Of a DNA stretch of 64,000 bases, positions 1 through 64,000 are shown one piece after another. The notes beneath the pieces are model-generated. The model made no database searches. It was not told the DNA's origin and saw only the letters and a list, made by a program, of their open reading frames with translations. This DNA comes from Verrucomicrobiales bacterium (GTDB lineage Bacteria > Verrucomicrobiota > Verrucomicrobiia > Verrucomicrobiales > V1-33). Both the position numbers and the translations under genes were made by a program. The DNA lies in contig JBBQWG010000036.1 in NCBI GenBank assembly GCA_038210825.1, forward strand, positions 607 to 64,606, written 5' to 3'. The first letter of the stretch is position 1; every line of letters starts with the position of its first letter.

Positions 1-10
1 TCCATTTCTA

Positions 11-99
11 GCACAACGTCTAGCTCATCCACGGCGGGAAGGGAAGCCTGAATTCAAAGAATGACGTCGCCCGTCGTTTGATGGAGCATCTTATTCGCC
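11..99 (-). mobile_element. Integron attC-like recombination site (89 bp)
   Basis: Minus strand: R'' GGCGAAT (overlaps the SUFU stop), L'' GCTCCATC / L' GATGAGC with one unpaired base, inner ACGACGGG/CCCGCCGT stem, R' GTTGTGC followed by TAGAA-ATG (next cassette start at 5-3, running off the window). Confidence 0.8.
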
Positions 100-759
100 A
101 CTCTTTCGATTGAGGTCGGTAATTAGGAAAGGATTCGTCCGTCTATGTTCGTCAAGAATCTCCAAAGCCGTTCTCTTTTTTGCGATCAGGTCATCGATTT
201 CGGATTGGGTGACGCCGAAACCTTGAACGAACTCTACGCGCCCATGCGGTGTCGCAATCGTAGGCAGATCGGGGTCTCCTGAGAAAACCAAACCTACGAT
301 GTCCGTGTCCGACTCTGATCTGATGGGGCCATTGGCGGGTATCCAGTGTCCATGTGCAAAAACCTTTTTGGAATCAAATACGTATCGCGCTAGATTCTCG
401 AGGAAGTTGCACACCCAATTGAATTCGTGCTCCGACGGAACAGGCTGGGGACAAGCCAATCGAAACGTCATCTCAAAGCCAAAACCGCTATAGTCCGCCC
501 CAGCGGACTCCTCATCGTAGTAGAGGGCACTATATCCGTAGGTCACGAAATGAAGGTGGTGAACGCCGCCATGAGCGCTTATATAGGCACTGATCCCGTC
601 CAAGGGGTCGGAACCACCTGAGGAATAGGGAATTGCGGTTCCCCAGTGCAGCGGGTTCTGATCCCCGTATACTGCGTCCAGCGCATTGTCTATTGCGTCC
701 CATCCCGGAGCCGCATTGTCCGTAGGTCCATAGCACGTCTTGTATTGCTCGATGGTCAT
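91..759 (-). CDS. Suppressor-of-fused (SUFU) domain protein, putative polymorphic-toxin immunity protein, carried as a gene cassette
   Basis: Motifs APGWDAID, GGSDPLDGIS, HLHFVTYGYS, SGFGFEMTFRL and TPHGRVEFVQ are typical of bacterial SUFU domains. Lower GC than the flanks. Confidence 0.88.
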   Translation of the reverse strand: MTIEQYKTCYGPTDNAAPGWDAIDNALDAVYGDQNPLHWGTAIPYSSGGSDPLDGISAYISAHGGVHHLHFVTYGYSALYYDEESAGADYSGFGFEMTFRLACPQPVPSEHEFNWVCNFLENLARYVFDSKKVFAHGHWIPANGPIRSESDTDIVGLVFSGDPDLPTIATPHGRVEFVQGFGVTQSEIDDLIAKKRTALEILDEHRRTNPFLITDLNRKSGE

Positions 760-765
760 TTCCTT

Positions 766-785
766 GGCGAACAGTTGATTATGCC
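766..785 (-). mobile_element. attI-like simple site / cassette 5' boundary
   Basis: Minus strand GGCATAAT-CAACT-GTTCGCC, 6 nt before the SUFU ATG. L-site / 5-bp spacer / GTT geometry as in attI1. GTTCGCC is complementary to the cassette's R'' (GGCGAAT) except at one base. Confidence 0.55.
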
Positions 786-884
786 ACCAGCGATGGGGGG
801 ATATCCATTTTGCAGGGTAGCATGTTTTGGGTGGGGGAAGGGTTCACAGTGGTTGAGCGGCATACCCGTAGCATAGACAGGGCG

Positions 885-913
885 AGCCTATCCATGCCCA
901 ACAGGATCTGCAA
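885..913 (-). promoter_or_regulatory. Putative sigma70 promoter reading into the cassette array (Pc-like)
   Basis: Minus strand TTGCAG-17 bp-TAGGCT, ~100 bp upstream of the attI-like site. Confidence 0.35.
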
Positions 914-917
914 GAAA

Positions 918-1238
918 TTATGGGGAAGGTTCGGAAATGTTAACGGGGAGGGCGGGGGATGAGGATGGCGTGGTTTCAGCACTGGGTTGGGCGGGCGCGT
1001 CATTGGACCGCAGTTCCGCTTCCAATCTCCTGACGTCCCGCAAGCCTTTGAAGCCAAACCAAACAAAGGCCAGTCCTAGGAGCCCAGAGAAAATGTTGAA
1101 CATGAAAAGCTCCTCAGGATCGTTCACGATATCATAGGCACACCAAGCCAAAAATATGACTCCGAACACCATGTTGAAGTTTGCGCCGTCTTTTTCTTTT
1201 TTGAGAATGTAAAGATCAACCTTGGGAATTTCTTTCAT
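918..1238 (-). CDS. Small hypothetical membrane protein (2 TM helices)
   Basis: 106-aa ORF with two hydrophobic segments and a P/S-rich tail. Confidence 0.65.
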   Translation of the reverse strand: MKEIPKVDLYILKKEKDGANFNMVFGVIFLAWCAYDIVNDPEELFMFNIFSGLLGLAFVWFGFKGLRDVRRLEAELRSNDAPAQPSAETTPSSSPALPVNISEPSP

Positions 1239-1382
1239 GGCGCTGCGCGAGGGTGAAGGTGTGGTTGGCGAGTGGCAGCTCCGCGTGGGCGGGCCAAGGT
1301 GAAATGGTGCAGACAGACCGCACTTTGTCTAGTGGCAATGGTGCGGGCTCCTGATCCTGGAAGCCCAGCAAGATGAAATTCA

Positions 1383-1830
1383 ACATTCATGACCGCCTCG
1401 CGACGTGAACCCGCCACTACCGAAGGGATAGCACTGGAGCAGTTTTTGAAGGATGCCGCTGCTTCCGCCGAGTTGCAGGAGGGCGAGGATCTGATCCAGC
1501 CAGCGGTGGCCCTGCTCAAGGAGGGCGGCATTGGATCAGACGCGGTAGGCGACAGGAGCCACGGGCTGGAGGTCGATGGTGCGTTCCTGCCGGTTGGCCC
1601 GGGTAAGGTTCCAGCCGGCCTGGATGACATCGGTGAGGGAGGGGAGGCGCTGGGTTTCAGCTGGGTCCGGGGAAGGGGACGCGGGAGTGGGCTCGCCGTC
1701 GACGGTGGTATTGTGGGTGGGGATGCCATCTGTGGTAATGTAGAGCCGTGAAGGATGGCTGACGGCGATGCAGATGCAGTCCGCAGGCGGGGCGGAGGTG
1801 ATGGAGAGGAGGAGATGAGAGGGAGCCAGC
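1383..1830 (-). pseudogene. Gene remnant with an intein C-terminal splicing motif followed by C-extein sequence
   Basis: Frame of ORF 1536..1967 reads SITSAPPADCICIAVSHPSRLYITTDGIPTHN/T (intein blocks F/G, His-Asn then +1 Thr at 1715-1707). In-frame TGA at 1536-1538 with protein-like sequence continuing beyond it. No good start codon. Confidence 0.55.
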
Positions 1831-1887
1831 GCATTTATGGTGAAGTAGTTATGTGGACTCGAAAATCCATGGCAATTCCGGAGGGTG
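1826..1887 (+). repeat. Degenerate direct repeat, copy A (~60 bp)
   Basis: CCAGCGCATTTAT..AAGTAG..GTGGA..AAATCCAT.GCAATTCCGG.GGGTG shared with 3436-3494. Confidence 0.75.
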
Positions 1888-1969
1888 GCGCAGCACTCAG
1901 TCCCGGCATCCCGCCCACCTTCGGCCGAAGAACCAGCCATCGGCCCGGCACCGCCTGCCCACCCCAAGG

Positions 1970-2683
1970 CTAGTCTCTGGGATCAAGGGGCGGATACCAC
2001 AGTTCAGGCGGCCAAGGGAGGTCCTGCAGAGCCTTGACCATTCCGGTGATGCTGTCAAAAGGCGTGACCCTAAGATTCGACCATTTTTCGCCGTAGGCGA
2101 TTTCCACAAACCGCCTTGAGCAATACATGTGCCCACAACAGGCAAACTCATCCTCATGGAATTTGATTACGTCTGAGCCGTCCCATTTTTCGTAAAAAGG
2201 AATTCTCCGGTATTTAAACTTTTCGCTCCCGGCGCGCAGTCTTGCCTCTTTGAGGCTATCCACGTCGAACCAGGGGGAATTGGAACCTTCTGTCTCCCGG
2301 TAAACTTTTACGGAGTAAGGGAGGGTTTTGCCGGTAGGGATGATCCAGTAATAATTGCAGGGTGGGGCCAGAACAGTGCTTTTTTTTTCGTGCTCCAACG
2401 TCACCGGGATAAATTGAACTCCCTTCAGGTTCCCGGCGACAACCGTATCCACTACGCGTTGAGAACATAAGACTGGAGCATGAGATGTAATTGGGGAGAG
2501 GAAATCCGTCCACCCCCTTCCCTTGGTTCTCATTTTCACGCGGATGGGAGTAGGAAATAGATGGGCGTTTTCCGGTCTGATGATCCTTTCTGTATTAAAA
2601 GCCTCCTCCACGCGTGGAGCTGAAAGGATTGCATTGGGCACAAAAGAAAAAAACTGAATCACGGATGGCGCGGATGTGGTCAT
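1970..2683 (-). CDS. Imm11/DUF1629-like immunity protein
   Basis: Duplicated (L/Y)CSxR(V/F)V motif, GVQFIPVTL, NYYWII and WDGSDVI are characteristic of Imm11-type proteins. AT-richer than the core genome. Confidence 0.6.
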   Translation of the reverse strand: MTTSAPSVIQFFSFVPNAILSAPRVEEAFNTERIIRPENAHLFPTPIRVKMRTKGRGWTDFLSPITSHAPVLCSQRVVDTVVAGNLKGVQFIPVTLEHEKKSTVLAPPCNYYWIIPTGKTLPYSVKVYRETEGSNSPWFDVDSLKEARLRAGSEKFKYRRIPFYEKWDGSDVIKFHEDEFACCGHMYCSRRFVEIAYGEKWSNLRVTPFDSITGMVKALQDLPWPPELWYPPLDPRD

Positions 2684-2840
2684 GGAATGGAAAAAGTTTG
2701 GATATTTTGAGGGGTAAATGCGAGCTTTAACTCATTTTGTAGAGTCCTTATCGCTTCCGCCATTGCTGGGGAAGGCAGCGTATTTGCCGCTAGAGTATCC
2801 ATGTGGCGACGCAAATCCATTGACAAATCCAAAGGAGACC
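2680..2840 (-). pseudogene. C-terminal gene fragment translationally coupled to the Imm11-like gene (possible toxin tip)
   Basis: Helical fragment ...MDLRRHMDTLAANTLPSPAMAEAIRTLQNELKLAFTPQNIQTFSIP* whose TGA overlaps the Imm11-like ATG (ATGA). The 5' part is replaced by a GC-rich palindromic repeat. Confidence 0.4.
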
Positions 2841-2845
2841 GGCAC

Positions 2846-2939
2846 TTTGGGGCTGGACTCCACCGGCAGGCAGCACCCCGGCGGCAAACGGCAGCAAGCT
2901 GCCTGCGCGAAAGCGGCGGCAAGCCGCGCGCACTCCAAG
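2846..2939. repeat. REP-like palindromic element
   Basis: Inverted repeat GCAGGCAGC (2866-2874) / GCTGCCTGC (2898-2906), plus the hairpin AAAGCGGCGGCAAGCCGCGCGCACTCCAA. Abrupt GC shift relative to the neighbouring ORF. Confidence 0.5.
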
Positions 2940-3031
2940 TTTCCTCCACCGGACATGCCTAAACGGTCACCGCTGAACGGATCGAAACGCCGAACTTGTC
3001 AAGGAACGGCCAGGTTGGTTAAATCACTGTT

Positions 3032-3361
3032 GTGCCTATCCGCCACGTCGTGCCTATCCGCCAAGTCGCCGATCCTCCCCCTTCAAGGTTGATCTTGGTT
3101 GCGTATTGGACGTGTTTGGTCTGTCTTTTGCTGGTCTTTGCGTGTCACTTGGTGGTGGATTTCGGGGGCCATTGGCGGAAAACGGGGCTGAGTCCGAGGG
3201 AGGTGCGGGCGGCACTTGAAAGCACTTACCTATCAACGTTGGGGGGATTCGCTCTGATGTCGTTCCTGATTTCCTTCCGAAGTCCCCGGCATGCTAAATG
3301 GGGGGGCATCCTGACCTTGTTGGTGATGATCATCGCCGCCGGATCTTTAGGGAGTTACTGA
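3032..3361 (+). CDS. Hypothetical membrane protein (3 TM)
   Basis: 109-aa ORF with three hydrophobic segments. Start uncertain because of an 18-bp tandem duplication at 3032-3067. Confidence 0.5.
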   Translation: MPIRHVVPIRQVADPPPSRLILVAYWTCLVCLLLVFACHLVVDFGGHWRKTGLSPREVRAALESTYLSTLGGFALMSFLISFRSPRHAKWGGILTLLVMIIAAGSLGSY

Positions 3362-3435
3362 ATGGACTAAGCGCTGTCTTCGTGCTTCAACTCATTTTGC
3401 TGAACTCTTTCTTCTACGGCAACTGCCCAGAGGAA

Positions 3436-3494
3436 CCAGCGCATTTATAAGTAGCCCAGTGGATACTTAAATCCATTAGCAATTCCGGCGGGTG
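3436..3494 (+). repeat. Degenerate direct repeat, copy B
   Basis: Aligns with 1826-1887 with a 4-nt deletion and scattered substitutions. Confidence 0.75.
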
Positions 3495-3728
3495 CCTGCG
3501 ATTTCCCCCCTGACTGAACAGCGCCTCCAGTCAGCGCAGAGTGAACATGGGTCTGCTACTTGGGCCCGGTGCCTGGCACTGCCAACCAGGAGAGGCGCAA
3601 AGGGACAGCCGTCCGCCGGGCAGCAGGGATGAATCCGCCGCAGGCCGGGCCCGGAGGCAAATGCCCCCCGGGTGGCGCGGAAAAAAAAGGTTGGAAAAGC
3701 TTGATGGGGAAGGGCGGTTTGCGACGTC

Positions 3729-5189
3729 ATGGGCATCATGTCACTCCACTATGTTTCTTTCCTGCAGGGTCTGCGCCGCCTCGCCCTGGGCTGCCTTTTG
3801 GGCACCGCATGGGCATCGGCCCCCGGAGTTGAGCCTTTCCGTTTGGAAGTGGTGGAGGAAGGATCGGGTTGGCCGGTGCCCCTTGTCGAGTTCCGCACCA
3901 CCCACGGCGTCCGTTTCATCACGGACAATGCCGGAGTGGCGGCCTTCGACCTGCCGGAGCTGATGGGAACGGAGACCTGGCTTACCGTCCTGGGCAATGG
4001 TTATGGGGTCAAACCGGATGGATTTGGTTATGAAGGAGTCCGGGTGAAACCTCAGCCTGGGGGAAGCCAAAAAATTACGGTGAGCCGGCGCATTGTCGCC
4101 AAGCGCATCGGCCGTCTCACGGGGGGTGGACGATTTGCGGAAAGCCAACAAACCGGCACCGCCGCGCCGGAGCCGGAATCCGGCATCGTCGGCTGCGACA
4201 GTGTCCAGAATGCCGTCTACCGCGGCCGGCTTTTCTGGGCATGGGGCGATACCACGGTGGCTGGCTATCCCCTTGGGATCTTTGACATGACGGGTGCCAC
4301 CACGCCCATCCAGCCGCTGGCCTCCTTTGAACCGCCCCTCCGCCTGACCTTCGACTGGTTCCGCGATCCCGCCGGCAAGGTGCGCGGCATCGCCAAGATG
4401 CCCGGGACCGGGCCCACCTGGGTTTCCGGGGTCGCCGTCCTGCCGGACCGCACCGGCCGGGAGCGGTTGGTCGGCACCTACATCAAGGTGCGCGGTTATC
4501 TCGAAGCCTATGAATGCGGGGTCTGTGTCTGGGACGATGCTTCCGCCCAGTTCCTCAAAGAACGGCTGGTCTGGACCAAAGGGCCGGACGCACCGAAACA
4601 ACCACCCGTGCCGGACGGCCACCCGGCGCCCTACACCGATGCCGCCGGGCGCGACTGGATGCTTTTTGGCAATCCCTTCCCTAACTTCCGCTGCCCCGCG
4701 ACGTTTGAGGGCTGGCAGGATCCTGCCCAGTGGGAAACTCTCACCCCGCAGCCGCATGTGCTCGCCGCCGGCAGCGGGGACAAGGTCAAACCGCATACTG
4801 GTTCCATCGCATGGAATGCCTTCCGGAAGCGATGGGTCACGGTCTTTATGGAATCCGGAGGCAAACCCTCGGGCCATGGGGAACTCTGGTATGCGGAAGC
4901 TCCGGAACCCACCGGCCCCTGGGGGCCGGCGGTCAAGGTTCTCAGCCATGCCAATTACACGTTTTACAATCCCCGGCTCCATCCGGAGTTTACTCCCGCA
5001 GACTCGCCGGTCCTCTTTTTCGAAGGCACCTACACCAGCGAGTTTGCCGACCGCCCGGAAGTGACCCCACGGTGGAATTACAATCAGATCCTCTACCGCC
5101 TCGATCTGGATGACCCGGCCCTCCAGCCCGCCGCAGCACCTTCCCCCGCACCGGCCGATTCCGCCCCTCCACCGAAACCGGGGAACTGA
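3729..5189 (+). CDS. Secreted hypothetical protein, possible beta-propeller / glycoside-hydrolase-like fold
   Basis: Signal-peptide-like N-terminus, LFWAWGDT and YTFYNPRLHP motifs, genome-typical codon usage. Start may be 3738. Confidence 0.75.
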   Translation: MGIMSLHYVSFLQGLRRLALGCLLGTAWASAPGVEPFRLEVVEEGSGWPVPLVEFRTTHGVRFITDNAGVAAFDLPELMGTETWLTVLGNGYGVKPDGFGYEGVRVKPQPGGSQKITVSRRIVAKRIGRLTGGGRFAESQQTGTAAPEPESGIVGCDSVQNAVYRGRLFWAWGDTTVAGYPLGIFDMTGATTPIQPLASFEPPLRLTFDWFRDPAGKVRGIAKMPGTGPTWVSGVAVLPDRTGRERLVGTYIKVRGYLEAYECGVCVWDDASAQFLKERLVWTKGPDAPKQPPVPDGHPAPYTDAAGRDWMLFGNPFPNFRCPATFEGWQDPAQWETLTPQPHVLAAGSGDKVKPHTGSIAWNAFRKRWVTVFMESGGKPSGHGELWYAEAPEPTGPWGPAVKVLSHANYTFYNPRLHPEFTPADSPVLFFEGTYTSEFADRPEVTPRWNYNQILYRLDLDDPALQPAAAPSPAPADSAPPPKPGN

Positions 5190-5556
5190 CTGGAAGTCCG
5201 TTTACCATATCAAGGACGCAACCGGGCCATAGCAGGAGCGCCGTGGTGACAGTGGCATACTAAACGCGGATGATACTGATAATCAAGGATATAGCAAAAT
5301 AACGAGATCTCTTCTGCAGGTGCATGCCGGATTCAGCAAAAATCCGTGTTCATCAATTGTGTCCGTGACATTTGCCTCCGGCTGTCTCCACTGCGCTCCG
5401 GCTGTGGCCCGTCATTATCTCAAGCAGATCTACTCCCTCATATCGGGCATGCCGCCGCCAAAGCCCGATTGCGCCTTGCAGCCTGCCCTCCCTGCATGGA
5501 AGTAGCGGGGAACTTTCCGTCTTTCCTTCCCCTAACCTCCCCCTCCCCCGAATGTT

Positions 5557-5868
5557 ATGAATATTGCCAAGATGATGAAGCAAGCCCAGGAAATGCAGGG
5601 CAACATGGCCAAGGTCCAGGCCGAATTGGCGGCCCGCACCGTGGATGCCAGTGTGGCCGGCAAAATCAGCGTCACCGCCAACGGGGCCGGGGATGTGCTT
5701 TCCATCCGCATCGACCCTTCGGTGGTGAATGCCGATGATGTGGAGATGCTCGAAGACCTCGTGCTCACCGCGGTGCGTCAGGCCATCGGCAAAGGGCGCG
5801 ACATGGCCGCAGAAGAAATGAAAAAGGTCACCGCCGGCATGGGACTCCCTCCTGGACTCGGCTTCTAA
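5557..5868 (+). CDS. ybaB: YbaB/EbfC nucleoid-associated protein
   Basis: MNIAKMMKQAQEMQ...DDVEMLEDLVLTAVRQA...GMGLPPGL. Confidence 0.95.
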   Translation: MNIAKMMKQAQEMQGNMAKVQAELAARTVDASVAGKISVTANGAGDVLSIRIDPSVVNADDVEMLEDLVLTAVRQAIGKGRDMAAEEMKKVTAGMGLPPGLGF

Positions 5869-6175
5869 GCCACCAGACCCTGCATCCAAGGTTTTTGGTC
5901 GACCCGTTCCCGGTCCTAATGTCAGGGCAGGGACGCGGTCCGGTTGCCCGTCGCACGCCTTCGTTTTCGCATGTTTGCGGAATGGAGCCTGCGGCTGCCG
6001 CCAGACCTGCTGTTGGCCGCAATTCCATGCGGCCGGGAGGACGGGGGAGGAATCCCAGGCAGAAAAGAGTGACAATTTCGGATCTTAACCAAAGGCTAAT
6101 ATCAATCCGCCTAAAACAGGGCCGGATTTGTTTTTGCAGACAGATTCTGAACCCCCCATTCCCCTCCACCAAAAC

Positions 6176-9100
6176 ATGAGAACTACCCGCTTACCTGCGG
6201 TGTTGAAGGGATCGCTTTGCGGTCTCCTCGCCATCCCCGCGTGTCTGACTGCAGGCACTTACACCAATGACTTCTCGGCCGGCCCAGCAGGCCTGACGAT
6301 TTATACCATCGCCGGAGCCCCGCCCGAGGTGCGCCCCACGGACGGCAATCCGGGTGGCTATCTGAAGCTGACCGATGCGGTGGGCAGCACCACTTCCACG
6401 GTGATCTTTCCGGATCTGGATGCCGGTTATCCGGTGCAGTCCTTTATCTTTGAAGTGGATTGCCGGATCGGCAATGGGACCGCAAATCCGGCGGACGGCT
6501 TCAGCATCAACTTCGCCCGCAATGGGGATGCCACCCTTGATGACGGGATCGGATTCAACGGGGGAGCCGCCGAAGAGGGCACCCCTACCGGATTGTCGGT
6601 TGGTTTCGACACCTACGACAATGGCAATGGCGATGTGGTAGGATTCAGCATCAAGCGGGATGGCACGGTGCTGCTGGAAGTGCCTGCTCCGGTGCGCAAT
6701 GGCGCTATAGATGATCCGCTATCCCTGCAGACCGGCCCCATTGGCAGTGCTGGTTGGGCCCGGCTCCGGGTGGAACTGAAAAACGATGGCACTCTGGATG
6801 TGACCTGGAAGGGCACCAAAGTGGTGGACAATCTGGCCACCAACTGGGTGCCCAGCGGCGGCCGCATGGTCTTCGCGGCCCGCACCGGCGGGGAATGGGA
6901 GGCGCACCACTTTGACAATGTGTCCCTCACCACCACGCCCGCCCCGCTGGCGGCGGTGACGTCGGCAGTGGCCAGCTCCACTGGTTTCACCTTCCGCATT
7001 ACCGACTTTGGAGCCACCAGCGTGGTGACTCCGGCGACTTTCAATTTCCTGACCATTGAGGGGGCCACTGTCACGCCCACCAGCGTGACCAAAAGCGGCA
7101 ACGTGACCACCGTGACCTATGTTCCGCCGACTCCCCTCGGCAACCAGATCACTTCGACTTACAGTCTGGAATTCCGGGATCAGAACAATGTTGCCCTGTC
7201 GTCAAATGGCAGCGTGACCACCCCGGTTTTGCCGGAGGCGGACCTGCTGGCAACCGCACCCGTGCTGGATGTGTGGAACGTGCGCGAAGTCAAGGATGGC
7301 CCGATCAATCCATTTAACATCGGACGGGCTGCCTCCATGTTCAGTTCCGCCACGAATATTGTGGACGCCACCTCGCCGTATATGAACTTCTTCGACCCCA
7401 ATACCAACGGGGGCGGGGGTGGGCTGTTCCGGTTTGACCGGAATTTCCTGACCAATACGGATGCCGACGACAACGACATTATCCAAGGGGCCAATGTCCT
7501 GGTCAATATCACGGGCACGACTCCGGCGGAGTTGCAGCGGTCCTTTTGGGTGCAGAGCGATGATGGTTTCGCCCTGCGGATCAAAGGCGCTCAATTCATC
7601 AACAAAAGTGGCGGCGGGCTGATCGATCCGGCCGACTCCCGGACCCTTGTTTTCCCCGGGGGCACCGGCAATAGCAATACGCGCGGATTGGCCCAGTTCC
7701 CGGCGGCCGGGCAGTATGTGGTCGAATTTCTCTATTTTGAAGGCGGTGGCGGGGCCTACAATGAAGTGGCATGGGCGACGGGGGACTTCATCAATAACAC
7801 CAACGGCACCGCATGGACGCTGGTGGGCGGAGGCGGGGAAAACCCCGTGCTGCCTACCCCGCTGCCGGCGACTCCAACGGGCGCTCCGGTCAACCAGTGG
7901 AACGTGCGGGAAATTCGTGCGCCTTATGGCAATAACCTGGCGGGAGCCATTACGACGGCTTCGGGTGATCTGACCGGCCTCAATGTGGTGGACGGCACGG
8001 CCCCGGTCATCAACTTCAATGACCTCGACGGAGTGAGGGGCAACTTCCTCGGTTTGTTCCGCAACGACCTGCCGTTCATTGGCAATATCCCGGGTGATGA
8101 CAACGAATTCATCTCGGTGAGCCGGGCCAGCATCACCGTTCCAGCGGCAGGGTTATATACCTTTGGAATCCTGGCAGATGACGGCTGGGCGCTGACCGTG
8201 CCCGGGGCATGGTTTACCGGCACCAACGGAACCGGAGCCCTCGATCCAAGGAACAGTGCTGTCCTTTATGCCCCCGGCTTCAGCGACACCCCCACTCTGG
8301 CGGTGCTCAATGTGCCGGCGGCGGGGACCTACGATGTCTTCTATATTGCCCAGGAAGGTGCCGGCGGAGCAGCGTGGGAACTCTTCTACGCTCCTGGCAG
8401 CTTCGGCTCCGTGGGAGCGACCAGCGCGTGGCAGTTGCTGGGGTCTCCCGCGAATGCACCGGCTCCGGTGCCATTGCTCCCTGACACGCTCCCCGGCCCG
8501 GCCGGTGGTGAGGGCACGTGGGGACTCCGCTTTGTGCGCGGGGTGGATGGCCAGGGCAATAACATCTACAATGCCGTGAATTCCGCTGTCGCAGGAGGCG
8601 GCAACATCACTGATACCACCGCTCCCTATCTGAACTTCGCCGATCTTGACGGCGGTCAGGGGGACTTGGGTCTCTTCAATGCCAACAATGCTACCGCGGC
8701 CTACCAGGTGGCGGACTTCGAATACGACGGCAGCGTGGGAGCCGATGACCAGATCATCGCCATCGCCAAAGCGACCATCGTCATCCCGGCCGGACAAGGC
8801 GGGGAGTGGACCTTTGGAGTTCGTTCCGATGATGGCTTTGCCATGCGGATCAATGGAGCCGTCTTTCAGAGGGTTTCCGGCGGATCGTTCATTGATCCGG
8901 CGTTGCGGGATACCGTGTATTTCCGGTTCGGCACCGGCAACTCGGATGCCCGCGCCGTGGTTAACCTCACTGAAGGAACCCACCAGGTGGATTTCCTTTG
9001 GTTTGAAGGTGGTGGCGGTTCCTACTTCGAGCTGTATGCCGCACAGGGGGCTTTCAACAATGATGGCGACACTCCCAACTGGCGTCTCGTGGGCGGGCCC

Positions 9101-9373
9101 GAAGGCCTTGCTTTGGTTGGGGCTCCCGACTCCAGCTTTGTGATCATCAGTGTCACACCTGGTCCCAACCCTGGCGAACTGACCCTTACCTTCCCATCCA
9201 CTCCAGGCGCGAACTACGGGATCGAATATGACTTGGATCTGCAAGGCGTCTGGACGTCTGCGGGCACCACCACCGGGGCCGCCGGAGCCACGACTTCCGT
9301 CGTGGTGAATCCGGCCACGCTCAGTGGCGGCACCGCTCCCGGCCGGATGTTCTTCCGCATCCGCCGGCTCTGA
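6176..9373 (+). CDS. Large secreted protein: L-lectin/ConA-like domain, three PA14-like repeats and a C-terminal PVC-type domain
   Basis: Signal peptide from ATG 6176; ADGFSINF/VGFDTYDN lectin motifs; three repeats of (S/A)DDG(F/W)A(L/M)...EG(G/A)GG; ends GRMFFRIRRL. Confidence 0.8.
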   Translation: MRTTRLPAVLKGSLCGLLAIPACLTAGTYTNDFSAGPAGLTIYTIAGAPPEVRPTDGNPGGYLKLTDAVGSTTSTVIFPDLDAGYPVQSFIFEVDCRIGNGTANPADGFSINFARNGDATLDDGIGFNGGAAEEGTPTGLSVGFDTYDNGNGDVVGFSIKRDGTVLLEVPAPVRNGAIDDPLSLQTGPIGSAGWARLRVELKNDGTLDVTWKGTKVVDNLATNWVPSGGRMVFAARTGGEWEAHHFDNVSLTTTPAPLAAVTSAVASSTGFTFRITDFGATSVVTPATFNFLTIEGATVTPTSVTKSGNVTTVTYVPPTPLGNQITSTYSLEFRDQNNVALSSNGSVTTPVLPEADLLATAPVLDVWNVREVKDGPINPFNIGRAASMFSSATNIVDATSPYMNFFDPNTNGGGGGLFRFDRNFLTNTDADDNDIIQGANVLVNITGTTPAELQRSFWVQSDDGFALRIKGAQFINKSGGGLIDPADSRTLVFPGGTGNSNTRGLAQFPAAGQYVVEFLYFEGGGGAYNEVAWATGDFINNTNGTAWTLVGGGGENPVLPTPLPATPTGAPVNQWNVREIRAPYGNNLAGAITTASGDLTGLNVVDGTAPVINFNDLDGVRGNFLGLFRNDLPFIGNIPGDDNEFISVSRASITVPAAGLYTFGILADDGWALTVPGAWFTGTNGTGALDPRNSAVLYAPGFSDTPTLAVLNVPAAGTYDVFYIAQEGAGGAAWELFYAPGSFGSVGATSAWQLLGSPANAPAPVPLLPDTLPGPAGGEGTWGLRFVRGVDGQGNNIYNAVNSAVAGGGNITDTTAPYLNFADLDGGQGDLGLFNANNATAAYQVADFEYDGSVGADDQIIAIAKATIVIPAGQGGEWTFGVRSDDGFAMRINGAVFQRVSGGSFIDPALRDTVYFRFGTGNSDARAVVNLTEGTHQVDFLWFEGGGGSYFELYAAQGAFNNDGDTPNWRLVGGPEGLALVGAPDSSFVIISVTPGPNPGELTLTFPSTPGANYGIEYDLDLQGVWTSAGTTTGAAGATTSVVVNPATLSGGTAPGRMFFRIRRL

Positions 9374-9411
9374 TCGCGGGGGCTCTCGCCCTCTCCATCA
9401 AACAACAGCCT

Positions 9412-9446
9412 ACCGGCTCCCGGATTTCCGGGGGCCGGTTTTTTTT
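9412..9446 (+). terminator. Rho-independent terminator
   Basis: ACCGGCTCCCGGA-TT-TCCGGGGGCCGGT stem followed by a T-run. Confidence 0.85.
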
Positions 9447-9676
9447 CGGGGGCGGTGAGCATGCTTTTTGGGAAAATAACGCGCTGCGGATTGGGCGGAT
9501 GTATCGAAGGTGAATGACGGACAGGGGTCGGCGAGAGGTCTTTCCGCGGGCATCAGGAGCGGGGAGGCGAATTGAGAGACGAAGTTCCGGCAGATTGAAC
9601 AAGTCTCCGGTTGAGCAGGCCAGATACCCCGCAAGGATTGATTCCGGCAAATCCAGACCCTTACCCCCAAAATATC

Positions 9677-10219
9677 ATGCACAGCGAAATCGAACTCACC
9701 CGCGAGGTGGAAGCCATTCAAATCCCCAGCGGCGACACTGTGGTCCTGCCAGCCGGAGTGAAAGTCATCATTACCCAGAGCCTGGGAGGCAGTTACACCG
9801 TGGCCACCGAGCAGGGCCTGGCGCGGATCTCGGCGAAAAATGCAGATGCCCTGGGCATTGAGAAAAAGGACGGCAGCAGCGGAAACATGGATGAGGTGCT
9901 GACCGGTCCGGAATTGGAAGCCGCGATCTGGGAACAACTGAAAGGGGTCTTTGATCCGGAAATCCCGGTTAACATCGTGGACCTGGGGCTGGTGTATGGC
10001 TGTGAGGTCAACGAAACCGACGAAGGCCGTGTGGTGGATGTGAAAATGACCCTGACCGCTCCTGGCTGCGGCATGGGCCCGACCATCGCCGCCGACGCCC
10101 AGGGCAAAATCATGCAACTCCAGGGCATCGCCAATGCCCGCGTGGAACTGGTCTGGGAACCCGCGTGGAATCAGGCCATGATCAGCGAAGTGGGCCGGAT
10201 GCAGTTGGGGATGGTTTGA
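9677..10219 (+). CDS. sufT: Putative Fe-S cluster assembly protein SufT (DUF59/PaaD-like)
   Basis: ITQSLGGSYTV, VFDPEIPVNIVDLGLVY and MTLTAPGCGMG motifs. Confidence 0.9.
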   Translation: MHSEIELTREVEAIQIPSGDTVVLPAGVKVIITQSLGGSYTVATEQGLARISAKNADALGIEKKDGSSGNMDEVLTGPELEAAIWEQLKGVFDPEIPVNIVDLGLVYGCEVNETDEGRVVDVKMTLTAPGCGMGPTIAADAQGKIMQLQGIANARVELVWEPAWNQAMISEVGRMQLGMV

Positions 10220-10589
10220 GGGCAGAGCGGGGAGAAAGGGGAGAGTATAGAGGATAGGAGATTGGGATGGAGAAGCGCGAATGAGGAGGGGGTTTGAGTG
10301 AGGAGGGCGGACATTCTGTCCGCCTGGTCCAGGTCAACAGAATGTTGACCCTCCTCAGCGGGCGGGCCTCGCGCGGGCGATTCACTTCGAAGAACCTGAT
10401 CCAGGATCGGAGGTGGGCAGGGGATACCTCTGGGAAAAGTCGCGGATGGCGGTTTTTCTCACCCCGGCGGCGATTTCCAGGATAGGCTGCATTTCCTCGC
10501 GGCCAGGCGCGGGCTTCAGGCTGAGGGCCAGCTTCACGGCTTCCAATGGGTGGAAGAGCGCTGCGGTGGCCGACTGGGATAACACAAAA

Positions 10590-11885
10590 TCACAGCACCC
10601 GCGCCATGAGCCGGGAGTTGCGGCCGCTTTTGCGGAGCTTCTCCAAGCGGTCGGGTGGCAGCAGGTCCTCCTGGGCGGGGAGGAAACCCAGCTTGTTCCC
10701 AAAGTAGTTATAGGCCTGGGTGCTCAGGGCAAAGAGGATCTTGGCTCCGGCATCGCGGGCGCGTTTTTCCGCGAATTTGACCAGCTTTTTGCCATACCCC
10801 ATGCCTTCGTGGCTGCGGCGGATGTAGAGGAACCCGACCTCGGCGAGTTTTTCCTCCGGATAGGGCCGCACCATCACCGTGCCCACCAGTTGGCCATCGA
10901 CCTCCAAAACAAAATAGTCACCCAGGCGATCACGGATTTCCTGACGGCTGCGGGCCACGATTTCCTCGTCGTCCACGGCGCGGCGGACGAGGCCGATGAT
11001 GCCGGGGATATCGGCTTTCCGGGCGGGGCGGATTTGTTGATAGGCATCCGCGTAGATCATGGTGCCCACGCCTTCGATACTGAAGAGTTCACCGAGCAGG
11101 GCGTCATCGGTGCGGCCATCAAGGAAATGGGCGCGCGGCACTCCGCCTTCACAGGCGCGGGCGGCATGGCGGATCTGCACCTGCTTCAGACTGTCGACGG
11201 CTTCACGGGACAGGCTGCCCGGGGCGGGCGGAGCGGCGAGGGCCTTGGCTTCACCCACGGAAAGCTGGCGGATCCGGGTGCCTTGGGCATCCTCGATGGC
11301 ACCGGGGCCCACAAAGAGGAGCTTGGAGGCCCCGAGGGCGATGGCGACTTCCACGGCGGCGGCGGCGGAATTGACCCGCAGCACCCGGCCCTGCTTTTCA
11401 TAACCCAGCGGCGGAATGATAGGGACCATGCCGTCGCCGATGAACAGTTTGAGGGATTGGGCGTCCACGCGGTCGATAGTGCCGGTGCTGCCGAGATCGC
11501 GCCCGCGGATCACGCCGGCCGGATGGGCGGCAACGGCATTGGCCACCCCTGCGCGCAGACCGACCACGGTGAGTTGCTGCATCAGATCGGTGGTGAGCCG
11601 GCTGATGGCATCAAGGGCGACCTCCAGTGTGGCGTCATCGGTGACGCCGGTGGCATCGGCATTGGTCAGCGGAATGCCGCGTTTGGCGGCGAGGTCGGTG
11701 ATCTGGTGCCGGGCTCCGAAAACGACCACCAGTTTGATGCTGAGGGAATGCAGGACCGCCAGATCCAGCATCACATTGGCCATGTTCTCGTGTTCGACAA
11801 TGCCGCTGTCGATCAGGACGATAAAGGTCTGTCCGCGGAATTGAGGCACGTAGCGCAGGATGCCTCGGATATCGTCGTATTTCAT
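10590..11885 (-). CDS. argA: Amino-acid N-acetyltransferase (N-acetylglutamate synthase)
   Basis: AAK domain (LRYVPQFRGQTF...ELFSIEGVGTMI) plus GNAT domain (HEGMGYGKKL, LSTQA, RNSR). Confidence 0.92.
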   Translation of the reverse strand: MKYDDIRGILRYVPQFRGQTFIVLIDSGIVEHENMANVMLDLAVLHSLSIKLVVVFGARHQITDLAAKRGIPLTNADATGVTDDATLEVALDAISRLTTDLMQQLTVVGLRAGVANAVAAHPAGVIRGRDLGSTGTIDRVDAQSLKLFIGDGMVPIIPPLGYEKQGRVLRVNSAAAAVEVAIALGASKLLFVGPGAIEDAQGTRIRQLSVGEAKALAAPPAPGSLSREAVDSLKQVQIRHAARACEGGVPRAHFLDGRTDDALLGELFSIEGVGTMIYADAYQQIRPARKADIPGIIGLVRRAVDDEEIVARSRQEIRDRLGDYFVLEVDGQLVGTVMVRPYPEEKLAEVGFLYIRRSHEGMGYGKKLVKFAEKRARDAGAKILFALSTQAYNYFGNKLGFLPAQEDLLPPDRLEKLRKSGRNSRLMARVL

Positions 11886-12172
11886 CAGGGGGAACAAGGG
11901 CGTCAGGGGACAGGATGTGGAGTGGCGGATGTATCGGTCCCTGCGGCCTAAAATCAAGACCTGATGAGCATGGCCTGTCCCCCGCGCGGCAGAGGCAGGT
12001 TGTTTACGGGATGGAGCGCGGGCACGCGCCATGGCTTGGAGGGACCGGCCCTTGATAAATGCCACCGCACCTCCGGCAGGCCAGCCCTTTGCCAGGGCGT
12101 GGCAGGGCTGATCGCTTGGGGATTGACCGGACAGACGAACCTGGCTACTCCATGAGCTGATCCATTTTCTCC

Positions 12173-12637
12173 ATGCAAAAATCTCAAGCTGTTTACGGGG
12201 CAATCCTCGCCCTTGCCCTGAGTTCCTGTGCGGTGGCTCCTGAGGGCCAATCAGAAACGGCCCCGGTCGGTCCTGCGGTGTTATCGCCTGAGCAGGAGCA
12301 GGGCGCGTTGGCCGGTCAGGTGGACTTCCGTTCCCATGTGGCTCCGATTCTGGAAAACCGCTGTCTGCCCTGCCATGATGGCCATGCCCTGCCGGGACAA
12401 TACAATGTCAGCCGCCGCACGACGGCTTTTGCGGCGGGACCGGCGGGGCCCCGCATTGTGCCGGGCGAGCCCGGGAAAAGTCTGATTTTCCTGAATCCCG
12501 GGGGCACGCATCAGAATCTTCAGGTAATGCCGCCGGTGGGGAACCGCCTGACAAGGGAAGAACTGGCCATCCTGCGCCGCTGGATCAACCAGGGGGCGGT
12601 TTGGCCGGCCGGTCAGGCTGGGGTCCTGACCCGCTGA
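12173..12637 (+). CDS. Lipoprotein with planctomycete-type cytochrome c domain
   Basis: Lipobox LSSC; VDFRSHVAPILENRCLPCH; IVPGEPGKS; MPP...WINQGA. Confidence 0.85.
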   Translation: MQKSQAVYGAILALALSSCAVAPEGQSETAPVGPAVLSPEQEQGALAGQVDFRSHVAPILENRCLPCHDGHALPGQYNVSRRTTAFAAGPAGPRIVPGEPGKSLIFLNPGGTHQNLQVMPPVGNRLTREELAILRRWINQGAVWPAGQAGVLTR

Positions 12638-13584
12638 CGTTTGGCGTATATCAAAAAGGCGATGCCGATAAAAATCATGAAGAGGGAATAATACTGACCC
12701 TCGGTGAAGCCGTAAATATGGCGGTCAGGCTCCCGGTATTGTTCGTCAATGATCCGCAGCACCGCATAACAAACAAAGAACAAACCGGTCAGGAGGCCAT
12801 GCGGAGCCTTCGGGTATTTTTCCCGCACCGTGAAGAGAATGAGGAAAAGGACCAGCCCTTCGAGGGCGGCGGCATAGAGCTGCGATGGATGGCGCAGGGT
12901 CAGGAGCGGACGCAGGCCTTCCGCAAAGGCGTCATTGGTGCGGGCGAGGGACAGGATCACCTCCCGGCCAGGCCAGGAGGCTGGATCGGCACCATGGGCC
13001 ACGGCGAGGTCACGGACGGCTTCCGCTTTGGCGGCAATCCCGGGGAGGGGGGAATCCGGGCTCCAGGTGGTGGCTTCCAAAGGGAATTTCATGCCCCAGG
13101 AAAATTGGGTGGCGCGGCCGTAGAGTTCTCCATTGATGAAGTTGGCGAGACGGCCCAGGAACAGGCCAACCGGGGCGGCGCAGACCAGATTGTCTCCGAG
13201 ACCGGGCCATGAGCGATGGTGCCGGCGGGCAAAATAAAGCGTAAAAAAGAATAGCCCGGCGATGCCACCATGACTGGCCATGCCGCCTCCCAGGACATTG
13301 AAAAAACTGAGGGGATTGGCGAGAAAGTCGTCCCACGCATAGAGCAGCATGTAGCCGAGCCGGCCGCCCAGCATGACGCCGAAGAGGGCGGCATAGGTGA
13401 TAAAATCGGCGACTTCCGTTTCCTTCAATTCTCCGATGCCTTTGCGGGCCCACCGGACCATGAGCCACCATGCAGCGACAAATCCGGCGACGTAGGCGAC
13501 ACCATACCAGCGGAGCTGGATGCTGTCAGTGAGGCGGAGCAGCACCGGGTCAAGACGGTGCAGGTATTCGGCAATAAAGATCAC
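12613..13584 (-). CDS. lgt: Prolipoprotein diacylglyceryl transferase
   Basis: LRWYG, LGGRLGY, GGMASHGG, LGRLANFINGELYGR and HPSQLY motifs. Confidence 0.96.
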   Translation of the reverse strand: MIFIAEYLHRLDPVLLRLTDSIQLRWYGVAYVAGFVAAWWLMVRWARKGIGELKETEVADFITYAALFGVMLGGRLGYMLLYAWDDFLANPLSFFNVLGGGMASHGGIAGLFFFTLYFARRHHRSWPGLGDNLVCAAPVGLFLGRLANFINGELYGRATQFSWGMKFPLEATTWSPDSPLPGIAAKAEAVRDLAVAHGADPASWPGREVILSLARTNDAFAEGLRPLLTLRHPSQLYAAALEGLVLFLILFTVREKYPKAPHGLLTGLFFVCYAVLRIIDEQYREPDRHIYGFTEGQYYSLFMIFIGIAFLIYAKRQRVRTPA

Positions 13585-13675
13585 GGGAGCATCCGAACGC
13601 GGCCCGGGGCGCAGTGCAATCGCAGACGGTGGGCGTCAACTGGCTGGCCGCGTTGCCCGCCGCCCCGGGGTTCTG

Positions 13676-15679
13676 TCAGGGATTTACGTAAGCTTCCGGC
13701 GGGAGGGGTTTGCCTTCCTTCTGGAGCAGTCTGAGGCAGCGCTGCAGTTTGTGGTCCACCCGGATCCTGATTTCGGTATCGGTGCTCAGATGAAGAGACG
13801 TGGTGAGGTAGCCGAGCGCTTTGTAATAATCCTTGCGGTAGAACATGAGGTAATCCCCATAGAGTTCGTTGACACTTTGGATATTCAGGCCCCAACGGAG
13901 GGCGGTGTGGAAATGGGCTTCGGCGGCGTCAAGGTGTCCGAGGTAGCTGGCCACTTTGCCTGCCTCCGCCGCCGCATAGGGATTTTGCGGATACAGGGCA
14001 AGGCCCTGCTGCAATTGGACCAGCGCCGTTTCGTAAAAAGGGGTGGCGTATTTTTCATTGGTCAGGCTGGCGAGATGCAATGTCACGAGACCGCGCATCT
14101 GCCATGCCACTGCATTCTGGGGATCAAGGGCGGTGGCCCGCTGGAAGGTTCCGCTCACGGCAATGAGTTCGGGCAGGGTGGTCGCCGTGGCCGTTTGTTT
14201 GAGGGCCTTGCGGTAGGTGAAATCGGCCGGAGCCAGCCGCCATGCCGCATGGATCAGCAGCAGGGAAACGGCCGCCGCCAGTCCGCCGATGGCAAGGCGG
14301 CGGTGACAGAGTTGCGTCCCGGCATTTTCTCTGGGAGCGCCAGAAGGCTTGGGACGGATTACAGGGAGGGTTTCGATCCTTGCAAAGCCGGGAGTGGCCA
14401 TCCATCCCAGCAGGAGACCGGTCAGGACGGCATTGCAGCCAATGTGGAGATTGAATTCCCAGACCGCCTGTGCCATCAGGCCGGCAATGCCTGCGGTAGC
14501 CCCCACAGCGAGGCCGGTGGCCAGCCCCGGGCTCCCGGCGGGGCTGGTGGACAGGGGCGCTTTCAGCGTCAATCGCAGAGCCCGCATGACATGGATGCCG
14601 GCGACAAGGAGAGTGAGGGCCAGTCCGATCAGACCATAGTCTGCGAGGCATTGCAGATAATCGTTATGCGCAAACAAGGCATCGATCTCCCCTGCATCCA
14701 CCCGCCAATGGGTATCCAAAGTCCGGAATCCCCTTTCCATGTATTCATAACTCCTCGCCCCGGTGCCAAGCAGGGGGGAGGTTTGCCATTGCTCAAGGGC
14801 AGCATCCCAAAGGGGTTGGCGGCCATTGAGGGAAGTCAGGCTGCCGGAAGAACCGAAAAAATTCTTCAGATTGGTTCCGGTCAGCGCAAGGAACCCCAGA
14901 AAAAGCAGGGCGATCCCGGCCAGTCCCCATCCGGCTCCGCGGCTGCTGAGACCCCGAACCTGGCGGCGGTTTCTCCACCAGAGCACCGCTGCGATGATAA
15001 CCAGAGTTCCCATGCCGGTGAAGAAGGCGAGGGCCCCTCCGCGGCTGGTCGAGAAGCCCACTCCGATGCCGGCGAGAAGAAAGCCGGCCAGCATCAGAAT
15101 CCGCAGAGTCCGGCTGAGTCCACGTCCCAGCACGGCGACTCCCAGCATGGGCATGCCTGCCATGGTGAGGAAGCCGGCGAAGTGGTTGCCACTTTCAAAA
15201 AATCCGCCGGCGGAGACTTCCGCAGCCCGGCGCAGGCCGAAGGGTTTGAAAATGGACAGCCGGGGATCCACAAAATACTGATAGAGTCCCAGCCCGGTAT
15301 TGCCGGCGACCAGCAGGAGCAGCACCAGCAGGATGGCGATCCTCGGGCCGGCCCCGGTGAACCGCGTGGCCACGAGGAGATAGGTTACAAGGGCGGTGCC
15401 GCCAAACACCAGATCCGGGCGGGCCAGCCATGCCACTTCGGACGTATAGGCCCGGATGCCGATGTAGGTGGAAAAACCGAGCAGGACCAGGATCGCCCCC
15501 CAGCCAACCGACTCCGTGGTGCGGTGCTGCCTGCCGATCAGGGAGCCTGCTCCGGCTATCCCTATCAGAGCCGCTCCATACCAAAAAGGAGTGGTTTCCG
15601 CCCACGTGCCGAAAACCCCCACCAGCAGCAGACCGGCCAGAAAAAAGACCAGCCAGACCGATTCCAAAATGCGCATCAT
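13676..15679 (-). CDS. O-antigen ligase (Wzy_C) family membrane protein with C-terminal TPR repeats
   Basis: Multiple TM helices; STSRGG, PLLGTGA and AHNDYLQ motifs; TPR-like helices at the C-terminus. Confidence 0.85.
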   Translation of the reverse strand: MMRILESVWLVFFLAGLLLVGVFGTWAETTPFWYGAALIGIAGAGSLIGRQHRTTESVGWGAILVLLGFSTYIGIRAYTSEVAWLARPDLVFGGTALVTYLLVATRFTGAGPRIAILLVLLLLVAGNTGLGLYQYFVDPRLSIFKPFGLRRAAEVSAGGFFESGNHFAGFLTMAGMPMLGVAVLGRGLSRTLRILMLAGFLLAGIGVGFSTSRGGALAFFTGMGTLVIIAAVLWWRNRRQVRGLSSRGAGWGLAGIALLFLGFLALTGTNLKNFFGSSGSLTSLNGRQPLWDAALEQWQTSPLLGTGARSYEYMERGFRTLDTHWRVDAGEIDALFAHNDYLQCLADYGLIGLALTLLVAGIHVMRALRLTLKAPLSTSPAGSPGLATGLAVGATAGIAGLMAQAVWEFNLHIGCNAVLTGLLLGWMATPGFARIETLPVIRPKPSGAPRENAGTQLCHRRLAIGGLAAAVSLLLIHAAWRLAPADFTYRKALKQTATATTLPELIAVSGTFQRATALDPQNAVAWQMRGLVTLHLASLTNEKYATPFYETALVQLQQGLALYPQNPYAAAEAGKVASYLGHLDAAEAHFHTALRWGLNIQSVNELYGDYLMFYRKDYYKALGYLTTSLHLSTDTEIRIRVDHKLQRCLRLLQKEGKPLPPEAYVNP

Positions 15680-15740
15680 GACCGGGAGGCTAACCGGCTG
15701 GCGCGAGGATGCAAGACTCGTCCGCTTGCCAAATGCAGCC

Positions 15741-17492
15741 TTATCCCGGTTTCCGTTTGGCCTGCAGGACGGCTTCTATTTGCCCCAGCGGCAGACAATT
15801 GACGACATCCTGCCGGGTCAGCCATCCCTTGCGGGCGGACCTCAGGCCATACCACAAGTCCTGCAGCCCATGCACCGTGTGGGCATCCGGATTGATGGCG
15901 CACCGGATCCCTTTTTCCCTGGCCATGCGCCACCAGCGCCAGTCCATGTCCAGCCGCCACGGACTGGAGTTCAGTTCGATGATGGTGCCGGTGGCGGCAC
16001 ACGCGTCGAGAATGGCCGGAAGATTGACGGCATACGGCTCCCTTCTGAGCAGCAGCCGGCCGGTGATATGCCCCAGCATGGTAACGTGGGGGTTTTCCAC
16101 CGCGCGGATAATCCGGGCGGTCATCTCCGCTTCCGGCAGGTTGAAGACGTTGTGCACACTGGCCACCACGTAGTCCAATCCGGCGAGTATTTCGTCAGGA
16201 AAATCCAGGGAACCATCCTTCAGGATATCCACTTCCGATCCGGCAAAAAGCCGGAAGTCAGGCCCCAGTTCCTCATTCAAGTCCCGGATTTCTGCGGTCT
16301 GCGCCAGCAGGCGGACCACGTCGAGCCCATTGGCCTGGAAAGAGGATTTGCTATGGTCGGCAATGCCCAGGTATTCCATGCCCAGCTCCATGGCGGCTTC
16401 GGCCATTTGCCGGAGGGTGGCGTGGCCATCGCTGGCCGTGGTGTGGTTATGGAAGGTGCCGCGCAGATTCTCCAGTTCCACCAGACGGGGCAGGGCACCT
16501 TCCTCCGCCGCCTCGATCTCTCCCGACCCCTCCCGCAGGGCCGGGTCGATGAAGTCGAGCCCGAGAGCCCGGTGCAGGTCGCGTTCTTCATAAATGTCCC
16601 CGGGCACCTCCGGCGAATCTGCTCCCGTGGGGGCAAAACGGTATTCGTTCAACGTCCAGCCGTGCTGCAAGGCCCTCGCCCGCAGTTGGATATTGTGTTC
16701 CTTGCTCCCGGTGAAATAGGCCAGGGCAAACGGAAATTCCGCATTGCCCACGGCCCGCAGATCGCACTGCACCCCGCTGTGCAGCCGGATGGAGGTCTTG
16801 GTAGGGCCGGAGGCAATGACCGAATGCACCCACGGCGGCCTGACAAAATCCTCCATGAGGGTCTGGGGGTTTCTGGTGGCCACCAGAAAATCCAGATCGT
16901 GCACCGTCTCCCGGCCCCGGCGGAAGCTGCCGGCGACTTCTGCGCGGGAGGTGTCAGGATGATTCCGGAGATAGTCGAGGATTTCGCGGGCGGCCGGTGC
17001 CACCTGGTCCACCCGGAAGGTGTCCGCGAAACGCGCGCGGGCGGCGATGGCTTCCAGCAACTTGGCCGCCGTCTTTTCCCCGAAGCCGGCCAGCTTGGAG
17101 GCCTCGCCGGATTCACAGGCCCGTTGCAGGTCTGTGATCGAGCTGACGCCGAGTTCGCGGTGGAGGGCGGCGATTTTTTTGGCTCCGAGACCGGAGATTT
17201 CAAAAAGTTCAAATATCGTGTCAGGGAATTCAGTCTTCAGTTTTTCCAGGAAGGGCAGTGAGCCGGTGCTGGCCAGCACATGGAGTTTGTCGCGCAAGGC
17301 TTCCCCGATGCCCTTGATGCCTGCCAGGTGGTTGTCCCGGGCCAGTTGCAGGAAATCGCCCGGATAAGTCCGCACCGTTTCGGCCCCGGTGCGGTAAGCG
17401 CGGATTTTAAAGGGGTTCTCTCCCTTGAGTTCAAGCAGGGTGGCGATTTGCTCGAGGGCGTCGATGAGGGTTTCGCGGGAAGTGTCAGGCAT
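15741..17492 (-). CDS. polX: DNA polymerase X with PHP domain
   Basis: ENPFKIRAY, GSFRRGRETVHDLD, YFTGSKEHN, HNHTTASDG and INPDAH motifs. Confidence 0.95.
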   Translation of the reverse strand: MPDTSRETLIDALEQIATLLELKGENPFKIRAYRTGAETVRTYPGDFLQLARDNHLAGIKGIGEALRDKLHVLASTGSLPFLEKLKTEFPDTIFELFEISGLGAKKIAALHRELGVSSITDLQRACESGEASKLAGFGEKTAAKLLEAIAARARFADTFRVDQVAPAAREILDYLRNHPDTSRAEVAGSFRRGRETVHDLDFLVATRNPQTLMEDFVRPPWVHSVIASGPTKTSIRLHSGVQCDLRAVGNAEFPFALAYFTGSKEHNIQLRARALQHGWTLNEYRFAPTGADSPEVPGDIYEERDLHRALGLDFIDPALREGSGEIEAAEEGALPRLVELENLRGTFHNHTTASDGHATLRQMAEAAMELGMEYLGIADHSKSSFQANGLDVVRLLAQTAEIRDLNEELGPDFRLFAGSEVDILKDGSLDFPDEILAGLDYVVASVHNVFNLPEAEMTARIIRAVENPHVTMLGHITGRLLLRREPYAVNLPAILDACAATGTIIELNSSPWRLDMDWRWWRMAREKGIRCAINPDAHTVHGLQDLWYGLRSARKGWLTRQDVVNCLPLGQIEAVLQAKRKPG

Positions 17493-18153
17493 GGGACGTC
17501 AGGGAGGCAAGGGAATCCAGCAGGAAGGGCGCAAAATGGGCCGCCGCCTCCTCCACGGTCATCGCCGGCACTCCTTCGCGTTCCAGCGAAGTCATGATGA
17601 CGCCGTCAATGCCGCAGGGGGTGATGGAGTCGAAGCCGCCGAGATCGCCGCTGACATTGATGGCGAATCCATGCATGGAAATCCAGCGGCGTGCCCCCAC
17701 TCCAATGCTGGCGAGCTTCCGGCCGGGAGCGGCCCAGACTCCGGTTTGGCCGGGAGAACGCGCCGCTTCAATTCCCAGGGCATGACAGCCATGGATCAGA
17801 CCGGCTTCAAGGGCCCTCAAATAGTGGTGAAGGTCCTGTCCATAACGGATCAGATTGAGCACCGGATAACCCACCAACTGCCCCGGACCATGCCATGTCG
17901 CCTTGCCGCCACGCCCAATTTCCACCAAGGGCGCGGGCAAACTGGACAACTCGCCCAGGCTGGAGCGGTCCGGCGTGCGGCCAATGGTAAAGACGGGGTC
18001 ATGTTCCAGCAGCAGGAGAGTATCCGCGTCCTCCCCGGCAAGGTGGCGGGCGACGATTTCCTCCTGCAGAGCCAGCCCGGTGGCATAGTCCACCCGGCCC
18101 AGCCATCGCACAGCCGGGGTCAGGATTGAGGAAGGAGCAGAAGTCGCCACCAC
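17485..18153 (-). CDS. lipB: Lipoyl(octanoyl) transferase
   Basis: EHDPVFTIGR, RGGKATWHGPGQLVGYP, KLASIG, HGFAIN and ITPCG motifs. Start uncertain (GTG 18153 chosen). Confidence 0.93.
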   Translation of the reverse strand: MVATSAPSSILTPAVRWLGRVDYATGLALQEEIVARHLAGEDADTLLLLEHDPVFTIGRTPDRSSLGELSSLPAPLVEIGRGGKATWHGPGQLVGYPVLNLIRYGQDLHHYLRALEAGLIHGCHALGIEAARSPGQTGVWAAPGRKLASIGVGARRWISMHGFAINVSGDLGGFDSITPCGIDGVIMTSLEREGVPAMTVEEAAAHFAPFLLDSLASLTSHA

Positions 18154-18266
18154 TTCAGCAAACGGCCCGCCTGCAAGGATGCAATGGAAAAACCCCCTCG
18201 CCAAACGTCTGCGGATGCGCTGGAATGCGCCGTCCTGAACCCGCCGCTGCATTTCCCATTCATCCC

Positions 18267-19643
18267 ATGGCCCCATCCTCCCACGACGCTGACTCCCACC
18301 TTCCATGGTGGAAGGACCTGACTCCCTATCATTGGTTTGTATTTCTGGTCGCCTCCCTTGCCTGGATGTTCGACTGCCTGGACCAGCAACTGTTTCTGCT
18401 GGCGCGCAATTCCGCCATGAAGGCGCTGCTGCCCCCGGAGATGGATCCTATCAAATTTGGCGGCTATGCCACTTCCATCTTTGTGGCCGGCTGGGCCACC
18501 GGCGGCCTGATTTTTGGATCCATGGGGGACCGGGTGGGGCGTGCCAAAACCCTGACCTTGACCGTTCTGATCTATTCCGTCTGCACCGGGCTCTCCGCTT
18601 TCTCCACAGGATGGGTGGACTTTGCCGTTTACCGCTTCCTCACCGGACTGGGGGTCGGCGGCGTCTTTGGTCTCGCGGTGGCCTTGGTGGCCGACACCCT
18701 GCCGGACCGCTCCCGTGCGGGGGCTTTGGGGACCTTGCAGGCCTTGTCCGCCGTGGGAAATGTCACGGCGGGTCTGGTCAGCATGTATATTGGCACCCTT
18801 GAAGCCAAAAGAGCCATTGAGCCGGGGACGGCGTGGAAATATATGTTTATGGTCGGTGCGCTGCCCGCCTTTCTCTGTGTCTTTATCCAGATGCGTCTCA
18901 AGGAGCCGGAAAAGTGGGTCAAAGCCCGCGCCGCCGGCAAGGCGGCTGGCGTTAAATTCGGTTCCTACCGCTCCCTTTTGGGCGATGTCCGCTGGCGCAA
19001 AAATGCCCTGCTGGGCATGCTCCTCTGTGTGTCCGGGGTGATTGGACTCTGGGGCATCGGCTTTTTCAGCCCGGAACTGGTAGGCGATGTCATGCAGCGC
19101 TCCCTCGTTGCCGAAGGGGTGCCCGATGACAAAATCGCGGGGGAAAAGACCTATTGGATTGGCGTCAATATGATCGTGCAGAACATGGGTGCCTTTGTCG
19201 GGATGCTGCTATTCACGAAGTTTGCCCAGTCCCTTGGACGCAAGAAGGCTTTTGCCTTCGCTTACGTGGCGGCCCTCGTGGCCACCGTGGGATATTTTCA
19301 GATGTTCAATGGCCGCGGGGACATCTGGATGAGTGCCGTCATGGGAGCCTGCCAGCTCGCCCTCTTTGCCGGATTTGCCATTTACCTGCCGGAATTGTTC
19401 CCCACCAGTCTGCGCAGCACCGGAACCAGTTTTTGTTATAATGTCGGCCGGTTTGTGGCCGCCAGTGGTCCTTTCACCCTCGGCAGCCTGCAGGCCGCCC
19501 TCAAAGCCGGGGCCACCACGCCGGATGCCAAGCTGGAAGCCTTCCGCAACGCCTGCTCCTACATGAGTGTCATTTTCCTGCTGGGCCTCGTCGCGCTTTG
19601 GTTCCTGCCGGAAACCAAGGGCCGCGCCATGCCCGAGGACTGA
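18267..19643 (+). CDS. MFS transporter
   Basis: GSMGDRVGR motif A, ~12 TM helices, ELFPTSLRSTG, LPETKG. Confidence 0.92.
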   Translation: MAPSSHDADSHLPWWKDLTPYHWFVFLVASLAWMFDCLDQQLFLLARNSAMKALLPPEMDPIKFGGYATSIFVAGWATGGLIFGSMGDRVGRAKTLTLTVLIYSVCTGLSAFSTGWVDFAVYRFLTGLGVGGVFGLAVALVADTLPDRSRAGALGTLQALSAVGNVTAGLVSMYIGTLEAKRAIEPGTAWKYMFMVGALPAFLCVFIQMRLKEPEKWVKARAAGKAAGVKFGSYRSLLGDVRWRKNALLGMLLCVSGVIGLWGIGFFSPELVGDVMQRSLVAEGVPDDKIAGEKTYWIGVNMIVQNMGAFVGMLLFTKFAQSLGRKKAFAFAYVAALVATVGYFQMFNGRGDIWMSAVMGACQLALFAGFAIYLPELFPTSLRSTGTSFCYNVGRFVAASGPFTLGSLQAALKAGATTPDAKLEAFRNACSYMSVIFLLGLVALWFLPETKGRAMPED

Positions 19644-19670
19644 GGCCCCGGTCCCTTACGTCAGGACCTT

Positions 19671-20210
19671 TCAACCCCCGCCGGCCGGACGTCCCAGCCC
19701 GGCGGCGTGATAGTGCGGAATCAGCCTGACATAACGGGCAGCCCAGCCCGCAATGCTGTCCTGCTCTTCAGCCGTCAGTTCCCGGACGATCCTCGCGGGG
19801 GATCCCATCACCATGCAGCCCGGGGGAATTTTTTTGTTTTGGGTGACAAGGGACCCAGCCCCGATGATGCAGCGGTCCCCGATTTCCACCCCATCCAGGA
19901 GGATGGCACCCATGCCGATCAGCACTTCATTCCCGATGGTGCAGGCGTGAAGCATGGCCATGTGGCCCACCGTCACATCCTCGCCAATCAGGCAGCCATG
20001 CTCCGCAGAGAGATGGAGCACGCTGCCATCCTGGACATTCGAGCGGTCGCCCACCACAATGCGGTTGATGTCCCCCCGCAGCACTGCCCCATACCAAACA
20101 CTGGCATGGGCCCCGATGGTGACATCTCCCAGCAGAGTGGCATTGGGAGCAATGAAGGCAGTGTCCGCAATGCGCGGCTGGCGGAGCAGGAAAGCAGGAG
20201 GAGCGTCCAT
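19671..20210 (-). CDS. Gamma carbonic anhydrase family protein (hexapeptide repeats)
   Basis: VLRGDIN, SNVQDGSVLH, VTVGHMAMLHAC. Confidence 0.93.
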   Translation of the reverse strand: MDAPPAFLLRQPRIADTAFIAPNATLLGDVTIGAHASVWYGAVLRGDINRIVVGDRSNVQDGSVLHLSAEHGCLIGEDVTVGHMAMLHACTIGNEVLIGMGAILLDGVEIGDRCIIGAGSLVTQNKKIPPGCMVMGSPARIVRELTAEEQDSIAGWAARYVRLIPHYHAAGLGRPAGGG

Positions 20211-20367
20211 TATTTTTTAGATTCCATGGGGCTGCAGCCGATATTTTTTATAACATTTAGCACTCATATAATTTGACTTGGATTAGGGGTTTTCCTAGAT
20301 GTCTAAAGGTCTCCGGGTTGCCCCCGGCCGGGGATTCTTCCACCATCAACCATTATTGCAAATCATC

Positions 20368-20646
20368 ATGAACAAAGCTGAACTCATCGAAGCCGTCCAA
20401 AAAGCCTACGGCGCGGACACCACCAAAAAACAGGCGGCCGATGCCGTCGCCACCGTGCTGGAGGCCATTGCCAAAGGCATCAAAAAGGACAAGGCCGGAG
20501 TCCAGATCATCGGTTTCGGCACCTTCAAGGTCGCCACCCGCAAGGCCCGCAAAGGCCGCAATCCCAAAACCGGAGCCGCCATGAACATCAAGGCTTCCAA
20601 GAGCGTCCGCTTCTCCCCCTCCTCCGTGCTCAAGAAGAGCCTGTAA
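20368..20646 (+). CDS. hup: HU family DNA-binding protein
   Basis: MNKAELIEAV...GFGTF...RKGRNPKTG. Confidence 0.95.
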   Translation: MNKAELIEAVQKAYGADTTKKQAADAVATVLEAIAKGIKKDKAGVQIIGFGTFKVATRKARKGRNPKTGAAMNIKASKSVRFSPSSVLKKSL

Positions 20647-20690
20647 GCCAGCAGGGCCTTCCTGCCTCCCCTCTCCGATCCGAAAAATCC

Positions 20691-20720
20691 ACCGGTCACT
20701 GGCAACAGTGGCCGGTTTTT
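20691..20720 (+). terminator. Rho-independent terminator after hup
   Basis: ACCGGTCACTG-GCAA-CAGTGGCCGGT followed by a T-run. Confidence 0.85.
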
Positions 20721-20892
20721 CTGCGGATGCACCCCGCTGCGCCTGCATCTTGCCTTGTCAGTCGCCGCGCGACAGCGGAAAAAGACTGGTTTCCACAGGA
20801 ATTGAAGTAGCCGAAAGGCGGTAAAATTGCTCTCTTATTCAATCGGCTGCACTATCCGACCGACTGGCCCCACCCCCACCCCGGACTAACCT

Positions 20893-21936
20893 ATGAAAAA
20901 GCTCCATGTTCATTTAATCGGTTTCGCAATTTCGCTGGCCGGACCTGCTTCAGCTGCCACGTTGCAGGCACTCAGTGGATTTGGTGGTGCGGACGGATGG
21001 CTGGCACCGGCCGAGTTTACCAACGTTCCCGGTGCCGACTTGATGCGTGGCATGACCTACAATCCCGCGACCAACCACCTTTACGTTGTGGACCGGACCG
21101 GTGGAGTCAATGTGCGGGTGCTGAATGGCGATACGGGAACAGAAGTGGGCACCCTCAATACGACTGGAGTGGCGGGAGGAACCTTTGCACTGAGTCAGAT
21201 TGATGTCGATGCCACCGGGGTGATTTATGCAGCGAATTTGTCGACCTCCGCGGCCTCCAATTTCAAAGTGTACCGCTGGGCTACGGAGGCGTCGGCCCCG
21301 ACCGTGGCCTACGATGCCCTCACTGGCCGGACCCGGACCGGGGACTCTTTTGCCGTGACTGGATCAGGACTGTCCACCCAGTTCGCCGCGGCGGGAGGCT
21401 CCAATGCCGATCAGCATTATTCTTTGTTTACCACAACCACCGGCACCACGTTTACCAGTTCGAATCCGACCCTCACAGGTGCTGTAACCGGCGGTTTCCG
21501 GCTGGGAATCGATTTTGGGCCGGGCGGGGCGGTCCTCGGGGCGCAGACTGGGTCGACTAATGTTTATTCGGCTTCCGGTGTTGGTGTGGTCACCATTACT
21601 TCATCCGCGGTGGCGGGAGAAGCGCCCATGGCATGGTTCAGTGATGGCAGTCTCTCCCTCTTTGCCATGGTCGATGTCCCTACAAGCACCGTCCGCTTGT
21701 ATGATGGCAACGCCCTCGGAGGGGCGGTCCTCGACAGTGCCCTGCTCGCGACCCATGTCACCAATGGAAATGGGGTAGGGGATTTAAAGTTTGGCAAGAC
21801 CGCCTCTGGTGACATCCGGCTTTACGCCATGAATACCAATAATGGGATTCAGGCCTTCACTGTCATCCCGGAACCGGCCGGGGCCGTCCTCGGGGTGTTA
21901 GGACTGAGTGTGTTGATGCGCCGCCGCCGCCACTGA
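20893..21936 (+). CDS. PEP-CTERM surface protein (DUF4623-like propeller)
   Basis: Signal peptide; C-terminal IPEP, TM helix and RRRRH. Confidence 0.9.
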   Translation: MKKLHVHLIGFAISLAGPASAATLQALSGFGGADGWLAPAEFTNVPGADLMRGMTYNPATNHLYVVDRTGGVNVRVLNGDTGTEVGTLNTTGVAGGTFALSQIDVDATGVIYAANLSTSAASNFKVYRWATEASAPTVAYDALTGRTRTGDSFAVTGSGLSTQFAAAGGSNADQHYSLFTTTTGTTFTSSNPTLTGAVTGGFRLGIDFGPGGAVLGAQTGSTNVYSASGVGVVTITSSAVAGEAPMAWFSDGSLSLFAMVDVPTSTVRLYDGNALGGAVLDSALLATHVTNGNGVGDLKFGKTASGDIRLYAMNTNNGIQAFTVIPEPAGAVLGVLGLSVLMRRRRH

Positions 21937-21970
21937 GCACCGCTGCCAAAAGGCCGACGGCAGATTTCTC

Positions 21971-22690
21971 CTAACCCTGCGCTTGGCTCCAGAGTCCGGC
22001 AAGGTTTGCCTTCACGTAGTCCGGGTGACCGGTCAGAAGGCGGTGACCAGCTGCGGGAACGGTCTGCGGCTTTAATCCGGCGGGAGCCCCGCCACCTTTG
22101 GCGGCCAGAGCAGCAAACTTGATATCATCTGCCCCGGTCATCCACCAGCCGGCGATTTTATGCCCGCCGGGGAAAGCAACGAACGCCGTCTGTTGTCCCA
22201 GGGACCAGCCAACGAAGGCTCCGGCGATTTCCTGACGCCAGGGTTCGAGCGGAAGCAAATCGGGGGGCGGGCCAGGACCCTGCAGCACGGATTGGGCATT
22301 CCATGCGGCACAAACGTCAGGCCATTGGGCCTGCTGGCAGCGGATTTGCCATGAGAGGTCGTGGGCCAGCCGGTCATGGCGTGCGGCGGGGGTATCAAGT
22401 CCGGGATGGGTGGAAAGAAGAAGCGCGCGGTGCCAAAGGTCCGGACGGTCCGCGAGGACGTGGAGGGCAAGGCGGCCGCCCAGCGAATAGCCGGCGAGGA
22501 TGCGGAAAGGGTCGGGCGGAAGGGCTTCGATTTGGTTATTAAACCAAGTGGCAAATCCAGTCAGGGTGTGGGTTTCCGGATGATGGCGGCGGATTTCCCA
22601 CAAGTGCCATGTCTTGGCCGGCACGCCCGGGGGCAGGGCAGCATCCCAGTCGGCAGGCAGGCCGAAATTGCCATGGAGGGCGTGGATCAT
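21971..22690 (-). CDS. menH: MenH-like SHCHC synthase (alpha/beta hydrolase)
   Basis: LHG and GYSLGGR motifs; directly downstream of menD. Confidence 0.75.
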   Translation of the reverse strand: MIHALHGNFGLPADWDAALPPGVPAKTWHLWEIRRHHPETHTLTGFATWFNNQIEALPPDPFRILAGYSLGGRLALHVLADRPDLWHRALLLSTHPGLDTPAARHDRLAHDLSWQIRCQQAQWPDVCAAWNAQSVLQGPGPPPDLLPLEPWRQEIAGAFVGWSLGQQTAFVAFPGGHKIAGWWMTGADDIKFAALAAKGGGAPAGLKPQTVPAAGHRLLTGHPDYVKANLAGLWSQAQG

Positions 22691-22714
22691 GGGATCGTTT
22701 TGCGGGACGGAAAA

Positions 22715-24376
22715 TCAAGGAAAGGCCGGCACGGAGCGCGGGGTGTGGAAATCACTTTGCCGGGCCCATGCCCTCCAGAAGGATTCGGTGGCTCCGGCAT
22801 CCGGATAGAGTTCGATGACGACGCGGCCGGGCAGGCTGGCAGGATCGGGCACGGTGCTTCCGCTGTTCAGATAGGGGAGACCCCACTGCGACGCCCAGCC
22901 TTCCAGTGAAATGGTGTGGGGATTTTCCATGAGCTGGCGTTCGAAGCTGGTTAGGCCATGGAGGGAGGGCAGGTGGGAGAAGATCTTCCCGCCGCCATTC
23001 TGGATGACCACGAGGCGCAGGCGGGGAGTTTTCAATTGCTTCAGCATCCACGGGGCGGCGAGGTCGTAGAGGGCGGTGAGGTCGCCCACGAGGCACCACG
23101 CCTCTTCCGCATCGGCGGCCAAACCGAGGAAGGCAGAGAGATTGCCGTCAATGCCGTTGGCACCACGCAGGGCGCGGGCGTGGATGGTATGCGGAGGCTG
23201 AGCACAGAGATTCCATTCCCGGACCGCCAGGCTGTTCCCGGTGAACATGACGGCTTCGGCCGGAATGATTTTCGACAGGGCACGGATGAGGGCGGGTTCC
23301 GAAGTGGGATGGGCGGCCAAGACCTGGGTTAGGGGTTCTTTATCCGGGCATCCCTGAAAGGATCGACTCCACGGCGAGGGACTGATGAAGTCAGGTTTGG
23401 CGGGGCCGTCTTCCAGTGGCCTCACCTGGCTGGGCCGGGCCAAGCCGGAGTGGCCGCTGCGGGTGTAGCTGAGGACAGGAATTTCCGGCCGGTTTTCCAG
23501 ATCCCGCCAGAAGCGGCAGGAAGGAATGCCTCCGAGACGGATAATGGATCCGTGAGGTTGCCGTTTCAGAATGTTATCCCCACCGGTCAGGATCAGATCG
23601 CACAAAGCACGGGACTCCCGGAGTCCGGAGGCTGCTTCGGCATAAATGGGCGCTCCCAGTTCTGCGACGAAATGTGCCACCGCCAGGGTTTCCCAAGGGA
23701 GGAGGTCACCAATTAGAACCAGGGGATTGGGGAACCCCGCCGGATCGGGCAGCGGGATTTCCCTGATCCGGTGAGGCTCATGCTCCATGGGGGGCGCGGC
23801 CCGCAAAGCCGCCCCTGCTTCCCGCAGCACCGGCAAGGATGCGGCCGTGGGTTCCTCGAGGCAAAGATTCAGATGCACCGGGCCGGGATAATCCCAAAAT
23901 GCTAGTTTCGCCAATTCCCTGTGCGCGTTTTCCAAACCGGTAACATCCATAGCCAGCTTGGGATAACAGCCGAAGATTCCGGCCTGCTCGATGGCCTGGG
24001 GGGCGCCGGTGCCGCGGTAATGGGCAGGGCGGTCGGCCGTCAGGGCGATGAGCGGCAGGCCTTGATAGTGGGCTTCGATGACGGCAGGCAGCAGTTCGGC
24101 CACGGCGGTGCCGGAAGTGGTGACGACGGCGACGGGGCGCCCATGATCAAGAATGCGTCCGAGGGCAAAAAAGGCGGCGGAACGTTCCTCAAAGTGGTGC
24201 CAGAGCCGGATTCCCGGCACAGCAGCCAGCAGGACAAGCAGGGCACTGTTCCTCGCTCCGGCGCAGATGATGAATTCCCGCACTCCGGTTTCTGTCAGGA
24301 GGGACTGGAGCGCCAGGACAGGCAGGGCGGTATCCGGAGGAAGCGGCGGGTCCGGCAGTTCAGGCATGGATGGCAT
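22715..24376 (-). CDS. menD: SEPHCHC synthase MenD
   Basis: EERSAAFFALG, TTSGTAVAEL, LTADRP, RGANGIDG, GDLTALYD and NGGGKIF motifs. Confidence 0.93.
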   Translation of the reverse strand: MPSMPELPDPPLPPDTALPVLALQSLLTETGVREFIICAGARNSALLVLLAAVPGIRLWHHFEERSAAFFALGRILDHGRPVAVVTTSGTAVAELLPAVIEAHYQGLPLIALTADRPAHYRGTGAPQAIEQAGIFGCYPKLAMDVTGLENAHRELAKLAFWDYPGPVHLNLCLEEPTAASLPVLREAGAALRAAPPMEHEPHRIREIPLPDPAGFPNPLVLIGDLLPWETLAVAHFVAELGAPIYAEAASGLRESRALCDLILTGGDNILKRQPHGSIIRLGGIPSCRFWRDLENRPEIPVLSYTRSGHSGLARPSQVRPLEDGPAKPDFISPSPWSRSFQGCPDKEPLTQVLAAHPTSEPALIRALSKIIPAEAVMFTGNSLAVREWNLCAQPPHTIHARALRGANGIDGNLSAFLGLAADAEEAWCLVGDLTALYDLAAPWMLKQLKTPRLRLVVIQNGGGKIFSHLPSLHGLTSFERQLMENPHTISLEGWASQWGLPYLNSGSTVPDPASLPGRVVIELYPDAGATESFWRAWARQSDFHTPRSVPAFP

Positions 24377-25442
24377 CGAGTTCGAAAGCTTGACGGATCC
24401 AGTTCCGCTTCAATTCCAGTTCCGCCCATTCGGTCTCCATAACACTGCCGGCCACCAGGCCGCATCCCGCCGGGAGGTGCAGCAGGCGGTCCTCCCAAAA
24501 CAGGCCTCGGATCGCTACCAGAAACATGGCTCCCCCCGGCCAGACGGCCCCGCAGGGAGCGCCAAAGAAGGCCGGCACCCCGCAGCGCTGACGGAAGCCG
24601 GTGAGCTGGGCGAGGGTTTCCGGATTGCGCGGGGAAATGCCCAGAGCCGGCGTGGGATGAAGCAACTGGATAAGATCATTCAGGGCCTGTCCCTCCGGGG
24701 CTTCCGGCAGATCCACGGTCAGGGTGGTGCGCAGATGCCGCACGGTGCCAAGCGGAATGACCTCGCGGGCAGTCAGGGTGACGCGCCCCAGGCCGGCGAG
24801 CCGGCGGTGCAGTTCATCGACAACAATTTCATGTTCCCTTGCCAGTTTGGGTCCCCGGCGGAGGTCGGCTTCGTGCTGGGCATCGGCAGTCCCGGCGAGG
24901 GCCATGGTGGTTAGCCGCTTTCCTGACAACTGAAACAGGACCTCCGGGGTGATGGTGGCAAAGCCCTTGCGGCCATTGGACCATGCGGCCGCCGAGCCGC
25001 GTCCGGCGGTGCGGTCCGGGTGCAGCAGGGCATGCAGGGCGGGGGAGGGGTCGCGGTCGAGCCGGGCCGTCACCGTGGCGGCCGGGACTACCTTGAGGAG
25101 ATTCCGTTGGCGGATGGCCTGCATGGCTTCCCCAAACACGATTTGAAAGGCATGGGGATCCGGCTCTTCCCAGTGAGCCTGCAGGCTGAGGGGCGGGACC
25201 GCCGGACCGGGCCGTCCGATCCGTTCCGGCTGGTGCCATGGCATCGGATTGGAGAGGACAAAATCGTTGATATAAAATGCGATGCCCTGTCCGGGGGGCA
25301 GGGCGGAGACGGCGGATGGTCCCCGCGATTCCAGCCGCTGCGGCTCCGGGCCGGGGAGATCGAGGCATCCCCACGCTTCGCCGGGACGCGGCGGAGGCAG
25401 CACCGGCAAGGAGCGGAGGAGGGACGGCGGCAGGCCTGACAT
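24360..25442 (-). CDS. menF: Isochorismate synthase / chorismate-binding protein
   Basis: ITPE, TMALAGT, EHEIVV, LHPTPALG, VAIR and PAGCG motifs; overlaps menD. Confidence 0.8.
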   Translation of the reverse strand: MSGLPPSLLRSLPVLPPPRPGEAWGCLDLPGPEPQRLESRGPSAVSALPPGQGIAFYINDFVLSNPMPWHQPERIGRPGPAVPPLSLQAHWEEPDPHAFQIVFGEAMQAIRQRNLLKVVPAATVTARLDRDPSPALHALLHPDRTAGRGSAAAWSNGRKGFATITPEVLFQLSGKRLTTMALAGTADAQHEADLRRGPKLAREHEIVVDELHRRLAGLGRVTLTAREVIPLGTVRHLRTTLTVDLPEAPEGQALNDLIQLLHPTPALGISPRNPETLAQLTGFRQRCGVPAFFGAPCGAVWPGGAMFLVAIRGLFWEDRLLHLPAGCGLVAGSVMETEWAELELKRNWIRQAFELDAIHA

Positions 25443-25620
25443 GGTGAATAAGCAACGAAACCATCAGGGCCAGGGAGACCGCCCACAAGGCAGAATCGCG
25501 TTTTGCGCGGGGGCGCGAAAATCTGCCGCCACGGTGAATTACAGGATTGCCATCCGGCGCGGGACGCGCAAGTTTTGCCCCTGCGGGAGCCAGACCAACC
25601 CTCCCACGCAATATATCGCA

Positions 25621-26175
25621 ATGGGATACGAAATCGAAGGGACCATCAAGGTCATCATGGACGTCATGACGTTTGGCAGCGGCTTCACCAAGCGTGAGTT
25701 TGTTATCACTTCGGGGGACGACAAATACCCGCAGGATATCAAGATGGAATTCGTCAAGGACAAGGTCGCCCTGCTCGACCGTTTCCGGCCCGGGCAACGG
25801 GTCAAAGTGGGCTTTGAAATCCGCGGCAATGAAAACAATGGCCGGTATTATGTCAGCCTCAGCGCCTGGCGCATCAATCCGGCGGATGGCTCGGATGGGG
25901 GCGGCGAAATGCCGATGGACCGGCCCCGTGAATTTTCCGGCCCTCCCCGCAGCAGCGGAGGCGGCGGAGGCGGTGGCGGTGGCTATGGCGGAGGACGGCC
26001 ACCGGCAGGGAATGGCGGCGGTGGAGAACGGCGTGGCGGTGGCGGCTCTGACCAACGCGACCGGGGAGCCCCGAAGGGCGGTGAGCGCCGTGGCGGGGGA
26101 CGGGAATTTGATGACGGCGGCGGGGCCGGCCGGCGCGGGGGCGGCAAATACGAAGAAGATGACGTGGATTTCTAA
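25621..26175 (+). CDS. DUF3127 OB-fold protein with Gly-rich linker and acidic tip (SSB-like)
   Basis: FTKREFVIT...KYPQDIKMEF...RGNE...YVSLSAWRI; ends EEDDVDF. Confidence 0.85.
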   Translation: MGYEIEGTIKVIMDVMTFGSGFTKREFVITSGDDKYPQDIKMEFVKDKVALLDRFRPGQRVKVGFEIRGNENNGRYYVSLSAWRINPADGSDGGGEMPMDRPREFSGPPRSSGGGGGGGGGYGGGRPPAGNGGGGERRGGGGSDQRDRGAPKGGERRGGGREFDDGGGAGRRGGGKYEEDDVDF

Positions 26176-26204
26176 CAGCCTGTTGCATTTCCAGCGGCCT
26201 GTCA

Positions 26205-26320
26205 AAGAAGCGCACCCGGGCCTCTGGCCCGTGAGTGTCAGGGGGATCGGTGCGCGGGAGTTCCCTGTGGGAGGGTTGATCACCTAAAAAACGGCAGGAC
26301 GGAGTCCCCGGCGCGCTTCT
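26205..26320. repeat. Long imperfect inverted repeat (20-bp arms)
   Basis: AAGAAGCGCACCCGGGCCTC (26205-26224) against GAGTCCCCGGCGCGCTTCTT (26301-26320), 17/20 complementary. Confidence 0.6.
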
Positions 26321-26367
26321 TCCTTGAGCAGAGTGCATGTCCCTGTGACGGGGGATTCACCCCACGC

Positions 26368-26802
26368 TCAACGCGGCTTTGTGGCCTCCCGCAGACTGCG
26401 GGTCACGTCCTGCTTGAGCCGGTCGAGGACGCCATTCACAAAGCGGCTGCTGTCGGGAGTGCCAAAGCGCTTGGAGATCTCGATGGCTTCATTGATGGCG
26501 ACGATGGGGGGCACATCATTGCGGTGGAACATTTCATAAATCGCCAGGCGCAGAATGTTGCGGTCTACGCCGGCGAGGCGTTCGAGGGAAAAGTTTTCCA
26601 GGCTGGCGGCCAGCCGCTGGTCGATGGCCTCCAGATGGGCCACCACCCCTTCATACAATTCGATGGCATGCAGGCGGATCCGGGGTCCTGCACTATGGAT
26701 CTCGAAGAAGGCCTCAACTTCATGCTTGGCCCCGGATGGGGTGAAGTCGCGGCTGAAGAGGAGCTGGATCGCCGTCTCGCGGCCTTCGCGTCGCTTACTC
26801 AT
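26368..26802 (-). CDS. nusB: Transcription antitermination factor NusB
   Basis: RREGRE, VDRNILRLA, VAINEAIEISKRF and FVNGVLD motifs. Confidence 0.96.
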   Translation of the reverse strand: MSKRREGRETAIQLLFSRDFTPSGAKHEVEAFFEIHSAGPRIRLHAIELYEGVVAHLEAIDQRLAASLENFSLERLAGVDRNILRLAIYEMFHRNDVPPIVAINEAIEISKRFGTPDSSRFVNGVLDRLKQDVTRSLREATKPR

Positions 26803-27304
26803 CCTCGTTCTTGCGGGGGGTGGGATAGGCGGTGTGGAGTTTGCTGAAAAGTTCTGCCATGTTGAGCGCGGCGCGGGCGGCTTCCACCCCCCGGTTCATC
26901 TGATCTCCAAAGACCCGGGCCCGGGCCTCGGCCTCGCTGTTGACCAGCAGGACCATGTTGATGACCGGCGTCAGATGCCGCACTGACATCTCCATGAGTT
27001 TATCCGAAACCGATTGCGTGATCAAATCAGCATGCCCGGTTTCCCCGCGGATCACGATGCCGAGGCAGATCATGACATCGGCATTGGTGTATTGCATGAC
27101 ATATTCGGCGCAGACCGGGATTTCATACGCCCCGGGCACCCGGTAAAGGGGCACACTGGCGGCGGGCATCAGGCCGAGCAGTTCGGACTTGGTGGATTCC
27201 AGCAGGCCGTTCATCAGCGGCTCGTTATACATGCTGGCCACGATGGCGAAAGTCTTGCGCGGTCCAATGAGGCGCGGTTTGCGGGGAAGGGTCTGCGATG
27301 CCAT
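26795..27304 (-). CDS. ribH: 6,7-dimethyl-8-ribityllumazine synthase
   Basis: VPGAYEIP, LGIVIRGETGH and NRGVEAA motifs; ribH-nusB synteny. Confidence 0.93.
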   Translation of the reverse strand: MASQTLPRKPRLIGPRKTFAIVASMYNEPLMNGLLESTKSELLGLMPAASVPLYRVPGAYEIPVCAEYVMQYTNADVMICLGIVIRGETGHADLITQSVSDKLMEMSVRHLTPVINMVLLVNSEAEARARVFGDQMNRGVEAARAALNMAELFSKLHTAYPTPRKNEDE

Positions 27305-27442
27305 AAAAAGGGAGCATGGAGCATGCAGACAGGGCAGGGCCGGTGCAACCCGTTTTCAGAGGCTTTTCTTTCGTGGAAAAGTGGGCCCGGGCCGCACGGA
27401 AAAGGGGTCGGTCCCTCAGGCCAGGCCTTCCCCCACCCGCCG

Positions 27443-28909
27443 TTATCCAGCAAATGGCAGCACCGCCGCCAGCGCCAGGGTAATGAGCAGCCCGACCACA
27501 GAAACGATGGTCAAGGACACCGTCCAGGTGCGCAGGGTTTCTCTTTCCGTGAATCCGCTGAGGCGGCCCACGACCCAAAAGCCGCTGTCATTCATCCAGG
27601 AACACGCGAAAGCACCAAAACCCACAGCGAGAAAAAGATACATCCGGTTGCAGGTGAGGTCTCCTAACAGCGGCTCCAGCATGGCGGCGGTGGTCAGCAT
27701 GGCCACGGTGGCTGAGCCCTGGGCAATGCGCAGGATCACCGCTACCAGCCAACCGAGAAACAAAAGATTGATGCCGGATCCGGCAGTCGCCATGCGGATG
27801 GCTTCCCCCACCCCGGCATTGCGCAGCATATAACCAAACGCTCCCCCGGCGGCGGTGATGAGGATGATTACCCCGGCCGTTTCCAGCGGGGGACCCATCT
27901 TTTTCGAGAGTTCCCCCCCGCTGATTTTCGACTGCTTGACCATCAGCCAGAGCGCGAGCGCGGTCCCGGCGATCAGGGCGATGTTTTTGTTGCCAATAAA
28001 CTCCACGGCATACCCTGCCTGACGAAACCAATCCGCATTGGCAAACGCCGCCCAGTCCTTGCCATTCGCAGCATCTTTGATGGCGACGGTCCAGAAGGAG
28101 GCAAGGCTGATCAGCGCAATCGGCAACACCACCGGCATGATCGATCCCATGAAGCCGGGGAGTGCGCTTTCCGGTTTGTCCAAGGCGGCTTCAAGGGAGG
28201 AAATCGGCGTGTGCGGCGTCTCCCTGAGCGGAATCGGCGTGCGGGCGGCCACCCGCCGGATGAGCGGCCATGAAAACCCTACCGCGAGCGCGCCTACCAG
28301 AATCCCCGCGTAAAGCGAAGCCCCCAGATCTATTTGGAGACTGGCCACCATGGCATTGGGGCCGGGGTGCGGCACCGTCATGCTGTGGGTGGTCACGCCG
28401 GCGATGCAGATGGCGAGAACAAACAAGGTGAAATTCCCCTTCGTCCGCAAGGTCAGGGCCATGGCCAGCGGTGCCATCAGCATGAACATGGTATCGAAGA
28501 AGATGGGAATGGAGAGGAAGTAGGTGCTGACCAGCACCGCGATGGCGGCGCGCTTTTCCCCGAAGGCGGCGAGGAACCGCCGCACTACCTTGTCCGCTGC
28601 GCCGCTGTGCATCATGCTCATGCCGATCAGGGTGGCCATGCCGATCACAATGCTGATGTCCCCTGCGGTGCGCCCGAAGCCTTCCGTCACCAGTTCCACG
28701 GCCCGCAGCCACTTTCCTTTCTCCATATCCTTAAGGTCGGGCGGCAGCGAAGAGGACATCACCCCGGCCAGCAGGGCCGCCCCGATCAGCGCCAGAAAGG
28801 GATGCAGGCGAAGGATCGAAATGGCAATGATGACAAACAGCACCGAAGCCCCCAGCACGGCAAAAGGCCAATAAGGAGACGCCGTGGCGGAAGCAGCTAA
28901 AAAGGACAT
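27443..28909 (-). CDS. GntP family permease
   Basis: LHPFLAL, PHPGP, LRIAQGSATVA and WMNDSGFW motifs. Confidence 0.92.
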   Translation of the reverse strand: MSFLAASATASPYWPFAVLGASVLFVIIAISILRLHPFLALIGAALLAGVMSSSLPPDLKDMEKGKWLRAVELVTEGFGRTAGDISIVIGMATLIGMSMMHSGAADKVVRRFLAAFGEKRAAIAVLVSTYFLSIPIFFDTMFMLMAPLAMALTLRTKGNFTLFVLAICIAGVTTHSMTVPHPGPNAMVASLQIDLGASLYAGILVGALAVGFSWPLIRRVAARTPIPLRETPHTPISSLEAALDKPESALPGFMGSIMPVVLPIALISLASFWTVAIKDAANGKDWAAFANADWFRQAGYAVEFIGNKNIALIAGTALALWLMVKQSKISGGELSKKMGPPLETAGVIILITAAGGAFGYMLRNAGVGEAIRMATAGSGINLLFLGWLVAVILRIAQGSATVAMLTTAAMLEPLLGDLTCNRMYLFLAVGFGAFACSWMNDSGFWVVGRLSGFTERETLRTWTVSLTIVSVVGLLITLALAAVLPFAG

Positions 28910-29120
28910 GCGCAGTGGCTATCTGAAATCCGGGGAATTGGGCAACCAAAATATCTCACCGGCGGCTGGGGGCTTTTAAGCCCCTGGGAACAGGATGCCG
29001 CGGCCAAGGATGCGGACTGGAACCATCCTGCATGTCCGGCGCGCAAAGCAAAAACTTTCCGGTTTCCGCCGGGGCGGGATGCGGCATGATGATTTCCCTC
29101 CAATTTCCCAACCCCTATTT

Positions 29121-30491
29121 ATGATCAAAGTCGGACTCGTCTCCCTGGGCTGCGCCAAAAACCTTATCGACAGCGAAATCATGATCGGCCACCTGCACAA
29201 GGCCGGCATGGAGATGACCGCCAATGAAGAGGAGGCCGACGTCCTGATCGTGAATACCTGTTCCTTTATCGACATGGCCAAGCGCGAAAGCATCGGCACG
29301 GTGCAGGACGCGGTGGATGCCCGGGGCGGGGACCAAAAGCGCAGGAAGCAGAAAATCATTGTGGCAGGCTGCCTTTCCCAGCGGTTTTCGAAGGAATTGC
29401 CAGGCCTGATGCCGGAAGTGGATGCGTTTATTGGCCTCGACCAGATCACCCAGGTGGCCCCTATCATTGAAGGGCTTCTCGGCAAAAAGCGCACGGAAGA
29501 GGAAGATCCGGAAAACCTCGTCACCAGACAACCGCGTTATATTCCCGACTACGACACTCCGCGCTTCCGCCTCACGCCGAAACATTCGGCTTATGTCAAA
29601 ATCGCCGAAGGCTGCAACCACACCTGTTCCTTCTGCATCATCCCGAAGATCCGCGGACGCCACCGCAGCCGGACCCAGGACAGTGTAGTGCGGGAAGTAG
29701 AACAATTGGTGGCCAGCGGTGTCCGGGAAATCAATCTGATCTCGCAGGACCTGACCTATTTCGGCATGGACAAATGGACGGAAGCCCGGCCCAATCCACG
29801 CAGCCCGGTGGACAGCACCCGCGGCGAATCCCTGGCCACCCTGCTGCGCGCCCTCAATGCCATCCCGGGCGATTTCTGGATCCGCCTGCTCTATACGCAC
29901 CCCGCGCATTGGAGCGATGAATTGATCCAAACCATCGCCGATTGCCCCAAGGTCGCCCGCTACGTCGATATCCCGCTCCAACACATTTCCGACCGCATGC
30001 TCACCATTATGCAGCGCGAGACCAGCGGCGACTACATCCGCCAGCTCATCGCCCGGATGCGTGCCGGCATCCCCGGCCTCGCCATCCGCACGACGTTCAT
30101 CGTCGGTTTCCCCGGCGAGACCACTGCAGACTTTGAGGAACTCCTCAACTTCATCAAGGAAACCAAATTCGAGCGCGCCGGCGTGTTCCGCTACAGCAGC
30201 GAGGAAGGCACCAAAGCCTACAAACTCGATGGCCGGGTCCACCACAAGACCACCGAAAGCCGTTGGAACAAGGCCATGCGCGAACTCCAGCTCATCGCCG
30301 AGGAATTCAACGCCAGCCAGGTCCAGCGCACCATGCGCGTGCTGGTGGAAAAACCCGGCGTCGCCCGCACCGAAATGGATGCCCCGGAAATCGACGGCAC
30401 CGTCTTCGTGGACCAGACCCTGCCAGTCGGTGAATTCGCCGAAGTCACCATCGGCGACTGGCGCGGGTATGATCTCGTGGCAGCGCGCTAG
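29121..30491 (+). CDS. rimO: Ribosomal protein S12 methylthiotransferase
   Basis: SLGCAKNLIDSE, VNTCSFI, radical-SAM CNHTCSFC, APEIDG. Confidence 0.95.
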   Translation: MIKVGLVSLGCAKNLIDSEIMIGHLHKAGMEMTANEEEADVLIVNTCSFIDMAKRESIGTVQDAVDARGGDQKRRKQKIIVAGCLSQRFSKELPGLMPEVDAFIGLDQITQVAPIIEGLLGKKRTEEEDPENLVTRQPRYIPDYDTPRFRLTPKHSAYVKIAEGCNHTCSFCIIPKIRGRHRSRTQDSVVREVEQLVASGVREINLISQDLTYFGMDKWTEARPNPRSPVDSTRGESLATLLRALNAIPGDFWIRLLYTHPAHWSDELIQTIADCPKVARYVDIPLQHISDRMLTIMQRETSGDYIRQLIARMRAGIPGLAIRTTFIVGFPGETTADFEELLNFIKETKFERAGVFRYSSEEGTKAYKLDGRVHHKTTESRWNKAMRELQLIAEEFNASQVQRTMRVLVEKPGVARTEMDAPEIDGTVFVDQTLPVGEFAEVTIGDWRGYDLVAAR

Positions 30492-30683
30492 GGGCCGTTC
30501 CCGTCAATTTGAGGGGCAACGCCCCATCCCCGACCCGACGTTGGAATGCCGATTCATGTCCGGCTGCCAACGTAGCCCGACTTTCCAAAGACAAGTCCCG
30601 GCATCTGAATGCCCACCCATCAACAGGGCCTTCAAAACCCTCGCACATTTATCCTTTGCGATAGAGCCGGAAATGGTAGCCGG

Positions 30684-31592
30684 TCAATCATTCCGGTGGA
30701 ACCGTCCGTCGCCGGCGAGGCGGGGGGAGCCGTCGTCATCCGGGATCGGCTGGAGGAATTTCTTTTCCACGAGGAAGGCATCAGCCTCACTGATCGTGAG
30801 TTCGTAAAGGCGGGGATTGACGTTGAAGTTGAAGAAGCCGTGGCCCTGGGTTTCGAAGGGCCGGAGTTTGCAGGTGTTGCCGCGCCACCACATCTTGCGG
30901 CGGAAACGCTGGCTGTTTTCGTAGGGGACCACGCGGTCGGCGGTGCCGTGAAAAATAATCATGGGCGGCATGCGGCGCCGCGGATGTTTCATGAGGTCTG
31001 CCCGGCGCGCCATTTTTTTGTCAGGAAACTTGGAGCGCCCCACGCCCTTTTTGGTGAAATCCAAAATCGGACTGAACAGGATAAGGGCATCCGGAATGCA
31101 GGAAATCGCCGGATCGTCAGCGGGATCATCAAAGTCTTTGAGCATGGCCGCTGCCAGCGCGGCATGGGCTCCGGCCGCAGCCCCGCAGGTCACGATGGCA
31201 TCCGGCCGCACGCCGAGGTCCTCGGCATGATGGCGGGCCCAGCGGATCGCGCTGCGGACATCCGCCATGGCGTCGGCGGGGGTGGCGGCGGGGAACCGGG
31301 AAGTGACGCGGTAGTCAAACAGCACCGGCTGCATGCCCCGGTTGGCAAAATACAAACAGTGGGGAGCAAACTGGCTGACAAGACCGGAGTCCCAGGTGCT
31401 GCTGTAAAAAAACAGGATGGCGGGACGTCCTTCCGGGGGAGCCTCGCCGGGAACAGGAAAAACGTAGGCCTCCATATCCACCCCGTCGGATTGTTTGTAG
31501 GCGTAGCAGGTGGTGTCGGCGAGCAGCGTCCGGTTGCGGTCCATCATGGACAGCGGGTCTACGGCTCGGCGCATCGCGGGGCGGGAAGGCAT
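30684..31592 (-). CDS. Alpha/beta hydrolase fold protein (HSL/esterase-like) lacking the catalytic Ser
   Basis: DYR, AMADVRSAIRW, HGTADRVVP and GHGFFN present; the nucleophile elbow reads GAAAG. Confidence 0.85.
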   Translation of the reverse strand: MPSRPAMRRAVDPLSMMDRNRTLLADTTCYAYKQSDGVDMEAYVFPVPGEAPPEGRPAILFFYSSTWDSGLVSQFAPHCLYFANRGMQPVLFDYRVTSRFPAATPADAMADVRSAIRWARHHAEDLGVRPDAIVTCGAAAGAHAALAAAMLKDFDDPADDPAISCIPDALILFSPILDFTKKGVGRSKFPDKKMARRADLMKHPRRRMPPMIIFHGTADRVVPYENSQRFRRKMWWRGNTCKLRPFETQGHGFFNFNVNPRLYELTISEADAFLVEKKFLQPIPDDDGSPRLAGDGRFHRND

Positions 31593-31731
31593 GGGGCGTC
31601 TGGGAGAATATTAGGTCCCCTCAGGGGGGCTGCCTTGGTAGGCGGGCCACCATGAACTGGCAACCGAATTTCCCAGGGAGTCCAAGCAATCGCCGCGCCA
31701 CTTTTCACTTTCCCGCTGGTTTCATGGCTTG

Positions 31732-31895
31732 GACTGGCTGACCGGCTGACCGGCTGACCGGCTGACTGGGGGACTGGGGGACTGGGGGACTGGGGGACTG
31801 GCGGGCTGGCGGGCTGGCGGGCTGGCGGGCTGGCGGGCTGGCGGGAAGCCGGACTGACGTGACGCTGAACCGACGGGAAGCTGAACCGACGGGAA
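31732..31895 (+). repeat. Compound 8-bp microsatellite plus a 16-bp duplication
   Basis: In-phase units GACTGGCT, (GACCGGCT)x3, (GACTGGGG)x4, GACTGGCG, (GGCTGGCG)x5; then GCTGAACCGACGGGAA x2 at 31864-31895. Confidence 0.95.
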
Positions 31896-32328
31896 GCTGG
31901 AAGCAGGAGAGAGGGATCAGGCGCGCGGGATCATAAGCCGGGATCTCCGGCCGCAGGCGGGCGGCGAGGGCAGGGGACCAATTGCGGGATTCCTTACCCC
32001 CCTTTGGCGAGCTGCCAGGCTCCCCAAGCCCGGTGGTTGGAATCAGCCTATAAAACGAGCACGCTATAAAGCCGCCCGCTTTCCGCACCATTGGCAATCG
32101 CTGGGCCGGGACCTAATTGAGTGGCGACAGTTGTAAGATCCGGTGCAGGGTTCGGGCGGTTATTTCGTTGCTTTCGGATAATCCCATGACTACAAGGTAT
32201 TTATGAAAAATTTTACAGTTTTTAAGGAACTGGATTGGCCATGAATAGCTGCTTTTGGTCCTCATTGTTGCTTCGGTTCAGTTGCATTGCGTTTCAAGGC
32301 AGTTTTTCGACGGTGCCCCCCGTCAAAA

Positions 32329-32345
32329 TGCGTCAATATGACGCA
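32329..32345. promoter_or_regulatory. Palindromic operator-like site
   Basis: TGCGTCA-ATA-TGACGCA within an AT-rich intergenic stretch. Confidence 0.35.
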
Positions 32346-32651
32346 AATTTACTTGGATGTGACCTTCAATTCAGAAACTGGTTCGGGATGCTTAAATGCC
32401 AAGTTTACTTCGTAATTTCCAATTCTTAATAGCACGGAAAGCTTTGAAGAATTTGTGCTTTCAGACGCGAGTCATGTCTCTGAATAACTGGTTTTCAAAG
32501 CCATAGCCAGATGCGGCGGGAAAATGGTCTTTTCCAGAAATTTCGTCCAAATTGGGGTCAGTTTGACTTGGCGAAAATGAGAATCGGTGGGTGGATTCCA
32601 CGGCTGAAGCGGAAATCACGGGAAGGAGGATTCCGCCGCGTCGCCGCAACC

Positions 32652-33725
32652 TTAACGCGCTTGGGCCAAGGTGTCGAGATAATCGCGAATCGCCAACGGG
32701 AAGAGTTCGTGTTCGGCGGCTTGGATCCGGCGGCGGACATCGTCCACAGTATCCCCAAGATGAAGGGGAACCCGGGCCTGGGCCAGGATGGGGCCGGTGT
32801 CGATCCCGGCATCGATCAGATGCACCGTGCAGCCGGTCTCGGTGACGCAGGCTTCATACGCTTGGACCCATGCTTCGCGTCCGGGAAAAGCCGGCAGCAG
32901 GGAGGGATGAATATTGACGATTCTTCCCGCAAACTCCGATAAGACCGGATCTTTGAGTCGGCGCATGAATCCGGCGCAGACGATGAGGTCGCAGCCCGCT
33001 GCCTTGAATTTGGCGCTGACCGCCTCCTGGGCCTCCGGGCCAAACCGGTTCGGATGCGGTCCTGGATCAATCCATTCGGCCGGAATCTTCCGGGCCCGGG
33101 CCCGCTCGAGAATTTTGGCGTGGGGATTATCCGAGAGCACCAGCACCACTTCGGCTGGCAGGATACCGGTGTCGATGGCGTCCAGGAGGACCCCGAAATT
33201 GGATCCTTCGCCGGATCCCAGGATGCCCAGGCGAGGGAGGCGCCCGGTTTTTTCCGGCAGGGCCATCCTTGCGAGGGTCGCGGTAGTGGAGCGGCCCTTC
33301 AGTTCCGGGAGGAGATGAATTCCAGTTCCATTCGCTTCCAAGGCAGCACGTTCCTCCGGATTCAGGGAATCCAGGGTGTAATCGCCTCCTTTGGCAAACA
33401 GGTGCGGGCGGATCTCCTGGATGAGCGCCGTGGTGCGGGGTTCGTCAAAAATCACCACGGCATCCACGGCCCGCAGGCCCAGCAACACTTCGGCGCGGTC
33501 CGCTTCGGAATTGACGGGGCGGGACGGGCCCTTGATGAGACGGACCGAGGCGTCCGAATTCAGGGCGATCACCAAGGCGTCGCCCAAGGCCTTGGCTTGG
33601 TCGAGATACCGGACATGGCCGGCATGCAGCAGATCGAAGCAGCCGCTCGTGAAAACCAGCCGTTTGCCTGCGGTATTGAGCTGGTCCCGCCAGGCAGCGG
33701 CCTCTGATACGGTTAGAACGGGCAT
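32652..33725 (-). CDS. purN: Fusion of RfaE domain II-type nucleotidyltransferase and phosphoribosylglycinamide formyltransferase
   Basis: N-half: GCFDLLHAGH, ALNSDASVRLIKGPSRP, KGGDY, RSTT. C-half: LGSGEGSN, LIVCAGFMR, NIHPSLLP, GCTVH...DTGPI. Confidence 0.9.
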   Translation of the reverse strand: MPVLTVSEAAAWRDQLNTAGKRLVFTSGCFDLLHAGHVRYLDQAKALGDALVIALNSDASVRLIKGPSRPVNSEADRAEVLLGLRAVDAVVIFDEPRTTALIQEIRPHLFAKGGDYTLDSLNPEERAALEANGTGIHLLPELKGRSTTATLARMALPEKTGRLPRLGILGSGEGSNFGVLLDAIDTGILPAEVVLVLSDNPHAKILERARARKIPAEWIDPGPHPNRFGPEAQEAVSAKFKAAGCDLIVCAGFMRRLKDPVLSEFAGRIVNIHPSLLPAFPGREAWVQAYEACVTETGCTVHLIDAGIDTGPILAQARVPLHLGDTVDDVRRRIQAAEHELFPLAIRDYLDTLAQAR

Positions 33726-33791
33726 CGATTCACAAAAAGCTGGCGCTGCCTGAAAACGTGCCGGGGGAGGAGGTGGAGGGCCCTGGAGGAG

Positions 33792-34655
33792 TTACTGGCC
33801 AGGTTCAGGAAGCACCGGTGGGGGCAGCAGGGAATCGGTCTTTTCCAATGGGGTTTCCGGAGTCAGGCTGGTCCCGTCCAAGGGGGCGGCGGCATCATCA
33901 CCCAGCAGCCCGGGAGTGGAAATGGCTTGATTCAGGGCATCCATGGAAGGGGGGGCCGTATTTTCTCCGGGCAAGCCGGGAGGAGCGGCCGCAGGTTCCG
34001 GGACGTAATCCACGGGAACGGGAGGGGTAATTTTGACCTGCTTCAAACGCTGCTCGGCAATGGCAAACATCCGGTCCCCGCCGTGTTTGGTGAGCAATTC
34101 CTGATAGAGTTTTTCGGCATCGGCGGTTTTGCCTTCCTGCCATGCCTGGTCTGCGATGCGGAGCAGCGCCAAAGCGGCATAAGGAGATCCGGCAGTATTG
34201 GAGAGTTCCTGGAAACCGCTGACGGCATCCTGGGTCGCACCCTGCTGAAGTTGGGTGTCGGCGAGGCGGAATTTGGCAAGGTCTGCCAAGGGATGCTGCG
34301 GATAGGTGCTGAGGAGTTTTTTCAATTCCTCCACTGCTTCCTTGGGTTTGCCTTCCCCGTTGAGGAGCAGCGCCGCGTTCAGCAGGGCATTCCCGGCGGC
34401 GGTTTGCCCGGCGTGGCTGGATGCGACGGTGCGAAGATCGCCCACGGTCTGGGCCCTGGTGAAGGCAAGGGCAGCCTCCTTGTGTTGCCCTTCCTTCCAG
34501 AGTTTGTTGCCTAGATACCCCACGGAGCCGACCACCGCGAGCACGACGACGAGGATGAGTTGCTTGCGATAACGGATCACGGCGTCCTCCAGCGGGCTGT
34601 GCTCATATTCGAGTTCAGCGACGGGGACGGCAGGGTTGTTGGGATCTTGGGCCAT
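33792..34655 (-). CDS. Membrane-anchored TPR protein (YfgM-like)
   Basis: Single N-terminal TM helix, TPR-like helices, Pro-rich tail. Confidence 0.75.
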   Translation of the reverse strand: MAQDPNNPAVPVAELEYEHSPLEDAVIRYRKQLILVVVLAVVGSVGYLGNKLWKEGQHKEAALAFTRAQTVGDLRTVASSHAGQTAAGNALLNAALLLNGEGKPKEAVEELKKLLSTYPQHPLADLAKFRLADTQLQQGATQDAVSGFQELSNTAGSPYAALALLRIADQAWQEGKTADAEKLYQELLTKHGGDRMFAIAEQRLKQVKITPPVPVDYVPEPAAAPPGLPGENTAPPSMDALNQAISTPGLLGDDAAAPLDGTSLTPETPLEKTDSLLPPPVLPEPGQ

Positions 34656-34695
34656 GGAAGGGGGAAGACGGGAAAAAGAAGGAGGCGAATCGATT

Positions 34696-34765
34696 GGACT
34701 GGACTGGACCGGACTGGAGTGGACTGGAGTGGAGTGGAGTGGAGTGGAGTGGAGTGGAGTGGACT
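34696..34765 (+). repeat. Pentanucleotide microsatellite (GGA[C/G]T)x14
   Basis: 14 contiguous units GGACT/GGAGT/GGACC between cysK and the TPR gene. Confidence 0.95.
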
Positions 34766-34775
34766 GTGCTGGGGA

Positions 34776-35741
34776 TTAGGAACCCACTTGGGCGCGGGCC
34801 TCATCGGCGAGGGCTGTCGATAGGTAGCGCTCGCCGGTCGAGCAAGCGATGGTAACGATCAGTTTTCCTTTGTTTTCCGGCCGGTTGGCCACCTGAAGAG
34901 CGGCATGAACGTTGGCTCCGGTGCTGATCCCGACCAGCATGCCTTCCTCTTTGGCGAGCCGGCGGGCCATGGCGATGGCGTCGTCATTGGACACCTTGAT
35001 GACTTCATCCACCAGCTTGAGGTCTAAATTGTTTGGGACAAATCCAGCTCCGGTCCCTTGGATTTTATGGGGGGCAGGCACCACGGGTTCCCCGGCGAGA
35101 GTTTGGGAAATCACCGGACTGGCTTCCGGTTCCACGGCGATCGCCAGCAGGCCGGGCTTTTTGGCCTTCAGCACGCGGCTGCTGCCGGTGATGGTGCCTC
35201 CCGTGCCGACGGCACTGACGAGAATGTCGATGGCACCGTCCGTGTCCTCCCACAGTTCCACGGCCGTGGTGGCTTCATGGATGGAGGGGTTCGCGGGGTT
35301 GTTGAATTGCTGGGGCATGTAGGCTCCAGGGGTCGCTTCAAGGATTTCCGTGGCCTTTTCGATGGCTCCCTTCATACCCTTGGGTCCGGGGGTCAATACC
35401 AGCTCTGCGCCCAGCATGGCCAGCAGGGTGCGGCGCTCCAACGACATGGTCTCAGGCATGGTCAGAATGAGTTTATACCCCTTGGAAGCCGCTACAAAGG
35501 CGAGAGCGATGCCGGTATTGCCACTGGTGGGTTCCACAATAACCGTATCCTTGGTGATTAGCCCTTTGGCTTCGCCGTCGGCGATCATGCTCATTCCGAT
35601 CCGGTCTTTCACGCTGCCGAGGGGATTGAAGAATTCACATTTCAGGGCGATGGTGGCTCCTGCGTCCTTGGTAATGTGATTGAGGCGGACCAGCGGAGTG
35701 CGGCCGACGGTTTCAACAATATTATTATAGAGACGTCCCAT
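34776..35741 (-). CDS. cysK: Cysteine synthase A
   Basis: [28 protein letters not shown] and GERYLST motifs. Confidence 0.97.
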
Positions 35742-35844
35742 GGCGGTGGTAAAAGTGAAGGATGAAGTAAAAAGTTGGTCCGGGGTCGGGCGGGCAGAGT
35801 GGGCGGGGCGGCGCGGGGGTGCAACAATATTTTCAGCATTACTT

Positions 35845-35872
35845 TTGACAACAGAAAGAACAGGGCTTCAAT
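35845..35872 (+). promoter_or_regulatory. Putative sigma70 promoter in the cysK / PCD divergent region
   Basis: TTGACA-16 bp-TTCAAT. Confidence 0.3.
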
Positions 35873-35957
35873 GCGCGCCAATCCAGCGGGGCCCGCGTAT
35901 CTCCATCCGCCACCCTCCTCCTGGCCAGATCCCCTCCCATTTCTCCCATTTCCCATC

Positions 35958-36239
35958 ATGGACGTCCTATCCAAAGAAGACCTCAAGCGCCTCCTCAAAA
36001 AAGTCCCCGAGTGGGAAATTGACGGCAAAAAAATCGTCCGCTCCATTGAATTCGATGGCTTCACCGAAGCCGTGGATTTCCTCAATGAAGTGGCGGAAGT
36101 CGCCGAAGACGAAGGGCATCATCCCGACGTGGATATCCGCTACGGCAAAGTGGTCCTGATGCTTACCACCCATGATGCCGGCGGCGTCACCGAAGCTGAT
36201 GTGGAAGTGGCCCAGCGCCTCGACAACCTCATCGACTGA
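35958..36239 (+). CDS. phhB: Pterin-4-alpha-carbinolamine dehydratase
   Basis: AEDEGHHPDV and LTTHDAGGVT motifs. Confidence 0.93.
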   Translation: MDVLSKEDLKRLLKKVPEWEIDGKKIVRSIEFDGFTEAVDFLNEVAEVAEDEGHHPDVDIRYGKVVLMLTTHDAGGVTEADVEVAQRLDNLID

Positions 36240-36466
36240 GCTGCCACGGTCGACCACGGCCGGCCTGCCAATGTCCTGCCACCGCATGCACCGTCCCGGG
36301 TTCTGCCTGTGAATATCAGGTTGAGCGCGGGGCTTTGCCTGTTATGGTCGCCGTTCCCCGGCCCATGGCGCGGCTGCTTCCGGCATGTTTGCCAGCAGCC
36401 CGCTTCCCGCCTGAACTCCTGCCACCTCTCCCCCTGAAATTCCGATCCTTGTTTCCCTTCCGTTCC

Positions 36467-37045
36467 ATGAGCGAATCCACCCCTCCTGCCGACACCCCCG
36501 TATCTGCCGATCCTGAAGCGGAACCCTCCGCAGTGTATTCCGACGTCACTGATCCGGAGGCCGGAGCCGATCCCTTGAATCAGGCCCTGATGGACGCCGC
36601 CCAATGGAAGGATGCAGCGCACCGTGCGGCGGCCGAACTGGACAACTACCGCAAGCGCACTGCCCGGGACCTGCAGGAAACCGTAAAATACGCCAATGCC
36701 GGGCTCCTCGAGAGCCTCCTGCCGGTGTTGGACAATTTTGACTATGGCATGGCCGCAGCCAAAGCGGAGTCCGAAGGTTCGAACCTCTACGTCGGCCTCA
36801 GCATGGTCCTGCGCCAGGTGCAGGACTTTCTCAAGGACCAAGGCGTGCAGGAAATCACCGCCATCGGTGCCCCCTTTGATCCGAATCTGCATGAGGCCGT
36901 TTCCACGGAAGCCAGCGCCACGGTCGCTGAAGGATCGGTGATTTCCCAAACCCGCAAGGGCTATAAACTGCGCGACCGCCTGCTCCGTCCGGCTTCCGTG
37001 GTAGTTTCCAGTGGCCCGGCCCCCGCCGCCAGCCCTTCTGCCTAA
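36467..37045 (+). CDS. grpE: Nucleotide exchange factor GrpE
   Basis: [26 protein letters not shown] and [12 protein letters not shown] motifs. Confidence 0.96.
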
Positions 37046-37059
37046 CTTTTCTCCCCTAC

Positions 37060-38235
37060 ATGGCCAGCAAACGCGATTATTACGAAGTCCTCGGCGTTGC
37101 CAAGGGGGCCAGTGCCGACGAAATCAAAAAGTCCTACCGTCAGTTGGCTCTCAAATTCCACCCGGACCGGAATCCCGACGACAAAGCCGCCGAGGAAAAA
37201 TTCAAGGAACTGGGCGAGGCCTATGACGTGCTGGGGGATCCTGAAAAGAAGGCCGCCTATGACCGTTTCGGGCACGCGGCCTTCTCCGCAGGTGCCGGAG
37301 CAGGGGCCGGAGGAGGACGTGGGGGCTTTCACGATCCGTTTGATATCTTCCGGGAGGTCTTTGGCGGCGCGGGAGGTGGCGGCGGAGCCGGCAGCATCTT
37401 TGAGGAATTTTTTGGCGGCGGGAGTGGAGGCGGCGGCCGCGGACAGGCCCGCTCCGGCAAGGCGCGCGGCAGTGATCTGCGCTACGATCTGGAAATCACC
37501 CTCGAGGAGGCCGCGCAGGGCGTGGAAAAGCAGGTGGAACTGGAGCGCGCCGTTGCCTGCGAAACCTGCAGCAGCAGTGGTGCGGCCAAAGGAGGCTCCG
37601 CCAAAACCTGTCCCACTTGTGGCGGCGTCGGCCAGGTGATTGCCAGCCGCGGCTTTTTCCAGGTCCAGCAGGCCTGTCCGGACTGCTCCGGCACCGGCCA
37701 GATTATTTCCAATCCCTGCCCGGACTGCCGCGGTCAGGGGCGGGTGGAAAAGTCCACCCGCATCAACCTCCGGATCCCCGCAGGAATTGGTGAGGGCAGC
37801 CGCCTGCGGTCATCGGGCAATGGGGATGCCGGCTTCCGGGGCGGCCCTGCCGGGGATCTTTATGTGGTGATCCACATCAAAAAGCATGAAGTCTTCGAAC
37901 GTGAGGACAATGATTTGTTCTGCGAGATCCCCGTCAGTTATGCCAAGGCCACGCTCGGTGGTGAAATGATGGTGCCGACCATGGAAGGCAAAGCTTCCCT
38001 CAAAGTGCCGGCCGGCACCCAGTCCGGCACCGTCTTCCGCCTCCGGGGCAAAGGCATGCCGGTGCTGAACCGGGGCATCAAAGGCGACCTCATGGTGACC
38101 ATCCAGGTGGAGGTGCCCACCAATCTGAATGCCGATCAGAAGGAAAAACTCAAGGCCTTCGCGGATTCCTGCGGAGATGAGAACACCCCCATGTCAGAAG
38201 GATTTTTTGAAAAGGCGAAACGCTTTTTCTCCTAG
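37060..38235 (+). CDS. dnaJ: Chaperone DnaJ
   Basis: J domain with HPD, G/F region, four CxxCxxxG repeats, C-terminal domain. Confidence 0.97.
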
Positions 38236-38274
38236 CATCCGCCGGCTCCGGCCCCTCCCCCCACCGCACCCTGC

Positions 38275-39159
38275 ATGAACGCTCTTGGATTCTTTTTCGG
38301 CCGCTTTGCATGGCAACTCGGGCTGCGCCGGGAGCGGGCCCGCTGGAATGCGGTGACCCGGGAAACCCAGTTGTTGTCCGAAGCCCAGGATCTCCTGGGC
38401 AAACTGGCATGGCCCGCCACCGCCTCGGTGGAACGGCTCTCCGGCGAATACTGGCAAATCACCGACCTCGACCGCCAGCAACATGAACTGCGCAGCCAAA
38501 GCGAACAACTGACTCACGAGAACGACGAAGCCCAGGACCGGCTCTATGCCATGGAGGATGCCTTGGAGCACGAGATCAACAGCCTGCGCCAGAAGAAGGC
38601 GGGGCTCATGGAAAAAGCGGTCGGCATCACGGACCAGGTGGAGGAAATCAGGGACCGCGACAGCGAAACCCGCCGCCGCTTTACTTCCCTGAAAGGCAAA
38701 CTGGAAGTGCTGAAAAAACAAACGGAAGGCGATTTTACAGATGAAATCGACAAGACGCGGCACGCCCTGGCCACGCTCAAGGAGGCCCATACTGCAGATC
38801 TTGCCGCCATGGCTTCCCTCGAAGGCGATGTCCAGCGTCTGGAACTGGTGGTGCAGGGAGTGGACGCTGAAATCAGCGGCCTGCGCGAGCGCCATAAAGT
38901 CCAAACCGCAGATCTGGTGCTGGAGATCGGGCGCCGTTCCAAACAAATCGCCGAAATGTCGGCGCGCATCGGAACGGTGGAGTCCCAAAAAAACGAACTC
39001 TCCTATCAGATTGGCCATTATCTTTCCAGCCAGATGGACCAGCCGGATCCCGAAATCCGCAAGGTGCTGAGCCGCTTCCGTCCGCTGGTCGGACGCATCC
39101 GCCATCTGCGGCGCAGCATCCAATACAACCAGCGCCTCGCCCGGCGGGCCAGCCGTTAG
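38275..39159 (+). CDS. Hypothetical coiled-coil protein
   Basis: 294-aa helical, charged ORF 39 bp after dnaJ with genome-typical codon usage. Confidence 0.75.
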   Translation: MNALGFFFGRFAWQLGLRRERARWNAVTRETQLLSEAQDLLGKLAWPATASVERLSGEYWQITDLDRQQHELRSQSEQLTHENDEAQDRLYAMEDALEHEINSLRQKKAGLMEKAVGITDQVEEIRDRDSETRRRFTSLKGKLEVLKKQTEGDFTDEIDKTRHALATLKEAHTADLAAMASLEGDVQRLELVVQGVDAEISGLRERHKVQTADLVLEIGRRSKQIAEMSARIGTVESQKNELSYQIGHYLSSQMDQPDPEIRKVLSRFRPLVGRIRHLRRSIQYNQRLARRASR

Positions 39160-39180
39160 GATTGCCCGGCTCCGGTGGCT

Positions 39181-40875
39181 TCAGGCCCGGAAGAGGGCCC
39201 CCATTTTTTTGCCAAGCAGCATGCCGGCTCCCGCAAGGGTAATAGTCAGGAAGACCATCGCCCAGACGCCCAGAGCAGAAGCCAGAGCCTCCCCGTTGCC
39301 CAGGGCTCCGTTAAGATTGTAGATGGCTTTGGTAATAGGAAAGTGTTCTCCTTTCTGGGCCAGAATCAGACTGTCCGAAACCTCCAGCATGCCAAAGGAA
39401 AACGCCAGCAGGGCTCCCGCAATCAGGTTGGCCCCGATCAGCGGCAACGTGATTTTGAACAGCGTGCGGAAGGGCGAACAACCAAGGTTCTGCGCGGCTT
39501 CCTCCAGACTCACACTGGTCTGCTGCAGGCCGGCACTGGCACTGCGCACCACGTAAGGCAGGCGGCGGATGGCATACGCCACCACGATAATCCAATAGGG
39601 ATCCTCATCCGGGCCAATCAGCCAGTGAAAGGGCTGGCCCTCACGGGTCATGGCCAGATAACCAAACGCCAGCACCAGTCCAGGCACGGCAATCGGCAGC
39701 ATGGCCAGCGCATCAAGGAGATGCCGTCCAGGCAGTTTGGTGCGCACCACAATCCAGGCAATCGTCACCCCCAGAATGACATCGATGAAAGTGGCGAGTC
39801 CGGCATACTTCAGGCTGTTCACAATGGATGGCACCGTCAGGCCGTGGCTCAGCGCATCGCGGTAGTGCTGCAGGGTATAGCCCGAAGGCAGGACGGAGTC
39901 ATTCCAGTCTGTGGCAAAAGACGTCAGGGTCACTCCGATATGCGGCAGCACCGCAAGGAAGATCACCGAAGCAAACCCCAGCGTTGCCAGCCAGCCTTTG
40001 ATCCCCCCGATGGCCGGCGTTTGCGCCGCCATGCTGGCCCGGCCGCTGCCCGCAAAGTCCGACCGGCCAAACAAAAACTTGCTCAGCAGAAACAGCAGCA
40101 CACTGGCCACCAGCATGATTGCCACCAGCGCATAGGGCAGGGGATTGCCCCCGATTTCCTTGATCCCGTCGAAAATCTGCACCGAAGTCACCCTCGAGTA
40201 ATCAAACATGAGCGGCACGCCCAGTTCCGTAAAACCCCAAATAAACACAATGGAGGCACCGGCAAAAATCCCCGGCATGGCGAGGGGCAGGGTCACCTTC
40301 CAGAAACGGCGGAATGGCGAACAGCCAAGGTTCTCTGCCGCCTCATCCAAGGCCGGATCAAGGTTGGCCAGCGATGCCGTGATGTTCAGATACAAAATTG
40401 GATAGAGATGCAGCGCATTCATCAGGATCACCCCGAACAGCCGCCCATTGCCCAGCCAGTCCATGGGTTCGCCCAGAGCAATCTGCCCCGGCATGATCAG
40501 GGCATTGAGGGCCCCGTGCTGACCCAGCACCTGCTTCACGCCAATGGCCCCCACAAAGGGCGGGAGAATCAGCGGCACCAGCACCAACGCTCCAAGAATC
40601 CCTTTGCCCGGATAGGCATACCGGGCACTCAACACCGCCAGCGGCAGCGCCAGGATCATGGCCAGCACCGTGCTGCCCGCCGCCATCTTCAGCGCATTGA
40701 CCAGCCCTTCCCGGTAAATCGGATTGCTGAAGATCTGGATCACATACTCAAAGGTGAATCCCCCCCCGGGTTTGGTAAAGGCCTCCCGCACCGTGTTGAA
40801 GATCGGATAGACAAAAAAGCATCCCATCACCGTCATGATGAACAGCAGGAAACCGTAGGAGGGGAGGCGTTTCAT
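39181..40875 (-). CDS. ABC transporter permease (Fe3+/thiamine type, two TM modules)
   Basis: Two EAAxNLG loops, LPPFVGA, PGLVLAFG. Confidence 0.92.
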   Translation of the reverse strand: MKRLPSYGFLLFIMTVMGCFFVYPIFNTVREAFTKPGGGFTFEYVIQIFSNPIYREGLVNALKMAAGSTVLAMILALPLAVLSARYAYPGKGILGALVLVPLILPPFVGAIGVKQVLGQHGALNALIMPGQIALGEPMDWLGNGRLFGVILMNALHLYPILYLNITASLANLDPALDEAAENLGCSPFRRFWKVTLPLAMPGIFAGASIVFIWGFTELGVPLMFDYSRVTSVQIFDGIKEIGGNPLPYALVAIMLVASVLLFLLSKFLFGRSDFAGSGRASMAAQTPAIGGIKGWLATLGFASVIFLAVLPHIGVTLTSFATDWNDSVLPSGYTLQHYRDALSHGLTVPSIVNSLKYAGLATFIDVILGVTIAWIVVRTKLPGRHLLDALAMLPIAVPGLVLAFGYLAMTREGQPFHWLIGPDEDPYWIIVVAYAIRRLPYVVRSASAGLQQTSVSLEEAAQNLGCSPFRTLFKITLPLIGANLIAGALLAFSFGMLEVSDSLILAQKGEHFPITKAIYNLNGALGNGEALASALGVWAMVFLTITLAGAGMLLGKKMGALFRA

Positions 40876-40993
40876 CGGTGGGTGAAAATCGGGCCGCGGG
40901 ACCACGCCATGCATGGCACAAACCGCGCCGATATCCACGCAAATCACGGACACGGACCGGCAGATCCGCGGCGTTTTCCGCCGGACCTGGGGA

Positions 40994-43495
40994 TCAATCC
41001 GCAACTTTCAGCCGCATATAGCGTTGGGGGCCATCTCTGACTACGGAGGCGGTGCGCCGCTGGTCAGGACCAATGGGGGAGAGAGTCACGCCCTCGGTGG
41101 TCCATCCCCCAAGGCCGGTGCTGGTTTCCGCCTGGTAGGTGATCCCCGGAGCGGCGGCGTGGAAGGTGAGGCTCAGCGTGTCCGGACCCAATACCGGGGC
41201 AGGCAGGCTGCCGGAGAGGTTGAGCCGTGGATTCAGATTCAGCGCATACGCCATGAGATAGGAAACGCCATCGCCATCTGGGTCCTGCTGGAGGCTGGAG
41301 TCATGGGGAAGATTATTTTGCAGCAGCCAGGAGGCAGCGGGGTAGATGGATTCGTCAATCCTGACCGCCGGGCGGCCATTCCAGGTGGGAGCGGTGAATC
41401 CGCTCTTGCTGCTGAGCCAGTAGGTGGTGTAGCCAGCGGGGAGTTGGCCTGTCAGGCTGATGAAACTGGAAGCATTCCCGAGAAATGTCATTCGTGTAAG
41501 ACTGGTGCAATCGGAGAAGGCAAAATACCCGAGGGAAGTGAGGGAAGCCGGGATGGTAACACTGGTGAGCCCCGGGCACTTGGAGAAGGTGTAATTTCCG
41601 ATGGAGGTGAGCTTAGCCGGAAGGTTGATCGTGGTAAGACTGATGCAGTTTGAGAAGGCAGAATCCTCAAGGTAACTGAGCGAGTCAGGGAAGGTAATGC
41701 TGGTGAGCCCCGCGCAGTTGCTGAAGGAACCTGCGTGGATTTGCCGCAGAGAGTCTGGCCATGTGATATTGGTTAGATCCGTGCAGCCGGAGAAGACCCC
41801 GCGTTGTATAGTGTCAAGGGGAGGAGGAAGGTGAATGGCAGTAAGTCCGGTGCATCCGGAGAAAGCAGCCTCTGCTATATAGAAGAGGGAGGCCGGAAAG
41901 GTGATGCTGGTGAGACTGGAGCAGTTGTAGAAAGCCTGTTTCTCGATGTAGGTGAGAGAGGCTGGCCACGTGAAGCTGGCGAGACTGGAGCAGTTGTAGA
42001 AAGTGTCTTCGCCGATAAAGGCAAGGGAGGCGGAGATGGTGGCGCTGGCAAGGCTGGAGCAGTTGTAGAAGGCAGATGCCCCGAGGGAAATGAGGGAAGC
42101 CGGCAAGGTGATGCTGGTAAGACTGGTGCAATTGTAGAATGCGCGTTCACCGATCGATATCAGCGAAGTCCCAAGGGTGATGGTGGCAAGTCTGGTGCAG
42201 TCCTTGAAGGCGGAATTCCTTAGGGTTTTGAAAGAGTGCGGGAGGGTGATACTGTCGATACTGGTGCATCCGGAGAAGGCAGAGTCCCAAATGGAGAGGA
42301 GGGATTCTGGCAAGGTGATGCTAGTAAGGCTGGAGCAGTTGTAGAAAGTGTATGAGATAATGGATTCCAGAGAACCTGCGATGGTAGCGCTGGTGAGGCC
42401 GGTGCAGTCGTAGAAGGCGTGACTCCCAAGGGAGGTAAGGGACGCCGGCAAGGTGATACTGGCAAGTCTGGGACAATTGAAAAAAGCATATTCACCAATC
42501 GATGAGAGGGAAGCCCCAAAGGTGATACTGGCAAGACCGGTGCAGTTTTGGAAGCCGCCCTTCCCAAGGGAAATGAGGGAATCCGGAAGACCGGTGCTTG
42601 TGAGCGCCGTGCAGCCAGCGAAGGCGTAGCTTCCGATGGAGGTGAGAGAAGCCGGGAAAGCGATGCTGGTGAGTGCAGTACAGCGTGCAAAGGCGTAACT
42701 TGAGATGGAGGTGAGGGAAGCCGGAAGAGAAATGCTAGTGAGGGCGGCGCAACCGGCGAAGGCGTTTACACCCAAGGAGGAGAGGGAGGCAGGGAGGTTG
42801 ATGCGGAGAAGGCCGGTACACGCGGAGAAGGCATCCTCTCCGATAGAGACAATGGTGTCCGGGAGGGTGACACTGGTCAGACCGGAGCAGCCGCTGAAGG
42901 TGCTAATTCCGATGCCTGTAAGGGAGTCAGGGAAGGTGATGGTGGTGAGACCGGTGCATCCGGTGAAGCTGATATTCCCGATGTTTGTGAGGGAGTCCGG
43001 CAGCGCGAGGCTGGTGATGTTGCGGCAGTAGTAGAAAGCGCTATCGCCGATGGATGTCAGAGAGTCTGGTAGAGATATGCCGGTGAGGGAGGTGCAACGG
43101 GAGAAGGCGTGTTTTCCGAGGGAACTGAGGGAGTCCGGAAGCGTAATGCTGATAAGACCGGTGCATCCGGAGAAAGCCCCCAGTCCGATGGAGGTTAGTG
43201 CGTCTGGAAGGGTGACGTTGGTGAGACCAACGCAGTCAAGGAAGGCATGAAACTCAATCGAGGTGACCAATTTTCCATCAATGGTGGACGGGACATCTAT
43301 CGCCCCCACTGGATTGGAGGCTTTGGTGATGGTTACTGTGTTTTGCGGGGTGACGGTATAGGTGTAAATTCCGAACTGCTCCGCATGCAGCAGGTTGGTA
43401 AGCGCGTGAAGCAGAATGCATAGGGCGAGCCAGAGGCGAGAGCTGTCGGAGGTGGGGAAACGATCTTCCATGGAGTCGAAATAATTGATGAGCAT
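40994..43495 (-). CDS. BspA-type (LRR_5) leucine-rich-repeat surface protein
   Basis: 26 repeats of 23 aa, consensus LTSIGxxAFxxCTxLTSITLPxS; signal peptide; C-terminal DPDGDG and PVC-type end domain. Confidence 0.93.
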   Translation of the reverse strand: MLINYFDSMEDRFPTSDSSRLWLALCILLHALTNLLHAEQFGIYTYTVTPQNTVTITKASNPVGAIDVPSTIDGKLVTSIEFHAFLDCVGLTNVTLPDALTSIGLGAFSGCTGLISITLPDSLSSLGKHAFSRCTSLTGISLPDSLTSIGDSAFYYCRNITSLALPDSLTNIGNISFTGCTGLTTITFPDSLTGIGISTFSGCSGLTSVTLPDTIVSIGEDAFSACTGLLRINLPASLSSLGVNAFAGCAALTSISLPASLTSISSYAFARCTALTSIAFPASLTSIGSYAFAGCTALTSTGLPDSLISLGKGGFQNCTGLASITFGASLSSIGEYAFFNCPRLASITLPASLTSLGSHAFYDCTGLTSATIAGSLESIISYTFYNCSSLTSITLPESLLSIWDSAFSGCTSIDSITLPHSFKTLRNSAFKDCTRLATITLGTSLISIGERAFYNCTSLTSITLPASLISLGASAFYNCSSLASATISASLAFIGEDTFYNCSSLASFTWPASLTYIEKQAFYNCSSLTSITFPASLFYIAEAAFSGCTGLTAIHLPPPLDTIQRGVFSGCTDLTNITWPDSLRQIHAGSFSNCAGLTSITFPDSLSYLEDSAFSNCISLTTINLPAKLTSIGNYTFSKCPGLTSVTIPASLTSLGYFAFSDCTSLTRMTFLGNASSFISLTGQLPAGYTTYWLSSKSGFTAPTWNGRPAVRIDESIYPAASWLLQNNLPHDSSLQQDPDGDGVSYLMAYALNLNPRLNLSGSLPAPVLGPDTLSLTFHAAAPGITYQAETSTGLGGWTTEGVTLSPIGPDQRRTASVVRDGPQRYMRLKVAD

Positions 43496-43708
43496 GCTGG
43501 GCGTCAGGGACAGGATTTAACTTCATGACGAGGACCGAAAAAGCGGCTTTTTAAGATTAATTCATGACTGGGCTGGGGCAGGGACTGAGGAAACCGCCTG
43601 AATGGGATCACCCGGCTCGTTTTCGGGACGGCGCATCATTATCAGCTTGGGAAAACGCCAAAGACTTGAGTGATGTGGAATGGGACCTTTGGAAGGCGTG
43701 GATGCCAT

Positions 43709-45316
43709 CTATTTTCCTTTTCTGGCCAGTTCCGCCGCGTTTTGATACTGCTGGCGGAATTGCCAGGCGAGGGTGCGGCTGAGTTCGGAGGTGACGAGGC
43801 TGTTCCGCTGATTGAGTTTTCCGGCGATGGCACCGGTGACGTTGGCATAACTGATATGGGTGAGGTCGCTGAAGGCGGCGGTGGCCTCGGGCGGGAAGTT
43901 GTTTTCAATGAGGGCGGCCCAGGCAGTTTTGAGTTCCTCGTGGGTGTCGAGACACATGGCGCGGATGACCAGGCGGATTGCGGTGAAACTGCTTCCGGTC
44001 AGGGTGGCGTCGTAGGTCAGGGACTTGCCGGCTTCATACGGCAGAATGCCAGGATCGCTGGCGTGGACCAGATTTTCGGGGGTGAAGTAGTCCCGCCGCA
44101 CCGGCAGGCGGCGCAGGGCGGTGCGCTGCGGTCCCCCCGGAGTGCCGGTTTTCCACGCCCAGAGCCGTTGACCTTCCATGCTCAGGACAAACTCGATGAA
44201 CTGGGTGGCCAGTTCGGGATTGGGGGCTCCCCGGAACAGCGCAATCGGATCCACACTGGGGGTGGTGCCGCCTTCCGGGAGCACAAACGCGAGGCGGCTG
44301 AAGCCATTGGCCTGTTCGAGCCGTTCGATGAAATTCCGCGCATAAAAATCCACACACATGCCTGCGGCGGCTTCCCCCTCACTCACATCCAGCGGGATCT
44401 TGGTGGAGCTGTCCGTCCAGTAGCGGGCATTGGCCCCGATTCTCTGGATGATCCCCATTCCTTTCAGCCAGCCGCCCTGGTGGGCCTGCTTTTTGGCGTG
44501 GTCATCCGGCGCGTCCGCGGCGGCCTCCTGCATGGCCTGCTGGAGGATGGATTCCATCATTTTCACCACGGTCCCGCTCTTGCCAGGATCGGAGAGGGCG
44601 ATCTGGTTTTCATAGCGGGGATGGGTCAAATCCTCCCACTGGTCCGGAAGATCGGTGTAGCCGCGGCGTTGGTGGAAGTCGATATTATAACAGATTCCAA
44701 AGGACGACAGGCAGGCTCCCACCCAGGCAAAATCGGGATCGGTGTAGGTTTCCCCGGCCCACTGGGAGGGAATGGCGGATTCCGTAAACCACGCGGGGTG
44801 GCTGGCTTTCAGACCGGCAATGCCGGTGCCCCGGGCCGCATCGCCCGGCACGATATAGCCTTTTCTTTTCATGTCGGAAAAATCCGGGGTGCCCCCGCCA
44901 AAGAACAGATCGATGCCAATGCCGACCTCCGAGTCCAGCCACACCTTGCGGGCGGTGGAATCAGTTTTGGCGTCGGTAAACACCACACCGAATTGATCCT
45001 GCCATGGCTCCGGCTGTTGTTGACTCCAATGGTATTCAAGAGCGGCCCGGAATTCACTGGCCACCACTTTGGAAATCTCGCTGGTGCCGCCCGGCACCCG
45101 CCAGTCAATCACCACGGAGCGCTGGTGTGTATCCTTCATCCAGCGCTGGAAGGCAGCTTCGAATTCATAACGGATCGATTCCACATGGGGAGTCACGATC
45201 ACCAGCCGGTCGCGCTCCGCAAAGTCCTGGGTGCGGGCACTGGTCTCCGGCTTCATCAGCACCGGACCGGCGATGACTGCGATCAGAGCGAAAAAAACGA
45301 GGAGATAGCGGACCAT
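43709..45316 (-). CDS. ABC transporter substrate-binding protein (Fe3+ family)
   Basis: LVIVTPH, GGTSEI, DLFFGGG, WEDL and DPGKSG motifs. Confidence 0.88.
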   Translation of the reverse strand: MVRYLLVFFALIAVIAGPVLMKPETSARTQDFAERDRLVIVTPHVESIRYEFEAAFQRWMKDTHQRSVVIDWRVPGGTSEISKVVASEFRAALEYHWSQQQPEPWQDQFGVVFTDAKTDSTARKVWLDSEVGIGIDLFFGGGTPDFSDMKRKGYIVPGDAARGTGIAGLKASHPAWFTESAIPSQWAGETYTDPDFAWVGACLSSFGICYNIDFHQRRGYTDLPDQWEDLTHPRYENQIALSDPGKSGTVVKMMESILQQAMQEAAADAPDDHAKKQAHQGGWLKGMGIIQRIGANARYWTDSSTKIPLDVSEGEAAAGMCVDFYARNFIERLEQANGFSRLAFVLPEGGTTPSVDPIALFRGAPNPELATQFIEFVLSMEGQRLWAWKTGTPGGPQRTALRRLPVRRDYFTPENLVHASDPGILPYEAGKSLTYDATLTGSSFTAIRLVIRAMCLDTHEELKTAWAALIENNFPPEATAAFSDLTHISYANVTGAIAGKLNQRNSLVTSELSRTLAWQFRQQYQNAAELARKGK

Positions 45317-45472
45317 GGCGGGGTTTCAGGTTGAACAGAAGGTCACGACGGGCAGGAGGCCATAACAACGAGGGATGGAGTCCGGCAGGAAGAACGAAAG
45401 CAATGACGGAGGAGGAATCATGGGATCAATTTTTTCTTGGCTGTCCTTCCTGACCTTCTGTTCAAATGAATG

Positions 45473-46552
<1,080 letters not shown>

Positions 46553-46727
46553 GGGCGTTCGGGACAATGAGGCAGGCGTCGTGCCAGCGGGCATGCCTAA
46601 GGCGGGGGCCCGGCAAGGTCAAGCCGCTCACGCCGGCGGCAGGCCCAGGGCAGGTAAAAGTCGGACCGCAGGTTCCCGGACCGGGAGCCAGGATCCGTCC
46701 ATGCCCTGACCAAGTGGGCACCTTCAG

Positions 46728-48254
46728 TCACACCGGCTTTTCAGAGGGGGAACTGGCAGGAGCCTTGGGCAGAAGATTTTCCCCTTCCCGCAACGGTTGC
46801 GCCAGGCGGGCCTGTTCGTCCAGAACCCCAGCCTCGCTCTGCAATCCTCCTTCTGCTTTGGTGGACACGACATCGGGTTCCTTGGGGGTCCCAGTGGATG
46901 GAAGTGAGGCTTTGGCCGGTGCATCTGGTGACCTGGCCGGCTTCCCCTCAATCATAGTGATGGGAATGCCCTGCGGGAAGACCACCTCGCGGGCCTCGTC
47001 GGGCATGGAGATGCCGTGCTGTTGAAAGGCGCGTTTTACCAGACGGATCACCGATGACCGCACCTTCAGCCAACTGTGTTCGCGGCCATTAAGCCAAAAA
47101 TAGATGCGCAAATCGACGGTCGACTTGCCGAGGCTTTCGGCCAGCACCGCGGGCTCGGGGTCGCTCAATACCGCCGGATGCTCCGTCAGCACCCGGAGGG
47201 CGATTTCCTGCGCTTCGTTGATGGAATCGTCGTAGCCGATCCCGACGGTAAAGTTTTCGCGCCGGTTGGCGTTGGTTGTGAAGTTGCGGAGATTGCTCTT
47301 ATACACACTGGCATTGGGGATCTGCACGAGGTTGCCATCCAGCGCCATCAGGATAGTGGTGCGCACGTTCAACTGTTGCACGTATCCGGTCACGCCGGAG
47401 ACTTCCACCAGATCACCGGTCTCGAATGGCCGCTGCATGCTCAGAAAAATGCTGGCCAGGAAATTTTCCGTGATGTCCCGGAAGGCAATGCCCACCGCCA
47501 AACCGACCAGGCCGGTGCCCCCCACCACCGTCAGCGCCAACTGCGTCAGTCCTGAGACCCGGAGGACGATGTAGGTTCCCACCAGAAAAACCAGCACCCC
47601 AATGCCACCCGCGATGACATTGCGCAGCAGTCGTGCTTGAATCCGGTCATGCAGGACTGAACGTGTTAGACGTGCGGCCAGCAGTCCCGCTCCGGCTGAC
47701 AGTCCAAGGATGATCATCCCAAAGAGCAGCAGGGGCAGGGAACGCAGGAAGTCGCGCCACAAACCCTTCAGTCCCTGCCTTGCGGGACCCATGTCCCACA
47801 CCGGCGGTTCCGCCACTTCCATCCGGTTCGCCACTGCCACCACGTCCTGGGTGTTGCGCGCCAGATCGCCCGCCCACTTCTTGAGTTCAGCGGACGCCAC
47901 CCGGCCGTTGAGGAAAACGACTCCCTCTTCGACCCGGACTTCCGGTGCGGTGAACCATTCCGTCGCCATGAGGACGCTTTGGAGGCGTTGGCGGATTTCC
48001 TCGTCACGCGCCACCGGATTGACATCCACCTTCGCCGGAGCCAGCGAAAGATCTTCCTTGGCAGGAGGCAGCGGGGCGGCCGAAGCGCCGGCCTCAACGG
48101 GCGGTGCCTGGGCCATGACCGTCACCAGCATCATGCAATAAAACGCCGCTAGCCATGCCACCCGCCAAAGGCGAAGGGTAAACCCACCAGCCGTCTGTCC
48201 CAAATGGACCTGCCGGGTTGTTGCAGACAGACAGGCCGGTTCAAAATTCATCAT
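46728..48254 (-). CDS. MscS family mechanosensitive channel with N-terminal BON domain
   Basis: VRVEEGVVFLNG...VVAVANRM (BON); GLAVGIAFRDITENF, RPFETGD and IPNA motifs. Start uncertain. Confidence 0.9.
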   Translation of the reverse strand: MMNFEPACLSATTRQVHLGQTAGGFTLRLWRVAWLAAFYCMMLVTVMAQAPPVEAGASAAPLPPAKEDLSLAPAKVDVNPVARDEEIRQRLQSVLMATEWFTAPEVRVEEGVVFLNGRVASAELKKWAGDLARNTQDVVAVANRMEVAEPPVWDMGPARQGLKGLWRDFLRSLPLLLFGMIILGLSAGAGLLAARLTRSVLHDRIQARLLRNVIAGGIGVLVFLVGTYIVLRVSGLTQLALTVVGGTGLVGLAVGIAFRDITENFLASIFLSMQRPFETGDLVEVSGVTGYVQQLNVRTTILMALDGNLVQIPNASVYKSNLRNFTTNANRRENFTVGIGYDDSINEAQEIALRVLTEHPAVLSDPEPAVLAESLGKSTVDLRIYFWLNGREHSWLKVRSSVIRLVKRAFQQHGISMPDEAREVVFPQGIPITMIEGKPARSPDAPAKASLPSTGTPKEPDVVSTKAEGGLQSEAGVLDEQARLAQPLREGENLLPKAPASSPSEKPV

Positions 48255-48472
48255 GCGCGGGGTTTTTCTCACGGTATCCCCGTATCGCGGGACATCCAGC
48301 ACTATCAGCAGGCACAGCAAATCAGCGCGCAGGAGCACTCCACCGGGAACACCCTATCCTCCAAGGTCCTTTACAGAGAGGCGCCAATACCTCCGTCATG
48401 GATTGCATGCGGACCGACGATGCCCGGTCCGGGGCCGGGAGCCTGGCTTTTTCAGCATCTCCACGAGGAAGA

Positions 48473-49513
48473 CTACTCGATGCCGGGACGCTCCACGACG
48501 AGGCGGTAGTAGGCCGCAGATTTGGCCCCGATGGTTTCCTTGACCGTGACTTTTTGGCGGTCTCCTTGACGCTCATTCACTAAATCCAGCGATTCTGACG
48601 ATGTGACCCACTCGCCCGTCGGATGCCGTGTGGCCAGGGGACGCCAGCCGGTGGACAGGTTCCCGGAACACTCCACCCGCAGCACTACATCCGGAAGGGC
48701 AGGATTGTGGAAAAGATCGAGGACGACCTGGTTTCCATCAATCCGCTGTTTGAAGGCATCATATCCGTCATTGAGGGAAGCCTGCAGGCCAAGGGCATAT
48801 TCACCCAGATTGCTCCAGCGGTCGCCATCGGCATTTACGGTGTCGCCGGCCACTTCGGGATTGGTTGCCTGAGCCCCGAAGGCCTGCTGCTGCCAGACTT
48901 CATAACTACCCACGGTGACGGTAAAGGATGCCGAGGTGCGGTTCCCGGACGGATCGGTGGCCGTGTAAGTAACGATCGTGGAGCCCGCCGGAAAGCGAAA
49001 TCCGGAGGGGTGGGAACTGGTCAGGGTTACGGTATTGCTGTTGTCCGTGGCCAGGGGCTCGGTCCAGGTGACCACGGCGGTAGCGCCACCAGGACTGTCA
49101 GGCACGGTGACAATGTTGGAAGGAAGACCTGTCAGAATGGGATTTACGGTATCTGCGGCTGGAGTGACAATCACTTCCAGTTCGGTTGAAGGCAGGCTCT
49201 CAAGGCCGGCGGTATTGTAGGCAATGGCGACCACGTAGAACGTCCGGGGTCCCGTTCCGGGGATGACGGCCATGGTGTTGTTGCCTGCTTCCACCACATT
49301 CGGGTAAGTGCCGCGCTGGTCACCAAACAACAGACGGTAGCCGATGACATCCGGCTCCGGATTCGCGTCCCATGCAATCGTGACGTCATAGGGCCCGGTG
49401 GCGTCCTCCGCCCCGGCCCGGGCAGAGCCCAGCCCCAACAGGACCATGGCGGCCACCCAACTGGACCGGCGGAAAAATCGCGGGGCAGACGCAAAAATAG
49501 GGTGGAAGAACAT
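48473..49513 (-). CDS. Secreted FN3 + HYR domain protein with PVC-type C-terminal domain
   Basis: VTIAWDANPEPDVIGY...AYNTAGLES (FN3); VTWTEPLATDNS...FPAGSTIVTYTATDPSGN (HYR); ends YYRLVVERPGIE. Confidence 0.85.
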   Translation of the reverse strand: MFFHPIFASAPRFFRRSSWVAAMVLLGLGSARAGAEDATGPYDVTIAWDANPEPDVIGYRLLFGDQRGTYPNVVEAGNNTMAVIPGTGPRTFYVVAIAYNTAGLESLPSTELEVIVTPAADTVNPILTGLPSNIVTVPDSPGGATAVVTWTEPLATDNSNTVTLTSSHPSGFRFPAGSTIVTYTATDPSGNRTSASFTVTVGSYEVWQQQAFGAQATNPEVAGDTVNADGDRWSNLGEYALGLQASLNDGYDAFKQRIDGNQVVLDLFHNPALPDVVLRVECSGNLSTGWRPLATRHPTGEWVTSSESLDLVNERQGDRQKVTVKETIGAKSAAYYRLVVERPGIE

Positions 49514-49757
49514 TCCAGTAAATTACGATGATTATGGTAATTACGCAAGAATTAATTTTTATTCCTTTTGGGCCGGCCCACTCCTCGACACAGCGGGCAG
49601 GACCCGCCAAGGCCATGCTGCATGGACCAGTCTGGGAGGAAATGGCCCGGCGGCGCCGGATTAAAACCAGTTTAAGGCGGCATAGGATGGATGCGCCGGT
49701 CAGCGTTGCAGCCTGACGAAAAAGGTGGTCCGACCCGGCGTATACCGGCTCAAGCCC

Positions 49758-51143
49758 ATGGCCCGTTCTATGTTCGTAATTATGCCTTTCAGGCTCCGCC
49801 TGTTTGCTGCCTTGCTTCTGTTGCCTCTGCCGGTGATGGGCGGGAGTGTGGATGCGGCCCTTGCAATGCGGCTGCTCAAGACCAATTGCCTTTCCTGCCA
49901 CAATGAGGAGAAGCGAAAAGGGGGACTCGCTCTATCCTCGCGGGAAGCCCTGCTGGCAGGAGGCGATGCCGGCGTGGCGGTGGTGGCAGGAAAACCAGAG
50001 GAAAGTCCGCTCATCCAATTGTTATCGGCATCGGCTGATCCCCACATGCCGCCGAAAAAGCAACTCACCCAGGCCCAGATCACTCTGATGGGAGAGTGGG
50101 TGCGGCAGGGGATCCTTTGGGACGCGGCGGCCCTTGCGGGGCAGACTCCGTCCCGTCCCGTGGTCCTGTCAGCACTGCCGCCTAACTACCGGCCGGTCAT
50201 GGCGGTGGCGCTCTCGCCGGATGGCCGGCATCTTGCGGTTGGCTGTGGCCATGAGTTGGTCATGTTCAGTCAGGATGCGAAGGGACTGGTCTACCAAACC
50301 AAGGCCCATGCGCATCTGGATCCGGTGCAGTCCATTGCCTGGATGCCGGATGGGAAGACTCTGGTGACAGGCGCATTCCGCCGGGTCGTGGTCTGGGAAG
50401 CGGAACCCCTTAGACAAAAGCGTGAGATCGTTTCCGGCCTGACGGACCGGATCACCGCGGTCCTCGCCGGTCCCGGACCCGGGCGGGTGTTGCTCGCCGA
50501 CGGGCTGGTGGCGGAAAGTGGCGTGGTCCGCGAGTTGGACCCAGTGTCAGGAGAAATAGTCCGGTCGTGGACCGCCCATGATGACACCATTTTTGCCATG
50601 GCCCTGAGCAGTGACGGCAAACACCTGGCCACCGCCGGGGGAGACAAACTGGTCAAATTGTGGGATCCGGCCACGGGCAAGGAACTGGCCCGGCTGGAGG
50701 GCCACTCATCACAAGTGCTCAGCCTTGCATTCCATCCCGATGGATCGCAGTTGGTCACCGGCGGGGCGGACCGCCAATTGAAAGTATGGAATGTGGCGAC
50801 GCGGGAAAATGTGGTGGCTTTTTCCAGCAAGGCCAGTGCCTTCAATGCTCTGCACTGGGGAGAAGGCGGGGCGGCAGTTTTTGCGGTGCTGGACGACGGC
50901 GCGGTGCTGAAATATACCGGCCTCATAAGCCACACCGGGGCCCAGAGTTCGGACAGCGGCCACGAAAAACGCATCGGTGAGGCGGCCTCAGCGCTTTATG
51001 CGCTTGCGGTGGATGCCACCGATGGCCGGATTATTGCCGGCACGCGGGAAGGGCGGATCCTCGCATGGAACAAGGAAGGGAAACTCACGGAGGACTTGCC
51101 CGCTTCCCCAACACAAGCCGCCACGACCCCGACTTCCCCATGA
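49758..51143 (+). CDS. Planctomycete cytochrome c domain + WD40 repeat protein (module 1)
   Basis: CLSCH...KGGL...GKPEES...MPP...WVRQG, followed by WD40 repeats (GGDKLVKLWD). Start could be 49758, 49770 or 49782. Confidence 0.88.
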   Translation: MARSMFVIMPFRLRLFAALLLLPLPVMGGSVDAALAMRLLKTNCLSCHNEEKRKGGLALSSREALLAGGDAGVAVVAGKPEESPLIQLLSASADPHMPPKKQLTQAQITLMGEWVRQGILWDAAALAGQTPSRPVVLSALPPNYRPVMAVALSPDGRHLAVGCGHELVMFSQDAKGLVYQTKAHAHLDPVQSIAWMPDGKTLVTGAFRRVVVWEAEPLRQKREIVSGLTDRITAVLAGPGPGRVLLADGLVAESGVVRELDPVSGEIVRSWTAHDDTIFAMALSSDGKHLATAGGDKLVKLWDPATGKELARLEGHSSQVLSLAFHPDGSQLVTGGADRQLKVWNVATRENVVAFSSKASAFNALHWGEGGAAVFAVLDDGAVLKYTGLISHTGAQSSDSGHEKRIGEAASALYALAVDATDGRIIAGTREGRILAWNKEGKLTEDLPASPTQAATTPTSP

Positions 51144-53641
51144 ATTATTTCAGTCACATCCGGCCTGCGGCCGCCAGTCTGGTCTTGTTTCTGACCGGAA
51201 CGGGCGGCCATGGCGCGGAGGCACCGGTTCCCGGGAGCTTGCCTCCGGAAACCGCTGCGGTCACCGGCATTCTGCTGGAACCTGCGGTGCTCCGTGTGGA
51301 AGCCGGACGCTCCCTGACTTTTCTCGTGACTGCCCGCCTCGCGGACGGATTTGAGGCCGACATCACCAGCCCCGCCGTGGTGACCCTCAGCGATCCTGAC
51401 AAAGCATCAGCAGGAGAGCCGGGGGTAATCCATGGCAAGGCTCCGGGCACGGTGATTCTCACGGCGGTTCACGGCCTCCACCGGGTGGAAGTGCCGGTGG
51501 AAGTGCTTCCATCGTCGGGTGAGCCGCCTTCCTTCGTGGGCGATGTCCTGCCCATTTTGGGAAAATCCGGATGCAATGCCGGGGCCTGTCATGCCAAAGC
51601 CGATGGGCAGAATGGTCTGCGCCTGACCATTTTTTCCTTCGACCCCCAGTCCGATTACCGGAACATTGTGGACGGAGCCCGGGGCCGCCGGGTCTTTCCT
51701 GCCGACCCGCCCGAAAGCCTGCTGCTGCTCAAGGCCACCCAGAGCGTGCCGCATGAGGGCGGAGCCCGCTTCGAACGCGGCTCGGAGGCATGGCACACCC
51801 TCGTCTCATGGATCGGATCCGGCATGACCTGGCAAAATGCCGGCGAACCGGCCCTGGCTTCCGTTTCCGTCCTGCCATCAACCCGCCGCTACCGCAAAGG
51901 AGCTGTCCAGCGGCTCGTGGTCAAGGCCCACTACACCGATGGGTCGGTCCGCGACGTCACGGCCCTCGCCCAGTTTGAGAGCAATAACAAGGAAGCCGCC
52001 ATCGTCAGCGAAGACGGCCGCATCACTGCGGGCCCCTCCTCCGGGCAGGCCGTGGTGGTGGCCCGCTTTATGGGCATGGTGGGGGGATCCCAGGTGCTGG
52101 TCCCGGAGGACCGGTTGTTGCCTGCAGGCGACTATCAATCGCTGCCGGTGCATAATTTTGTCGATGAACTGTCATGGAAGCACTTCCAGCAGTTGGGACT
52201 GCTCCCGTCCGGGCTCTGTTCGGACAGCGAGTTCCTGCGGCGGGCCACCCTCGACACGCTCGGGGTCCTGCCTGCGCCGGAAGAGGCGGCGGGCTTTCTG
52301 GCGGATCCTGATCCTGACAAACGCATCAAGGCGGTCGAACGGCTCCTGCAGCACCCGGCCTGGGCCGATCATCAGGCGGCCAAATGGGCGGATCTGTTGC
52401 GGCCCAACCCGGACCGGGCCGGAGTCAAAAGCGTATATCTGCTCGACCAGTGGCTTCGCGAAAGCTTCCGGCATAACAAGCCCTTCGACCAGTTAGTCCG
52501 GGAAATTGTGGTCGCCCAGGGCAATACCCACCGGTTCGGGCCGGCGGTGATCTACCGTGACCGGCGCGAGCCGGAGGACCTCACCACGATGTTCAGTCAG
52601 GTTTTCCTTGGGGTTCGCCTCGATTGTGCAAGGTGCCACCACCACCCCAATGAAAAGTGGAGTCAGGAGGACTTTTACCGCATGGCGGCCTTTTTCGGGC
52701 CCCTCAAACAAAAGGGTGGTGGCATCTCGGCGCCCATCTCCGGAGGGAATGAAACCTTTTTTGTTTCGGCAGGCCGTCCCCTCAAGCACCCGGTCACCGG
52801 TGAAGTCATGCAACCCAAGCCACCCGACGGTCCTGCTCCCACGGTGGTGGAAGGACAGGACCCGCGCCGGGCGCTGGCAGACTGGATGCTGCACCCTGAC
52901 AACCCCTTCTTTGCCCGGGCCATGGCCAACCGTCTCTGGGCGTCGTTTTTTGGCCGGGGCCTGGTCGATCCGGTGGATGACTTCCGCTTGTCCAACCCGC
53001 CTTCCCATCCCGCGCTGCTCGATGCCCTGGCGGCGGAGCTGGTCCGGGTGAAATTCGATGGCAAGGCCCTTGCCCGCACCATCCTGCAATCCCGGCTCTA
53101 TCAACTCAGCAGCCGGCCCAATGCCACCAATGCGGCGGACACCCGCCATTTTTCCCGCGCCTACCGGCGGCGGCTCGGGGCCGAGACCATGGCGGATGCC
53201 ATCGCGGATATCACCGGCGTGCCGACCAAATACCCCGGGCTGCCGGAGGGTTCGCGGGCGGTCCAGGCATGGACCTACAAGATTGACTCCCGGACCATGG
53301 ACGCCTTTGGCAGGCCGAATTCCAGCAGTGACTGTCCCTGCGAACGCAATCTGAAGCCTTCCATCGGACAGGCCCTGCATCTGATGAACTCGGAAGTGCT
53401 CCAGGGCAAACTCTCCAGCAGGGAAACCGCCAGCCGGGTGCAGCGCCTCGCCGCCAGCACCCTGCCGCCGTCCGCTGTCGTCTCTGAACTTTACCTTGCC
53501 TGTTATGGGCGGCTTCCGGATGAAGAGGAAAGCTGCGTCGCCACCGCCGCGTTTACCGGAGATCCGGCCGGGCGGCGGCAGGCCATCGAGGACATCCTCT
53601 GGGCCCTGCTCAATTCCGCTGAATTTGTTTTCAATCACTAG
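51140..53641 (+). CDS. DUF1549/DUF1553 protein with Ig-like domains (module 1)
   Basis: CNAGACH, EFLRRATLD, CARCHHHP, NRLWASFFGRGLVDPVDD, CPCER, LWALLNSAEFVFNH. ATGA overlap with the upstream gene. Confidence 0.92.
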   Translation: MNYFSHIRPAAASLVLFLTGTGGHGAEAPVPGSLPPETAAVTGILLEPAVLRVEAGRSLTFLVTARLADGFEADITSPAVVTLSDPDKASAGEPGVIHGKAPGTVILTAVHGLHRVEVPVEVLPSSGEPPSFVGDVLPILGKSGCNAGACHAKADGQNGLRLTIFSFDPQSDYRNIVDGARGRRVFPADPPESLLLLKATQSVPHEGGARFERGSEAWHTLVSWIGSGMTWQNAGEPALASVSVLPSTRRYRKGAVQRLVVKAHYTDGSVRDVTALAQFESNNKEAAIVSEDGRITAGPSSGQAVVVARFMGMVGGSQVLVPEDRLLPAGDYQSLPVHNFVDELSWKHFQQLGLLPSGLCSDSEFLRRATLDTLGVLPAPEEAAGFLADPDPDKRIKAVERLLQHPAWADHQAAKWADLLRPNPDRAGVKSVYLLDQWLRESFRHNKPFDQLVREIVVAQGNTHRFGPAVIYRDRREPEDLTTMFSQVFLGVRLDCARCHHHPNEKWSQEDFYRMAAFFGPLKQKGGGISAPISGGNETFFVSAGRPLKHPVTGEVMQPKPPDGPAPTVVEGQDPRRALADWMLHPDNPFFARAMANRLWASFFGRGLVDPVDDFRLSNPPSHPALLDALAAELVRVKFDGKALARTILQSRLYQLSSRPNATNAADTRHFSRAYRRRLGAETMADAIADITGVPTKYPGLPEGSRAVQAWTYKIDSRTMDAFGRPNSSSDCPCERNLKPSIGQALHLMNSEVLQGKLSSRETASRVQRLAASTLPPSAVVSELYLACYGRLPDEEESCVATAAFTGDPAGRRQAIEDILWALLNSAEFVFNH

Positions 53642-53664
53642 CTCTATCACCTATTCCCATACCC

Positions 53665-54996
53665 ATGGCCATTCATCAAAACTGTGACGGCACCCTGCGC
53701 CGCGACTTCCTCCAGTTGGGATTGCGTGGCCTCATGGGCTACGGACTCTGCGACCTGATGCGCTTCAAGGCCCAGGCCGCAGCCGCCGCGGGCACTTTGC
53801 CCAAAAACATCAACTGCATCATGATCTGGTTGGATGGGGGTCCCTCCCATTTCGAAACCTTTGACCCCAAGCCCGGAGCCCCGGCGGAGATCCGCGGCAC
53901 TTTTCCCACCGTGGCCACCAGCGTGCCCGGGGTGCATTTCAGCGAACCGGTCAGCAAACTGGCGGGAGTGTTCGACAAGTTCACGGTGGTGCGGTCCATC
54001 GCCCACCGCGACCCTAACCATGGAGGCGGGAACCATTACATGATGACCGGAGCCCCCACCCCGGTGCCGGTCGGCTGTGGAGCTTTTGTCACGTTCCATC
54101 CCTCCATGGGTTCCATGGTTTCCCACAGCCGGGGAGTGCAGGGGGGCCTTCCCGCCTACATGGCCATGCCTTCCAACACCCGGTCCGGAGGACCCAATTT
54201 CCTCGGAGGCCAGCACGCCCCGTTTATTATTCCCGGTGGTCCCAATGCCAAATCCTTCCGGGTCAATGACGTCGTCCTGCCTGCGGACATTGCGGAGGGC
54301 AGGGTGCAGTCGCGCCGCCATCTGCGGGAGGCCCTCGACCGCATGCAGCGCAGCAACGACAAGCTGGTGGAGGACCCTGCCGTGGAATTCGACCGCTTTT
54401 ATGAGCAGGGATTCGACCTCGTCTCGTCGGCCCGGGCGCAGGAAGCTTTTGATATCAGCCGGGAGGATCCCAAGGTCCGGGAACGTTATGGCCGCAACGA
54501 TATGGGCCAGCGTTTTCTGCTGGCCCGGCGGCTGGTGGAGGTGGGCGTTTCCTGGGTCACGGTCAATTGGGGGGGCTGGGACCATCACAATGAAATCGAA
54601 ACCGCCTACAAGGGCGACTCCCTCAAATCCCTCGACCAAGGGGTGTCGGCCCTCCTGACAGATCTGGACGAACGCGGGCTGCTGGACACCACCCTGGTCC
54701 TGCTGCTGGGGGAATTCGGCCGCACTCCCAAGATCAATGAGCGTGGCGGCCGGGATCACTGGCCGCATGCCATGTCCGTGCTGATGGCCGGAGCCGGCAT
54801 TCCCGGCGGCCAGATTGTGGGGGCCACCGATGCCCGCGGGTATTATGCTTCCGAAAACGTCTACCGGCCCGAGGACTTTGCGGCTTCCATCTATACCAAA
54901 ATGGGCATCGATCCCCACCAGCATCTCGAGACCACCGCCGGCCGGCCGGTGCAACTGGTCAATGATGGACGCTTGATCCGGGAACTGTTTGTCTAA
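53665..54996 (+). CDS. DUF1501 family protein (module 1)
   Basis: RRDFL twin-Arg motif, GGPSHFETFDPKP, LARRLVE, WDHH, GEFGRTP, GRDHW. Confidence 0.93.
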   Translation: MAIHQNCDGTLRRDFLQLGLRGLMGYGLCDLMRFKAQAAAAAGTLPKNINCIMIWLDGGPSHFETFDPKPGAPAEIRGTFPTVATSVPGVHFSEPVSKLAGVFDKFTVVRSIAHRDPNHGGGNHYMMTGAPTPVPVGCGAFVTFHPSMGSMVSHSRGVQGGLPAYMAMPSNTRSGGPNFLGGQHAPFIIPGGPNAKSFRVNDVVLPADIAEGRVQSRRHLREALDRMQRSNDKLVEDPAVEFDRFYEQGFDLVSSARAQEAFDISREDPKVRERYGRNDMGQRFLLARRLVEVGVSWVTVNWGGWDHHNEIETAYKGDSLKSLDQGVSALLTDLDERGLLDTTLVLLLGEFGRTPKINERGGRDHWPHAMSVLMAGAGIPGGQIVGATDARGYYASENVYRPEDFAASIYTKMGIDPHQHLETTAGRPVQLVNDGRLIRELFV

Positions 54997-54999
54997 CCG

Positions 55000-56637
55000 A
55001 TGCGTGCCATTTTTTCAGGGACCCTCGGGCTGGCCGCAGGCGGCATGGCCCTGACGGCCGCAGAGCCGGTCCTGACCCATGTGCATCCGGCCGCCCTGCA
55101 GGCCGGAACCACCGGCGTGGTCAGTCTTGCCGGCACGTTTGACCCATGGCCCTGCCAAATCCATGCCTCCATGACCGGGCTGACTTTTGTGCCGCAAAAG
55201 GACCCCGGAAATTTCGAAGTGACCGTCGCCGCTTCAGTCCCTCCGGGCCCCTGTCTGCTGCGGGCCTACAATGACGATGGGGCCTCAGCCCCGGTGGCCT
55301 TCATGATCGCCGCCAGCCCGCAAACCCTGGAGACCGAGCCCAACGACGATTTCCGGAGTCCCCAGATCCTGACATCTCAGACCGGGACGCTGAATGGCCG
55401 GCTGGACAAAGCCGATGATGTGGATTCCTATCAGATATCCCTGCGGGCCGGACAAACCTTCGTCGCCTGGGCCGAGGCTCATGTCCTGGCCGCCGGATTT
55501 GATGCCATGCTGCGCCTTGTCGATGCCCACGGCAGCACCCTTGCTTTCAATCACGACGGCCCGTCCTCGATAGATCCCGTGCTGGTGTTCACGGCCCCCG
55601 TGGAGGGAGCCTACACCATCCAGATCATGGGCCACAAGTATCCGGCGGCGAGTGATATCCGTTTTGCCGGGGGCAAGGATTGCGTTTACCGGCTGCACTT
55701 TTCTACGGGTCCTCTGGTAAGGCACCCCTGGCCCTTGGCCGCTCCAAAAGAGGGCATGGTGTCGGTGGCGGGATGGAACCTGACGGGCCAGCGCATCGCC
55801 TGGCATCCTGACACGGCATTTTTGTATCCGATGGAGCCGGGTTTCCCGGTGGAATGGACGGAGGCCTCCGTGCCGGGCTTCCTAACCCCTTCCTCGGCGG
55901 TCAGCGGACAGATTTCGGCTCCCGGAGAGGAGGACCGGTATCCCTTCAAGGCGGCCAAAGACGAAACCCTTGAATTTTTCGTCACCGGACCGGGTCTGGG
56001 ATCGGAGATTGATCCATGGGTGAAGATCCGGAATGGCGAAGGCAAGGAACTGGCAAGCAATGATGATGCAGCGGGCAGCACGGAGTCCCGACTGGAGTGG
56101 AAAGCACCGGAGGATGGCGTTTTCTTCGCCGCCGTCGGCGACCTCACACAGCGCGGGGGACCTGACTATTATTACCGCCTGGCCCTGAGCCGTCCCGCAC
56201 CCGGAGTCACGGCCACCTCAGAGCCTCATGCATTTAAAATCAAAGCCGGCGAGTCGGTGCCGATCAAAGTCAAAGTCGGTTTTTCCCACGGCTTTGCCGT
56301 CCCCTTGACGCTGCAGGCGCGTTGCTTGCCCGAAGGAGTGACGGCGGCTCCCGCTACAATACCGCCGGGGGGAGGCGAAGTTGAACTAACACTCAAGGCG
56401 CCGGATGCCGCCAGCCCGGCCTCCCAGCCCTTCCAGTTGGTGCTCCAACCCGCCTCCGGCTTGCCGGAATTTTTTGTGGTGCACCGCCTGATCTCCACCT
56501 CGGAAAACAACGGCGTGCCCCAGGGTTTTAAGAAACTGCTCATCCCGGAGACGCAGGAATTCTGGCTTACCGTCAGTGCGCCCCCGGCCCCGGTCCCGCC
56601 CAAGGATGCCACTCCGCCCGCTCCACCCCCGCCCTGA
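55000..56637 (+). CDS. PPC (pre-peptidase C-terminal) repeat protein (module 1)
   Basis: ETEPND, NGRLDKADDVDSY, SGQISAPGEEDRY, ASNDD, YRL; no protease domain. Confidence 0.85.
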   Translation: MRAIFSGTLGLAAGGMALTAAEPVLTHVHPAALQAGTTGVVSLAGTFDPWPCQIHASMTGLTFVPQKDPGNFEVTVAASVPPGPCLLRAYNDDGASAPVAFMIAASPQTLETEPNDDFRSPQILTSQTGTLNGRLDKADDVDSYQISLRAGQTFVAWAEAHVLAAGFDAMLRLVDAHGSTLAFNHDGPSSIDPVLVFTAPVEGAYTIQIMGHKYPAASDIRFAGGKDCVYRLHFSTGPLVRHPWPLAAPKEGMVSVAGWNLTGQRIAWHPDTAFLYPMEPGFPVEWTEASVPGFLTPSSAVSGQISAPGEEDRYPFKAAKDETLEFFVTGPGLGSEIDPWVKIRNGEGKELASNDDAAGSTESRLEWKAPEDGVFFAAVGDLTQRGGPDYYYRLALSRPAPGVTATSEPHAFKIKAGESVPIKVKVGFSHGFAVPLTLQARCLPEGVTAAPATIPPGGGEVELTLKAPDAASPASQPFQLVLQPASGLPEFFVVHRLISTSENNGVPQGFKKLLIPETQEFWLTVSAPPAPVPPKDATPPAPPPP

Positions 56638-56882
56638 CAGATAACGCCCTCCGCTCCGTGGCTGGTGAATTTCACGTCATCAAAACGCCGCGATTGGAGA
56701 TTTCCTGTTCATCATCACTTTTCCCTGCACGCCACTGGGGACAATCGCTCCCACCTGCCGGATTGTTAAGACCATGGTGGTCTGAAAGTAGGTTAACCAT
56801 TTAGATTAAGTTATAACGCGCTGAAAAATTCTCATCGCCAAAACTCATGGGCTGCCGCAGCCGCAAAAATAGGATAAGTGGT

Positions 56883-59006
56883 CTAGTTCTGGCTGTTTTG
56901 CAGCCGGGCTGGGACAGCGGGAATTTCCGGGACCGCAAGCGGCACACTGTCGAAGGACCTGATGAGCTTACCGTCGGTGGCATCGTGAAACCGGACCTGG
57001 CCGTCGCTGCCGGCCGAGGCGAGGATGTTTTCCACCGGATGGAATGCCAGCGCAAAGATGGAGCCGCCGGTAGAGGGGATCGTGGTTTCCCGTTTGCCGG
57101 ACTCTGTCAGGAAGAGGCGGATCTCCCCGTTCTGGCCGCCGCAGGCCAGACGGGATCCATCCGCATTGAAGGCCACGGCGTGGAGCGGCGTGGCCATGTG
57201 TTCAAACTCGCGCACCGCACTCTCTTCCTTGTCATCGCCTTCCTTGAGCCGGCCTCCGCGGGGAGCCATGCGGTGGAGGCGCACTTTTCCTTCAGTGCCG
57301 GTAAAAGCCACGAGGTCTTCCTTCGGATGCCGGGCCAGAGCGAGGACCGGCTCGCGCGGGCGGGCGGCATCGTCGATCAGATGGCCGCTGGCCACATCGA
57401 TCAGTTTTACCCCGCGGTCGCGGCTGATGGAGATGAGTTTGGATCCATCGTGGGCAAAGGCGGTGCCGAATACCCAGTCGAGGTGGTTGTCGCACTGCAT
57501 CAGGCGGGCTCCGCTGGTGGCGTCGAAGGCCCTCACCAGTTTGTCAGCACCGCCGACCGCGAGACGGGAGCCGTCTTCGGACCATGAGACTCCATACAGC
57601 GTGTCCGGTCCTGCCCGGATGGAGCGGACGAGGCTGCCGGAGGCCACATCCCAAATCTGGATTTCACCAAACTCGGAGGGCGCTCCGCCACTGGCGGCAA
57701 GGAATTTTCCATCGCGGGAAAAGGCCAGGGATTCAATGCGCGGGGAATCCCCCAACCAACGCCCGGTGATGGCACTGCCGTCGCCGCGGTGGACCACGAT
57801 TTCGTGATGCCCGGCCACCGCGAGGAGTGATCCGTCAGGGGAAAAAGCCAGGGCGGGCACGGCGGGCAGCGCGGGGTAAACCGGCAGTTGGTCAGGACGG
57901 CGCGTGCCCAGCCCCTCCGGCGGAGTGTCATCCACCGATCCTTCCGCCACCCAGCGCGAAAGGATGCCCACTTCGGCTTCCGTGAGGGGGGCACCCTCCG
58001 GGGGCATGGCGGGTTCGTCGCCGCTTACTTCCGTGATCAGGGAACTGTCTGCAGGTGTGCCGGGACTGAAGACGGCCCCGTGTTTGCCACCCTTGAGCAT
58101 GGCGGCCATCGAGGTCAGATCCAGCTTGCCTTTTAGCTTGCCGGGACGGTGGCAGGAAACACAGTTCGCCCGCAGCACGGGCCAGACGTCCCGGGCAAAA
58201 CTAACGCCGCCGGATTGCTTGGCGGGTTCTGTCGTCACAGCCACTTTGAGGAGGTAGGAATGCCATTCGCTGCCAAAATCCAAGGCATCCTGGAGGACCA
58301 GAAAAACCGGCCCGTCTGCGGCCGGAGTCACTAACATCGCAGCATCGCGCGCCGTCAGGGAGGCATCGTCCATGGAGGCCAGTGGCTGTCCTGCCGCATC
58401 GTAGGCGGTCAGCAAGGGGTCCAGCAGCGAAGCGGCACCCTGCGCAGTGACGGAAACCTTCAGCGCCTGACCGGCCTTTCCAGCATGGGTGAAGACATCG
58501 ACATCGCGTTGCCCCTTGATCAGCCCGCTCACGCTTTGTCCGGGCTCCAGTTTCATGGCGGAGGAAAATCCTTGATTCGGTTCCTTTTCGTCCTGCAACT
58601 GCGCGGAAGGAACCACCTGCAACAGGACGGGCGCGGCCGGACCGGCAGCAGTCACGACGGACAAGGAGACCGGCCCCGCCGGGAAACCGGCGGAAAGGGT
58701 GAGATCAATGGTCACCTCGCTATCCCCCAACGGATCCTTATCCATCCCGGCCGGCGTTCCGGCGTCCTTTTTTTCCTTGATGGCAATCTTGTCAGGTTGG
58801 GTTTCCCCCCCGACGCGGACTTCGGTGGTTTCCTTCAAGCTGATTCCGCGCAGCCGGACGATGCCGGAAAAACCCTGCGGCACCGCGAGTGGCACCATGG
58901 CGGTGACCTTCGGATCCGGCGGGGGCTTGTCGTTGGCCGGGCTGAATGGCGCAGCCAGCGCGAAGCAACAAAGCGCGGGATAACGGATGGAACGATGATG
59001 GATCAC
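56883..59006 (-). CDS. PPC + planctomycete cytochrome c + WD40 fusion protein (module 2)
   Basis: EKEPN...DVDVF...LLDPLL (PPC); SFARDVWPVLRANCVSCH...MPP; WD40 repeats. Confidence 0.88.
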   Translation of the reverse strand: MIHHRSIRYPALCCFALAAPFSPANDKPPPDPKVTAMVPLAVPQGFSGIVRLRGISLKETTEVRVGGETQPDKIAIKEKKDAGTPAGMDKDPLGDSEVTIDLTLSAGFPAGPVSLSVVTAAGPAAPVLLQVVPSAQLQDEKEPNQGFSSAMKLEPGQSVSGLIKGQRDVDVFTHAGKAGQALKVSVTAQGAASLLDPLLTAYDAAGQPLASMDDASLTARDAAMLVTPAADGPVFLVLQDALDFGSEWHSYLLKVAVTTEPAKQSGGVSFARDVWPVLRANCVSCHRPGKLKGKLDLTSMAAMLKGGKHGAVFSPGTPADSSLITEVSGDEPAMPPEGAPLTEAEVGILSRWVAEGSVDDTPPEGLGTRRPDQLPVYPALPAVPALAFSPDGSLLAVAGHHEIVVHRGDGSAITGRWLGDSPRIESLAFSRDGKFLAASGGAPSEFGEIQIWDVASGSLVRSIRAGPDTLYGVSWSEDGSRLAVGGADKLVRAFDATSGARLMQCDNHLDWVFGTAFAHDGSKLISISRDRGVKLIDVASGHLIDDAARPREPVLALARHPKEDLVAFTGTEGKVRLHRMAPRGGRLKEGDDKEESAVREFEHMATPLHAVAFNADGSRLACGGQNGEIRLFLTESGKRETTIPSTGGSIFALAFHPVENILASAGSDGQVRFHDATDGKLIRSFDSVPLAVPEIPAVPARLQNSQN

Positions 59007-59039
59007 AACAAATGGGGCAGGGGAGGGTATCCCGGCCGT

Positions 59040-60371
59040 TCAGGAAAACAACTCGTGCACGGATGCTCCTTCGGAGAGGATGGTCACCGGCCGGCCCTCC
59101 GGCGTGACGATTTCATGGACCGGGTCGATTCCGAGCGCCTCGTAAACGGTCCATGCCACGTCGGCGGGGCGGACGGGACGGTCTGTCACAAAGGCGCCGT
59201 TTTTGTCAGTGGATCCCAGCACCAGCCCGCGCTGCACCCCGGCTCCGGCGAAGATCAGGCTGCCGGCGCGGCCCCAGTGGTCGCGTCCGGCCTTGTCATT
59301 GACCTTGGGAGTGCGGCCAAACTCGCCCATGCACAGCACCAGGGTATCGGCTAGAAGACCGCGTTGGTCCATGTCGCGGATCAGGGCGGAGAATCCCTGG
59401 TCGAACTCCGGCAGCTTTTTGTCGAGGCCTTCGAAAATTTTGTCATGGTGATCCCAGCCGCCATAATTCACGGTGACAAAACGCACCCCGTTCTCGACGA
59501 GGCGGCGGGCCATCAGACAGCTTTGACCGAACTCGCTGCGGCCGTAATCGTCCCGCACCGCAGCATCCTCCTTGTCGATGGCAAAGGCTTCCTGAGCTTG
59601 GGGTGCAAGGACCATGGCGGCAGCCTTCTGGCCAAACTCGTCGTAGGTCGCCACCTGATCGCTGCCTTTCACGCGGGCACCGAGTTGATCAATGGCCTCC
59701 AGCAGGGAACGCCGGCGTTCCAGGGAAGTGGGCGACTGCGGGGTGCCTGCAGAAAGATCGCGCACTTTGAAATTGCCCTCGTTGGGGTTGCCGCATTTGA
59801 AGGATTCGAAGCGTCCACCCAACCATGCACTTTTGCCCAACTCCCACGTGAAGGAGGGATTTTTCGGCACGGCCACGTAAGGGGGCACGAGGCCGGAAAA
59901 TCCGGTCTGATGCGCGACGATGGCTCCCATGGCGGGATGATCGCCAAAGGGAGTGCCGAAACGTCCGCTGAGCACCCAGTTGGTGGCCGTTTCGTGGTGG
60001 TCATTTTCGTGGGTGCCGGACCTCACCAGGGTCACGCGGTCCATGATCTTCGCCATTTTCGGGAGCAGTTCGCCGATGTGCAGACCGGGCACCGTGGTGG
60101 GGATACCTTTGTATTTTCCGCGGATTTGCTCCACGGCATCGGGTTTCAAATCGAAGGTATCGTGATGCGAAATCCCGCCGCCGAGGAAAACCAGCAGCAC
60201 CGATTTCGCCCGGGCCGCCGGGGCTCCGCCGATGGCGCGGGCCTGATCCGATGCCAGGAGGGAGGGCAGGGAAAGGCCGAGGGGAGCGAGGGCTCCGAGC
60301 CGCAGGAAGTCCCGCCGGGACGGGCCGGAACAGAGGCGGGAGCGGGTGGGGGCAAGATTGACCGAAAGCAT
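59040..60371 (-). CDS. DUF1501 family protein (module 2)
   Basis: SRRDFL, GGISHHDTFDLKP, MARRLVE, WDHH, GEFGRTP, GRDHW. Confidence 0.93.
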   Translation of the reverse strand: MLSVNLAPTRSRLCSGPSRRDFLRLGALAPLGLSLPSLLASDQARAIGGAPAARAKSVLLVFLGGGISHHDTFDLKPDAVEQIRGKYKGIPTTVPGLHIGELLPKMAKIMDRVTLVRSGTHENDHHETATNWVLSGRFGTPFGDHPAMGAIVAHQTGFSGLVPPYVAVPKNPSFTWELGKSAWLGGRFESFKCGNPNEGNFKVRDLSAGTPQSPTSLERRRSLLEAIDQLGARVKGSDQVATYDEFGQKAAAMVLAPQAQEAFAIDKEDAAVRDDYGRSEFGQSCLMARRLVENGVRFVTVNYGGWDHHDKIFEGLDKKLPEFDQGFSALIRDMDQRGLLADTLVLCMGEFGRTPKVNDKAGRDHWGRAGSLIFAGAGVQRGLVLGSTDKNGAFVTDRPVRPADVAWTVYEALGIDPVHEIVTPEGRPVTILSEGASVHELFS

Positions 60372-60376
60372 AACGG

Positions 60377-62734
60377 CTAGTGATTGAAGGTGAAATCCTT
60401 GGTATTGAGCAAAGCCCAGAACAGGTCGCGGAAGACGACATCCCGGGGATCGGATCCCAACTGGGAGTGGAAGAGGGCGCGCTCGGCCTCGGAAGGGGGA
60501 CGGGCGAGGCACGTGAGGTAGAGGCTGTCCAGCACCGCGTTGTCGTCCGGATTTTCCAGCAGCGCGGCGAGCCGGCCCTGTTTATGGGTGAGTTGGCGCT
60601 GCAATTCATCACCATTCCGCAGATTGAGCAGTTGGGGCAGCGTGACCTCGCCTTTGCGCTCGCAGGCGCAGGCGGTGACGCGGTCGGACCGGCCAAAAAG
60701 AGTGAGAAAATAGGAGGCCACTCCCGTGTCCGGCAATTGCACGGCACGCAGGCCCGTGGGGTAGCCGGGGAATTCATCCGGAACTCCGGTGGCGGCGGCG
60801 AGGGCGTCCAGCATGACTTCCGCAGGGAGGCGCCGGACGTAATAGTGGGAGAAAAAGCGCTGGTCGGTCTCGTTTTCGGGACGCGTGGCGGCGCTGAGTT
60901 GATAGGCACGGGAAGTCAGGATAAGCCGCATGATATGGCGGAGGTCATACCCATGGCTGCGGAACTCCGACCCCAGCAGTTGCCACAACTCCTCATTCGA
61001 GGGGGGATTGCTGGCGCGCAGATCATCCACCGGTTCGACCAGACCGGTGGCGAAGAAATGACGCCATAGCCGGTTGACCATGGCACCGGCAAATTCGGGA
61101 CTGCCGATGGCCCAGCCGGCAAAGGCGGTGCGGGGATCAGCCCCCTTGGCAAACTCCGGAGTGCTGCCGTCCAGCGCCCGGGCCGCGACCGCCCGGTTGG
61201 TGCGGGGTTGGTTCACCTGCGGGGGGCGGCTCTGCAATTCCTCCAGTCTCTTCTCCTGCTCCGTCACCTGCCTCCGCAGGTCGTCCTGTTCGGCCCCGGA
61301 TTTGTTGGCGTCCTCGGCCTCCCGCAGGTTTTTCACGGCCCCGGCGAGACGTTTGGCCTGTTCGGTTTCCTCCCGCGACTGGACCACCAGACGGCTGCCG
61401 CCCTTCTGGGGATTCTCCCGTTCGAGACTGGTTCTGCCGAAGAAGGCGGCGAAGTGATAGAAATCGTCCTGGGTGTATCGTTCCAGCGGATGGTTATGGC
61501 AACGCGCGCAGCCGATCCGGGTGCCGAGGAACGATTGGGCCACGGAGTCGGGAAGTTCCGATTTCTCGACCTCCCGTTGTGTGCCGATTACGGTGATGAA
61601 ATAACCGATTTCCGGGCGGCCGCGGACATCTCCCGTGGCCGTTAGGATTTCCCTCGAGATGCGGTCCCAGCCGGCCCCGGCGGCAAGCTGTCCCCGCAGC
61701 CATGCATGAAAGGCCCGCACCCCTTTGACGCCCCTGACGTCATGGTCCCGCTCGCGGCGGTTTTGCAGCACATCGGCCAGCTGCAGGGTCCAGTAGTCAA
61801 GCCATTCCGGACGGGCCAACAAGTGGTCGGCGAGGGCGGCGCGTTTGCCAGAGGAGCGGTCGTTGGTGAAGGCCGTCACCTCTTCCGGGGTCGGGAGCAT
61901 GCCGATGGTGTCGAGGAATGCCCGGCGCACGAATTCCGCGTCGCTGCAGTCTTCCGCTGGCGGGAGGCGCAATTGCTGCAGCTTGGAAAACACCGGCCCG
62001 TCCACCACACTGCGGCGTTCGGCGTAGACTTCCGGTGCCACTTCGTGGGGGTAAGGCATGGTGCAGCTCACCACCTGCACCAGATTCAAAAAATGCACCC
62101 TGACTGATGCTTCGCCATAGCCATGGGCGGTTATCTCTCCTTCCGGAGTCACCCGCAACAAAGCTTCGTCATTGGAAAAGAACTGCGCCAGCCATGTGAC
62201 GTCGGCAGTGCGTCCGTCGGCCTCACGCGCCAGCACCTTGAGCGTGAGTTTTCCTCCTGGCTGCAGGGTGCTCCCACCCGGTGTAACTACCAGGGCGACG
62301 GGCATCGGCTCATCGGCCACGGGTCCGGGGGCGCGTGCGGCGATCCAGTCCACCATGGTTTGCCATGCCCGGGATCCCTTGCGGAAGCGGGTGCCGCCCT
62401 CATGCATGACTCCGCCCGAAGCCTTTTCGACGAGCAAACTTTTTTCCGGAAAGGCAAAGTCGATGCGGCGTCCATTCACTTCCTGCGTGATCCACTCATG
62501 ATCCCATTCAGCGGCATACCCCCGGAGACTGAGCCGGAAGCCATTCTGCCCCTCCATCTTGCCGTGGCAGCCTCCCAAATTGCAGCCGGACTTGGTCAAC
62601 ACCGGCAGCACGTCGCGCTGAAAGGAAGGTATGGTCTTTCCTTCATCAGCCCCAACCAGCGAGGACCCTCCAATCATCAGCCCCGCCAGCACAATCCGGG
62701 TCAATAATCGGGAGTGGTTCTGGAAGATAATCAT
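60377..62734 (-). CDS. DUF1549/DUF1553 protein with Ig-like domain (module 2)
   Basis: CNLGGCH, EFVRRAFLD, CARCHNHP, NRLWRHFF, CACER, LFWALLNTKDFTFNH. Confidence 0.92.
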   Translation of the reverse strand: MIIFQNHSRLLTRIVLAGLMIGGSSLVGADEGKTIPSFQRDVLPVLTKSGCNLGGCHGKMEGQNGFRLSLRGYAAEWDHEWITQEVNGRRIDFAFPEKSLLVEKASGGVMHEGGTRFRKGSRAWQTMVDWIAARAPGPVADEPMPVALVVTPGGSTLQPGGKLTLKVLAREADGRTADVTWLAQFFSNDEALLRVTPEGEITAHGYGEASVRVHFLNLVQVVSCTMPYPHEVAPEVYAERRSVVDGPVFSKLQQLRLPPAEDCSDAEFVRRAFLDTIGMLPTPEEVTAFTNDRSSGKRAALADHLLARPEWLDYWTLQLADVLQNRRERDHDVRGVKGVRAFHAWLRGQLAAGAGWDRISREILTATGDVRGRPEIGYFITVIGTQREVEKSELPDSVAQSFLGTRIGCARCHNHPLERYTQDDFYHFAAFFGRTSLERENPQKGGSRLVVQSREETEQAKRLAGAVKNLREAEDANKSGAEQDDLRRQVTEQEKRLEELQSRPPQVNQPRTNRAVAARALDGSTPEFAKGADPRTAFAGWAIGSPEFAGAMVNRLWRHFFATGLVEPVDDLRASNPPSNEELWQLLGSEFRSHGYDLRHIMRLILTSRAYQLSAATRPENETDQRFFSHYYVRRLPAEVMLDALAAATGVPDEFPGYPTGLRAVQLPDTGVASYFLTLFGRSDRVTACACERKGEVTLPQLLNLRNGDELQRQLTHKQGRLAALLENPDDNAVLDSLYLTCLARPPSEAERALFHSQLGSDPRDVVFRDLFWALLNTKDFTFNH

Positions 62735-62954
62735 CGACTAAAGTGGAAAGTTACAATGACGGGCCGGGCGCGGTATCTTTTCGAGGATGTGGACAGCAGG
62801 CCTTTACCGGCAGAAATAGCATGGGTGCCTTGAAGGCAATTCCACTGAAACGGGCTTCCCACGCACAAATTACACCGATTATGCAGTAATCCTGCCCCGG
62901 GTAATCGGAGATCACTTTAGGCGATAATGTCTTGCCCCCCAACTGGCTGACGGA

Positions 62955-64000
62955 TTATCGCTTCGCTCCTCCCAGCCGGGGCGGGGCTTGCTGCCAGAAC
63001 ATGCTGCGGAGGGGGTGTTCATCGGTCAGGTTGGCTTCGAGTCCGCCGAGATAGCCTGGCTGGTAGAACTGGACTCCCACATAATGGTAGACCGGGGCAA
63101 TGACGCATTCGGTTTCGATGAGCTGGGTCTCCGCCTGCCGGAGGATGGCATAACGTTTCGTCGGATCGGCCTCGGCCGCAGCCTCGTTGATGAGGGTATC
63201 ATAAGCGGGGCTGCCCCACCCGGTGCGGTTGTTGCCGCTGTTGGTGAGGAACATGTCGAGGAAGGTGTTGGGGTCATTGTAGTCCCCCACCCAACTGGAG
63301 CGGCAGACGTCGTAATCGACCTTCTTCTGGGAATCCAGATAGGTTTTATATTCCTCACTGGTCAGGGCCACGGTGATGCCGAGATGGCGTTGCCAGACGG
63401 ACTGCAGTTCCACCGCGATGCCCCGGTCTGAGGGGAACTTGCTGGGGTAGAGAAAACTCAGCACGGGGAATCCGCGGCCGTCCGGGTATCCGGCCTCGGC
63501 AAGCAGGCGTTTCGCCTCCGCAATGTCAGGATGCAGCCCGGCCGGCGGTTGATAGTTGTCTCCCGTGCCAGGCGGCGTGATGGCAAAAGCCGGCACTTCC
63601 CCGAGGCGGGTGACCGCATTGACAATGCGTTCACGGTCCAGCACGAGGGTCAGGGCCTTGCGGACCCGGGGATCATGATAGGGTTTGCGCTGGGCATTGA
63701 AGCGGATAAACCAGGTGGCCAGAAACGGTTTGTGGTGGAAGTAGGGCTTTTTGCGCAGTTCATCGGCGAGGGCGCTGGGGATCAACCCCTTGTCCATCAT
63801 CAGATCGGCCCCGTCTGTCAGGAAAAGATTCACTGCCGTGGCGGCATTGTCGATGGGCAGGACATCGATGCTGGCCATCCGGACATTGCCCGCATCCCAG
63901 TAGGTGGGGCTGCGTTCGAGGCGGATGCGGTCGTTGAGCCGCCACTCCTTGAGTTGATAGGGTCCGTTGCCAATGAGGTTGCCGGGTTTGAAATAGGCCG
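62955..64000 (-). CDS. oppA: Oligopeptide ABC transporter substrate-binding protein (5'-truncated by the window edge)
   Basis: Frame open to the window end (IGNGPYQLKEW, RSPTYWD); DPRVRKAL, LLAEAGY, WVGDYNDP. Confidence 0.88.
   Translation of the reverse strand, partial: AYFKPGNLIGNGPYQLKEWRLNDRIRLERSPTYWDAGNVRMASIDVLPIDNAATAVNLFLTDGADLMMDKGLIPSALADELRKKPYFHHKPFLATWFIRFNAQRKPYHDPRVRKALTLVLDRERIVNAVTRLGEVPAFAITPPGTGDNYQPPAGLHPDIAEAKRLLAEAGYPDGRGFPVLSFLYPSKFPSDRGIAVELQSVWQRHLGITVALTSEEYKTYLDSQKKVDYDVCRSSWVGDYNDPNTFLDMFLTNSGNNRTGWGSPAYDTLINEAAAEADPTKRYAILRQAETQLIETECVIAPVYHYVGVQFYQPGYLGGLEANLTDEHPLRSMFWQQAPPRLGGAKR

What the first reader, a model, noticed from the sequence alone, without database searches (positions are those of the whole stretch)
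49758..62734. Two convergent paralogous four-component heme/WD40/DUF1501 modules: an uncharacterised periplasmic redox machine
Seen: module 1 (+) is cytC-WD40, Ig-DUF1549/1553, DUF1501, PPC protein, with overlap or 3-23-bp gaps. Module 2 (-) is Ig-DUF1549/1553, DUF1501, PPC-cytC-WD40. The same four parts are kept in two diverged copies with shuffled order, and PPC is a separate gene in one copy but fused to cytC-WD40 in the other, which is Rosetta-stone evidence for a complex. Conserved in both copies: atypical CX4CH (CNAGACH/CNLGGCH), CARCHxHP, CxCER and terminal FNH in the large subunit; CxSCH...MPP in cytC; Cys then RRDFL twin-Arg leader, WDHH and GRDHW in DUF1501. Known: these families are expanded in Planctomycetes and Verrucomicrobia and, to my knowledge, have no established function. 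Inference: a Tat-exported metalloenzyme (DUF1501) wired to c-type hemes, with WD40/PPC/Ig domains as scaffold or substrate capture, and paralogues giving different specificities.
Basis: partly seen in the sequence, partly recalled or inferred. Interest (0 to 1): 0.7.

Follow-up and report, generated by a model that had tools for sequence, protein, structure and literature searches.

The report
Two known DUF1501–cytochrome gene modules
The seven genes are two old, diverged copies of a gene module described in 2012 in Verrucomicrobia and Planctomycetes; they likely encode an exported complex in which a phosphatase-fold metal enzyme is predicted to dock on a partner with haem-attachment motifs, and its reaction is still untested.

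Summary
In detail: seven intact genes, two convergent modules, every quoted motif present (one gap is 33 bp, not 3-23). The system is not new. Kamneva et al. 2012 describe this four-gene cluster and draw the same inference, and this scan has noted it before in other genomes. This genome has 36 DUF1501 genes. The convergent pairing is absent in 7 of 7 informative relatives. The PPC-cytochrome fusion is recent (fused in 5 of 9, split in 4 of 9), but the other fusions between the Sec-type parts also occur, so the complex argument stands.

Added here: DUF1501 has the alkaline-phosphatase fold (Z about 20 to NPP enzymes) with an invariant Asp/His/His metal site and a His apparently in place of the usual nucleophile (register not statistically shown). 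It is predicted to bind the C-terminal helices of the large subunit (0.76, best control 0.00). Five of five sigma-factor-DUF1501 fusions carry those helices and no haem motif. The CX4CH domain resembles a cytochrome c fold (Z 7.8, middling).

Best reading: an exported metalloenzyme coupled to a three-haem relay. Haem attachment, export route, substrate and redox role are untested.

The parts
49758..51143 (+). Module 1, W: Sec-type leader, PSCyt1 cytochrome c domain (CLSCH44-48, Met97 in MPP), WD40 propeller; 461 aa; start codon inferred
51140..53641 (+). Module 1, L (large subunit, 833 aa): Sec-type leader, Ig, CX4CH domain, Ig (Big_2), PSCyt2/DUF1549, PSD1/DUF1553
51572..51592 (+). CX4CH motif (C145, C150, H151); with His205 a predicted His/His c-type haem site
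   Evidence: conserved in 112-113 of 116 rows; domain aligns to the cytochrome FoxE, Z 7.8, rmsd 2.6, 91 residues
52625..52645 (+). CxxCHxH motif of PSCyt2 (C496, C499, H500, H502); likely haem site, distal ligand unknown
   Evidence: 116 of 116 rows; CxxCH in 33 of 33 paralogues, H502 in 32 of 33
53333..53347 (+). CxCER loop (C732, C734); role unknown
   Evidence: 93 and 101 of 116 rows; a Cys in this loop in 23 of 33 paralogue tails
53525..53638 (+). C-terminal helices of L (residues 796-833, ending FNH): predicted docking site for DUF1501
   Evidence: interface (lettered); same segment fused to DUF1501 in 5 of 5 sigma-factor fusions
53665..54996 (+). Module 1, D: DUF1501, 443 aa, twin-Arg-type leader, alkaline-phosphatase-superfamily fold
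54019..54021 (+). His119, first residue of the helix that carries the nucleophile in this superfamily (position inferred)
   Evidence: 35 of 36 paralogues, the other truncated; helix 119-128; profile register not significant
54577..54762 (+). WDHH (D306, H308), EFGR (E350, R353), GRDHW (H365): predicted metal site
   Evidence: each 36 of 36 paralogues; E350 aligns to the Asp of the sulfatase S-D-H/N-G motif
55000..56637 (+). Module 1, P: protein with two PPC-type units, Sec-type leader, 545 aa
56638..56882 (.). 245-bp gap between the converging 3' ends; no convincing terminator; adjacency not conserved
56883..59006 (-). Module 2, P-W fusion: one PPC unit, PSCyt1 (CVSCH282, MPP334), WD40; 707 aa; GTG start inferred
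59040..60371 (-). Module 2, D: DUF1501, 443 aa from the ATG at 60371, twin-Arg-type leader, same conserved site (His127, WDHH, EFGR, GRDHW)
60377..62734 (-). Module 2, L: CX4CH domain, one Ig-like region, PSCyt2, charged insertion, PSD1, terminal FNH; 785 aa

Best explanation
Each module likely encodes one exported complex in which a DUF1501 metal enzyme of the alkaline-phosphatase fold is predicted to dock on a scaffold that likely carries three c-type haems, which would pass electrons to or from a reaction that is still unknown. Steps. (1) Shown: genes, domains, motifs and their conservation; D and L are inherited as pairs; W, L and P fuse in every pairwise combination. (2) Predicted: D has the alkaline-phosphatase fold, closest to NPP enzymes; its helical insertion (residues 200-253) packs on the last helices of L. 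(3) Inferred: Asp306/His308/His365 hold a metal as in the second zinc site of NPP; His119 and Glu350 sit at the nucleophile and first-metal positions, so D is not a classical Ser/Thr/formylglycine hydrolase; Arg353/Arg363 bind an anionic group. (4) Inferred: D leaves by Tat; W, L and P leave by Sec and get haem from the CcsBA-type system: His/Met in PSCyt1, His/His in the CX4CH domain, a third at CxxCHxH. (5) Inferred, weakest: the complex does redox-coupled chemistry on an imported anionic small molecule, probably sugar-derived, with WD40, Ig and PPC domains as scaffold and substrate capture. The two copies are independent old paralogues that lie side by side only in this genome among those tested.
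For: Fold: Foldseek top hits are sulfatases (E about 1e-7); VIA-align top hits ENPP7, Xac NPP, ENPP4, ENPP6, Z 20.0-20.4, rmsd 3.0-3.3, about 250 residues, model pLDDT 85.8. Invariant site residues. D is the most conserved subunit (63-88% against 28-64% for W and P in module 1 orthologues). Complex score 0.76, best of 3 controls 0.00; runs agree in at least 79% of contacts; partner pLDDT at least 86; this mark was reached by 116 of 157 solved complexes and 2 of 215 mismatched pairs, counts that hold only roughly for this job. No solved homologue of the PSD1 or DUF1501 interface regions was found by sequence. Independent support: 5 of 5 ECF sigma-TM-DUF1501 proteins carry the L tail (E 1e-7 to 5e-14; 1 non-L hit among 25,786 genome ORFs as control). 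Co-inheritance r 0.89 over 30 pairs, 0.71 within 21 pairs. Fusions: W+L 7 of 150, P+L 8 of 150 representatives; W+L 3 of 17 module 1 loci; P+W 5 of 9 module 2 loci. CcsBA-type and TatC genes present. CX4CH is a proven haem motif in hydrazine dehydrogenase (PMC6469936, passage). PSCyt genes track oxic layers, neighbour sulfatases and often carry sugar-binding domains (PMC5615132, passages).
Against: No call shows haem, metal, export, co-transcription or activity. The FoxE match is Z 7.8, a level the tool calls common; the PSCyt2/PSD1 core had no fold match tested. The complex output names neither the catalytic residues nor the haem motif or CxCER in the interface, and gives no haem position. 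The P0003 leader has a weak hydrophobic stretch with Arg and Asp in it (mean hydropathy 1.06). The sigma fusions keep the whole DUF1501 site with no haem motif and no twin-Arg leader. Three of six modules of this type in the genome lack P or W or both at the locus, and one relative has L with no DUF1501 within 19 kb (L061).
Confidence: 0.42

Rival explanations
1. D is a non-redox hydrolase or transferase for phosphate or sulfate esters (His119 as phospho-acceptor or base). The haem proteins only anchor, gate or redox-regulate it.
For: All 50 listed fold neighbours of D are alkaline-phosphatase-superfamily enzymes or their relatives. The Asp/His/His site and two arginines suit an oxyanion. The site is intact in haem-free sigma and kinase fusions and in LRR fusions. 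PSCyt genes neighbour sulfatases.
Against: The two other first-metal ligands are lost: position 57 is rarely Asp and position 351 is Phe in 35 of 36. No Ser, Thr or Cys at the inferred nucleophile position. A plain hydrolase would not explain near-obligate pairing with invariant CxxCHxH proteins (31 of 36).
Confidence: 0.27
2. The module is a periplasmic sensing or ligand-binding device. D binds a metal or small anion, the haems report redox state, and paralogues sense different cues.
For: DUF1501 plus the L tail forms the outer part of 5 membrane-anchored ECF sigma factors, and DUF1501 that of 1 Ser/Thr kinase, among 91 longer homologues. In R. baltica a PSD1/PSC2 gene is linked to an ECF sigma factor (PMC2754498, passage). 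Sigma-70 genes often neighbour planctomycete WD40 genes (PMC5587647, passage).
Against: No protein of the window has a transmembrane helix past its leader (maximum 19-residue hydropathy 1.0-1.6), and no regulator or other flanking gene is conserved next to either module except a generic ABC ATPase hit in 4 loci. The five fusions are kin (42-75% identical), one contig each, and may be one recruitment of a dead or live enzyme.
Confidence: 0.13
3. The Cys/His motifs of L (CX4CH, CxxCHxH, CxC) hold zinc, copper or disulfides rather than haem, so the complex is mainly structural envelope material and only W is a cytochrome.
For: The invariant extra His502 is too close to be the distal ligand of its own haem, and no other His or Met is invariant in the core; the loop Cys is missing in 10 of 33 tails. 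L has Ig domains like those of S-layer and adhesion proteins. Kamneva et al. found a correlation with internal membranes.
Against: The CX4CH domain has a cytochrome-c-like fold and a conserved distal His. Exported CxxCH motifs in a cell with CcsBA normally receive haem (established knowledge). A structural role does not need an invariant enzyme site.
Confidence: 0.12
4. The two convergent modules are one functional locus (a hybrid complex or co-regulated pair) kept together by selection.
For: They end 245 bp apart. Other paralogous modules also lie side by side (C6 of this genome; G007).
Against: In 7 of 7 relatives with 3-15 kb of flank, module 1 does not follow module 2; in all 10 relatives with a module 2 orthologue the module 1 orthologue is on another contig. 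Each module sits in its own fully supported orthologue clade (quick tree).
Confidence: 0.04

Closest known systems
The 'most complex' four-gene DUF1501 / PPC / PSCyt1-Big_2-PSCyt2-PSD1 / PSCyt1-WD40 cluster of PVC bacteria (Kamneva et al. 2012, PMC3542564, section 22 read whole)
   Same: All four gene products, signal peptides, twin-Arg leader, many paralogous copies per genome, and the inference of a Tat-exported enzyme wired to cytochromes.
   Different: Gene order is permuted. In module 2 PPC is fused to PSCyt1-WD40. The N-terminal haem domain of L has CX4CH and no Pfam PSCyt1 hit here. The section read does not give the fold, the site residues, the CX4CH motif or the interface (its supplement was not read).
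PSCyt gene groups of freshwater Verrucomicrobia (He et al. 2017, PMC5615132, passages)
   Same: PSCyt/PSD architectures with Big_2 and WD40, next to a conserved unknown family; predicted periplasmic; function unknown.
   Different: No carbohydrate-binding module was detected in these seven proteins, and no sulfatase or other neighbour is conserved beside either module.
Nucleotide pyrophosphatase/phosphodiesterases (ENPP4/6/7, Xac NPP) and formylglycine sulfatases, alkaline phosphatase superfamily
   Same: Core fold (Z 15-20); an Asp/His/His set like the second zinc site; an acidic residue at the S-D-H-G position.
   Different: His instead of Ser/Thr/formylglycine at the inferred nucleophile position; first-strand Asp and D-H His not kept; D-x-H spacing; a helical insertion used for partner docking; near-obligate haem-motif partner.
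Sox system (SoxB hydrolase with SoxXA cytochromes) and quinohaemoprotein amine dehydrogenase, as working analogies (Sox recalled, no call)
   Same: An exported metal or propeller enzyme working with c-type cytochromes. The amine dehydrogenase alpha chain (haem + Ig domains) appears among fold hits of L (Foldseek E 2e-4, VIA Z 8.4).
   Different: No sequence relation shown; the match covers only Ig and haem parts; no carrier protein or quinone subunit is seen.

Membership tests
Kamneva four-gene DUF1501/PSCyt cluster | DUF1501 gene, often with twin-Arg leader | tested here: met
   PF07394 E 2e-104 and 3e-99; RRDFL in both
Kamneva four-gene DUF1501/PSCyt cluster | PPC-domain protein with signal peptide | tested here: met
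   PF04151 in P0004; PPC unit at the N-terminus of P0005; leaders judged by hydropathy only
Kamneva four-gene DUF1501/PSCyt cluster | Big_2 / PSCyt2 / PSD1 large protein | tested here: met
   PF07583 and PF07587 in both; PF02368 in P0002 only
Kamneva four-gene DUF1501/PSCyt cluster | PSCyt1 domain at the N-terminus of the large protein | tested here: inconclusive
   No Pfam PSCyt1 hit; a CX4CH domain with cytochrome-c-like fold stands in that place, probably the domain the paper meant
Kamneva four-gene DUF1501/PSCyt cluster | PSCyt1 / WD40 protein, all genes clustered | tested here: met
   PF07635 + PF00400 in P0001 and P0005; gaps -4 to 33 bp
Alkaline phosphatase superfamily (DUF1501) | Core alpha/beta fold | tested here: met
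   Z 20.4, rmsd 3.0, 250 aligned; all 50 listed rows from the superfamily; Foldseek E 8e-8
NPP / alkaline phosphatase / sulfatase families | Ser, Thr or Cys(formylglycine) nucleophile on the conserved helix (PMC11677397, passages) | tested here: inconclusive
NPP family | First zinc site: two Asp, one His and the nucleophile | tested here: not met
   E350-F351 aligns to the D-H/N pair; F in 35 of 36; position 57 rarely Asp
NPP family | Second zinc site: one Asp and two His | tested here: inconclusive
   D306, H308, H365 invariant; geometry and metal not seen
Formylglycine sulfatases | C/S-x-P-x-R motif | tested here: not met
   Absent at the matching place in P0003 and P0006
c-type cytochromes | Haem-attachment motif, export signal, and a maturation system in the cell | tested here: met
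   CxxCH and CX4CH motifs, Sec-type leaders by hydropathy, CcsBA-type gene
c-type cytochromes | Covalently bound haem | not testable with these tools
   needs haem stain or mass spectrometry
Tat substrates | Twin-Arg motif, hydrophobic stretch, cleavage site, TatC-dependent export | tested here: inconclusive
   RR in 34 of 36 paralogues, TatC present, but a weak, charged h-region in P0003; no predictor or experiment

The most novel reading that the evidence does not exclude
DUF1501 is an alkaline-phosphatase scaffold turned into a redox metalloenzyme: the nucleophile has become a His, and an Asp/His/His/His/Glu metal centre, docked through one helical hairpin on a three-haem wire, does oxidative chemistry on imported sugars or sulfated and phosphorylated compounds. 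Dozens of co-evolving pairs per genome would be a large unrecognised oxidative toolkit of Verrucomicrobia and Planctomycetes, and the first redox branch of this superfamily that I know of.
Probability: 0.22. Interest if true: 0.8.

Novelty: new member of a known kind. Interest (0 to 1): 0.3.

Why it matters
The locus itself is ordinary for its lineage: a 2012 paper describes the cluster, and it is repeated many times in this genome and its relatives. The family is a long-standing open question, since it is among the most expanded gene sets in two abundant phyla and has no known reaction. The results here make it easier to test: they name the likely metal and catalytic residues (H119, D306, H308, E350, R353, H365), a short docking segment (L 796-833 against D 200-253), natural W+L and P+W fusions that cut the number of chains to express, and haem-free sigma fusions that would separate enzyme from wire.

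Tried and rejected
1. Convergent pair as a conserved locus: rejected.
2. Recent inverted duplication: rejected; 38-40% identity and separate orthologue clades (the careful tree did not finish, so the quick tree with SH-aLRT only was used).
3. L+D fusions as Rosetta evidence: 7 of 91 longer homologues join them, but 5 (P0278, P0280, P0281, P0364, P0365) keep an internal leader with RR, all are single-member clusters, and several lack the L tail. Treated as likely read-through or assembly artefacts.
4. Terminal His833 as an essential haem ligand: not supported; His in 85 and Arg in 14 of 116 rows, other endings in the two-gene type; it lies in the predicted docking face.
5. CxCER Cys as a family-wide haem ligand: not supported, 23 of 33 tails (one further case, C41, was misaligned and does have CECER).
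6. Profile proof of the His119 register: failed.
No solved sequence homologue was listed.
8. Promoter and terminator scan: 2 promoter-like sites against 2.7 expected; 26 terminator-like against 14.6 expected, none convincing in the gap.
9. Expression: no RNA holder listed; no evidence either way.
10. Protein atlas gave no result for the PPC protein or a large-subunit homologue. NCBIfam gave no family over cut-off for the core genes, only DVUA0089 for the PPC unit.
11. Literature searches listed no experimental study of the module and no paper on its fold, site or interface. Most hits were seen as listings only, subscription papers are not covered, and the supplements of PMC3542564 and PMC5615132 were not read and may hold more on architectures and fusions.
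12. Absence of module 2 in the other 20 relatives is not claimed: only 33 candidates per genome were scored.


Full report
OBSERVATION. The region holds seven intact genes. I call the parts W (cytochrome c + WD40), L (large subunit), D (DUF1501) and P (PPC protein). Module 1 (+): W 49758-51143, L 51140-53641, D 53665-54996, P 55000-56637. Module 2 (-): L 62734-60377, D 60371-59040, P-W fusion 59006-56883. Pfam confirms the domains; the PPC unit of the fusion is shown by BLAST and a profile. Gaps are -4, 23, 3 and 5, 33 bp, and the modules end 245 bp apart. The order is a circular permutation, W-L-D-P against L-D-P-W. Cross-module identity is 38% for L, 40% for D and 29% for W.

PRIOR ART. Kamneva et al. 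2012 (PMC3542564; abstract, passages and section 22 read, supplement not) list this four-gene cluster part by part and infer a twin-Arg-exported enzyme with cytochromes and WD40/Big_2 interaction domains. He et al. 2017 (PMC5615132, passages) report these genes as abundant in freshwater Verrucomicrobia of oxic layers, near sulfatases, often with sugar-binding domains, function unknown. The named close homologues of D come from Verrucomicrobia. Earlier notes of this scan record the same module in other genomes; they are leads only.

GENOME CONTEXT. Among 25,786 stop-to-stop ORFs, 36 match D and 34 match L (two L pieces on contigs C32 and C44 overlap and are one gene). 31 of 36 D genes have an L gene within 3.5 kb. 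Over 30 usable pairs the two distance matrices correlate at r 0.89 (0 of 5000 shuffles reach it), and at 0.71 within 21 pairs of the two-gene type. This shows co-duplication, not binding specificity. Six L genes have the CX4CH domain, and their D partners form one clade (SH-aLRT 98, quick tree). Three of the six have all four parts at the locus (the two here, and C32+C44 in the order D-P-L-W); C54 has D-P-L, C41 has a W-L fusion plus D, C19 has L-D only. In a phylum sample 31 of 61 genomes have DUF1501 over the cut-off. The genome has a CcsBA-type haem attachment gene and tatC.

RELATIVES. A module 2 orthologue was found in 10 of 30 relatives. Of 9 complete loci, P-W is fused in 5, which are the closest (L 78-89% identical), and split in 4 (58-72%), where W has its own leader. 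The fusion is therefore probably one recent event between neighbours. For module 1 I fetched 17 loci, the top hits except one partial. 13 of 17 keep all four parts in the order W-L-D-P, 2 are cut by contig ends, 1 lacks W and 1 has L alone; W and L are fused in 3. Among the 150 best representatives of L, 7 are W+L and 8 are P+L fusions, and none includes D. All three pairwise fusions of the Sec-type parts thus exist, which is stronger evidence for a complex than the single fusion cited. The convergent pairing is not conserved: module 1 is absent from 3-15 kb of downstream flank in 7 of 7 informative relatives (3 end at contig edges), and lies on another contig in all 10.

DUF1501. The model (pLDDT 85.8) matches the alkaline phosphatase superfamily: sulfatases by Foldseek (E about 1e-7) and NPP enzymes by VIA-align (Z 20.0-20.4, rmsd 3.0-3.3, about 250 residues). 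I recall that InterPro already tags many DUF1501 proteins with this superfamily (no call). D306, H308, E350, G352, R353 and H365 are invariant in 36 of 36 paralogues and H119 in 35 of 36, the exception being truncated. By the superfamily's pattern (PMC11677397, passages), D306/H308/H365 fit the second zinc site of NPP. E350-F351 aligns to the D-H/N pair (profile E 1.6e-8), so that His is lost, and the first-strand Asp is not conserved. H119 begins helix 119-128 with T-G nine residues on, the spacing that the Cys motif shows in this genome's sulfatases. A profile alignment gives that register but without significance (E 0.12, inside the range of 30 shuffles), so the placement is an inference. 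D is the most conserved subunit. Its leader has RR in 34 of 36 paralogues and a Cys five residues upstream in 112 of 118 RR-bearing close homologues (120 examined), but a weak, charged hydrophobic stretch. Tat export is likely, not shown.

LARGE SUBUNIT. The model is confident (pLDDT 93.2, pTM 0.93): Ig, CX4CH domain, Ig, helical core. The CX4CH domain aligns with the cytochrome FoxE (Z 7.8, rmsd 2.6, 91 residues, a middling score) and keeps a His at 205 in 113 of 116 rows, which suggests a His/His haem. CX4CH is a proven haem motif in hydrazine dehydrogenase (PMC6469936, passage). CxxCHxH is invariant in 116 of 116 rows; its distal ligand is unknown. CxC and the terminal His are conserved in this subfamily but not family-wide. 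The fold of the core was barely tested.

COMPLEX. L (P0002 residues 325-833) with D (45-443) and one haem scored 0.76 against 0.00 for the best of 3 controls. The runs agree in at least 79% of contacts and the partner's pLDDT is at least 86. The mark was reached by 116 of 157 solved complexes and 2 of 215 mismatched pairs; these counts hold only roughly here. The interface is the end of L (738-759, 796-833; D818, W821, A822, N825) against the helical insertion of D (200-253; R217, L220, R221, L224), the least confident part of mature D when folded alone. Site residues and haem motifs are not named in the interface, and no haem position was reported. A search for longer DUF1501 homologues (91 hits) gave independent support: 5 ECF sigma factor-TM-DUF1501 proteins, 5 of 5 followed by one or two copies of the L tail (E 1e-7 to 5e-14; 1 non-L hit in the genome control). 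They are related to each other (42-75%). They keep all site motifs but have no haem motif and no RR leader, which also argues that D can be used without haems in the same chain. Apparent L+D fusions look like read-through artefacts.

MECHANISM. Most likely (0.42): a periplasmic complex in which Tat-exported D carries a non-classical metal site, docks on the tail of L, and is coupled to three c-type haems (His/Met in W, His/His and one of unknown ligation in L) for redox-linked chemistry on an imported anionic small molecule, with WD40, Ig and PPC domains as scaffold and capture. Physical pairing of D and L I put near 0.85, and haem on W and L near 0.8; the redox role and the substrate are the weak steps. 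Rivals: plain hydrolase or transferase with regulatory haems (0.27), sensor (0.13), structural non-haem complex (0.12), one joint locus (0.04).

VERDICT. A real feature and a correct re-discovery of a published, still unexplained module: new members of a known kind. The convergent arrangement carries no demonstrated meaning. The site residues, the docking segment and the sigma fusions were not found in the papers searched (mostly listings; PMC7826278, PMC11495043, PMC2754498 and PMC5587647 seen as passages only) and make the open question easier to test. Interest 0.3.

Noticed in passing
proteins P0348, P0357, P0358, P0359, P0362 (and kinase P0360): ECF sigma factor - transmembrane helix - DUF1501 - large-subunit tail fusions with an intact site and no haem motif; a Ser/Thr kinase carries DUF1501 likewise, without the tail. 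DUF1501 appears to have been recruited as an outer sensor domain.
   Followed up: partly
most of proteins P0285-P0356: About two-thirds of the 91 longer DUF1501 homologues are DUF1501 + leucine-rich-repeat proteins (named ones from Planctomycetota) with the site motifs kept. Separate PSCyt1-LRR genes follow D in loci L006 and L007.
   Followed up: partly
window 51140-53641 (P0002 residues 361-404 against 780-825) and P0007 262-305: A profile of the L tail weakly matches the first helices of PSCyt2 (E 9e-3 and 4e-5 in a two-sequence search): a possible internal repeat, and perhaps a second docking face.
   Followed up: no
window 53683-53685 (Cys7 of P0003) and the same place in P0006: A Cys five residues before the twin Arg is kept in 112 of 118 close homologues, unusual for the n-region of a cleaved leader.
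   Followed up: partly
window 12173-12637 (+): A small stand-alone gene matching the PSCyt1 cytochrome domain (E about 1e-9).
   Followed up: no
window 48473-49513 (-): Secreted protein with a HYR domain and an adhesin-like C-terminus, divergent from module 1; not conserved beside it in relatives.
   Followed up: partly
window 46728-48338 (-); 43709-46594 (-); 62955-63998 (-): BON-MscS channel gene; ABC ATPase plus solute-binding protein; family 5 solute-binding protein upstream of module 2. Ordinary neighbours.
   Followed up: no
window 40994-43495 (-): BspA-type leucine-rich-repeat protein (LRR_5, E 1e-242), at the edge of the GC-skew spike at 42001-44000.
   Followed up: no
L018 (G000:C6:49500-60000); L050 (G007); L061 (G028): Two more cases of paralogous modules side by side (divergent in C6, tandem in G007), and one module 1 large-subunit orthologue with no DUF1501 gene within 19 kb.
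   Followed up: no
L065:1486-2889: An NPP-like protein of this genome has S-E-Y-G where NPP has S-D-H-G, echoing the E-F-G of DUF1501; it follows a 3-dehydroquinate-synthase-like gene (family judged by eye, no call).
   Followed up: no
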